A stretch of 32,000 bases of DNA from Zestosphaera tikiterensis (GTDB taxonomy: Archaea > Thermoproteota > Thermoprotei_A > Sulfolobales > NBVN01): the NCBI GenBank assembly GCA_003056265.1, contig NBVN01000002.1:612032-644031 (forward strand), written 5' to 3'. Positions 1 to 32,000 of the stretch are shown piece after piece (position 1 is the stretch's first letter; every line of letters begins with the position of its first letter). Position numbers and translations under genes: made by a program. The notes under the pieces were generated by a model that was not told the DNA's origin, ran no database searches, and saw nothing but the letters and a program-made list of their open reading frames with translations.

Positions 1-91
1 CGCATTGATGTTCTTAACCTGCTAGATTTTTAGGAGGTTTTAGCTTTTTAAATTTTCTAAATCGCATGCTATAACCATTAAAAATTTATTA

Positions 92-835
92 ATGTCTAAA
101 CGGAAGTTTTACAGGGTAATGATGAAGAGGAATTTACGCGTCCCCAGCGATTTAAGTATTTTAGAATTTGAGATTAGGAAGCCTAGCCGTAGTTTCTTCG
201 GCAAGTTAAGTGAGGTTAGTTCTTCAACGTTAAACTTAGAGGTCGTGAAAATTCCCGATTCTGAAAACTACGTTGTGTTTGGTTATTCCTTCAGCAAAGA
301 CCTTGATAAGTACATAGATAGCGTTAAATTCATGACGAGCGTTCCTAGGAATCACATAAGGAAGTTTAGGTATTGGAGGGATGGTAAGTTAGTTTATATG
401 ATGGCCTTGAAGTCTAAATGTGATTTTATTCAGTTAGCTGAAGAGAATAAAGTGAGTATTCTATCTCCTTACGTGTTCGATAAGGGAATTAGGAAATATC
501 TCGTGTTAGGCAATACAGCTAACTTAAGTAGGTATAGGGAAAGTGTTAGCGAGTTTTACGGTGAATCTAATGTATATTCAAGACCTATTAGCTTTACAGA
601 ACATTTAAGCATGTCGTTATCTAAGAGGGTTGCTTTCTCTGTGATCTCAGACAAGCTAACGACGAATGAGGTCGAGGTGTTAAAACATGCGTTTATTTCC
701 GGCTACTTTGACTACCCAAAGCAGATAACTTTAGACGCTCTAGCTTCATCACTAGGGCTTTCTAAAGTTACTGTAGATATACACATAAGGAAAGCCGTTA
801 GGAAAATCCTTGAGGAAATGTTGAAAGTTGCTTAA
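92..835 (+). CDS. Putative transcription regulator with C-terminal HTH_10 (Bat-type) helix-turn-helix domain
   Basis: 247-aa ORF. The C-terminal segment LTTNEVEVLKHAFISGYFDYPKQITLDALASSLGLSKVTVDIHIRKAVRKIL fits the HTH_10 pattern (LT..e.e.L..A...GYfd.P....l..lA..lg.s..t...hlRkA..ki). An AT-rich TATA-like box (tttttaaatt, ~45-54) lies about 40 nt upstream. The N-terminal domain is not recognised. Confidence 0.65.
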   Translation: MSKRKFYRVMMKRNLRVPSDLSILEFEIRKPSRSFFGKLSEVSSSTLNLEVVKIPDSENYVVFGYSFSKDLDKYIDSVKFMTSVPRNHIRKFRYWRDGKLVYMMALKSKCDFIQLAEENKVSILSPYVFDKGIRKYLVLGNTANLSRYRESVSEFYGESNVYSRPISFTEHLSMSLSKRVAFSVISDKLTTNEVEVLKHAFISGYFDYPKQITLDALASSLGLSKVTVDIHIRKAVRKILEEMLKVA

Positions 836-887
836 GAGCCACACCTTTTAAATAAAAAAATATAAATGAATGGGTTTTTAAGCAATG

Positions 888-1385
888 TTAGATCTCACTT
901 AGCAAGCCTTCTAAGGTTTGCCTGACCTTAGCTAGCTTCTCCTTCAACGTCGTGACTTCAGCTTTAAGCTCATTGATTACTTTCTCCTGCTCTTCTAACT
1001 TCTTAGTTAACTCACGCACTTTAGACTCAACATGCTCTGTTGTTGGTAGAGGCAGTTGAATTTCTAACCTACCGTTTTTCTGCCTTAATAACTCGTAAGT
1101 TTCTTTAATTATTTTCCCGGCCTCTGTCTTCCCAGTTAAGTGGTTTCTAATCGTTGATTCTGTCCTACCTAACTCCTCAGCTATCTTGGCTGTTGAATAC
1201 CCGGCCCTATCCCTAGCTAAAGCTCCAGCAGCTATAACTAGAGAGTCTAGCCACGTCAACCTATCCTCAGCCGACCTTATCTTCTCCAACACGTCGGGCC
1301 TGAATAGCGTTCCGAAGAGGAGAGCTAATTCAAGCTTACGGACTTCCTCCTTACCTAAAGGTTTTAAAGGTATTTCCTCACTCAT
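888..1385 (-). CDS. Small HTH protein with C-terminal coiled coil, translationally coupled to the upstream KaiC-like ATPase
   Basis: 165-aa ORF. A helix-turn-helix-like segment (YSTAKIAEELGRTESTIRNHLTGKT) is followed by a heptad-rich tail (KVRELTKKLEEQEKVINELKAEVTTLKEKLAKVRQTLE). The start ATG (1385-1383, minus strand) shares one base with the TAA stop of the KaiC-like gene (TAATG). Confidence 0.65.
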   Translation of the reverse strand: MSEEIPLKPLGKEEVRKLELALLFGTLFRPDVLEKIRSAEDRLTWLDSLVIAAGALARDRAGYSTAKIAEELGRTESTIRNHLTGKTEAGKIIKETYELLRQKNGRLEIQLPLPTTEHVESKVRELTKKLEEQEKVINELKAEVTTLKEKLAKVRQTLEGLLSEI

Positions 1386-2146
1386 TACTCAACACCTCCG
1401 TAAATAACCGACCTACCTAAGGACTTAACGACCTTACCTACGTTGATTACGACTCCCCTATCCGATATTTCAAAGGGGTGTCTCCTCATATCGTGTTTAG
1501 TACCGCGCATCTTCCAAATAATTATCGACCTAACCAACTCACCGTCGATTTCATCCAGATCCAACCTAATTATCCCGTCAACAGCGTGTTCAACGCCGGG
1601 ACCTCCAAAACCCCTCTCAGTAACGCTTACTTGAGAGACTAGAAACGCCGTAACGCCTAAACCGGATAGCATCCTCTTAAGCTGCATTAAGACGTTCCTA
1701 GCGACTGAAGGCTTCGTTAAGTAAAGCGTTGAGACGGAGTCTATAACGGCTCTCTGAGCTCTGATATCCTTTAAAGCCTGCCTAGCAACATCAACGAACT
1801 CACCAATATCGTCAACGCTTTTAACGACGTAACGCTCTTTTTTAGCGGCTTCCCCAATACCTCCGGTGAAGGCATCGACAACCGCGAAAAGCCCTTCATC
1901 CTCATATTTCCTAACGTCCCAACCGAACTCAGCCATATTCCTCCTAACCTGCGCTGGATGCTCCTCCAAAGTAACTAAAACTCCAGGTTCACCTAAGCTA
2001 AGACCGTAATATAGGTATTGCTGACTGAAGATCGTCTTACCCGTGCCGGGCCCTCCAGAAATTAAAACTATATTCCTCTTAGGTATGCCTCCATTAAGCA
2101 ACTCATCAAGTCCTGGAATACCACTCTTAACCCTTTCTATAACCAC
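1385..2146 (-). CDS. Single-domain KaiC/RadA-paralog (aRadC-type) RecA-superfamily ATPase
   Basis: 253-aa ORF. It begins with [30 protein letters not shown] (KaiC-type N-terminus plus Walker A). A hydrophobic strand plus Asp (AVIDSVS) serves as Walker B. Length and layout are typical of archaeal single-domain KaiC-like proteins. Confidence 0.85.
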
Positions 2147-2270
2147 TTTTCAACTCCCAATATATATTACATAATGTTATTTAAATTTAATTTATAGAAA
2201 GCAACGATTACGTAGCACCTATAGCGAAGGTAAGAAGAACAAAATTTAAAACATTGCTGGAATCTATATC
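2147..2270. promoter_or_regulatory. AT-rich divergent promoter region between the KaiC-like gene and the S9 peptidase gene
   Basis: Several TATA-like elements (atatatatta, ttatttaaatttaatttataga) lie between divergently oriented genes. No transcription start site can be determined from sequence alone. Confidence 0.35.
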
Positions 2271-2367
2271 GTGGTGATTAAAAACGGCTGAAGATGTTTT
2301 AGTTAAGGAGTTAGCATCTATAGTTAACGTACCTAGATATAGTTTAATCGGCTTAACACACAACTAC

Positions 2368-4050
2368 ATGGTTTTCGGATCTACAGCAGAGGGAGTATAC
2401 AACTTATATGCTTTAAACCTCTCTAAGGGGGAAACGTTTAAAATAACTAAGGAGCCACCTCACTTATATGCTAAGACCTCACGCATATCGCCTTACGTAG
2501 TTTACACGTTAGATGTTTCTAAAGGGTTTGAGTTAGTTAAGTTGTACGCCATTAACTTAAACACTCTAGAGTTGGTTGACGTCTCTAGAGAGGTTCCGCC
2601 GCAGAGGGTTGTGGGTGTGGGTTTCGACGGCGTTAGGGTTGCCTGGTCCGGGTCGACCAAGGAGGCTGCGGGTATTTACCTAACTAAGGTTCCTGATGGG
2701 GAGCCTGAACTTATAGCTAAGACTAAAGGGAGGGAATTCGTTACTGACGTGAGTGGGAACTATATCGTGGGTTTCGGTCATTTACGTGATAATCCATACT
2801 CTATGGAGATATTCGTCATAGACCTAAAAAGCAACGAGTTTAAAGTGGTGACGCCTAAGGAAGGCTCGACCAACACCTCACCTAGGATTAAAGATAATGA
2901 CGTGTTCTTCGTAAGCGATTTTAAAACTTTAGATAAGGAGAGACTTTATTCATTTAACGTAAGCTCTGAAGAGTTTAAAGACGTTACGTTTGAAAGCAGT
3001 GACTTAATTGCTTACGACCCTACAGAGATAGTTAACTACGGCTGGAGCGATGCCGGTGAGTTATGGGTTATAGGTAAGAGAGACGGTAGGACTAAACTCT
3101 TCTTAAACGGGAGGGAGATACCGACACCTAAAGGCTTTATAACGGACGCAGATTTATATGAAGGTAAGGCCTACATAGCGTTTTCATCGCTTAAGGAACC
3201 TCCTAAAATAGCGTCGGTAGACCTAACGTCGGGTGAGGTTAAGGTAGTTATAGATAATAAGTTACCTGAGGAGATCTCTAAGAAGTTTGGTGAGGTTTTA
3301 TTCGTTAGGTTTAGGTCCTTCGACGGCTTGGAAATACCTACGTATGTGCTTAAAAACGCTGAAGTCAGCGCTCCAGGACCTACGGTTATTTACCCACATG
3401 GAGGTCCTTGGTCTGAAGTAGCTGATTCCTGGTCTTCATTCATAGCAGCTTTAACTGTCTTAGGCTATCACGTCGTAGCTCCAAACTTTAGAGGCTCGAC
3501 GGGATATGGCGAAAGCTTTAGGAAGCTTGATTTAGGGGATCCCGGCGGTGGTGACCTTCTAGACGTGGTTTACGCTAGGGATTGGGCTGTGAAAGCCGGT
3601 ATAGCTAGAGAGGACAGCGTTTGCATCGTAGGCTATAGCTACGGAGGGTATATGACGTTCATAGCTATGACTAAATACCCCGACTTATGGAGGTGTGGGG
3701 TTGCTGGAGCTGGAGTAACTGATTGGAGGGAAGATTACGAGTTAGCTGACGCCTACTTTAAGAAATTTGATGAGATTCTCTTCGCGGGTAAGCTAGAGCT
3801 CTTCGAGGAGAGGTCCCCAATAACCTACGTAGAGAACACTAAAGCACCGATATGTATAATACACCCTCAAAACGACAGTAGATGCCCGCTTAAACCGGTT
3901 ATGAAGTTCGCCTTTAAGCTAATGGAGCTAGGCAAACCCTTCGAACTACACGTAGTGCCGGAGATAGGGCATGCTATAAGTCTCGACAACAAAAGCCTAC
4001 TGAAATTCTTCATATACACAGGCATGTTCTTAAAGAAACACCTAACGTAG
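2368..4050 (+). CDS. S9 family serine peptidase (prolyl oligopeptidase / acylaminoacyl-peptidase-like): beta-propeller plus alpha/beta-hydrolase domain
   Basis: 560-aa ORF. Features are the nucleophile elbow GYSYGG, an Asp region (HPQNDSRCP) and the His motif EIGHAIS in canonical S9 order. The N-terminal ~330 aa are beta-rich and propeller-like. The true start may lie upstream (see finding). Confidence 0.85.
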   Translation: MVFGSTAEGVYNLYALNLSKGETFKITKEPPHLYAKTSRISPYVVYTLDVSKGFELVKLYAINLNTLELVDVSREVPPQRVVGVGFDGVRVAWSGSTKEAAGIYLTKVPDGEPELIAKTKGREFVTDVSGNYIVGFGHLRDNPYSMEIFVIDLKSNEFKVVTPKEGSTNTSPRIKDNDVFFVSDFKTLDKERLYSFNVSSEEFKDVTFESSDLIAYDPTEIVNYGWSDAGELWVIGKRDGRTKLFLNGREIPTPKGFITDADLYEGKAYIAFSSLKEPPKIASVDLTSGEVKVVIDNKLPEEISKKFGEVLFVRFRSFDGLEIPTYVLKNAEVSAPGPTVIYPHGGPWSEVADSWSSFIAALTVLGYHVVAPNFRGSTGYGESFRKLDLGDPGGGDLLDVVYARDWAVKAGIAREDSVCIVGYSYGGYMTFIAMTKYPDLWRCGVAGAGVTDWREDYELADAYFKKFDEILFAGKLELFEERSPITYVENTKAPICIIHPQNDSRCPLKPVMKFAFKLMELGKPFELHVVPEIGHAISLDNKSLLKFFIYTGMFLKKHLT

Positions 4051-4100
4051 AAGCCGTAGCGCATTCTATATAATTTCTTGATATTCTCAAATATTCTTAA

Positions 4101-4391
4101 TCACTTTCCTCTTGAAGCGTTGTAATCAACTAAGGCTGGAAAACTAGCACGACTACCGGCCGCTATAACCCTCACTAAAGTCTTCGAACCTTTACCAACG
4201 ACCGTAGTAAAAGCTGTAAGGTGCCTACCCGTCCTAAGAAACGCTTTCTCACCTAAAGCTACAGCTATCTTAGGACTTGAGCTTAAAACCTCTAGAAAGA
4301 TGTTCGAAGCCTCATCTACTTCCTCAAGAGCTCTAACTACCTCAGCAAAAGAAGTTTTAAACCTAACCAACATTCCATGAGCTAAAACCAT
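4101..4391 (-). CDS. Hypothetical small protein (96 aa)
   Basis: Only ORF that fills this gap, on the same strand as the AOR operon, with normal-looking amino-acid composition. No motif recognised. Confidence 0.4.
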   Translation of the reverse strand: MVLAHGMLVRFKTSFAEVVRALEEVDEASNIFLEVLSSSPKIAVALGEKAFLRTGRHLTAFTTVVGKGSKTLVRVIAAGSRASFPALVDYNASRGK

Positions 4392-4487
4392 ATCTCATCT
4401 AGGCATTAATCACTCTTAACTTTATAAGCGTAAATTAAGAAGCTCGTAAGTTCCCTATTACTGACGTTCATCAACTTTACGTGATTA

Positions 4488-4736
4488 TTATCCGCCGCGA
4501 TAAACCTTCACAACAAAAACTTCAGAAACTTCACAAACGTTTTTGCTTTCATCCACTAATCTTCCGTCGCTAGTTACTAAGGTTATGTCTTCAAGGTTTG
4601 TGGGTATGTTAAAACTTCTTAATACTTTATCTACTACAGCATGTATGGGTAGGCACTCACTTAGCTGTAGGCAGTACTTCTCCCCTAACACGGCGGCTAA
4701 GTTGCCGCGGAATTTTAAGCAGAAGGATACGTTCAT
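4488..4736 (-). CDS. MoaD/ThiS-family ubiquitin-like beta-grasp protein with C-terminal diglycine
   Basis: 82-aa ORF ending ...VVKVYRGG-stop, the diglycine terminus typical of MoaD/ThiS/SAMP sulfur carriers. Its start lies 4 nt after the AOR stop codon, indicating the same operon. Confidence 0.6.
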   Translation of the reverse strand: MNVSFCLKFRGNLAAVLGEKYCLQLSECLPIHAVVDKVLRSFNIPTNLEDITLVTSDGRLVDESKNVCEVSEVFVVKVYRGG

Positions 4737-4740
4737 ATTA

Positions 4741-6594
4741 TCACGTAGTGAGTTCCTTCCTTAAGTTCCTAACGACTTCTACGGCGTCGTAAAGCCCTAA
4801 CTTCTTAAGGGTTTCTTCAGTCGGTATCCCGAGTTCGTCCCAACCTAGGCTTAAGTAATATTCCTTAAGTTTGGATTTAACCTCCTCAGAATCCCCTTTG
4901 GCTCCTTTGTAAGGTCCGGAAGGTAATGGTTCGTAAAACCTCGGCGGGTTGTCATCGTGTTTTCTGGGGTCCCAAACCACGTCCGATCCTCCGAGTAGGA
5001 GAAGTATGCGTTGTAGAGATAGTATGCGAGGCGCTATAACGCCGTAGAACTCCTCCTTACTTAAGTTCCACCCCGTTACGGCGTTTAAGTACTTTATCAT
5101 GGTGGTGTCGTCTATGGCCGTGAACATACATACTACACCGCTATCTATGAGCACAGCCCAAGCCTCGGATTCCTCGCTATTCGCTGGCAAGCCAGCTACC
5201 GACGTGTGATCACCGCCTTGAACTGAGGCAGCGTAAGCTATAGGTTGCGGGTAGTCCTTCCTACTTCTAATTCCGTGTGCGCCAACACCCACGCCCTTAA
5301 CCTGCACCGCGTATTGAAGCAATTCATCAACGCCCACCTTCTTAAGCTCAGCTATTTTCAACGCAGCTCTGTAGGTCCCCTCAGCTAAAACAGCTCCAAA
5401 CCCCCTCCTGAAAGCTACGTCTTCAAGCAACCTACTCAAGCATTTGAAATCACCCCAGCTTAACTCATAACCTAAATCCTCCCTGCTTAAGTACCCCCTC
5501 TCATAAAGCTCTAACGCAAACCCTAACGCATTACCTGTTTGAATACCGCATAACCCAAGCTCGTCGGCTAGCGACGATAACGCAGTAGCTTCCTCAACTT
5601 TAAACACACCTAAATTACTCCCTAAATACGCACCCATCTCATAATCGGGGCCGTCCGTATAGTAGGTCTTACCATCTATCGAGACCTTACTAACTTTCAT
5701 GCACGCTAGCGGGCAACCCCAATCAGCCCACGGATTCTTAACCCAGTACTTCCTCTCCATAACCACGTGGCTAAATTCGGTGTTATCATGCCATTCCTCA
5801 ATCCAGTTCTTTATCGGTTCGGAGCTGGTGTCATGGCCTGTCGACCATAACCCAGCCGTGGTACCCCACTGCCTAAACGTCTTCCTCTGGGAGACCTTAT
5901 CCAGGACTTCATACCTTAGTTTGAGGAATTCCTCAGGGTTGGCAACCTTAGGTAGGGGGCCTGAACCCTTAACGACTATAGCCTTCAGTTTTTTAGAGCC
6001 CATAACCGCTCCGTAACCTCCGTAACCAGCTGCGTGGAACCACCTACTCATCACCACGGAAGTTCTAACGAGGTTCTCCCCCGCTGGGCCTATGTAAAGT
6101 GAGGGTAGGTCACGACCTAAGTCCTTCCTTAAAGCTTCAAGGAATTCAGAACCTTTTAAACCCCATAACCTTCCAGCATCTCTAACCTCTACTTTATCGT
6201 CCTCCACGTATATGTAGACAGGGTCTTTAGAAGCTCCCCTAACTATTAAGCCGTCGTAACCCGCTGATTTCAACGCGTAAGCAACGTCGGTTGATATGGC
6301 TGAACCAACGACGCCGTTGCTTTGAGGGCTCTTACCCGAAACCACCAGCTTAATACCTGGGTAGTACCCAGTTAGAGGTCCGGTCATGACTATCAATAAG
6401 TTCTCGGGGCTTAACGGATCTACTTGACGCCACTTCCTCCCCAACTCCCTCCAGAGGATGTACGTAGCTAAACCCCTACCGCCTAAGAACATCCTGTATG
6501 TGATTCTATGCACTTTACTTACTGAGGTTTTCCCCGTGCTTAAATCCACGTCCAGTAAGTTGCCTGTTAAGCCGAAGTAGCTCAACCTACTCAC
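4741..6594 (-). CDS. aor: Aldehyde:ferredoxin oxidoreductase family tungstopterin enzyme
   Basis: 617-aa ORF. It has the N-terminal AOR signature (LLDVDLSTGK...FLGGRGLATYILW), typical AOR length, and conserved internal blocks (GPAGENLVR, YGGYGAVMGSKKLKAIVV, ADELGLCGIQTGN, GGDHT). Confidence 0.9.
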   Translation of the reverse strand: MSRLSYFGLTGNLLDVDLSTGKTSVSKVHRITYRMFLGGRGLATYILWRELGRKWRQVDPLSPENLLIVMTGPLTGYYPGIKLVVSGKSPQSNGVVGSAISTDVAYALKSAGYDGLIVRGASKDPVYIYVEDDKVEVRDAGRLWGLKGSEFLEALRKDLGRDLPSLYIGPAGENLVRTSVVMSRWFHAAGYGGYGAVMGSKKLKAIVVKGSGPLPKVANPEEFLKLRYEVLDKVSQRKTFRQWGTTAGLWSTGHDTSSEPIKNWIEEWHDNTEFSHVVMERKYWVKNPWADWGCPLACMKVSKVSIDGKTYYTDGPDYEMGAYLGSNLGVFKVEEATALSSLADELGLCGIQTGNALGFALELYERGYLSREDLGYELSWGDFKCLSRLLEDVAFRRGFGAVLAEGTYRAALKIAELKKVGVDELLQYAVQVKGVGVGAHGIRSRKDYPQPIAYAASVQGGDHTSVAGLPANSEESEAWAVLIDSGVVCMFTAIDDTTMIKYLNAVTGWNLSKEEFYGVIAPRILSLQRILLLLGGSDVVWDPRKHDDNPPRFYEPLPSGPYKGAKGDSEEVKSKLKEYYLSLGWDELGIPTEETLKKLGLYDAVEVVRNLRKELTT

Positions 6595-7099
6595 CTCCTA
6601 AGACGCGTTCTTTAAGGTCTTCAGCTATTACTTCAGGTGGTTTAGCATAAAGCTTTATAGTCGTGCTTGAAGGCTTTTTAATAAGTTTTAAAGCGTTATA
6701 TCCAACTCTAGAACATTCCTTAACGCATGCTGGATCCCCACCACATAAGTCACATATGATTACGTAGCTAAACCCCTTAACTATCCTAGGTATTCCCCCA
6801 GGACATGCTTTAACGCAGTTACCGCATAAAGTACATAAAGCAGAATCAACCAATACAGCCCCACTTACATCACTAACTTTTAAAGCTTTCGTAGGGCATG
6901 AAGCAACGCATGGGTAGTCCGGACACTGCACACATACTTGAGGGACGGGAACCCCAGGGTATGGCTCAAACACTTTAATTCTTGAGGCGTCAGGCCATAT
7001 AAGGCCTTCATGCTTTAACGTGCAGGCGATCTCACATAATCTACAGCCTGTGCATAAGTTATAATCTATCAATATCCACACCTGACTTGATGCCGACAT
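6587..7099 (-). CDS. Poly-[4Fe-4S] ferredoxin-like electron-transfer subunit of the AOR operon
   Basis: 170-aa ORF with four Cys clusters (CTGCRLCEIAC, CVQCPDYPCVASCP, CTLCGNCVKACP, CDLCGGDPACVKEC). It overlaps the AOR start by 8 nt. Confidence 0.85.
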   Translation of the reverse strand: MSASSQVWILIDYNLCTGCRLCEIACTLKHEGLIWPDASRIKVFEPYPGVPVPQVCVQCPDYPCVASCPTKALKVSDVSGAVLVDSALCTLCGNCVKACPGGIPRIVKGFSYVIICDLCGGDPACVKECSRVGYNALKLIKKPSSTTIKLYAKPPEVIAEDLKERVLGGE

Positions 7100-7187
7100 A
7101 TTAAATCACTAGTTTTTCTTATGTCATTAACGTATTTAAGCTTAACGAGGGCTTATTAACTTCCTATATAAGGAGTTTTTGTAGGTT

Positions 7188-8090
7188 GTGAGTATGTTTA
7201 ACCGCGTGCCAAACCCAAAGGAAAGAGTTGATTTAGTTGAGGTGGTTGTTCTAGCTGACGACTTCGCCGGCCATCACTACGGTTTCTTAGGACATCACGG
7301 AGTTTCATATTTCGTTCGAGTTCGTTACGGTGATTTAGAGAAGAAAATACTCTTCGACGTAGGTAGTCAAGCAGAACCCGTCATTCATAACATGAGGAGG
7401 TTAGGTATAGATCCTAAGGCTGTTGACTACATAGTTTTATCGCATAGTCATTACGACCACGTAGGCGGGTTGAAAGAGTTCCTAAGGCACGTAGGTAAAG
7501 AAACGCCAATCATAGCACATCCTGAAGTGTTTAAAACAAGCTTCTCTGTGGAGCCAGCACTACGTCTAGTCAGCCCTTCATGGGTTAAGGAAGAAGTTGA
7601 GAGCTTAGGCGGGAGGTTCATCCTAGTTAAGGAACCTCTAAAGATTATGCCCGGGGTTTGGGTCACTGGTGAGGTAAGGGATGATGAAAAGTTAGAAGTC
7701 GATAGGGGAGTTAGTTACGGGCTGTTTAAAGTAGGCGCTTATGGGGCGGTGGAGGAAGACTTAATAAATGAGGAGATCTCCTTAGCTATAAACACGACGT
7801 CGGGGTTGGTGGTTATTGTGGGGTGCAGCCATCCAGGAATAGCCAGCATAGTTGAGAAGTCGTCTAAACTCTTTAAGCAGGAAAAGGTACGGGCAGTTAT
7901 TGGGGGTTTCCACCTACTTAACGCTAACGAAGCTAGAGTAGAGGCTGTGGTGAATTACTTCAAAGTGAAAGGCGTCGAGCATATATACGCAGGTCATTGC
8001 ACAGGACTTAAAGCTGAGGCAAGATTCTTAAACGAATTCGGTGAAAGTTTTACGAAGCTCTACGCCGGCTTAACGATAAAGTTCCCGTAG
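7188..8090 (+). CDS. MBL-fold metallo-hydrolase
   Basis: 300-aa ORF with the HxHxDH motif (LSHSHYDHVGG) and later conserved His/Cys (GCSHPG, GGFHL, AGHCTG). The start could be GTG 7188 or ATG 7194. Confidence 0.8.
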   Translation: MSMFNRVPNPKERVDLVEVVVLADDFAGHHYGFLGHHGVSYFVRVRYGDLEKKILFDVGSQAEPVIHNMRRLGIDPKAVDYIVLSHSHYDHVGGLKEFLRHVGKETPIIAHPEVFKTSFSVEPALRLVSPSWVKEEVESLGGRFILVKEPLKIMPGVWVTGEVRDDEKLEVDRGVSYGLFKVGAYGAVEEDLINEEISLAINTTSGLVVIVGCSHPGIASIVEKSSKLFKQEKVRAVIGGFHLLNANEARVEAVVNYFKVKGVEHIYAGHCTGLKAEARFLNEFGESFTKLYAGLTIKFP

Positions 8091-8108
8091 GTTGATGCGG
8101 GTCTACGG

Positions 8109-8948
8109 CTACTTAACGTATACGTAGCTTACGTTTTTCTGAACGCATAAGTTAACGATCTCCGTCCTGTCTTCAGAACGCATCTTAGTTATTACGACTT
8201 TCTCCACCTTATCCGCGTTTCTTTCAAGTGCTTGAAGCGCTATATCCCTCAGCCTTTCCTTATGCTGCGTTAATTCGTTGATTGCGTACCTAGATATTAT
8301 ATGTCCGTAACACTCCCTTAACGTAAGCGCTCTCTCCGTGAATTGCTCAGCGTAGTGTGGGCCGCCGAAACCTACCGTAGGAACGCACTCAACAGGTGAG
8401 GCGTTAGTTAAAGCCGCGATTATGGCTTGCGCTAACGTCTCGTGAGCTTCGCTTAAACTCCATTCAAGCTCTGAAGAGCCTATCTCAACGAAAGTCAGCG
8501 GTTTTTTAACGTTTGTAGGTCCGTGATGCGTTACTTCATAAACCACTTTAAAGTCTGGTAAGGTGTTCACGGCTAACTTACTGATGTTCGTTAATATGCT
8601 GTAGGATATCCTAGGGTTTGAGTAGGCAAGCTCGTATGGGTTCCCACCAAATAACGCTTCGTTGGTTGGGTTCCCTGTATGATGCACTGTAAGTGATTTA
8701 ACACCTGAGCTTGCTGAATGCCTTGAAAGGATTATGAAGTACTCAGCCTCAGGCAGTACGTCATCGAGGAAGTTAAAGTATATTACGTCTTCGTTGAACT
8801 CAGCTAGTAAGGCGTCTATATCCTCAACATACCAAGCCCTTAACGCCTTACTTAAGCGGGCCTCCCTATACTTAAGGATTTTAAGAAGTGATTTAGCTAT
8901 TCCTGAACCAGCCGGGTCTATAGAGCTATACACCAGCGCCTTCATCAA
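8109..8948 (-). CDS. dtdA: Archaeal-type D-aminoacyl-tRNA deacylase (DTD2)
   Basis: 279-aa ORF. The N-terminus (MKALVYSSIDPAGSGIA) and the block LSRHSASSGVKSLTVHHTGNP match the archaeal DtdA pattern. Length is typical. Confidence 0.75.
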   Translation of the reverse strand: MMKALVYSSIDPAGSGIAKSLLKILKYREARLSKALRAWYVEDIDALLAEFNEDVIYFNFLDDVLPEAEYFIILSRHSASSGVKSLTVHHTGNPTNEALFGGNPYELAYSNPRISYSILTNISKLAVNTLPDFKVVYEVTHHGPTNVKKPLTFVEIGSSELEWSLSEAHETLAQAIIAALTNASPVECVPTVGFGGPHYAEQFTERALTLRECYGHIISRYAINELTQHKERLRDIALQALERNADKVEKVVITKMRSEDRTEIVNLCVQKNVSYVYVK

Positions 8949-9023
8949 ACCACACCACGTTAAACATGATGTACTGTGTAATTTAACGTAAGAAATAATA
9001 AAACTACGCCTTAAGACTATGTT

Positions 9024-10388
9024 ATGGTGTTTGAAGTGGGTAACTACGACGTGTTGGTTGTCGGTGCTGGTTTGGCAGGTTCTTCAGCTGCGTATTTCCT
9101 AAGTAAGTCCGGGCTTAAGGTTTTAATCGTTGATGTTAAACCCCCGTCTAAAGTGGGGGATAAGCCCTGCGGTGATGCCATCGGTAAACACCATTTCGAC
9201 GAGTTGGGTTTAGACTACCCGACCAACGACATGCTTGAGGGCTTCGTTAAAGGGATAGACGTATACTCACCTACTGAGTCTATGAAATATAGGGTTTTAG
9301 GTGAGGGGTTTGAAGTAGATAGGGTTAAATACACGCAATACCTACTTAAGAAAGCCTTAGACGGAGGCGTTGAGTTCCTAGGCGAGACTCAGGCAGTGGA
9401 GCCCATCGTTAAAGACGGTTTCGTGGTTGGCGCTACCTTATGGAGCAGGGGTAGGGGTAAGTGGGTAGTTAACTCTAAAGTAGTTATCGACGCGTCGGGC
9501 GTTTCAAGATCTTTAGTTAGGAAGTTAGATAGTTTGAGTTGGCCTGTGGCTGAGCCGGCAGACCCTAAAGACTTCAACATAGCTTATAGGGAAGTCAGGA
9601 AGTTAAGTAAAGCCGTTGAAGAACCTGAGATATTGAGGATTTACGTGAGTAAGACCGTAGCCCCCGGAGGCTATTGGTGGTTCTTCCCATACTCCATATA
9701 CGGCGACGTAGTTAACGTTGGGTTAGGGGTTCAAGGCGGTGTGGGTTACCCACACCCTAAAGACCTCCTGTATAAGTACGTGTTTAGTAGGGACGTCTTT
9801 AAAGGAAGTCAGGTGTTGGAGGCTGGAGGCGCTGCAGTACCTACTAGAAGGCCCGTAGCGTCTTTAGTTTGGAACGGTGTTGCCGTGGTGGGTGACGCCG
9901 CCTACGCGGTAAACCCAGTTCATGGTGGGGGTAAGGGGCCGGCGATGGTTTCCTCTATGTGCGTGTCTAAAGCAGTCGTTAAAGCTTTAGATGAGGGTGT
10001 GGCGTCCGCTGAGAATCTTTGGAGTGCTAACCTCTGCTTTATGAGTAGGTATGGAGCTAAGCAAGCGTCTCTAGACGTGTTTAGGATATTCCTTCAGAAG
10101 TTAAGCGATGAAGACCTCGAGTATGGGATGAGTAGGAAGTTAATTAAGGAGGAGGATTTAAACACAGTCTCCCTTAAAGGAGACCTAGAGTTAAGCGTCG
10201 TTGATAAGGCGTTGAGGTTGTTAAGCGGTTTAAGAAGGCCTTCACTACTTATAAAGTTGAAGGTTGTAGCTGACTACATGAGTGAGGTTAAGAAGCTATA
10301 TCTAAACTACCCTGAGAAACCCTCCGGTCTTAAAGAATTCGTAAACCGTGTTGAGGGTTTATTCGCTAAAGTACGTAGTGAGTTTTAA
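9024..10388 (+). CDS. Geranylgeranyl reductase family flavoprotein (digeranylgeranylglycerophospholipid reductase-like)
   Basis: 454-aa ORF with an FAD dinucleotide fold (YDVLVVGAGLAGSSAAYFLSKSGLKVLIVD), the GGR-specific PCGDAI motif and a GDAA motif (VVGDAAYAVNP). Confidence 0.85.
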   Translation: MVFEVGNYDVLVVGAGLAGSSAAYFLSKSGLKVLIVDVKPPSKVGDKPCGDAIGKHHFDELGLDYPTNDMLEGFVKGIDVYSPTESMKYRVLGEGFEVDRVKYTQYLLKKALDGGVEFLGETQAVEPIVKDGFVVGATLWSRGRGKWVVNSKVVIDASGVSRSLVRKLDSLSWPVAEPADPKDFNIAYREVRKLSKAVEEPEILRIYVSKTVAPGGYWWFFPYSIYGDVVNVGLGVQGGVGYPHPKDLLYKYVFSRDVFKGSQVLEAGGAAVPTRRPVASLVWNGVAVVGDAAYAVNPVHGGGKGPAMVSSMCVSKAVVKALDEGVASAENLWSANLCFMSRYGAKQASLDVFRIFLQKLSDEDLEYGMSRKLIKEEDLNTVSLKGDLELSVVDKALRLLSGLRRPSLLIKLKVVADYMSEVKKLYLNYPEKPSGLKEFVNRVEGLFAKVRSEF

Positions 10389-10415
10389 CTCTTAAATGCT
10401 TTTATGACGTAGTGG

Positions 10416-12230
10416 TTAAGCTTCCTTAAGCCATGGATACATGTCAATCCACTTACTTATGAATGGCTCGTACGTCTTCATATACAGCGGGTGTGAAGTC
10501 ATCTTCTTAATAAGTTCTAAATCCCTCCTATACTTCATAGCGTCGCCCACGCTTCCCTCACCCTTCAGCTTAACCCACTCATCAAGCGTGAGCATGTACT
10601 TCTTCTGAACGTAGTCTCTATAGACGTCGCTTAACACGTTGAACGTGCAGAACGGCACTACCCTCCCGTCAGGCATTAGGTAATGTACGTTGCATCTCAT
10701 AACCCTCTCCACGTCGTAGTTGTAGAGATCCATGAAGTGCATCATGCCTAAGAACATAAACTTATAGTGCCACTCACCTAAAGATTCGTAGGATTGCTTA
10801 GTGAAGATCTCGAAAAGCAGTTTAGGCAGGATCTTCTTAACGTCTGAAGGCACTTCAGACCATTTAATGTATTTAGTTATCATCGAAAGCAGTATTTTAG
10901 ACCCTATGACGAACTTAGCTCCGCCACTCCTTAACTCCTTAGCTTTTTCGGAGAGGTAGTCCAGAAAGCCCTCCACATCTATCATCTTAGTTATGGGTAT
11001 GAACTCAACCGAGCTATCCACCTTCTTAACGTAGACGTAAGTCCCGACACCGCATTCCGGGTGGTTAGCCATCTCGAACTTAAACTTCCCAGATAGAGAC
11101 TCTATAAACTCGGAAACGGATGTTGAGGTAGGTACTGGGAACCAGTCATTTACCGTTATCTGGCCTGAGGTCTGCTCTTCAATCATCTTTATAGTGTCGT
11201 AAATCGTTACCCTCAGCTTCTCCCTCTCAGCCTTCTTAATCATCCCAGTAAGTGAGACTGGCTGGAAGTTAACCGACCTAACTATGTCCATGTTTAAAGC
11301 CGCGAATTTTATTATGTCGCCCAACTCATGCGTGTTAACTCCTTTAATCACTGTAGGAACTAAAACAACGCTTGTAACGCCTCCCTTCCTGAAGGTCTCG
11401 AAGATAAACGGTATCTCCCAATGGTTTTTAGGGTTGGCCTTAGGTGAGACTCCGTCGAAGCTCATGTATATCGTGTTAACTCCAGCTTCTCTAATGCTCT
11501 TAGCTAGTTTAACCGCTTCCTCCTCGCCTTTAGTTAGGTAGAGTCTTGCGAAGGCTATAGCGTGTGTGTTAAGTTGGATATGTCTAACGCCTAAACCCCT
11601 AAGCAGCTTAACTATGTCGACTAAGTCCTCCCTAAGCGTTGGTTCACCACCGGTTAACTGTATGGCCGGCGTAACGCCCTGCTTAAGGAGTTGCTTAACC
11701 ATAAACTCAATCTGCTCTATTGAAGGCTCGTATACGAAGCCGGACTTCTCAGCGTAGAAGAAGCAATACCAACAGCTTAAATCACATCTGTTGGTAAGCA
11801 CTAAATTCGCTAACGCAGTATGGTTTTTATGTAGGGGGCAGAGCCCGCAGCTGTATGGGCATGGGGCGGTTAACTCCGTATATACGTGTCTAGGCCCTCT
11901 ACCCTCAACAAACCACTTCTCAATCCTTTTAGCGAATTCTGAACTACCCTGATATATTTCTTCGATCTCGCCGTGTTCCGGACATACCTTCCTAATGTAG
12001 AGCTTCCCATCCCTCTCAACTATTACCGCCGGAAGTAACGCGTAGCAGTAAGGGCAGATGGATTGCGTGTACCTAACTAACTTCTCACCCTCCCTAACCT
12101 TAGGTAGTGGGCCGCCAACACGGACTTCCTTATCAGCTATCCTAACGACTTTAGACCTTACGTCAAACGATGAAGGACGTATTAATGAGGGCTTACCTAA
12201 CTCATCGCTTACTTCATTCAAGCACTTCAA
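10416..12230 (-). CDS. Multi-cluster radical SAM enzyme, probable tetraether lipid synthase (Tes / GDGT-MAS-like) family
   Basis: 604-aa ORF. It has an N-terminal rubredoxin/Zn-ribbon-like CPYC...CPEH, an auxiliary CPYSCGLCPLH, the radical-SAM motif CDLSCWYCF, and three further C-terminal Cys. The radical SAM call is firm. The Tes assignment rests on Cys architecture, size and the neighbouring GGR gene. Confidence 0.8.
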   Translation of the reverse strand: MKCLNEVSDELGKPSLIRPSSFDVRSKVVRIADKEVRVGGPLPKVREGEKLVRYTQSICPYCYALLPAVIVERDGKLYIRKVCPEHGEIEEIYQGSSEFAKRIEKWFVEGRGPRHVYTELTAPCPYSCGLCPLHKNHTALANLVLTNRCDLSCWYCFFYAEKSGFVYEPSIEQIEFMVKQLLKQGVTPAIQLTGGEPTLREDLVDIVKLLRGLGVRHIQLNTHAIAFARLYLTKGEEEAVKLAKSIREAGVNTIYMSFDGVSPKANPKNHWEIPFIFETFRKGGVTSVVLVPTVIKGVNTHELGDIIKFAALNMDIVRSVNFQPVSLTGMIKKAEREKLRVTIYDTIKMIEEQTSGQITVNDWFPVPTSTSVSEFIESLSGKFKFEMANHPECGVGTYVYVKKVDSSVEFIPITKMIDVEGFLDYLSEKAKELRSGGAKFVIGSKILLSMITKYIKWSEVPSDVKKILPKLLFEIFTKQSYESLGEWHYKFMFLGMMHFMDLYNYDVERVMRCNVHYLMPDGRVVPFCTFNVLSDVYRDYVQKKYMLTLDEWVKLKGEGSVGDAMKYRRDLELIKKMTSHPLYMKTYEPFISKWIDMYPWLKEA

Positions 12231-12297
12231 CCTCTGAAATACTTATACAGCGTTAAAATAAAAACTTTTGCTCAATCGATTAAGTGGGTGGTTTAAG

Positions 12298-13071
12298 GTG
12301 GTTAAGCTTTACGTGCATAGACTCTGCTTATCTAGCTATACACTCTATAAAGAACTTAAGGCTAGAGGCACCTTAGATAAGGTTAAGTTCGTCGACACCT
12401 CAAACAGCTTAAAAGCGGTTAAGAAAGGTGTTTTCAGCGTTCCAGCGTTGGAAACTCAAGGCATGTTAGTAGCTGTAGACCCGATAGAGGTGGAGTTAGT
12501 TGAAGCCGCCGCGTTAAACGAAGACTTAAGTAGGTTCGCCCCAAAAACAGTTGAGGAAGCGGTTGAAGCTTTCTTTAAAAGCCTCTACGCAAGCGGTTAC
12601 CTATCATGTGTTTCCTTAATCCACGGGCTGAAGCCAATCCTTAAAGACTTAAGCACGGTGAGACTCCTAGCTAAGTTAAGGTTAGGCACCACGTTAAAAA
12701 CCTCTGAAGTTATGGAAGGCATACTTAAAAAGATGGAGGCAAGCGAAGATGAAGTAAGGAGTAAGTTAGCGTATATATGCTTTAAAAACTACGTTAGAGA
12801 ACATATATGGTTAAACCCTAAAGCAAGCTATGAAGACATACGAAACACATTAAACGAAAGCAACGTAACATCATGGCTACTCGCTAAAACCTCAGTAGGA
12901 AGAACCTTAATACCGAACAACCTAAACACGGTTAAGAAAGCAGCCAACGAATTAATTAAACTAGGGAATAACAAACTCGAAACAACAACAGCAAAAACCA
13001 AAGAAGAAGTAGAAACCCTATCGAAAGACATAGAATTCCAGAAATACATAAAAACAAAAAGAAGCAGTTAA
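12298..13071 (+). CDS. Hypothetical protein with N-terminal thioredoxin-fold-like segment (CxxS) and K/N/T/E-rich tail
   Basis: The ORF track starts at TTG 12268. I prefer the in-frame GTG 12298 (MVKLYVHRLCLSSY...) because a TATA-like box (taaaataaaaa, ~12253-12263) sits immediately before and abutting the TTG and about 35 nt ahead of the GTG. KLYVHRLCLSSY...FSVPAL resembles a glutaredoxin/thioredoxin fold with CxxS and a cis-Pro motif. Confidence 0.5.
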   Translation: MVKLYVHRLCLSSYTLYKELKARGTLDKVKFVDTSNSLKAVKKGVFSVPALETQGMLVAVDPIEVELVEAAALNEDLSRFAPKTVEEAVEAFFKSLYASGYLSCVSLIHGLKPILKDLSTVRLLAKLRLGTTLKTSEVMEGILKKMEASEDEVRSKLAYICFKNYVREHIWLNPKASYEDIRNTLNESNVTSWLLAKTSVGRTLIPNNLNTVKKAANELIKLGNNKLETTTAKTKEEVETLSKDIEFQKYIKTKRSS

Positions 13072-13094
13072 ATAATTAAATCAATAATATATTG
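13071..13094 (+). promoter_or_regulatory. Candidate TATA-box promoter for the secreted-protein gene cluster
   Basis: AT-only stretch aataattaaatcaataatatattg, immediately after the upstream stop. It would give a leader of about 55 nt that carries a GAGGT Shine-Dalgarno motif at 13159-13163, 9 nt before ATG 13173. Confidence 0.3.
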
Positions 13095-13172
13095 AAAACA
13101 AACCAACGAAACCATGAGTCAAAAAGCTTAAAAACAAAAACAACACAGAAGTAAGGCAGAGGTAAAAACCAA

Positions 13173-13754
13173 ATGAACAAAAACCAGAAAAGAACGTTGT
13201 TGGCGCTTGCGGCCCTAGCTATAGCCGTAGCTGTGGTAAACGCCAGCGTCTTCGCATACTACCAGATAGACGTGACAATAACTGGTGTGCAACCACCGGT
13301 AGTCTTTGTTGCAGGTAACAACGCTAACAAGGCAGACCTAGGAGCGGGCAACAGCATTGCTGTAGCTCTAGGAGCGAACAGCACCTCAGCTGCAATAACG
13401 ATCCACCCAACCTATCAGCACACATACTACCACGACGTACTCAAAGTCAATAACATCGATAGAAATAAAGCCTATTACGTAGCGTTCAAAGTCACATCAG
13501 CTATATCCAGCTGGCCCTCTGATTCGGTTGCGAAGATGATTATATACAGTAGTGGCGGCTCGAAGGTTACGGATGTAGACCTCAAAGCTAATAGTGATAC
13601 GGGCTGGATAGGGCTTCTGGATGCTAACGACTATTACAGGATCGATTTCTACATATACTACCCGGAGGGTAACCAGCTACCGGGCGGAACAGTGCAAGTT
13701 CAGCTGATATATAGCCCGCAGAACCCATCGACAATACCGACATTACCATCGTAG
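13173..13754 (+). CDS. Secreted beta-rich protein with SPase-I-type signal peptide; candidate TasA/AbpA-like filament (major) subunit
   Basis: 193-aa ORF with a good SD (GAGGT). The signal peptide MNKNQKRTLLALAALAIAVAVVNA|SVFAYY obeys the -3/-1 rule (V-N-A). The mature N-terminus resembles SipW-cognate signal peptide/mature junctions (..AxFAY[FY]..). The protein is beta-strand-rich with N-x-S/T sequons (NAS, NST). A signal peptidase I gene lies two genes downstream. Leu codon use is atypical (TTA 1 of 13 by hand count). Confidence 0.75.
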   Translation: MNKNQKRTLLALAALAIAVAVVNASVFAYYQIDVTITGVQPPVVFVAGNNANKADLGAGNSIAVALGANSTSAAITIHPTYQHTYYHDVLKVNNIDRNKAYYVAFKVTSAISSWPSDSVAKMIIYSSGGSKVTDVDLKANSDTGWIGLLDANDYYRIDFYIYYPEGNQLPGGTVQVQLIYSPQNPSTIPTLPS

Positions 13755-13766
13755 CGGTGAGTAGAG

Positions 13767-14812
13767 ATGAAGTACCCTAAACTAAAACTAAGTTTTTTTA
13801 CATATTAGTTCCGTCACTCTTAGTCCTCACCATATCCTCTGTCTACGCCTCCGTATTCGTTTACTACCCCCTCTCAACAAATATTCAGGGGGTTAGCCCT
13901 CCGGTCGTCTTTCAGGCTGTTTCCGGCATACCTGCTACGATATCTCCTTGGGGTACATACGCAAGTGTATCTCTATCGCTACCCCTAATCGTTGTGAACG
14001 CCAACTTCTCCGGAACGCTAAGCCCGTGGACTACTATCTCGAGTATCAGTCAAAGTGCATGGAGTCCCGCATCTGGTGTTCAGGGAGCATCTGATGGATA
14101 TGTTGCGAGCTTCTCTGAAACTAATAGAGACGTTGATACTGGTTACGGTGAGATATACCAAGAGATATTTATACCGAGTGTAGCCGGCTCGAGTAGCTAT
14201 ACGGTAACTGTCTACATAAGATTCCAGATTAGTCGGTTTCAGGCTAGGGGAGGCGGTAGTATCTCTATAACGTACGGGCTCTTTAACCCTGCCACAAATT
14301 CATGGGTATGTGATCAAAGCAATACATATCAAGGAACAACAGGCTGGACTTCCTATTCTGTTAGTTGCTCCATAAGTGTGTCGGGTAGCTACAGGCTTCG
14401 CGCCTACATAACTGTAACCAACACGCGGACGTTCACCATTTATATAGATTACCTCTACATCTCGGTGTATAGCTCCAGCAGTGCTGTCCTCAACGTGTAC
14501 AACCGAGACTCTCAGCCCTACTATGCTAGACTGATGCTAAATTCTGTCACAGGGTTGAATCCTCAGAACCTGTTCTGCGAGATAGGCATAGGGGACTCGC
14601 AGCCCATACAGATAAGAAGCGGGCAGATAGTTGCGGGCGAAACGTCGGAGGTTGTCCTCTCTTCAGGTAGCTTCACACCGATAAATGTGAAATGCCTGAC
14701 AACGTCTAGAGGTAGCTACACGTTGACTCTAACTCTGAGGTATTGCACGGTACCCGGAGGTAACGGTGTATGTGTCTACTACCCCTTAACCATAGTTTTA
14801 AGTTCTGGGTAA
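13767..14812 (+). CDS. Secreted paralog of the 13173 gene carrying a lectin/CBM-like jelly-roll region, interrupted by a -1 frameshift at a T7 tract (candidate minor subunit or adhesin; possibly a pseudogene or sequencing error)
   Basis: ATG 13767 is preceded by a GGTGA SD (13756-13760) and encodes MKYPKLKLSFF, then hits TAG at 13806. The frame of the 13994..14812 ORF is open back to 13781. That frame encodes YILVPSLLVLTISSVYA|SVFVYYPLSTNIQGVSPPVVF, a signal peptide plus the same mature N-terminus as the upstream gene. The two frames join at T7 (13793-13799). The region 13781-13993 has no ATG, GTG or TTG in this frame. Confidence 0.65.
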
Positions 14813-14818
14813 TGTAGC

Positions 14819-15970
14819 ATGAAGTACCTCGACTATATAGCTCTTGGTGTTATTCTACTCCTGATCGTAGGTAGGTTGGTTTGGTTTCCCGTAGCTCTTT
14901 TCGTGGTTTCCGGGGATTCCATGCTTCCAACTCTTAAGACTGGGGATTTCGTTTTAGGTGTTGCTACGTATTTAAGTGGTTATGGAGTTGGTGATGTTGT
15001 TGTTTGGTATGCTACGGTAACGCATGGAACTATACATAGGGTTGTTAACGTTTCTGAAGGGTATGTAGTAACTAAAGGTGATAATAACCCGTTGCCAGAT
15101 CCTTCAATACCCGCTTCGTTCGTTAAGTATAAGGTCGTGCTCCACATACCTAGGGAGTTTTGGTTTCCCGCCGCCCTCACGTTAGCTGCTTTCTATATCT
15201 TCACGAAGCGTAGGGAGATTGCCTCAACGTTTAAGACCATCACACCGGGTGAGATGAGGGTGGCTTACGCAGTATTCATATTTTTCGTAGTTGTTGACGT
15301 AGCTACTGTGTTTTTAGTGGGTGTTCAGTACTTCAGCCCGGCAACGGTTTTAATTAAGCCTTCGGTTGAGTTGAGGAGTATGGAAGTCTCTAAAGATGGG
15401 GGTAGTATCTACTTAACTTTCACAGTTAAAAACGCTGAGCCTCTAAACGTAAGTTTATGTGAGGTTACCTTACTAAACGCTACCTTCCCATGTTTAACGC
15501 ATCGTTTAGTGGGTTCCGTAGCTGTTGTTGAAGTGCCTAGGGAGGCGTATAGCTACGCCTATAGAGCTTCAAACAACTACATAACTTACGTAAGCTTAAG
15601 GCTAAACATAACGTTCGATAAGGGGTGGGTTGAGGGGAGGTATCCATACACTATAAACTGGAGGGCGCTTCAAGTATCGGTGATTAACAACTCAGTAGTT
15701 ATTAACAACCCAAACTACATTCAATTCAACTTAACTGAAGTTAAAGTGATTTATATGGGGGTTAAGCAACCCTTCAACACACCTGAGGTTTTGAAGATCG
15801 AGTACTTAAGCGATTACGTCGTGGAGGCTGGGAAGTCCTTAACGATAGATGTGATGCCTGTAAACGGCAGTAGATATGCTTACGTAGAGTTTAAATACGA
15901 ATTTAAGTTCTGGCCTTACGGCGGGGGTGGGGTAGTTCTTGAGAGGAGGAGGGTTGACTTCAAAGGTTAA
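14819..15970 (+). CDS. Archaeal/ER-type (SipW-like, S26B) signal peptidase I fused to a ~270-aa membrane-anchored C-terminal extension
   Basis: The first ~110 aa contain an N-terminal TM segment, box B VSGDSMLPTL (Ser nucleophile), box D GTIHRVV (His, not Lys) and box E TKGDNNPLPD. These are followed by two TM segments and a ~200-aa beta-rich region with many N-x-S/T sequons (NVS, NAT, NIT, NNS, NLT, NGS). The gene starts 6 nt after the preceding stop. Confidence 0.8.
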   Translation: MKYLDYIALGVILLLIVGRLVWFPVALFVVSGDSMLPTLKTGDFVLGVATYLSGYGVGDVVVWYATVTHGTIHRVVNVSEGYVVTKGDNNPLPDPSIPASFVKYKVVLHIPREFWFPAALTLAAFYIFTKRREIASTFKTITPGEMRVAYAVFIFFVVVDVATVFLVGVQYFSPATVLIKPSVELRSMEVSKDGGSIYLTFTVKNAEPLNVSLCEVTLLNATFPCLTHRLVGSVAVVEVPREAYSYAYRASNNYITYVSLRLNITFDKGWVEGRYPYTINWRALQVSVINNSVVINNPNYIQFNLTEVKVIYMGVKQPFNTPEVLKIEYLSDYVVEAGKSLTIDVMPVNGSRYAYVEFKYEFKFWPYGGGGVVLERRRVDFKG

Positions 15971-15971
15971 G

Positions 15972-16547
15972 ATGCTTTACGTACTGGCCTGCGTTTCCGC
16001 TACGTTCTTAGGGTTGACGTTAATAACGTCTGTAGTGACGCCTATCTACCGTTTCCACGGCGTTGTGGAGGGTGAGGTCGCTCTCTCATGGTATCTACTG
16101 AGCTACTATGATGAGGTAGTGCGTGTTGCTTCGTTAGATGCTGTGAGGGTTTTAACCATTCCTTTATTTATATTATCCACGTTTTTAATCGCTTCTTCAG
16201 CTTATGCCTTACTAACGTATGTTTTTAAGAAGTTTAACTCCTTACTTTCGGCGGCGGAGTTGCTTTTAGGCGGTGGTTTAGCCTCGATAACCATGAGTAC
16301 GTTACTACTCTCAATAGTTAGGATTTTAACGACTGAAGTAAGTGGGTTAAGCGTTGATAACGTATTCTATACGTCGGCAGGCTTGGTAAACTTCGGTAGG
16401 ACATACTACTACGTAAACAGCCTAACTTCAACCCTCCTAAACCCCTTAACGGTTATGGCGTTAAACACGATTAACGCTTTACTTGCTGGCGCTACCTACG
16501 TATTGCTGACTTCCGAGGTAGGGACTCAAGAGGAAGGGAGTTCTTGA
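15972..16547 (+). CDS. Integral membrane protein (about 4 TM), unknown function
   Basis: The ORF track starts at TTG 15939. The in-frame ATG 15972 lies 1 nt after the SPase stop (TAA 15968-15970) and begins directly with a hydrophobic segment (MLYVLACVSATFLGLTLITSVV). Four hydrophobic stretches are present and the tail is acidic. Confidence 0.6.
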   Translation: MLYVLACVSATFLGLTLITSVVTPIYRFHGVVEGEVALSWYLLSYYDEVVRVASLDAVRVLTIPLFILSTFLIASSAYALLTYVFKKFNSLLSAAELLLGGGLASITMSTLLLSIVRILTTEVSGLSVDNVFYTSAGLVNFGRTYYYVNSLTSTLLNPLTVMALNTINALLAGATYVLLTSEVGTQEEGSS

Positions 16548-16607
16548 GGTTTAAGGTTGGCTATATATTCTTTATTAATCCCTCCTTAAACATATTATCT
16601 TAGTGGG

Positions 16608-17549
16608 GTGGGGTTTCTGACTTCCTTGTCTAGCGTTATATTTGATAGGCTTTCCAACCTACTTATTGAGAAGGGTTTAGAGATTAAGTTGATTGTGTCC
16701 TGCCTTATAGCTAGAGGTCACGTACTTCTTGAGGGTGTTCCAGGCGTTGCTAAGACTTCAATGGCTAAATCCGTTGCTAAGCTCTTCAGCCTTAACTTCA
16801 GAAGGGTTCAAATGACTCCGGACCTACTCCCTTTAGATATCGTGGGTTACTACGTCTACGACCAAAGAACTGGTGAGTTTAGGTTTAAGCAAGGACCTAT
16901 ATTCACTAACATACTCTTAGTTGATGAGATAAATAGGGCTTCCCCAAGAACTCAAAGTGCTTTACTGGAGGCTATGCAGGAAAGGCAAGTAACTATAGAG
17001 GGGAGTACGTTTAAGCTTGAGGAGCCTTTCTTAGTGATAGCCACTCAAAACCCTATAGAGATGGAGGGTGTTTTCCCGCTGCCTGAAGCTCAGTTAGATA
17101 GGTTCTTAGCTAAGGTTGAGACAGGATATTTAAGCAGTAACGGATTTAAAGAAATGCTTAAGAGGATTGACGAGATTGAAAGAGGTGTTGAGGAACTTAA
17201 GCCCGTGATGTCTCGCGAGGACCTCCTAACGTTAATGAATAGAGTTAAAGAAGTCAGGGTTGATGACTCGATATACGATTACGTAGTAAACATAGTTGAG
17301 GAAACTAGGAAACACCCAGCGGTTAAGTTAGGTGGGTCGCCTAGGGCTGGGATAGCGATGCTCAGACTAGCTAAGGCTTGGGCCCTTATAGAAGGGAGGG
17401 ATTACGTAATACCTGACGACGTCAAGGCTGTAGCGACTGCGGCTTTAACGCATAGGTTGATACTTAAGCCGGAGTATGAGGTTGAAGGCGTTACATCAAC
17501 TCAAGTCATTAACGACGTGTTAAGTAAGGTTCCGGTGCCTAAACCTTGA
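16608..17549 (+). CDS. MoxR-family AAA+ ATPase
   Basis: 313-aa ORF with Walker A (LLEGVPGVAKTS), Walker B (ILLVDEINRASPRTQSALLEAMQERQVT), the ATQNP block, LPEAQLDRF, and the C-terminal GGSPRAG lid typical of MoxR. A TATA-like ctatatattctttattaat lies 30-45 nt upstream of the GTG start. Confidence 0.9.
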   Translation: MGFLTSLSSVIFDRLSNLLIEKGLEIKLIVSCLIARGHVLLEGVPGVAKTSMAKSVAKLFSLNFRRVQMTPDLLPLDIVGYYVYDQRTGEFRFKQGPIFTNILLVDEINRASPRTQSALLEAMQERQVTIEGSTFKLEEPFLVIATQNPIEMEGVFPLPEAQLDRFLAKVETGYLSSNGFKEMLKRIDEIERGVEELKPVMSREDLLTLMNRVKEVRVDDSIYDYVVNIVEETRKHPAVKLGGSPRAGIAMLRLAKAWALIEGRDYVIPDDVKAVATAALTHRLILKPEYEVEGVTSTQVINDVLSKVPVPKP

Positions 17550-18694
17550 AAACACGTTTGAAGATAGTGGCGTTGTCTTTAGCTACGCTACTCCTACTTA
17601 ACCTACTCAACTTAGCAGTTACTCAAGCTCAGGAAGTCCCTAGACACACCCCTGGGTTCCCAGAAAGCAGTTTAGAGGGTTTAACGCCTTTCTTAAGTGA
17701 ATGGCAGAAAATCCTCAACATGTTGTCTAACGCTACGTTAAGTGATGTTTTAAGTAACGCATCAGCTAAGGAAGAGCTTCAAAACTACGTTAAAGAGCTT
17801 GAAGCTGAGAATAAGTTAACTTTAGAGGAGAGGGAAGCTTTAAAAGCTACTTTAAGCGGGGACGTAAGCGTTGATGAGTTGATGAAGAACATACGTAATG
17901 AGGACTTACGTAATGTATTGAATGAGCTTCTTAACATGAGTAAGGAAGGCCTACTTAAAAGCGAGGATTTAATGAAGTATTTAAGTATGGTTGCTAAGAT
18001 GCGTGAAGAGGGCTATATCTCAATAAGCGATTACATATCTGCTTTAAACATTATGAAGACTTTAACGAGGGATGAAGGAGTGCTCACAGCCATAGATAGT
18101 GAGTTACTTAAGTCTATGATTAACTTACTAGCTAGCGCTGGGAGCACGCCTGAATTTACAGCACTGCCTTCAATACCTTCGGGGAGCCCGTCCTTAAGCC
18201 TTAAAACCCCTGAGGTCGGTAGCACATCAAGATACTTAGAGGGGTTTAAAATACCCTCCATATCCGTGGCTTTCCCCTCACTGTCTCCGCTAGCTCTTCA
18301 AGACGTTCTACAATACGTGGTCTTAGCTATTGTTTTGATTGTCGTTTTTTCCTTAGGTTTTCTCTTTATTAGAAGGTTTAGAGAACCCATAGCTCGGGCG
18401 TTCTCTAAAGCCGTTTTAAGTAGGGGTGAGGTAGGTTTAGAAGGGCTTCCCGAACCCATCAAGTATTATTGGAGTTCCGTTAAGGCTGTAGAGACATACA
18501 CGAAGATTAGGAAGTTAGATAACGTAACTCATAGGGAGTACTTAAGTAGGGTATCGCAGTCTTTAGGTGATTTAGTTGAGGAGTTTAAGAAAGTAACTCA
18601 AGCCTACGAGCTCGTTAGGTTTGGCGGTTCAGTAAGTGATGAAGTGGTTAAGGAAGCTAAAGAGAGTTATGTGATGTTGGTGAGGAGGTTGTGA
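17546..18694 (+). CDS. Bitopic membrane protein: signal peptide, extracytoplasmic helical domain, S/P-rich linker, TM, cytoplasmic DUF4129-like domain
   Basis: The TTG start overlaps the MoxR stop (TTGA). The N-terminus is MKTRLKIVALSLATLLLLNLLNLAVTQAQE. The TM segment is VLQYVVLAIVLIVVFSLGFLFI. The C-terminal THREYLSRV...AYELVRFGG fits the DUF4129 pattern (T.rEy.......l..lt..Ye..rYg). Confidence 0.7.
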   Translation: MKTRLKIVALSLATLLLLNLLNLAVTQAQEVPRHTPGFPESSLEGLTPFLSEWQKILNMLSNATLSDVLSNASAKEELQNYVKELEAENKLTLEEREALKATLSGDVSVDELMKNIRNEDLRNVLNELLNMSKEGLLKSEDLMKYLSMVAKMREEGYISISDYISALNIMKTLTRDEGVLTAIDSELLKSMINLLASAGSTPEFTALPSIPSGSPSLSLKTPEVGSTSRYLEGFKIPSISVAFPSLSPLALQDVLQYVVLAIVLIVVFSLGFLFIRRFREPIARAFSKAVLSRGEVGLEGLPEPIKYYWSSVKAVETYTKIRKLDNVTHREYLSRVSQSLGDLVEEFKKVTQAYELVRFGGSVSDEVVKEAKESYVMLVRRL

Positions 18695-19824
18695 AAGTCG
18701 GTGAGTTAATTCTTAAGGTAGTTCCTAGGTTGGTTGCTTTAGCTGTTCTCTGGGATTCCATAACAATCTTAACTCAAGAGCTGCCTAAGGTTACCGCCCC
18801 TCAAGCCTTCATCTTAAGCCTTATCTCAACCCCTTCAAACATGCTTTTAACGGCGTCTTCAGTAGTTGCTGTGTTAACGGTTGCTACGTCCTCACCAACG
18901 CTTTACGTGTTTTCCGTGATACTCCTAGCAGTCGGTAGAGGTGTTTTAGGCTACGCCATATCCCCTTCAGTAATCGCCGGCTTGGCTCTAGTCCTTATAC
19001 TGGATACGTTGGCCTTAACTTACAGAAGCGGTCAAAGAACGTCGGTAAGGATGGGTGGGAAAGCTTTTACATACGGTGTTTTAAGCGTTGCGTTTGTTTT
19101 CTTGGGGGTTATTACGGCCTCCCTATTCTTCAGTCAATACTTAACGACTGTTGTCACAACCATATTGAGCGTTTCGAAGTATAGCGTCGTTAAGTACGGT
19201 GTCCTAGCTTCCTTAATCGATAATCCATTGATTAAATTATGCGTTGTTGTTTTGATTGTGTTGTTCCTATATGAGGTGATAGTCAACGTATTCGACACGG
19301 CCTCCATCTACCTAAGGCCTTCGAGGAAAGTCTGTTTATCAACCCTTAAGAACCGCTCTGATATAGACGTAGTTATTGAGAGGCCCCTACAAACTCTATT
19401 CACGTTAATATTAGCTAGTTTAGTAGCTCCCGTTATTTACGTGTTTTTAATCGATATAATCACCCCTAAGTTAGTCGCGGTGCTCACACCGTTAAGTGGG
19501 TTTTTAAAGAATCCCTACGTAGCTGCTGCGTTAAGCTTAGCTACGTATGCATTAGCCTTCGCTTTAACGAAGCCTTTAATCTCCTCGTTAACTGTGGAGG
19601 AGGTTAAGTTAAGGAACTTAACCTTGCCAGCCACTTTAAGCTTGTTCATTTATTTAAGCGCTGTTTTAATCTCCTACGATAGGGGCTTAACCTTAAGTCA
19701 AAGCTTCTTAAGTCCGGACTTCACGACATTAAGCAACACTCTCTATAGAGGTTATTTAAACTTCTACACGTCTTTATTTTATATTCTTGAAATAATACCT
19801 AAGCTTGTGGGGGCTGCGCCATGA
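18691..19824 (+). CDS. Polytopic integral membrane protein (about 9-10 TM), unknown function
   Basis: The GTG start overlaps the upstream stop (GTGA) and a GGAGG motif lies just upstream. The 377-aa protein is almost entirely hydrophobic segments. Confidence 0.7.
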   Translation: MKVGELILKVVPRLVALAVLWDSITILTQELPKVTAPQAFILSLISTPSNMLLTASSVVAVLTVATSSPTLYVFSVILLAVGRGVLGYAISPSVIAGLALVLILDTLALTYRSGQRTSVRMGGKAFTYGVLSVAFVFLGVITASLFFSQYLTTVVTTILSVSKYSVVKYGVLASLIDNPLIKLCVVVLIVLFLYEVIVNVFDTASIYLRPSRKVCLSTLKNRSDIDVVIERPLQTLFTLILASLVAPVIYVFLIDIITPKLVAVLTPLSGFLKNPYVAAALSLATYALAFALTKPLISSLTVEEVKLRNLTLPATLSLFIYLSAVLISYDRGLTLSQSFLSPDFTTLSNTLYRGYLNFYTSLFYILEIIPKLVGAAP

Positions 19825-20078
19825 GTAAATACATACCTAAACTTAAAATTAATAAAGCGTATCTATACCTCGCCATCGGTTTAGCCTTACTGGTGTTATC
19901 TATGATGTTCTTCTTCATGTCGGTTGGGTATATGGAGAGAGCCTTGATAAGTACGTCACTATTGACGGCGTTTATAGGCTTTTCACTCCTTTCAAGCTCG
20001 CTTTACGTGCTGAGGCTTTCCGCTTACGTATATGGTGTTGAGGCTGAAGGACGTGAAGAAACTAAAGCTGGTAAGTAG
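19821..20078 (+). CDS. Small 2-TM membrane protein
   Basis: The ATG overlaps the upstream stop (ATGA). The 85-aa protein has two hydrophobic helices and a charged tail. Confidence 0.55.
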   Translation: MSKYIPKLKINKAYLYLAIGLALLVLSMMFFFMSVGYMERALISTSLLTAFIGFSLLSSSLYVLRLSAYVYGVEAEGREETKAGK

Positions 20079-21492
20079 TTGGGTCGTTATAGGGTTGGTG
20101 GTTTTAGCTTTAATAGCCCTACTCGAGAAAGGGCCTCCGATAGCTTACGTTTTTTCAGGGGCTTCCCCCGCCAGCCCCATGTCATTCGGTACTTACGAAT
20201 TCTACCTACTCGTTAGGGAGAGACATCAAGCAACGGCTGTTTTCAGGCTTGACGACTTAAAACTGCCCAGCAACTCAAGATGTGTTTACGTGTTGATATC
20301 TCCGGATATCCCATACACGTTGGAGGAGGGCAGGCACGTAGCTAAAGCGTTAAGTCAATGCGTGAGTTACGCAGCTTTAATAGCTGACGAGTGGGGAACT
20401 TCAAACAATGTTTTAATAGCGTTAAACACTTCGGTGAGGGTGGTTGGTGATTTAGTTTTAGATGCGTTGCGAACTCCATACCCGCAAGCGCAGATGCGAG
20501 TTATAGGTAGGTATGAGAACACCTACGAGATCACTTTAGACATAGCTTCGGAAGTTTCGGGAGGTACTCCTTCAGGGTTTGTAGTGAATGGTTATGTAGT
20601 GACGGGAGGTAATGCCCCACCGATTAAGCGGGACGTGATTTACGTAGCTGCTTACGAATCCGTTAAGGACAACCCCGTATACGTGATTGGCGACGGATCC
20701 ATATTCTTAAATCAAGTCCTTACGTCTAAGGAGGGTGGGCGGTATAGGGAGTTTGCTCTAAGCGTTGTTGAAGGGCTTTGCGGCGGTCAACCCAACTGTT
20801 ACGTAGTTTTCGACGGTTCACACCATAGTGGCGTTAAAGCAAGTGACTTGCTTGCGAGACCTCAGTTAATAAGCAACTACGTTAAGAACCCTCAAGACCT
20901 CTTCTACGTTATAACGCCTATGATCTCGTTAATATTACACCCTACTTTCTGGCTCCCACCCCTAGCTAGTTGGTTGAATAGGTTTACGGGCTTCATATTC
21001 GGTAACGAGCTTTTCTACTCTTCAGCGTTGTTGTTTGCTGTAGTCCTCACATACTACTTAGTTAAGGGAAGATTCCCATCAACTTCAGATTTTAGACTTC
21101 CTGAGCAAAGTGAGGTTGAGTTATTCGCTACTTCAGACATTAGAAACGCTGTACTCGCCGGTAGGGTTAAGTTAGGTAAGGAAGACTTCATAAAGCTTTA
21201 CGATATGGTTAACTCCGTGTTGGTTGGTGTTGCTGGTGTGGAGTTAAGCGATGAGAAAGCGCTTCAACTCTTAAGTAAGGCTGTAGGCGCTGAAGCTTCG
21301 TTAAAGTATTTTAAAGAGATGAATAAACTCTACGTTAAAGTTAAGAAACGTAAGTTACTCCCTATAGTCCTGTCTTGGGATAGGAGGGTTAGGAAGTTAA
21401 TAACGCAGAGTGAGGAGGTTCTTAAGGCTTTAGGTACGTCGTTACAGTCCGAGAGAGGAGTTGAGTATGTGTTCTTGAGGTTCGCAAGATGA
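20032..21492 (+). CDS. Membrane protein with extracytoplasmic DUF4350-like domain (N-terminal TM, ~280-aa ectodomain, second TM, cytoplasmic helical tail)
   Basis: 486-aa ORF overlapping the previous gene by up to 47 nt (alternative GTG start at 20053). The topology and the GDGSIFLNQ block resemble DUF4350/GldG-like domains, which typically occur in MoxR-DUF58 operons. The family call is by eye only. Confidence 0.6.
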   Translation: MVLRLKDVKKLKLVSSWVVIGLVVLALIALLEKGPPIAYVFSGASPASPMSFGTYEFYLLVRERHQATAVFRLDDLKLPSNSRCVYVLISPDIPYTLEEGRHVAKALSQCVSYAALIADEWGTSNNVLIALNTSVRVVGDLVLDALRTPYPQAQMRVIGRYENTYEITLDIASEVSGGTPSGFVVNGYVVTGGNAPPIKRDVIYVAAYESVKDNPVYVIGDGSIFLNQVLTSKEGGRYREFALSVVEGLCGGQPNCYVVFDGSHHSGVKASDLLARPQLISNYVKNPQDLFYVITPMISLILHPTFWLPPLASWLNRFTGFIFGNELFYSSALLFAVVLTYYLVKGRFPSTSDFRLPEQSEVELFATSDIRNAVLAGRVKLGKEDFIKLYDMVNSVLVGVAGVELSDEKALQLLSKAVGAEASLKYFKEMNKLYVKVKKRKLLPIVLSWDRRVRKLITQSEEVLKALGTSLQSERGVEYVFLRFAR

Positions 21493-22823
21493 GTTCTGAA
21501 GCCTTAACTCAAGTTTCAGGAACTCAAAGATTGACCGCCGTCTTACTAATAACAGCTGCTTTACTTGTGTTCTCGGTGTTCGTCAATATAGACTTCCTAA
21601 TGCCGGCTATGGCTTTAGTTGCTTTAATAGCTTCAACACGTGGTTACGCAGTCATATCGTATTTAGCGTTAAGCAAGTGTGAGATTAAAACCAACGCCTC
21701 AGTTACTGTGGGTGGGAAGCCCTTAACGTATTCAATAGAGATATTCAATAAGGGGTTAATACCTATAGCCTTGGTTGAGATCACCTTAAATTACTCGCAA
21801 AACCTAAGGCTTGTTAAAGGCTCTAAAGCAGCTCTCTTAATCATACCGCCTAAAAGCTCCGTAACGTATGAAGTGGTTTTCAACGGACGTGTTGGGAAGC
21901 ATCGCGTAGGCCCTCTTAAAGCTGTTGTTAGAGACCCTCTAGGGTTATTCAGGAGTTCCGAACTGGAGTTGGTTAAGGCTGAGGAAGTCGCTATACAGCC
22001 ACCCGCGCGTGAAGTCATGATTAGGAAGGTTTGGACCCACACGAGGTCTGCCGGCGTGGTTAGGTCTAGAGAGCCTGGGTTAGGTGTTGAGCTCTACGGC
22101 GTGCGTGAGTTTAGGCCGGGCGACGATTTAAGGAGGGTTGTTTGGAGGACTTTAGCGTCAAGCAATAGGTTATCCGTTAAGGAGATGGAGAGGGAAACGT
22201 ATCAAAGCATATTCTTCGTTGTTGAGGCAAGCCCTCAAATGTTTTACGGTCCTTACGGGGGGACTCCATACGAACACGCTAGTGAGGTGATAGCGTCTAT
22301 ATCAGCGTACTTAGCTAGGAGAGGCGATCTAATGTCTTTAGTTGTGGCAACTCAAGACGGGGTCTTAACATCGGGTAAGCCGTCTAGAGGGCGTAACGCA
22401 TACGTTAAAATCTCTAAAACGTTATCGATGGTTCCATACATCGCTGACTCCGTAGACAGAAATCTACTTTTAAAGAAAGCCCTTAAAGAAATTTTAAATA
22501 GCTTACCTAGGGAGAGGAACCTAATATTCGTTTTCACGACGGCAGGGGATGAAACCTACCTTAAAGGTTTGCTAGAGTTCATCAATAAGTTAAGGAGTCT
22601 TAATAACGACGTATACGTTGCGATACCTTTAACTATTGCTTACGAGGTTAGGGGGCTTCCGCCATGGGCTCAAGCAATCTATAGAGTTAAACTCTACGAT
22701 AAAGTTAAGGATGAGTTGGAATTCGCTCGAAAGTTAGTTAAGTATAGGGCTAGAGTAATAGCTATAGGCCCTCAATACATGCCTGAAACCATAGTTAGGA
22801 TCGTGGAAGCTAGACGTAGTTAA
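21489..22823 (+). CDS. DUF58 family protein (VWA-like partner of MoxR) with two N-terminal TM helices
   Basis: The ATG overlaps the upstream stop (ATGA). The hallmark DUF58 motif GVREFRPGDDLRRVVWRTLASSNRLSVKEME is present (compare [YF]rpGD..r.i.Wk.sar...l.vke). It is followed by a VWA-like alpha/beta region. Confidence 0.85.
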   Translation: MSSEALTQVSGTQRLTAVLLITAALLVFSVFVNIDFLMPAMALVALIASTRGYAVISYLALSKCEIKTNASVTVGGKPLTYSIEIFNKGLIPIALVEITLNYSQNLRLVKGSKAALLIIPPKSSVTYEVVFNGRVGKHRVGPLKAVVRDPLGLFRSSELELVKAEEVAIQPPAREVMIRKVWTHTRSAGVVRSREPGLGVELYGVREFRPGDDLRRVVWRTLASSNRLSVKEMERETYQSIFFVVEASPQMFYGPYGGTPYEHASEVIASISAYLARRGDLMSLVVATQDGVLTSGKPSRGRNAYVKISKTLSMVPYIADSVDRNLLLKKALKEILNSLPRERNLIFVFTTAGDETYLKGLLEFINKLRSLNNDVYVAIPLTIAYEVRGLPPWAQAIYRVKLYDKVKDELEFARKLVKYRARVIAIGPQYMPETIVRIVEARRS

Positions 22824-22849
22824 CTACAACGTAACTTACGTTTACGTTG
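22816..22849 (+). terminator. Palindrome plus hairpin at the end of the MoxR-DUF58 operon (possible terminator or RNA-stability element)
   Basis: A perfect 12-nt palindrome GTAGTTAACTAC (22816-22827) spans the stop codon. A stem-loop follows: caacgtaa-cttacgt-ttacgttg (22827-22849, 8-bp stem). It is not followed by a strong T-tract, so function is uncertain. Confidence 0.25.
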
Positions 22850-22898
22850 GACTTTAATCAAGTAGCGTCAGACATAATTTGGTGGTGCTGGAGCAACC

Positions 22899-23810
22899 AT
22901 GCGTAAGAGGGTTGAAACGTATCTTACGGTTGTTTTCCTAATGCTCCTAACCTCCTTAGTCGGTGTTTACTTCATTAACTTAATTTACGGAGGCTTCGCT
23001 AAGGTTAAGGTCTTCGTAAGTACTACAACTTCATTGTATGAGACGGGGCTTTTAGAGCGTTTAGCATCTGAATTCAGTAAGTATTATCCAGATGTTCGGC
23101 TTGCGTTTATAGTCGTAGGCAGCGGCGAGGCTTTGGAGAGGGCGTCTAGAGGTGATGTGTGTTTAGTGCTTTCCCACGCACCCTCCTTAGAAGTTAAGTA
23201 TGTTGGTGAGGGGTCTATATATAAACACGTGATATTCGCGTATAACTATTTCGTGTTGGTAGGTCCTGAAGAGGATCCCGCGGGAGTTTCCAAAGCTTTA
23301 AACGTTGTTGAAGCTTTCGCGAAGATCTTCGAAGCTGGTGAGGAAGGGTTAACGACTTTCGTAAGTAGGGGGGATAAATCAGGTACTAACGTTAAGGAGC
23401 TTCAGCTATGGAGTCTAGCAGGCTTAAACCCCCTGAATAGGAGTTGGTATAAAAACTGCGGTTGCGGGATGTCGCAAGCCCTCATAATATCCAATCAGTT
23501 AGGAAGTTACGTACTTAGCGACATAAGCACGTTCTTAAAAATGAAACGTAGCGGCCTCATACCCCATCTGAAGGTATTTTTCAGCAACTCAACGGAGTTG
23601 ATCAACGTTTACAGCGCGTATATATCATCTAAATGCGGTGGTGAAGAACTTAAACATGCTGAAGAATTTCTGAACTTCCTAACTAGCGATATAGGTCAGG
23701 AATTAATAGCTAACTACGGCGTTGAGGAATACGGTCAGCAACTTTTTCATTCGGTTAGAGGTGGTGAGGAAAGATTATTAGCTGTTTGGGAACAACTCTC
23801 TAGAGGTTGA
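22899..23810 (+). CDS. tupA: Tungstate/molybdate ABC transporter substrate-binding protein, TupA-type, membrane-anchored
   Basis: 303-aa ORF with an N-terminal anchor helix. It carries the TupA-like motifs VSTTTSLYETGLL (compare TTTS..dsGLL) and VSRGDKSGTNVKE (compare RGD.SGT). Cognate permease and ATPase genes follow. Confidence 0.7.
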   Translation: MRKRVETYLTVVFLMLLTSLVGVYFINLIYGGFAKVKVFVSTTTSLYETGLLERLASEFSKYYPDVRLAFIVVGSGEALERASRGDVCLVLSHAPSLEVKYVGEGSIYKHVIFAYNYFVLVGPEEDPAGVSKALNVVEAFAKIFEAGEEGLTTFVSRGDKSGTNVKELQLWSLAGLNPLNRSWYKNCGCGMSQALIISNQLGSYVLSDISTFLKMKRSGLIPHLKVFFSNSTELINVYSAYISSKCGGEELKHAEEFLNFLTSDIGQELIANYGVEEYGQQLFHSVRGGEERLLAVWEQLSRG

Positions 23811-23817
23811 GTCTTCC

Positions 23818-24453
23818 ATGTTTGATGAAGTGGTGGAGATCTCCGTTAGGTCGATTTTAATTTCAGGCAGTGCTACCTTACTAGCCTCGCTTTTCGGGCT
23901 TCCGTTAGCTTACTTAGCCGTTGTTAAAGCTAAGGTTAGGTCTTTCGTGCCCATCGCTGAATCCCTTTCCGGTATGCCGACTGTTTTGATAGGTCTCCTA
24001 CTCTACATGTTGTTAAGTAGGGATGGGCCGTTAGGTTTTTTAAACATGCTTTACACACCGCAGGCTATAATCGTCGGTCAAGCAGTGTTGGTAGTTCCGT
24101 TAATAATAGCGACGAGTTTCGGAGCTTTAAGAACTTCTTACGAAAGCGTTGGTGAGTTAGCCATTACTTTAGGGGCGACGGATCTTCAAGTAATGCTAAC
24201 TGTTTTGAAGGAGTCTTTAAATAGGGTTTTGGCTTCGTTGATGATAGCTTTTTCAAGGGCTTTAGGTGAGCTTGGAATAGCTTTAATGGTTGGAGGTAAT
24301 ATACGTGGAGAAACTAGAGTGTTTTCAACCTCGATAGCTCTTTCAGTAGCTGTGGGGGAATTCAACGAAGCCGTTAAGCTTGGGTTGATACTCTTAGCTG
24401 TAGAGACTTCTTTAATAGTTTGTGTGAGAATGCTTCAAGGTTTGGAAAGATGA
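23818..24453 (+). CDS. tupB: Tungstate ABC transporter permease, TupB-type
   Basis: 211-aa ORF with 5 TM segments and the permease signature FSRALGELGIALMVGGNIRGETRVFSTSIAL (the GGNI...TR block is typical of TupB). Confidence 0.7.
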   Translation: MFDEVVEISVRSILISGSATLLASLFGLPLAYLAVVKAKVRSFVPIAESLSGMPTVLIGLLLYMLLSRDGPLGFLNMLYTPQAIIVGQAVLVVPLIIATSFGALRTSYESVGELAITLGATDLQVMLTVLKESLNRVLASLMIAFSRALGELGIALMVGGNIRGETRVFSTSIALSVAVGEFNEAVKLGLILLAVETSLIVCVRMLQGLER

Positions 24454-25115
24454 TAAAACTCGTTAACGTGTGGTTTAAATACGTCGGCGGTAGGGAATGG
24501 GTTTTAAAGGACGTTAACTTAGAGTTCCGTAGAGGTGAGGTAGTTGTTTTAAGGGGTCCCAACGCCTCCGGTAAAACTACTTTAATGAAGGTTGCATCCC
24601 TAATATACAAGCCGAGTAAAGGTTCTGTAGTTGTTAACGATGACATGGATGTTTGGAGTAGAGGCGGTGATTACCTAGTAAAGTATAGGAGGATGGTTAC
24701 GTACGTTTCTGAAAAGCCCGTCATGTTTAAAGGGACTGTATACGATAACATAGCGTATGGACTTACGCTAAGGAACTACAGCTTAAGCGAAGTCGAGAGG
24801 AGAGTTTACGAGGTTTCCCGTAAGTTAGGTATAGAGCATATGCTCGATAAAGACGTTAAGGTTTTATCGGCTGGTGAGAAGCAGGTAGTTTCGTTAGCTA
24901 GGGCGTTAGTCCTCACGCCAGCGATTATGTTCCTTGACGAGCCATTAACTAACGTAGATGAAGACAGGAGGAAAACCGTCATTAACGCGCTGAAGGAGTT
25001 TAAATCCTTAGGTTCTGGTTTGGTGATAGCTACGCATCTCTATGAGGGGTTGGACGAGATAAACCCAGATAAGGTGGTTATCTTGAAAAACGGTGTGGTA
25101 GTTAAGATTACTTAA
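24450..25115 (+). CDS. tupC: ABC transporter ATP-binding protein, TupC-type
   Basis: The ORF track starts at 24420. I prefer the in-frame ATG 24450, which overlaps the tupB stop (ATGA) and gives MIKLVNVWFKY. It has Walker A (GPNASGKTT), the ABC signature (LSAGEKQ) and Walker B (IMFLDEP). Confidence 0.8.
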   Translation: MIKLVNVWFKYVGGREWVLKDVNLEFRRGEVVVLRGPNASGKTTLMKVASLIYKPSKGSVVVNDDMDVWSRGGDYLVKYRRMVTYVSEKPVMFKGTVYDNIAYGLTLRNYSLSEVERRVYEVSRKLGIEHMLDKDVKVLSAGEKQVVSLARALVLTPAIMFLDEPLTNVDEDRRKTVINALKEFKSLGSGLVIATHLYEGLDEINPDKVVILKNGVVVKIT

Positions 25116-25135
25116 TGATGTAAATCTCAATGTCG

Positions 25136-26023
25136 TTAACTACTACGTAACCTTGGGTTGAAATACTCTTCAAGCGATAAACCCATGAAAAGCACTGAAA
25201 GAACTGCTACTGAAATCATTATGCCCGGCGGTAAGAACCACCACCAATAACCGAGTAAAACAGCGTATCTAGCCATCGCGTAATGCAGCATCATACCCCA
25301 ACTCTTGGTTGTCGGGTCTCCAAGACCTAAGAAGCTTAAGGAAGCTTCTGAAAGCATAGCTCCTGAAGCTCTATATATGATCTCAGCTACGATGAGGGAT
25401 GAAATGTTAGGCAGTATATGCTTAAATATAATGCTCAAGTTAGACAGGCCTACAGCTCGAGCAGCCTCTATGTAAGGCCTTTCTTTAATGCTCAACGTTG
25501 CGGATCTAACAACTCTAGCTACTGCCGGCCATGAAGTAAGAGCTATAGCTATCACTATAGCATAAATCATCGGCACTCCCTTCATTTTAATGAATACCGC
25601 TGCGAGGAATATAGTAAATAACAACTGCGGTAACGACAGCCAAATATCGACTAACGCCGATAGAACGTTATCCACGGTACCTCCGAAGAACCCTGCTGCG
25701 AGACCTACTAAAGCACCTACTAAAGTACCTATTGCGGCAGCGAGGAAACCTATAAATAAAGACACTCTAGTGCCGTATATAAGTTCGCTTAATATGTCTT
25801 GACCTATGTCGTTAGTACCTAAGGGATGTTCTGGAGACGGCGGTTGAAAAGGTGCTCCACTCCTAGCGTATGGGTCGTAAGGAGCTATATAAGGAGCGAA
25901 GACAGCAACGATCACAAGCCCTAAAAACATCGCTAAACCGACGACTCCCACCTTCCTCATAGATAAGGCAATCCAAAACTCCTTAACGAAATTTAAGATT
26001 TTAGAACTGATGTTTGAACTCAT
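25136..26023 (-). CDS. Dpp/Opp-type ABC transporter permease (DppC/OppC-like)
   Basis: 295-aa ORF with the HPLGTNDIGQDILSEL motif (compare LGTD..GRD.ls), 6 TM segments and an EAA-like loop (IEAARAVGLSNLSIIFKHILPN). Confidence 0.85.
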   Translation of the reverse strand: MSSNISSKILNFVKEFWIALSMRKVGVVGLAMFLGLVIVAVFAPYIAPYDPYARSGAPFQPPSPEHPLGTNDIGQDILSELIYGTRVSLFIGFLAAAIGTLVGALVGLAAGFFGGTVDNVLSALVDIWLSLPQLLFTIFLAAVFIKMKGVPMIYAIVIAIALTSWPAVARVVRSATLSIKERPYIEAARAVGLSNLSIIFKHILPNISSLIVAEIIYRASGAMLSEASLSFLGLGDPTTKSWGMMLHYAMARYAVLLGYWWWFLPPGIMISVAVLSVLFMGLSLEEYFNPRLRSS

Positions 26024-26029
26024 GAAGCA

Positions 26030-27004
26030 TCACCCACGCCTAACCCTCGGATCTAAGTACATGTAGATTAAGTCTATGATGAAGTTAACTATAATGACGC
26101 TTGCTGCTAAGATAACCATGGCTCCCTGAAGTAACCAGTAATCCCTACTTATGATGGCTTCGTAAACGAGTCTCCCGGTCCCCGGGTAGCTGAACACCGT
26201 TTCAGTTAGTATGGCCCCGTCGATTATGAACGCGTATCTTAAACCTAATACGGTTACTATAGGTAGTAATGCGTTTCTAGCTACGTACTTATACTTGACG
26301 TAGTTGTTTGAGAAGCCCCTTGCTATGGCTGCGAACACGTAGTCCTCACCTAAGATATCTATGGTTGAGTTTCGAACGTATAGCATGTAAGACAACGCTG
26401 ATCTTAAAGTTAATACGGTGAATGGTAACGCGTAATGCCATAAGTAATCTATGAACCATTCGAGAGTCCATGAGAAGCTCATACCAGGGCTTACAGCCCC
26501 GAAGATAGGGGTAATTCCTAACGCTACTGAAAAGCCGTAGAGGAAGAGTATAGCTAACCAGAAGTAAGGTACTGAACTCATGAAAATCGATAAAACTATT
26601 AAAGCTGAAGAGACCTTACTGGTTCTTCTCCAAGCGATTTCAACGCCGATTCTGTAAGCTAGGTAATTAGATAGGGTTATAGACGGAATCAACAATGCCA
26701 GCGTATAAGGAAGCTTCTCTAGGATTACATCCTCAACAGCTCTTTTATAAGTAACTGAATACCCGAACTTACCGTATAGAAACATATTCTTCAGGAAGTC
26801 TAAGTACTGCATGTGAGGGGGTTTGTCTAAACCGAATAGCGCTTTAATGGATGCTATAACCTCCGGAGTCATTCTAGGGTCGTTCTCCAACTCAGCTAGA
26901 GGATCGCCAGTTAACCTAGCTAGGAAAAAAACTAAGGTTATGATGAAGAAGAAAGTAATGAAGGAAAAAACAATCCTTCTTGTTAAGTGAGCTCTTACGG
27001 TCAC
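26030..27004 (-). CDS. Dpp/Opp-type ABC transporter permease (DppB/OppB-like)
   Basis: 324-aa ORF with a typical DppB N-terminus (RIVFSFITFFFIITLVFFLARLTGDP), the block DYVFAAIARGFSNNYVKYKYVARNALLPIVT and a C-terminal DPRVR. Confidence 0.85.
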   Translation of the reverse strand: MTVRAHLTRRIVFSFITFFFIITLVFFLARLTGDPLAELENDPRMTPEVIASIKALFGLDKPPHMQYLDFLKNMFLYGKFGYSVTYKRAVEDVILEKLPYTLALLIPSITLSNYLAYRIGVEIAWRRTSKVSSALIVLSIFMSSVPYFWLAILFLYGFSVALGITPIFGAVSPGMSFSWTLEWFIDYLWHYALPFTVLTLRSALSYMLYVRNSTIDILGEDYVFAAIARGFSNNYVKYKYVARNALLPIVTVLGLRYAFIIDGAILTETVFSYPGTGRLVYEAIISRDYWLLQGAMVILAASVIIVNFIIDLIYMYLDPRVRRG

Positions 27005-27008
27005 GAAA

Positions 27009-28919
27009 TCACCTTCTTCTCAACGCTATGAAAGCAACTGAACCTATAACCACGATAATCACTACGGCAGCAACTATAGCTAATGTAGGTAACTCACCAG
27101 CAGTTGTAACTACGGTAGTCACTACGGTAGTTGGCGGTTGCGTTACCGTCGTGACCAACTGCGTTTGAGTTACTTGAGTGACTACCGTAGTAACCACCGA
27201 TGTAGCTGGTGTTGTTGGGCATTTCTCTAGCTTTAAAGAGAGCCTTAGGTAAGTTACTCTGTTGTAAACTTCATCATCAGCGGGTCTAAACCAGTTATCG
27301 AATTTATCCGTTCTATAAGGAACTGGAAACTGACGGTAGTACAGCGTTATTACCGGCACTTTATCTGCTAAGATCTCCTGAATCTTCCAAGCGATTTCCT
27401 TCCTCTTATCAGGATCGAACGTAACCTTAAGCTCCTCAGTCAATTTATCTACTTCAGGATCTGAAAATCTAGCCCAATTACCGGCTCCATCTGGTCGTGA
27501 ATGGAACCTATAATGCAGCCATGAGATGTCCGGGTCAACGCTACTTCCAAGCAACCATGACTGCACCTTACCTTCTCTTATGTTTGGCCATACGGCAGTC
27601 CAATCAGCTGCTCTAGGTATTATTTTAATTCCTCCGCCTGGGATTTTAGAAAGCTGTTCGGCAAGTATCTGAGCTATTCTAACTCTGACTATGTCGTATG
27701 AAGGAGCATATACCTCTATCTCAACTGGTTGACCGTTTGGACCTTCCCTCCATCCATCACCGTTAACGTCTTTAAAGCCTAGTGAGTCTAAAATCTCAGC
27801 GGCTTTATTAGGGTCGTATTTCCACTTATCGGCTACGTTTGGGTTATACCATTCAGCGCCGAAGCCTATTGGTGGTACAACTCCAGGACTACCGACTAAT
27901 CCATAACCCATTAAAACATCTCTAACTATAGCTTCTCTATTGACAGCTAGGGCAAGAGCCTTTCTGAAGTCGGAGATGTTCGTAGGCCACATTAAGTTGT
28001 TTAAACCCCAATGGTAGAAGTATTGTGACGTGTAGGTGTGGACGCCAACATTAGGCGTTGCGAGAAGTTGAGGAACAACTTCAGGCGTTATGAAGCTCAC
28101 CGAGAGGGTATCCACATCACCTCTTTGAAGTGCGAGTATCTGTACTGAAGCCTCGCTGATGAAAACCATAGTTATTTCGTCTATGCAGGGTCTTCCAAGC
28201 CAATAATCCTTATTAACCACGTACTTAACGTGTTGGCCTGGGACATACTCAACGAATTTAAAGGGTCCGGAGCCTATTAATTCAGTAGCCTTGGGTGAGT
28301 ATTTAGCTAGCTCGTCGCCTTTCTCTTTAAGTAGAGGCTCCCAAATATGCTTAGGCATTATGTTCATCGACGCTAACGCTGTGTATATAAAGCCAGCATC
28401 CGGAGCTTTGAAGTATACGTTAACTGTATATTTATCCACAGCAACAGCTTTATCGACGTTTACATAATATCCATGCGAGTAAGTCCAAGTCTTATTAGTT
28501 AACACATTTATTGTGAAGGCAACGTCTTCCGCTGTTAACTCTAAACCATCATGCCATTTAACTCCCTGCCTTATCTTTATGGTTAAGGTTTTGTAGTCTG
28601 GTGAGTACTGCATAGATGTGGCTAATTCCCAAGTAAGTGTGCCGTTAATTATCCTAACGAGTCTGTCATATATTGGCTCAAGTATAGTTAATTCAACGCT
28701 AGCACCGGCGACGAACCAGTTAAGAGTGTTTGGCTCGCCGGATAAAGCAACCTTAAGCGAACCACCGTAACATTTGCAAGGGGCTAACCACTTATCATAA
28801 GTCACAGCATTAACTGTTGTTTGAGCGTTAACTTGCTGTGTAGTTATAGGAGCTAAAGATGTGAGGATAGCCAATACGATTAAGGCCGGGATTAATAGAT
28901 GTTTTAACTTACCATTCAT
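27009..28919 (-). CDS. ABC transporter substrate-binding protein, family 5 (peptide/nickel/oligosaccharide type), with Thr/Val-rich stalk and C-terminal TM anchor
   Basis: 636-aa ORF with a signal peptide (MNGKLKHLLIPALIVLAILTSLAPITT) and a family-5 SBP-like body (GSGPFKFVEY, KDYW). The C-terminal stalk TTPATSVVTTVVTQVTQTQLVTTVTQPPTTVVTTVVTT is followed by a hydrophobic anchor and RRR. A strong SD (GGAGGT, 28933-28928) lies 8 nt upstream of the ATG. Confidence 0.85.
   Translation of the reverse strand: MNGKLKHLLIPALIVLAILTSLAPITTQQVNAQTTVNAVTYDKWLAPCKCYGGSLKVALSGEPNTLNWFVAGASVELTILEPIYDRLVRIINGTLTWELATSMQYSPDYKTLTIKIRQGVKWHDGLELTAEDVAFTINVLTNKTWTYSHGYYVNVDKAVAVDKYTVNVYFKAPDAGFIYTALASMNIMPKHIWEPLLKEKGDELAKYSPKATELIGSGPFKFVEYVPGQHVKYVVNKDYWLGRPCIDEITMVFISEASVQILALQRGDVDTLSVSFITPEVVPQLLATPNVGVHTYTSQYFYHWGLNNLMWPTNISDFRKALALAVNREAIVRDVLMGYGLVGSPGVVPPIGFGAEWYNPNVADKWKYDPNKAAEILDSLGFKDVNGDGWREGPNGQPVEIEVYAPSYDIVRVRIAQILAEQLSKIPGGGIKIIPRAADWTAVWPNIREGKVQSWLLGSSVDPDISWLHYRFHSRPDGAGNWARFSDPEVDKLTEELKVTFDPDKRKEIAWKIQEILADKVPVITLYYRQFPVPYRTDKFDNWFRPADDEVYNRVTYLRLSLKLEKCPTTPATSVVTTVVTQVTQTQLVTTVTQPPTTVVTTVVTTAGELPTLAIVAAVVIIVVIGSVAFIALRRR
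27109..27191. repeat. Three copies of an 11-nt palindromic unit ACTAC[G/C]GTAGT inside the Thr/Val-stalk coding region
   Basis: The copies lie at 27109-27119, 27121-27131 and 27181-27191. The unit encodes T-T-V-V on either strand. Confidence 0.7.
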
Positions 28920-28972
28920 ATAGGTTTACCTCCTGTAAAGTTTTTCTGCGGAAATAAAAGCTTTGCTGTCTT

Positions 28973-28994
28973 CAATTATAAATAACATTTATTG
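28973..28994 (-). promoter_or_regulatory. Candidate TATA-box promoter of the Dpp/Opp-type transporter operon
   Basis: On the minus strand the region reads caataaatgttatttataattg, about 55-75 nt upstream of the ATG at 28919, with the GGAGGT SD in between. Confidence 0.3.
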
Positions 28995-29040
28995 TAGCAT
29001 GTGACGTTAGTAAAATACTTCTAATCCGTTAAGAACATAT

Positions 29041-30414
29041 TCACTCCTCCCCAACTAAGGCTAGGTCGCTGTCTTTCTTTAGGACTGTATATATGGCTGT
29101 TAAGGTGGTTACGGCGCTTATGAAGCTGGTTACCTGCGTTAGGTCTTTAAGGGCTACGTCTTGCGTGTGGATGTTGAAGTCGTAGGTAAGCCATTCACCC
29201 GTTAATACGTTACTCCCTGAGATTATGATTGCTTGGGTTTCTATCGTGCCTGAGCCGTAGGTGAGGAATCCTCTACTGTCGTAAAGGCCTTTAAACGTTT
29301 TAATGTATGTTACTACGTTTACGTATCTATTGCCTACCCTAACCTTAGCGTCTAACCTTACGTTGGTTAGGCTTACTTCCTTACCGGCTTTAGATTCGTT
29401 ATATAGGAGGTCCGCCCCGTTAAGCCTGTTAAGTAAGATCCTCGTTGAGTCTAGAGGCACTCCAGATACGTCCACGCCAGCCGCGTTAATAGTTAAAACT
29501 ACGTAATCCCGTATTTCTGAGCCGTTCACGCTGTATTCGATGTTTAAGGTTTTCACCTCTCCTAGGTTTTGCGATGCGTAGGTCGTGTAAACACTCCCTA
29601 ACAACACGAGAGTCATTAAAATCGTTAAGACGTATTTGGATGTGTGGCTTAATCCCCTTACCTTAGGGTACGTTAGTATTAGAAACGGAAGCCTCTTAAA
29701 GTAGTTGAGCATCCTATACGTTTTAACTTTCTCGTAGTTGATTAACGCTGGAAGTAAAGCTATACCTGCTAGGAAACCCCCTGCGTGAGCGAAGACAGCA
29801 ACCTCACCAGCTACTCTAGCGTAGCCGTAAATAACTTGAGTAGCGAACCAGAAGATTAAGTAGAATGCGGCCCTCATAGAGAAGCATACGGGGTAGAAGA
29901 AGAATATAAAACACGCGGATAGTGAAGTCCCTGGGTAGAGGAGTAGGTACGCGCCTAAAACCCCGCTAATAGCTCCTGAAGCCCCAACAGCTGGTATGGC
30001 GAAGGAGTTTAAACCACCTAATAAGCTAAACGCCGTGTGGAATATGCTTGCCGCCACACCGGAAGCGAAGTACAGCAGTAAGTACCTGCCGTGACCTAAA
30101 GCGTCTTCAACAGCCCTACCGAATATGTAGAGGAAATACATGTTGAAGAATATGTGGAAGATATCGCCGTGTAGGAACATAGAAGTTAAAACCCTATATA
30201 GTTGGTATGGATCGCTTGCCAACGCAGGTACGTAACCTCCCGCGTTAACCCAATAATCGCTTAACTGAATGAAGAAGTTCTCATAACTCGTGATTAAGTA
30301 CACGATGACGTTCGCAACTATTATAGAGAGTGTTGCTTTAGGCCAGGTCCTTCTATAATACACCTCCCCGTAGGGGATACCCAAAGCTTTAACGATGCGA
30401 GACTTCAAACCCAT
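29041..30414 (-). CDS. Rhomboid-family intramembrane serine protease fused to a C-terminal TM / ~170-aa ectodomain / TM extension
   Basis: 457-aa ORF. The rhomboid motifs are HGDIFHIFFNMYFLYIFG (H..x..N), GASGAISGVLGAY (GxSG, catalytic Ser) and FAHAGGFLAG (catalytic His). Residues ~230-457 add two further TM segments flanking a beta-rich domain. Confidence 0.8.
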   Translation of the reverse strand: MGLKSRIVKALGIPYGEVYYRRTWPKATLSIIVANVIVYLITSYENFFIQLSDYWVNAGGYVPALASDPYQLYRVLTSMFLHGDIFHIFFNMYFLYIFGRAVEDALGHGRYLLLYFASGVAASIFHTAFSLLGGLNSFAIPAVGASGAISGVLGAYLLLYPGTSLSACFIFFFYPVCFSMRAAFYLIFWFATQVIYGYARVAGEVAVFAHAGGFLAGIALLPALINYEKVKTYRMLNYFKRLPFLILTYPKVRGLSHTSKYVLTILMTLVLLGSVYTTYASQNLGEVKTLNIEYSVNGSEIRDYVVLTINAAGVDVSGVPLDSTRILLNRLNGADLLYNESKAGKEVSLTNVRLDAKVRVGNRYVNVVTYIKTFKGLYDSRGFLTYGSGTIETQAIIISGSNVLTGEWLTYDFNIHTQDVALKDLTQVTSFISAVTTLTAIYTVLKKDSDLALVGEE

Positions 30415-30503
30415 CCTTAACCACTAATATATCTTGGTTATCCTTATTTAAATCAAGGCAGCAGAACTTATTAATTTAACCTAAAGTAAGTTATGGGGTC
30501 GTC

Positions 30504-31292
30504 ATGGGTATTGTGGAAGGTCTTAAAGTATTAGTTACGGCGTCAACGAGGGGTTTAGGTAGAGGTGCTGCTGAAGTTCTCTTAGATCAAGGAGCTTACG
30601 TAGTGATTAACGGTAGAAACCCAGAAAACGTAAGTAAAGCTCTTTCAGAGCTTAAGAGTAGATACGGTGAGAGAGTTCACGGTGTTGTAGCTGATTTAAC
30701 TTCTAAGGAGGACGTATACCGCCTTGTAGATGAGGCAGTTAAATACTTAGGAGGTCTTGACTCGTTAGTTTACATTACGGGACCGCCGAGACCGGGTAAG
30801 TTTACCGAGATAGGTGTTGATGAGTGGGAGTATAACGCTAGGTTGTTAATCCTTAACGCTATATGGTTGGTTAACGCCGCATTACCCCACCTTAGGAAAT
30901 CCTCCAACCCCTCAATAGTGTTCTCCACTAGCATAGCTGTTAAGGAACCCATACCTTACCTAGCTTTATCGAATGTATTGCGGATAGGCATACATGGATT
31001 GATGAAGACCTTAGCTAGGGAGTTAGCGCCTGAGGGGATTAGAGTTAATGCCGTACTCCCAGGCCATATAGAAACTGAAAGAAATAGGAGACTGATTGAG
31101 GATAGGGCATTAAGAGAAGGTAAAACGTATGAGGAGGTTTATAGGGAGTATGCTAGTGAAATACCTATGAGGAGGTTAGGGAAGCCAACGGAGTTTGGAT
31201 GGGTTGTAACGTTCCTAGTAAGTAAATACGCTTCCTACGTAACGGGTGCTTCAATACCTGTAGATGGTGGATTACTAAGATCTCACTTTTGA
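30504..31292 (+). CDS. Short-chain dehydrogenase/reductase (SDR) family oxidoreductase
   Basis: 262-aa ORF with a Rossmann motif (VLVTASTRGLGRGAA), a typical SDR C-terminal block (RLGKPTEFGWVVTFLVSKYASYVTGASIPVDGG) and the block IRVNAVLPG. Confidence 0.8.
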   Translation: MGIVEGLKVLVTASTRGLGRGAAEVLLDQGAYVVINGRNPENVSKALSELKSRYGERVHGVVADLTSKEDVYRLVDEAVKYLGGLDSLVYITGPPRPGKFTEIGVDEWEYNARLLILNAIWLVNAALPHLRKSSNPSIVFSTSIAVKEPIPYLALSNVLRIGIHGLMKTLARELAPEGIRVNAVLPGHIETERNRRLIEDRALREGKTYEEVYREYASEIPMRRLGKPTEFGWVVTFLVSKYASYVTGASIPVDGGLLRSHF

Positions 31293-31347
31293 TTAACTAC
31301 TGCGAGGAAATCATGAATTAGAAGTGTTTCAAGTATAAACAGATTTT

Positions 31348-31809
31348 TTAAGTTAACGTCGACACTTTAATGAAAGTGACTTCAAAATCCACGCACGTTG
31401 ATAGTGTTGAGTATGCGGCGCATTTCTTCTTAGCCTCGTTAATGATGTCCTCCGGGATATCCACGGTAGTTTTAACTAATATCTTAAACTTACTTAATCT
31501 AGCTACTCCGTTAATAACGTCTTCAGGTCTTGCGAAAGCCCCCACCTCAGCCACGAGGGAATCTACTTTAACGTTTTTTGTTTCAGCTATGTCTATGATT
31601 TTCTTAATGAAGCATGCCGCCACCATACTAACTAAGAAAGGTGTTTTTAGTGTGTCATAAAGTTTAAATGTTTTGAATGGTTTTAATTTTTGAGTGATGA
31701 TATAGTGTGTGAAATGTTGATCTCCTACCCTATGATCAGTTATGATGTGAGGGTTTTGGAGGATGATGTTCGATATGACGTTATCAAATGGGAGATGCGC
31801 GGCTTTCAC
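31348..31809 (-). CDS. OsmC/Ohr-family protein (putative peroxiredoxin-like)
   Basis: 153-aa ORF with a GTG start. Two conserved-Cys contexts typical of the OsmC family are present: TPFLVSMVAACFIKK and KKCAAYSTL. Size is appropriate. The call is by eye. Confidence 0.55.
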   Translation of the reverse strand: MKAAHLPFDNVISNIILQNPHIITDHRVGDQHFTHYIITQKLKPFKTFKLYDTLKTPFLVSMVAACFIKKIIDIAETKNVKVDSLVAEVGAFARPEDVINGVARLSKFKILVKTTVDIPEDIINEAKKKCAAYSTLSTCVDFEVTFIKVSTLT

Positions 31810-31886
31810 CTCGACAGAATCCCATGGAGTACGGATGAAATCTATAAAATAGAGTTGAAGATATCATCTTTGTTTTGGTGGTTTAA

Positions 31887-31899
31887 ATAACTGAGTTAT
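31887..31899. promoter_or_regulatory. Palindromic operator-like site ATAAC-TGA-GTTAT (copy 1)
   Basis: 5-3-5 inverted repeat with a shared 5' flank (TTAA) in the divergent intergenic region between the OsmC-like gene and the next + strand gene. Confidence 0.4.
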
Positions 31900-31936
31900 A
31901 CGTGAGAACCGACAAGTAAAACTTATATTTGCTTAA

Positions 31937-31949
31937 ATAACTAGGTTAT
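31937..31949. promoter_or_regulatory. Palindromic operator-like site ATAAC-TAG-GTTAT (copy 2)
   Basis: Second copy, 50 nt downstream of copy 1. It lies between a TATA-like box (cttatattt, ~31922-31930) and ATG 31961. Confidence 0.4.
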
Positions 31950-31960
31950 TCGGTGGCTAA

Positions 31961-32000
31961 ATGAAGACTTCCTACTGTGAGGTCTACATTAGGTATATAC
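31961..32000 (+). CDS. 5' end of an unidentified CDS running off the window (MKTSYCEVYIRYI...)
   Basis: The ATG is preceded by GGTGG (SD-like) and a TATA-like box. Only 13 codons are visible. Confidence 0.3.
   Translation, partial: MKTSYCEVYIRYI

Follow-up and report, generated by a model that had tools for sequence, protein, structure and literature searches.

Eleven open reading frames (ORFs) span positions 13173-22823 of the window, a 32,000-nucleotide stretch of Zestosphaera tikiterensis DNA (GCA_003056265.1 NBVN01000002.1:612032-644031), and every one lies on the + strand. Our ORF reading bears out the gene order given in an earlier note on this DNA, along with its tiny gaps and overlaps: junctions inside the block are gaps of 2-6 nt or overlaps of 4-47 nt, with the exception of a 60-nt gap at 16548-16607, the sole non-overlapping junction of more than 6 nt. 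This gap lies between two modules, and the features are as follows.

13173-16547, + strand: module 1, comprising A, B, signal peptidase fusion, and TM4
13173..13754, + strand: A, predicted secreted major subunit of a thread-like donor-strand filament, TasA superfamily
13757..14812, + strand: B, putative minor paralog, encoded between the A and peptidase genes; its frame stays open over 13781-14812
13767..13808, + strand: short leader ORF, ATG-MKYPKLKLSFFTY-TAG, one base out of the B frame (direct sequence reading)
14819..15970, + strand: signal peptidase I fusion, archaeal/ER-type (SipW/Sec11-like, Ser-His-Asp)
15939..16547, + strand: TM4, membrane protein with ~4 transmembrane (TM) segments; 32-nt overlap with the peptidase gene
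16548..16607, no strand: intergenic gap between the modules, with A/T-rich TATA-like strings ctatatattctttattaat and a T-rich stretch
16608-22823, + strand: module 2, comprising MoxR, DUF4129, polytopic protein, miniprotein, DUF4350-like, and DUF58
16608..17549, + strand: MoxR-type AAA+ ATPase, predicted cytoplasmic; Pfam AAA_3 (E 8.4e-64) and AAA_lid_2 (E 4.3e-26)
17546..18694, + strand: DUF4129 protein, predicted bitopic; C-terminal DUF4129 (Pfam E 2e-6, 28.2 vs 24.8 bits)
18691..19824, + strand: polytopic protein, roughly 7-10 hydrophobic segments
19821..20078, + strand: putative miniprotein of 85 aa, two hydrophobic segments; 4-nt and 47-nt overlaps with its neighbours
20032..21492, + strand: DUF4350-like (arCOG01314-type) protein, from a sub-threshold Pfam match, topology, and a homolog at locus L087
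21489..22823, + strand: DUF58 (vWA-like) protein, Pfam E 1.6e-12; N-terminal hydrophobic hairpin

The run of + strand genes is wider than the block at both ends (12268-25115), taking in a 267-aa gene upstream and a three-gene ABC transporter downstream. Thus, a common strand does not define a unit. A crude hydropathy scan found hydrophobic segments in every product of the block but MoxR, in keeping with the earlier view that MoxR alone is soluble and that the rest carry signal peptides or TM helices. The TATA-like box previously noticed in the 60-nt gap is also there, and its A/T-rich strings, together with the T-rich stretch, suggest that the gap is likely to be a terminator/promoter boundary.

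The first gene product, A, is 100% identical to Z. tikiterensis PUA33678.1 / A0A2R7Y817. It carries a Sec signal peptide with predicted cleavage at VNA|SVFAYY (...AVVNA|SVFAYYQIDVTITG), followed by an aromatic N-terminal donor strand; we placed the cleavage position by the -3/-1 rule and by alignment to LVA|DV in Saci_0406. Residues A24, F27, and Y29 are invariant in the A family alignment, and Y30 is nearly so. A profile built from 22 A-family members matched PDB 7pnb_A (Saci_0406) with E 9.5e-5, over residues 3-187 against 3-199. The AlphaFold2 (AF2) model of A (pLDDT 90.2) gave 7pnb_A, the thread subunit, as the first-ranked Foldseek match (E 7.8e-7, TM 0.65/0.68) and the bundling pilin AbpA (7ueg_A; TM 0.55/0.59) as the second, and it also matched the cannula protein CanA (9h8b). 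All three of its best matches (E <1e-3) are archaeal polymerising donor-strand subunits. Neither A nor B matched any Pfam family, including PF12389 (TasA/camelysin), even at E up to 5; a relation of A to the TasA superfamily is visible by predicted fold only (7ueg, 9h8b).

The closest sequence-profile and structural match to A is the thread of Sulfolobus acidocaldarius (Saci_0406 and Saci_0405; 7pnb; PMC9715654, PMC11607397). Threads polymerise through donor-strand complementation once signal peptidase I (SPase I) has cleaved (PMC9715654). As in that system, A has an SPase I signal peptide with an aromatic donor strand at once after it, and a smaller or variant paralog lies directly downstream on the same strand, the annotated paralog ORF lacking a signal peptide in both organisms. 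The two proteins nevertheless differ. They share only ~20% identity, and whereas Asp24, the mature N-terminus, is conserved throughout thread homologues and forms an isopeptide bond to Asn57 (PMC9715654), the predicted first mature residue in the 22 aligned A-family members is Ser, Gly, Ala, or Phe, not Asp. In the profile alignment, N56/N57 of Saci_0406 lie opposite A58/G59 of A; N60 of A, one column off, is frequent in the family without being invariant.

Paralog B resembles A over the first ~67 residues only (36% identity, E 2e-8), a region that includes a common motif around the predicted cleavage site, and other loci have its orthologs in the same place, after A and before the peptidase. 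The earlier description of B as a secreted paralog needs correction: B has no canonical in-frame start codon before its signal peptide. The orthologous GTG at 13757 runs into an in-frame TAA (13778-13780), and the first in-frame start is a GTG at 13994, past both signal peptide and donor strand. The same disrupted start recurs at L168 and L169, making three assemblies in all. B appears to have gone uncalled by NCBI, since A and the peptidase hold consecutive protein accessions. The leader ORF that precedes B contains a T7 run (13793-13799), read as U_UUU_UUU in the frame of the ATG; if ribosomes shifted by -1 on this run, or if one U/T were added, the leader would be joined to B, giving MKYPKLKLSFF-YILVPSLLVLTISSVYA|SVFVYY, a perfect predicted signal peptide. 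Comparable one-base-out leaders with homopolymer tracts occur at three other loci (L005, L014, and L021). No stable RNA structure was found downstream of the T7 run.

Rather than forming a filament, A and B could be monomeric secreted or S-layer-associated adhesins that share a jelly-roll fold, with B a decaying pseudogene. The low identity of A to Saci_0406 and the missing N-terminal Asp would fit such adhesins, and loss of B would fit both its lack of a start codon here and its damage at several other loci (L005, L014, L170, and L172). We consider this very unlikely. The best structural matches of A are polymerising donor-strand subunits, and across its family the extended aromatic strand that begins at the cleavage site hardly varies. 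Furthermore, B downstream of the shared stop codon has a dN/dS of 0.26 over 114 codons (P = 6e-4), which points to purifying selection. B is a candidate cap, tip, or initiator subunit of a filament.

The third gene of module 1 had been described as a signal peptidase I fusion, and we concur. Its product comprises an N-terminal TM segment, a catalytic domain (~25-110), a helical membrane hairpin (~112-166), and two extracellular β-sandwich domains (~180-383). Although the Pfam Peptidase_S26 score is below threshold (20.2 vs a cut-off of 22.9 bits), we regard the identity as secure from sequence because NCBIfam TIGR02228 (sigpep_I_arch) scores above its cut-off (54.6 vs 51.85 bits) and, among 20 homologs, S34, H73, N90, and D94 are invariant and D88 is kept in at least 90%. 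In Foldseek searches with the AF2 model (pLDDT 86), the N-terminal domain matches SpsB and Streptococcus pyogenes SipA, and the C-terminus matches tandem FN3/Ig-like proteins; the two β-sandwich domains have no Pfam family match. Weak Foldseek matches of the ectodomain to the chaperones FimC and CupB2 (E 2e-4 to 2e-3, TM 0.14-0.29) are no better than those to generic tandem FN3 receptors, so they do not support chaperone homology. TM4 has no family in Pfam or NCBIfam. Its orthologs lie directly 3′ of the peptidase gene at L001-L009, L011, L170, and L172, as well as at L167 (truncated at the peptidase end), and by this position TM4 appears to be the constant partner of the peptidase fusion.

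We find the order A-B-peptidase-TM4 in more than 20 loci of hot-spring archaea (L001-L022, L170-L173), the peptidase keeping its place directly after B in more than 20. The four-gene order and the shared fold of A with 7pnb, 7ueg, and CanA support the proposal that A and B are filament-type proteins and that the neighbouring peptidase is their dedicated partner. Dedicated SPase I genes are known at TasA, AbpX, and Tafi loci (bioRxiv 10.64898/2026.01.04.697558), and module 1 has the same composition as B. subtilis tapA-sipW-tasA and the AbpA (7ueg), AbpX, and Tafi loci: one operon that pairs a donor-strand subunit with a minor or accessory one and with its own dedicated peptidase of ER/SipW type. 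It differs from TasA loci in that A has no Pfam PF12389/TasA match. It also differs from AbpX loci, for which a ten-TM peptidase and a separate DUF5305 accessory protein are reported, in having a two-β-sandwich fusion with a 4-TM partner; the published Z. tikiterensis abpX locus (A0A2R7Y7S4, A0A2R7Y7T0, A0A2R7Y9R0) is distinct from the module 1 locus (A0A2R7Y817). The Sulfolobus thread cluster, by contrast, has no detectable peptidase-fusion or TM4 homolog: searches for the peptidase fusion, TM4, and A among the four genes around Saci_0406 returned no significant match (BLASTP, hmmsearch, and hhalign, with profiles). Chaperone-usher pili (Fim, Pap, Caf1) also grow by donor-strand complementation, as we propose for A, but no usher-like gene is present in the block, and there is no outer membrane here.

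We propose that the product of module 1 is a thin, adhesive extracellular filament belonging to the thread/bundling-pilus (TasA) superfamily. Sec would export A and B, and the membrane-anchored SipW/Sec11-type peptidase would cut both after the shared ...A|SVF(A/V)YY, freeing an aromatic N-terminal β-strand. This strand would enter the open β-sheet groove of the next subunit, such that A polymerises by donor-strand complementation without ATP. B, which is alike to A in signal peptide and donor strand only, may be made in small amounts and cap, tip, or nucleate the fibre. The two β-sandwich ectodomains of the peptidase, together with TM4, probably serve to retain or place subunits at the membrane.

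The genes of module 2 are joined by 4-nt overlaps (47 nt at the miniprotein/DUF4350-like junction). The earlier identities stand for MoxR, DUF4129, and DUF58, as the AAA_3, DUF4129, and DUF58 matches all exceed the Pfam cut-offs, but the DUF4350 match falls below threshold (19.2 vs 30.4 bits, E 1.5e-3). A full-length homolog of the DUF4350-like protein (25% identity, E 4e-24) adjoins MoxR and DUF58 at L087, and its predicted topology (N-terminal signal/anchor, large ectodomain, hydrophobic segment at ~321-345, C-terminal tail) accords with the family description in PMC5898192. The DUF4129 protein has hydrophobic segments at residues ~3-28 and ~246-280, and its orthologs come after MoxR at L085 and L086. 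The polytopic protein belongs to no known Pfam or NCBIfam family and has an ortholog in the same position at L085. As far as sequence ran, the order MoxR-DUF4129-polytopic-mini-DUF4350-DUF58 is matched at L085 (through the polytopic protein) and L086 (through DUF4129). In most of 80 related MoxR loci, the MoxR gene has a DUF58 gene after it, its usual partner.

This composition resembles the arCOG01314/MoxR/vWA “predicted secretion or membrane remodelling complex” (Makarova, Galperin and Koonin 2015, PMC5898192), whose single operon also encodes an AAA+ ATPase of the MoxR family, a vWA/DUF58 protein, and several small and polytopic membrane proteins, along with a signal-anchored ectodomain protein of DUF4350 type, the putative counterpart of the DUF4350-like product here; module 2 adds a DUF4129 bitopic protein. 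We suggest that module 2 represents the widespread MoxR-vWA(DUF58) remodelling pair within a membrane complex of DUF4129, DUF4350-like, and polytopic subunits, where the cytoplasmic ATPase would be expected to act via membrane-tethered DUF58 on an envelope complex. To call the block uncharacterised, as the earlier note did, is too strong: structures are available for thread/TasA-superfamily filaments, and a 2015 study both described the MoxR/arCOG01314 operon and modelled it (PMC5898192).

Gene order is conserved inside the modules and not across them. Of 17 distinct thread-module loci with 2 kb or more of sequence downstream, none has MoxR, DUF58, DUF4129, DUF4350, or TM10 within up to 10 kb (tblastn, phmmer), in a sample that consists mostly of metagenome fragments, several with less than 3 kb of flank. 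Conversely, the four nearest MoxR-module relatives (L085, L086, L087, and L136; MoxR identity to Z. tikiterensis 56-71%) gave no match to A, peptidase, or TM4 profiles in 6-8 kb upstream. At L167, where TM4 is 92% identical, the genes next downstream are small ORFs and type IV pilus genes, not module 2. A lack of synteny between the modules in other genomes had been named beforehand as grounds for refuting their linkage, and they were never found together in the loci compared.

The earlier suggestion makes all 11 genes a single integrated surface-assembly system, in which the A/B filament would be matured, inserted, or remodelled by the MoxR/DUF58/DUF4129/DUF4350 complex. The modules do stand 60 nt apart on one strand, nearly all of their products are membrane or secreted proteins, and published arCOG01314/MoxR neighbourhoods, proposed as a secretion system, can hold secreted Ig-like proteins. 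Such neighbourhoods mean that a looser association of the arCOG01314-type module with surface proteins is not absurd. However, the absence of either module at the loci of the other, the different downstream neighbours at L167, and the unrelated ABC transporter within the same + strand run all argue against integration, as does the assembly of published TasA-superfamily donor-strand filaments without ATP or chaperone. We therefore regard an integrated system as highly improbable. As a single block, 13173-22823 is no more than a juxtaposition.

The modules might be mechanistically independent yet co-expressed by read-through, so that the regulation of two envelope systems would be coupled in the Z. 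tikiterensis lineage alone. The shortness of the gap, the common orientation, and the lack of a clear terminator identified in the gap would allow this, but the TATA-like strings are plausibly spaced from the MoxR GTG, and the adjacency is not conserved as selection for co-expression would predict. Such coupling thus seems unlikely. We favour, with a probability of about 0.78, two autonomous operons that are adjacent only in this lineage: a thread/bundling-pilus (TasA) filament locus and a MoxR-vWA(DUF58) membrane-complex operon.

The assembly factors of Sulfolobus threads have been described as elusive. A more speculative and rather doubtful reading is that module 1 is the missing assembly platform of thread-type filaments, with B made only by programmed -1 frameshifting or transcriptional slippage. 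That is, the fused peptidase may remove the signal peptide while its two Ig-like ectodomains and TM4 grip the newly exposed donor strand, or the groove, and pass the subunit on to the growing fibre, as a membrane-bound “cleave-and-hold” chaperone, and the shift into B may occur at the homopolymer on the n/h junction of its signal peptide. If so, such a frameshift or slippage would set the cap- or tip-to-shaft ratio at a low level, or permit phase variation. The same logic would explain the apparent absence of a Sec signal in the Saci_0405 ORF of S. acidocaldarius.

All eleven open reading frames between 13173 and 22823 lie on the + strand, in the order that the earlier note had claimed. Their junctions are 2-6 nt long or are overlaps of 4-47 nt, with a single exception: the 60-nt gap at 16548-16607, which is, as described, A/T-rich with TATA-like strings (ctatatattctttattaat). 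We refer to the four genes before this gap as module 1 and to the genes after it as module 2. The + strand run extends from 12268 to 25115, beyond both ends of the block; thus, shared orientation does not delimit a system. Like A, the peptidase, TM4, MoxR, and DUF58 are identical to proteins of the Z. tikiterensis assembly. The block and its surroundings are arranged as follows.

10416-12230, - strand: radical SAM protein with an HMPTM-type N-terminal zinc ribbon (Pfam PF04055 and PF23545), divergent from the block
12268-13071, + strand: 267-aa gene directly upstream of A, with no Pfam family
13173-13754, + strand: A, identical (100%) to PUA33678.1 / A0A2R7Y817 of Z. tikiterensis
13757-14812, + strand: B
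14819-15970, + strand: signal peptidase fusion
15939-16547, + strand: TM4, a 4-TM protein
16608-22823, + strand: module 2 (MoxR, DUF4129 protein, polytopic protein, miniprotein, DUF4350-like protein, and DUF58)
22899-25115, + strand: three-gene set starting 75 nt after DUF58, comprising a PBP_like_2 solute-binding protein (Pfam), then a putative permease and a putative ABC ATPase, these two roles being read from sequence only (the Pfam scan gives the binding protein only)

The fusion has 31 full-length homologs in an index of 5.8 billion proteins. When one genome per species was scanned with the fusion, 18 loci matched it over all or nearly all of its length; every one of them is from Desulfurococcales-like hot-spring archaea. 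When the window's proteins were placed onto fetched loci by tblastn, the order A, B-like gene, fusion, TM4 was found repeatedly. This recurrent order shows that the four genes of module 1 form a genuine, conserved unit. A second copy or strain variant of module 1 is filed under Z. tikiterensis (PUA31280.1, on a 6460-bp contig of the same MAG), and its peptidase (P0002) is 94% identical to that of the window. This variant is also present in a JGI metagenome (locus L167, 1-662), where TM4 has 92% identity to that of the window and the final 33 peptidase residues have 97%; L167 served in place of the second copy when neighbours were compared. The second copy may reflect strain heterogeneity or a real duplication.

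Protein A resembles the subunit of archaeal threads. As a single sequence, it matches the Sulfolobus acidocaldarius thread subunit Saci_0406 (PDB 7pnb) at E 0.002, and a profile of 22 A-family members aligns with 7pnb from end to end (E 9.5e-5). The AlphaFold model of A (pLDDT 90.2) has 7pnb_A as its best structural match (TM 0.65/0.68), followed by the Pyrobaculum bundling pilin AbpA (7ueg; TM 0.55/0.59), and the Pyrodictium cannula protein CanA is also among the top matches. All three form donor-strand-complementation fibres, now grouped in the literature as the TasA superfamily. However, A lacks the mature N-terminal Asp that is reported to form an isopeptide bond and to be conserved in all thread homologues (PMC9715654). 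Thus, A represents a thread-like subfamily rather than an orthodox thread subunit. In the relative's locus L170, the A gene has an in-frame TAG ahead of its last strand (8480-8600 region), and an exosortase/archaeosortase-like gene (PF09721; 13954-14481) lies 3 kb downstream. We considered such a gene as a possible isopeptide enzyme and rejected it, since it was found in L170 alone and neither in the window nor in any other fetched locus.

The identification of the fusion as a signal peptidase I is secure. Although its Peptidase_S26 score falls below the Pfam cut-off (as does the score for DUF4350 in module 2), it passes NCBIfam TIGR02228, archaeal signal peptidase I, with 54.6 bits against a cut-off of 51.85. 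Across 20 aligned full-length homologs, S34 (SM motif), H73, N90, and D94 never vary, and the GDNN-box residues D88 and N89 hardly do; this is the ER/archaeal Ser-His-Asp arrangement known from Sec11/SipW enzymes. In the fusion model (pLDDT 86), a TM segment, the catalytic domain, a helical hairpin with a basic loop, and two beta-sandwich domains follow one another from the N to the C terminus. The catalytic domain superposes on SpsB and Streptococcus pyogenes SipA with rmsd 2.1-2.7 Å. The beta-sandwich domains match generic tandem FN3/Ig proteins, and the chaperones FimC and CupB2 match them no better. Assignment of this C-terminal ectodomain to DUF5305 or another Pfam family was rejected, there being no match at E up to 10. 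Together, the thread-like homology and fold of A and the recurrent four-gene order support the reading of module 1 as filament proteins with a dedicated peptidase.

Module 2 is a version of a described operon. Its MoxR matches AAA_3 (8e-64) and AAA_lid_2 (4e-26), its DUF4129 match (2e-6) is over the Pfam cut-off, and DUF58 is matched at 1.6e-12. By a crude hydropathy scan, MoxR is the one product of the block that lacks a hydrophobic segment, all others having one or more, consistent with the earlier proposal that MoxR alone is soluble. Makarova, Galperin and Koonin (2015; PMC5898192) reported operons in which arCOG01314 (DUF4350) is combined with a COG0714 MoxR ATPase, a vWA protein, and various membrane proteins and secreted Ig-like proteins, and suggested that these form a new complex for secretion or membrane remodelling. 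Compared with those operons, the window's module 2 has an extra DUF4129 protein. In such a complex, the cytoplasmic MoxR ATPase is expected to act through the membrane-tethered DUF58 protein.

The earlier note had hypothesized that the MoxR module matures, inserts, or remodels a filament made by module 1, and had named a lack of synteny in other genomes as an outcome that would refute this. That is the outcome here: we find the modules together in none of the other loci compared. Among 26 loci with the fusion, 17 distinct ones had at least 2 kb downstream, many with 10 kb on both sides; tblastn at 1e-4 and phmmer with filters off detected no homolog of MoxR, DUF58, DUF4129, the DUF4350-like protein, or the polytopic protein in any of the 17. 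Downstream of TM4, relatives instead carry thiamine genes, OMP decarboxylase, regulators, and glycosyltransferases, among others; in L167, five small ORFs are followed by a type IV pilus cluster on the opposite strand. From the other direction, a MoxR metagenome scan gave 80 loci. The nearest by identity were L085 (71%; MoxR-DUF4129-polytopic), L086 (68%; MoxR-DUF4129, the contig ending sooner), L136 (68%; MoxR-DUF58), and L087 (56%; DUF4350-MoxR-DUF58), and in these four, tblastn and profile searches found no thread-module gene in the 6-8 kb upstream. Most of the other loci have the MoxR-DUF58 pair. With no cross-module neighbours in either direction (0/17 fusion loci and 0/4 nearest MoxR loci), the modules are independently conserved and adjacent only here. 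Thus, the parts of the proposed eleven-gene surface system are real, but they are not one unit; the link from MoxR to the filament is not supported across genomes and is not worth pursuing from this locus alone. In two Haloferax genomes (L027 and L029), the genes for DUF58 and a SipW-like signal peptidase are ~9 kb apart; they share a strand in one genome and lie on opposite strands in the other. This proximity is probably coincidental.

Gene B had been proposed as a paralog of A. This holds for its first ~67 residues (36% identity, E 2e-8), which comprise the signal peptide, the ...A|SVF(A/V)YY junction, and the first strand; beyond them, the two proteins show no likeness. We find that B has no usable in-frame start. 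Its frame contains GTG at 13757, the ortholog of the GTG at which B starts in L002, followed by TAA at 13778-13780, and the next ATG, GTG, or TTG is at 13994, past the signal peptide and donor strand. An ATG at 13767, one base out of the B frame, opens a frame that encodes MKYPKLKLSFF across a T7 run (13793-13799) and ends at a stop two codons on. A -1 ribosomal shift on U_UUU_UUU, or an extra U/T, would give MKYPKLKLSFFYILVPSLLVLTISSVYA|SVFVYY, and the N-terminus so restored reads as a textbook signal peptide.

The same TAA, ATG, and T7 recur in L168 (1988-2040) and L169, metagenome contigs from other samples with A 82% identical, so that three independent assemblies share the start-less arrangement. 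The 267-aa gene also occupies the same place upstream of A in L168 (dN/dS 0.34). Over the 114 codons available, B has dS 0.22 and dN/dS 0.26, lower than that of A (0.59), with 17 synonymous and 14 non-synonymous changes (binomial P = 6e-4 against neutrality). This indicates that B is still selected as a protein. In three further loci, the upstream ATG of B is one base out across a homopolymer (L005, T7, ~8845-8900; L014, A6, ~8600-8650; and L021, T8, ~1465-1500, which also has an in-frame TTG), and an extra base or a -1 frameshift would put B back in frame. Twelve other orthologs have ordinary in-frame starts; in L170, the signal peptide is deleted and the mature N-terminus overlaps the end of A, and B of L172 has indels.

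Classical structured -1 frameshifting is unsupported, since no stable RNA structure follows the T7 run in the window (minimum free energy -1.8 kcal/mol, z = +0.65) or in L168. Extra nucleotide conservation of the leader was also rejected: 29/30 positions are identical to L168, which is not significant against an estimated background of ~90%. Candidate routes to B are ribosomal slippage, transcriptional slippage, DNA phase variation, and stop-codon read-through.

The S. acidocaldarius thread locus offers a parallel, with an interrupted paralog frame after Saci_0406. Downstream of Saci_0406 is a 131-aa ORF, probably Saci_0405, which is reported to be without a Sec signal (PMC9715654, PMC11607397). 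In frame upstream of this ORF (L165, 8625-8780), we find a signal peptide and a DYVLFY donor strand, separated from it by a single TGA in this one genome; strain SUSAZ (L166) has TCA in place of TGA, and the frame is open throughout. The same papers describe the functions of Saci_0404, 0407, and 0408 as elusive and the thread assembly pathway as unknown. Homology of the fusion or TM4 to the genes flanking Saci_0406 was rejected, with no similarity detectable by BLASTP, hmmsearch, or hhalign.

According to a 2026 preprint (bioRxiv 10.64898/2026.01.04.697558), loci of the TasA, AbpA, AbpX, and Tafi types often include an SPase I gene, so the principle of a dedicated peptidase is already known. 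In the Z. tikiterensis abpX locus of that preprint, the peptidase has ten TM segments and DUF5305 is a separate accessory protein, whereas the window's peptidase is fused to two beta-sandwich ectodomains and has a 4-TM partner; the accessions differ, and module 1 is therefore not that locus. We did not find a fusion with two such ectodomains, a 4-TM partner, and a thread-like subunit described together in the literature.

Two parts of the locus merit follow-up, namely the peptidase fusion and the minor-subunit gene that lacks a start. The fusion and its constant 4-TM partner are concrete candidates for archaeal thread assembly machinery. The TGA in the Saci_0405 frame provides a directly testable explanation for the puzzle of its missing Sec signal. 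Finally, B is start-less yet selectively maintained, which suggests possible archaeal recoding or phase variation controlling fibre capping.

Follow-up and report, generated by a model that had tools for sequence, protein, structure and literature searches.

The 32-kb window, the whole 32,000-nt stretch of Zestosphaera tikiterensis DNA analysed here, contains at 13173-16547 a group of genes that a first-pass annotation described as a TasA/SipW-like module of two secreted paralogs and a dedicated signal peptidase I (SPase I), raising the question of what surface structure these genes encode and which known system they resemble most closely. All annotated features were present in the sequence. 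The interval holds four closely spaced + strand genes, A-B-C-D, separated by gaps of 12, 6 and 1 nt; the fourth, D, lies within the annotated range and had been left unnamed.

Conservation of the A-D module

In 20/20 related loci with at least 2.4 kb of upstream sequence, the peptidase is preceded on its own strand by an A-family gene, and in all 37 loci with at least 650 nt of downstream sequence a D-like gene lies directly 3' of C. A B homolog separates A from C in most of the related loci, and the outer flanks of the module differ in each locus. The A-C-D gene order is far beyond chance. The proposed tie between the peptidase and the secreted proteins held across relatives, with A as a constant upstream neighbour. 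At 50% identity, the family comprises ~90 representatives from Desulfurococcales, Sulfolobales, Thermoprotei and Brockarchaeota.

A resembles the Sulfolobus thread subunit

A (13173-13754, + strand), the putative major subunit, is a secreted, beta-rich protein of 193 aa according to its open reading frame and translation. Its signal peptide (aa 1-24, 13173-13244) ends at the junction VNA↓SVFAYY, as annotated. A confident AF2 model (pLDDT 89.5) contains a free N-terminal donor-strand region (aa 25-42, 13245-13298) and a beta-sandwich body (aa 43-181); residues 24-42 have no strand or other secondary structure and form an 18-residue N-terminal extension. The first-pass annotation had described both secreted proteins as containing cysteines and sequons, which fits the Cys-rich B, whereas mature A has no cysteine and a single sequon (N69).

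A Foldseek search with the model returned the Sulfolobus acidocaldarius thread subunit Saci_0406 first (7pnb_A, E 2.1e-7, TM 0.62/0.65, 192 columns) and Pyrobaculum AbpA second (7ueg_A, E 1.3e-5, TM 0.54/0.57). All of the top structural hits belong to fibres assembled by strand donation (thread, AbpA, cannulae and Hyper2, followed by chaperone-usher pilins), and at significant E-values the fold matches fibre subunits only. The anticipated fold was thus borne out: the model of A shows a beta-sandwich of the thread/AbpA kind preceded by a free N-terminal segment, as in fibre subunits that assemble by donor-strand exchange. Sequence comparison led to the same relative. A matched Saci_0406 by phmmer with E 0.0021, and a profile of 25 A-family proteins had 7pnb_A as its sole significant match in the PDB (E 5.5e-5, positions 1-186 to 1-199), with no match to AbpA at the sequence level. 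Alignment of the A family with Saci_0406 by hhalign gave 93.7% probability (E 1.9e-7, 180 columns). The homology is remote, at 21-23% identity, and a Saci_0406 fragment used as query gave no match in the protein index or the genome contigs.

The thread (Saci_0406, cluster saci_0404-0409; PDB 7PNB; PMC9715654) is therefore the closest structural relative of A and its only significant PDB relative by sequence. Shared features include a Sec signal peptide cut by SPase I, a beta-sandwich head, and an N-terminal donor strand of the form x-V-[IF]-x-Y-Y...V-x-P-P-x-x-F. In thread homologs the mature N-terminus starts with Asp24 followed by YYY, and the first 7 residues are reported to be identical (10.1101/2022.04.26.489512). 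This motif, reported as invariant there, is absent from the A family, in which it is replaced by [S/A/G]-V-F-x-Y-Y-P; none of the mature N-termini examined starts with Asp. The thread also carries an inter-subunit isopeptide bond from the N-terminal amine to Asn57 of subunit n+2. The corresponding column, judged from sequence alone, is G59/N60 in A, where Asn is common though not invariant; N50 and D55 are invariant in the A family.

B is a paralog with an internal donor-strand mimic

B (13767-14812, + strand), the putative minor or terminal subunit, was read directly from its frames. The ATG at 13767 meets a TAG at 13806-13808, and the body of the protein, including the junction VYA↓SVFVYY, lies in the -1 frame, which is open to 14812. 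One added base, or a -1 shift, at a T7 run (13793-13799) restores a product of 348 aa, in agreement with the repaired product proposed earlier. The signal peptide ends at A28, with cleavage before 13850, and the N-terminus shows the junction and donor-strand motif of A. The remainder comprises a variable insert together with the pilin-like domain that hhalign to A identified (aa 216-328, 14411-14749). Alignment of the two families joined A 62-183 to B 216-328 with 98.3% probability (E 2e-14); on this profile evidence B is a true paralog of A, as the first-pass annotation had held.

Just past the A-homologous region, B carries a C-terminal tail, GVCVYYPLTIVLS (aa 334-346, 14765-14803), that mimics the N-terminal donor strand. 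Scored with a PSSM built from A-family mature N-termini only, the tail reached 25.6, a value attained in 0/200 shuffles. Throughout the window, high scores were confined to the N-termini of A and B and to this tail, the next best score being 9.7, and the equivalent segment was the best internal match in 20/30 B proteins. We propose from these scores that the tail may fill the acceptor groove of B itself in cis.

The T-tract at the start of B

Apart from the T7 tract (U UUU UUU), the + strand of the window has no T>=7 run. A run of T>=6 occurs within 90 nt past the A stop codon in 19/22 distinct loci; the background frequency is 0.032 runs per 90 nt. The tract is a candidate oligo-T attenuator separating A from B-C-D, and a candidate slippage or phase-variation site that would set whether B is in frame. 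An assembly error is excluded as the cause of the frame break, since the identical T7 and break recur in two independent metagenome contigs (L089 and L090) of a diverged strain, with 96% mean column identity over a 260-nt stretch. In the window, B is out of frame and perhaps not produced.

The break could also mean that the locus is decaying here, B being a pseudogene through a 1-base homopolymer deletion, with only A, together with C and D, functional. In keeping with this, B has no in-frame ATG, GTG or TTG that preserves the signal peptide, and no stimulatory RNA structure was found 3' of the tract. However, the -1 frame is open for 1 kb past the tract, and the break is retained in the diverged strain with a pN/pS of 0.29 over 110 codons past it. 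Tracts that put B out of frame also recur in four or more further lineages. In one sample, T8 (out of frame) and T9 (in frame) variants coexist, on near-identical contigs (L045/L032 and L048, respectively). The tract pattern fits switching or slippage better than decay, which we consider unlikely. To our knowledge, homopolymer contingency loci are hardly documented in archaea.

C is a two-domain signal peptidase and D its constant neighbour

C (14819-15970, + strand; 383 aa) was characterized with the NCBIfam model TIGR02228 and an AF2 model (pLDDT 84.5). A first predicted TM helix (aa 2-17) is followed by the SPase domain (aa 25-110, 14891-15148), two further predicted TM helices (aa 112-129 and 145-166) and two beta-sandwich domains (aa 182-380, 15362-15958), modelled as Ig-like and extracytoplasmic; the three predicted helices include no C-terminal anchor. 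The boxes noted earlier were recovered as SGDSM (Ser34), IHRV (His73) and KGDNNP (Asp88). Across 25 relatives S34, H73, N90 and D94 are invariant and D88 nearly so. C passes TIGR02228 ('sigpep_I_arch') with 54.6 bits against a cut-off of 51.85, and its profile matched human SEC11A in the PDB (E 9e-6), with SGxSMxP, HRV and TKGDNN aligned. By these motifs C is an ER/archaeal-type SPase I, as had been annotated, with Ser/His/Asp in place of a Ser/Lys dyad. In Foldseek, its Ig-like domains matched only generic tandem Ig/FN3 proteins. Sulfolobales MAGs hold both split and fused forms of C, an arrangement that recalls saci_0407/0408.

D (15972-16547 from an ATG, + strand) has four TM helices predicted from hydropathy and two Tyr-rich outer loops; an alternative TTG start at 15939 would overlap C. 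It matched no family in Pfam or NCBIfam.

The same data bear on a mundane explanation, in which A and B are ordinary glycoproteins, either secreted or associated with the S-layer, and C is the general signal peptidase of the cell, adjoining them by chance. C does pass the general archaeal SPase I model, and the filament role of A-D is a prediction from sequence and models. Against this stand the A...C-D gene order, strictly kept across orders while the flanks vary, the significant fold matches of A to fibre subunits only, and the confinement of the donor-strand motif to A and B in the window. The conserved extra domain of C is, moreover, absent from the 140-185-aa peptidases of the same metagenomes, and a separate abpX fibre locus is described in Z. 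tikiterensis, most such loci having their own SPase I (preprint 10.64898/2026.01.04.697558). The mundane explanation is very improbable.

Relation to known fibre systems

The AbpX loci of Pyrodictium abyssi and others likewise encode a fibre subunit along with minor and tip subunits, and have a dedicated SPase I of the TIGR02228 type. AbpX clusters near TasA, its peptidase has ten TM helices and its accessory is a DUF5305 protein (10.64898/2026.01.04.697558); no AbpX, ten-TM peptidase or DUF5305 protein was found in the window. Since an abpX locus is described in Z. tikiterensis, the organism probably has several such fibre systems.

The tapA-sipW-tasA operon of B. subtilis follows the same logic as A-D, with a fibre subunit, a strand-providing accessory subunit and a dedicated ER/archaeal-type peptidase, SipW and C both being of this type; its assembly by donor-strand exchange is what we propose for A-D. 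Threads, AbpA, Tafi and TasA have also been united in one 'TasA superfamily' (10.64898/2026.01.04.697558). In a true TapA-SipW-TasA system A and B would belong to the TasA/camelysin family and C would be a SipW ortholog. However, at E<=1 neither A nor B matched Pfam Peptidase_M73/TasA (PF12389) or the NCBIfam SipW-cognate signal-peptide model (TIGR04088), so the reading of their junctions as SipW-cognate is not supported, and no TasA chain appears in the top 50 Foldseek matches of A. The SipW model (NF046067) gives C 20.8 bits against a cut-off of 190, and C has an extra membrane and Ig-like part of 270 residues that is absent from SipW. With Pfam, NCBIfam, the SipW model and Foldseek all against it, family-level membership was rejected, and a true TapA-SipW-TasA system is extremely improbable. 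The TasA/SipW-like label thus fails for the families and survives in the sense of the superfamily: the system is best read as TasA/SipW-like in logic and a member of neither family. Closer relatives are the Sulfolobus thread subunit for A and two-domain TafD-type peptidases for C.

These peptidases belong to Tafi, the Tat-fimbriae of Haloarcula/Natrinema with relatives in Thermococcales/Archaeoglobales (PMC11821415, PMC12337348). Both TafD and C begin with an SPase domain of the Ser/His type, have membrane helices and end in Ig-like structure outside the cytoplasm, and both are encoded beside genes for strand-donation pilins. Deletion of TafD abolishes the fimbriae and leaves the pilin unprocessed (PMC11821415). 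One could accordingly view A-D as a Sec-dependent Tafi system of the same family, with a TafE/TafA-type pilin. Besides the shared architecture, C has 39% identity to haloarchaeal TafD-like peptidases within the SPase domain and aligns over 302 columns with a Thermococcus two-domain S24/S26 protein (hhalign probability 99.8%), and Sec-signal TafE homologs are reported in Sulfolobales (PMC12337348). No similarity of the C-terminal domain of C to haloarchaeal TafD-like proteins was detected. The pilins, in contrast, are of different families: in the one comparison made with a Tafi-type pilin, the Tat-signal protein beside a haloarchaeal TafD-like gene (L054), the A family scored 0.9% by hhalign, against 93.7% for Saci_0406, and no Tafi structure is among the top 50 fold matches of A. 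Export is by Tat in Tafi and by Sec here. TafD spans the membrane with four TM helices and is paired with a DUF5305 (TafG) gene (PMC11821415), whereas C has three predicted helices and its constant neighbour, in the position of TafG, is the four-TM D, which is unrelated to DUF5305; no DUF5305/TafG gene was found among the window ORFs or in the A-D module. Membership in the Tafi family is decidedly unlikely.

The parallel drawn earlier with the bundling pili of Pyrobaculum calidifontis (AbpA/AbpB; PDB 7UEG; PMC9245690) holds for the fold, AbpA being the second match of A, and for the arrangement, in which export is Sec-dependent, the fibre forms by strand donation and the gene of a larger accessory protein adjoins that of the pilin. 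It does not extend to the peptidase, the authors having found no dedicated one near abpA (PMC9245690), and the composition of that eight-gene operon is unlike A-D. Chaperone-usher pili also use donor-strand complementation and have a terminal subunit with special groove properties, as proposed here. CfaB, Caf1 and FimA were weak Foldseek matches of A, and FimC and CupB2 of the C ectodomain (ranks 14 and 49); these model-based matches (TM <= 0.35) are weak and should not be taken as evidence of homology. A-D, unlike those pili, involve no usher, no recognisable PapD-family chaperone and no outer membrane.

Proposed assembly of the fibre

Taken together, A-D probably constitute an operon for a Sec-dependent, donor-strand-complemented pilus of the thread type, within the TasA superfamily and with a dedicated TafD-type peptidase. 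From the folds, homologies, conserved catalytic residues and synteny above we infer polymerisation, the substrate specificity of C, a cap role for B, a platform role for D and a role for the T-tract, as follows. Sec would export pre-A and pre-B, which their signal peptides would keep anchored. C would cleave both at the common A-x-A↓S-V-F-x-Y-Y junction and thereby free the N-terminal strand; each A would then donate its strand to the open groove of its neighbour, so that the A subunits join head to tail into a fibre. B would combine a donor strand as in A with its variable insert and pilin-like domain. Because its groove is probably occupied by its own C-terminal strand, B would be confined to a single fibre end, where it could serve as cap, initiator or adhesin. 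An adjacent larger paralog and proposed cap also occurs in the thread cluster, where Saci_0405 is reported to be lower expressed (PMC9715654). The two extracytoplasmic Ig-like domains of C and the four-TM D, always found together, are a candidate membrane platform, and the conserved T-tract, lying ahead of the B body, would hold B, C and D far rarer than A.

A bolder version of this pilus operon, conceivable and rather doubtful, makes C itself the assembly machine, a peptidase joined to a membrane-tethered, chaperone-like tandem Ig and acting with D. C would couple signal-peptide cleavage to the entry of the freed strand into the next subunit, so that the fibre would grow from its base without ATP, usher or soluble chaperone, tethered to the membrane by the uncleaved signal peptide of the last subunit. 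The T-tract would be a homopolymer switch of the cap or adhesin, acting by slipped-strand phase variation or transcriptional slippage. The same mechanism would operate in the Sulfolobus thread cluster, where saci_0407/0408 would represent a split C; no peptidase has been recognised in that cluster, and the functions of saci_0404/0407/0408 have been called elusive (PMC11607397).

The locus in Zestosphaera, a hot-spring archaeon, is thus best read as a four-gene surface-fibre kit, and it supplies named candidates for the still unknown assembly machinery of thread-like fibres.

Organization of the locus

The pilus-like genes are all on the plus strand, in the order A (13173–13754, pilin-like major subunit of 193 aa), B (13767–14812, a larger paralog with an interrupted reading frame, 348 aa if the frame is repaired), C (14819–15970, a 383-aa signal peptidase I with two beta-sandwich domains) and D (15972–16547, a membrane protein with an alternative TTG start at 15939). 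They are separated by gaps of 12, 6 and 1 nt. The host, Z. tikiterensis, belongs to the Desulfurococcales. All catalytic boxes and signal-peptide junctions quoted in the first-pass annotation were found in the sequence.

Directly upstream of A is a gene for a 267-aa protein (12268–13071) with no family match. In a close strain (contig L089, 515–1279) a 254-aa ORF is found at this position, whereas more distant loci have none there. Downstream, the plus-strand cluster at 16608–22823 encodes a MoxR-type AAA_3 ATPase, a signal-peptide-bearing DUF4129 protein, a polytopic membrane protein, a family-less protein of 486 aa and a DUF58 protein, as in a typical MoxR/DUF58 operon separate from the pilus genes. 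Since the genes outside A–D differ at every locus, and the MoxR/DUF4129/DUF58 genes adjoin the module in none of the other loci examined, they were rejected as module members. A separate abpX fibre locus has been described in Z. tikiterensis NZ3, and most such loci are reported to carry their own SPase I (10.64898/2026.01.04.697558, preprint); a search of ORFs by family did not find it within the 32-kb window.

Assignment of protein A to the thread branch

A is 100% identical to a database copy from Z. tikiterensis annotated as a hypothetical protein. It matches no family in Pfam or NCBIfam, Peptidase_M73/TasA specifically included, and has 30 relatives in an index of 5.8 billion proteins, nearly all of them metagenomic. 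In the family alignment the junction A/x-x-F-x-Y (slash, cleavage site) is invariant, and the blocks GSNANQPDL and IHPTYQxTYY are conserved. An AlphaFold model built with this alignment (pLDDT 89.5, pTM 0.76) consists of a signal-peptide helix, followed by 18 residues without secondary structure and a beta-sandwich.

Foldseek analysis against the PDB ranked first the subunit of the S. acidocaldarius thread filament, Saci_0406 (7pnb_A, E 2.1e-7, TM 0.62/0.65), followed by Pyrobaculum AbpA (7ueg_A, E 1.3e-5, TM 0.54/0.57), the cannulae CanA and Hyper2, and then chaperone-usher pilins. The first-pass likening of the locus to TasA was not sustained at the family level, with Peptidase_M73 unmatched by A and B and TasA outside the best 50 fold matches of A. 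At the sequence level, phmmer with A alone matched 7pnb_A (E 0.0021), the A-family profile found it as the sole significant PDB match, over the full length (E 5.5e-5), and hhalign of the family against Saci_0406 gave 93.7% over 180 columns. Against the Tat-signal pilin beside a haloarchaeal TafD-like gene, the one such pilin compared, hhalign gave 0.9%. On the fold ranking and the phmmer, profile and hhalign scores, we assign A, as a remote member, to the thread branch of the TasA superfamily in the sense of 10.64898/2026.01.04.697558. The N-terminal Asp and the YYY motif of published thread homologs (10.1101/2022.04.26.489512) are both missing from the A family.

A search with full, reconstructed Saci_0406 against all collected loci returned remote A-family matches only, and no canonical DVIYYY pilin adjoins a C-like gene among them. 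An 82-aa Saci_0406 fragment had no match in the protein index or in two genome-collection contig scans. Even low-degeneracy peptide patterns left Saci_0406 unmatched in the protein index and genome collection, both of which apparently lack or mask the canonical thread locus.

Protein B and its donor-strand-like tail

Homologs of B (340–700 aa) adjoin A in related loci, share with A the signal peptide and donor-strand motif (the free N-terminal strand of the mature subunit), and have a variable middle part. Neither B nor its middle part nor eight B homologs matched a recognisable family in Pfam or NCBIfam, and the idea of a lectin-like insert in B found no support. The C-terminal domain is conserved and aligns with A residues 62–183 in hhalign (98.3%, E 2e-14). 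The common N-terminus and this alignment therefore identify A and B as true paralogs, bearing out the first-pass description of two secreted paralogs.

Past the final strand that B shares with A, a short Gly-rich turn leads into an additional segment, GVCVYYPLTIVLS (14765–14803, plus strand, B aa 334–346). With a PSSM derived from A-family mature N-termini only, this tail scores 25.6, a value reached by none of 200 shuffles, and B's own N-terminus scores 32.8. The equivalent segment is the best internal PSSM match in 20 of 30 B proteins, and across the window the motif is confined to A and B. In the thread, the inserted donor strand has beta4 on one side and beta12, the final strand, on the other (PMC9715654 supplement). 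Because this groove borders beta12, a hairpin returning along B's last strand would fill B's own groove, and the thread precedent suggests that the tail occupies the groove in cis, making B a self-complemented cap subunit. If true, this inference would account for a subunit able to donate a strand and unable to accept one, as has been proposed for the thread cap Saci_0405 and likewise for TapA/AbpB.

In L088, a contig from a related strain, the tail motif GACVIYPLTVQL precedes an extra domain, indicating that the motif belongs to the pilin-like domain and not to the C-terminus as such. The B gene of L088 (1–984) does not align in nucleotides with that of the window (13829–14812), and its domain order differs. 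The peptidase gene of this strain is 96% identical in nucleotides to that of the window, with the identity boundary at the B/C junction. Comparison of the two sequences suggests cassette-like replacement of the cap/adhesin gene between strains.

Peptidase C and its relation to TafD

The first ~100 residues of C pass TIGR02228, the model for archaeal signal peptidase I (54.6 bits, cut-off 51.85). Ser34, His73, Asn90 and Asp94 do not vary among 25 relatives, Asp88 is almost invariant, and the family profile aligns the catalytic boxes to human SEC11A (E 9e-6). From these sequence comparisons C is thus classed as an ER/archaeal-type Ser/His/Asp enzyme, in agreement with the archaeal-type SPase I of the first-pass annotation; its likening to SipW failed, with 20.8 bits on the SipW model against a cut-off of 190. 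The AlphaFold model (pLDDT 84.5) contains TM1, the catalytic domain, two more membrane helices and two beta-sandwich domains (aa 182–380). The latter are rich in sequons and therefore probably lie outside the cell. In Foldseek the beta-sandwich part matched generic tandem Ig/FN3 proteins only, and a PapD-like chaperone was rejected as unsupported (FimC at rank 14, CupB2 at rank 49, TM at most 0.3).

An exhaustive profile search yielded 90 representatives of the C family at E<=1e-30, the named members belonging to Desulfurococcales, Zestosphaera sp., Thermoprotei, Brockarchaeota and Sulfolobales. Split forms comprise SPase-only proteins of ~134 aa and Ig-domain-only proteins of ~240 aa, corresponding to the C-terminal part (P0136, P0138, P0148). 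In Sulfolobales MAGs, one 90% cluster contains both a fused 355-aa form (P0242) and an SPase-only form of 134 aa (P0186), recalling saci_0407/0408, which are separate or fused depending on the S. acidocaldarius strain. A two-domain, 394-aa homolog from Thermococcus gorgonarius (P0166) has Gly at the position of the catalytic His in the hhalign alignment (ILGRV versus IHRV), and may therefore lack catalytic activity or be wired differently.

The architecture of C is that described for Haloarcula TafD, which combines a peptidase domain at the N-terminus (Ser40, His83, Arg84) with membrane helices and, at the C-terminus, an Ig-like domain, and whose deletion abolishes the Tafi (Tat-fimbriae) and leaves the pilin TafA unprocessed (PMC11821415). 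The comparison used as its reference set a haloarchaeal Tafi-type locus recovered by the metagenome scan (L054, 5134–8306), which encodes a pilin with a Tat signal (MQRRKF…), a 376-aa TafD-like peptidase and, downstream, a protein of 418 aa. C is 39% identical to haloarchaeal TafD-like proteins in the catalytic domain, and no similarity was detected outside it. With the two-domain S24/S26 protein of T. gorgonarius, the alignment takes in the first Ig-like domain and covers 302 columns (99.8%). C has three predicted TM helices whereas TafD has four, lacks the DUF5305/TafG partner of TafD, and would act on Sec rather than Tat substrates. At 5932–7515, L084, L086 and L087 encode a protein of 527 aa in which DUF5305 (E 2.8e-10) is joined to an S24/S26 peptidase domain, which agrees with a published remark that TafG-like modules are sometimes peptidase-fused.

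Protein D and conservation of gene order

D is predicted to cross the membrane with four TM helices, its two outer loops are rich in Tyr, and neither Pfam nor NCBIfam gave a family for it. Locus contexts were gathered by exact look-up and by scanning metagenomes with the alignment of C, and synteny was counted from 41 full-length C-like genes. An A-family gene precedes C on the same strand in all 20 loci with at least 2.4 kb of upstream sequence, and a D-like gene directly follows C in all 37 with at least 650 nt downstream; variable neighbours of the peptidase among relatives, one half of a refuting condition set in the first-pass annotation, were thus not observed. The usual place of B is between A and C; other orders are A-C-D-B (L007) and A-C-D with B elsewhere (L005). 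A 704-aa ORF in L007, considered as a D-B fusion, is better read as D followed by an in-frame B with its own signal peptide.

A T-tract and frame break at the start of B

The ATG frame of B stops at a TAG 6 nt past a T7 run (13793–13799). The body of the protein, together with the remainder of the signal peptide and the junction VYA/SVFVYY, lies in the -1 frame, where no canonical start codon preserving a signal peptide was found. This is the sole T>=7 run on the plus strand of the window. Of 22 distinct loci, 19 have a run of at least six T in the 90 nt that follow the A stop, the background being 0.032 runs per 90 nt; L088, which starts just past the tract, was left out of the tract-length comparison. 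Both T7 and the frame break are kept in two independent contigs of one diverged strain (L089, 1988–2040; L090), and the 110 codons past the tract show a pN/pS of 0.29 between the window and this strain. Out-of-frame tracts were also found in L028 (T6), L017 (T5, in a 65% GC genome) and L036 (T8), and L001 (6227–6270) probably has another. Among near-identical contigs, the tract is T8 in L045 and L032, where B is out of frame, and T9 in L048, where it is in frame; L045 and L048 originate from one sample.

No frameshift-stimulating RNA structure was found 3' of the T7 run (Z-scores +0.5 and +1.2). Archaeal RNA polymerase terminates at oligo-T. The tract is compatible with three roles: an oligo-T attenuator downstream of the gene for the major subunit, a transcriptional or ribosomal slippage site, or DNA-level phase variation of the cap.

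Discussion

The folds, homologies, conserved catalytic residues and synteny reported here are computed results, and we consider the following assembly pathway likely as a whole. Pre-A and pre-B would be exported by Sec and cleaved by C at their common junction, releasing the N-terminal strand. Subunits of A would then link up by donor-strand complementation, with a self-complemented B at one fibre end, and the C ectodomain and D would constitute a membrane platform. By analogy with the thread, TasA/TapA and TafD precedents, we propose polymerisation, a specificity of C, a cap role for B and a platform role for D.

Dedicated peptidases beside TasA-superfamily fibres are already known (SipW, TafD and the AbpX-linked enzyme). 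For threads, the assembly pathway was described as unknown and the neighbouring genes as inconclusive or "elusive" (PMC9715654, PMC11607397); no dedicated peptidase was found for the bundling pilus (PMC9245690), and the thread and bundling-pilus clusters were reported to be without tafD and tafG homologs (PMC11821415). The locus shows a thread-type pilin family strictly coupled to a two-domain peptidase of the TafD type, a combination for which we found no description in the literature, and to a 4-TM partner. The A-C-D coupling spans Desulfurococcales, Sulfolobales, Thermoprotei and Brockarchaeota, and joins two fibre classes previously treated as separate.

For the assembly of archaeal threads and bundling pili, C and D provide two concrete candidates for the platform. 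The locus further offers the predictions that the cap subunit is self-complemented, that its gene is swapped rapidly between strains, and that the T-tract sets or switches its expression. If saci_0407/0408 do represent a split C, this would be directly testable in genetically tractable Sulfolobus.
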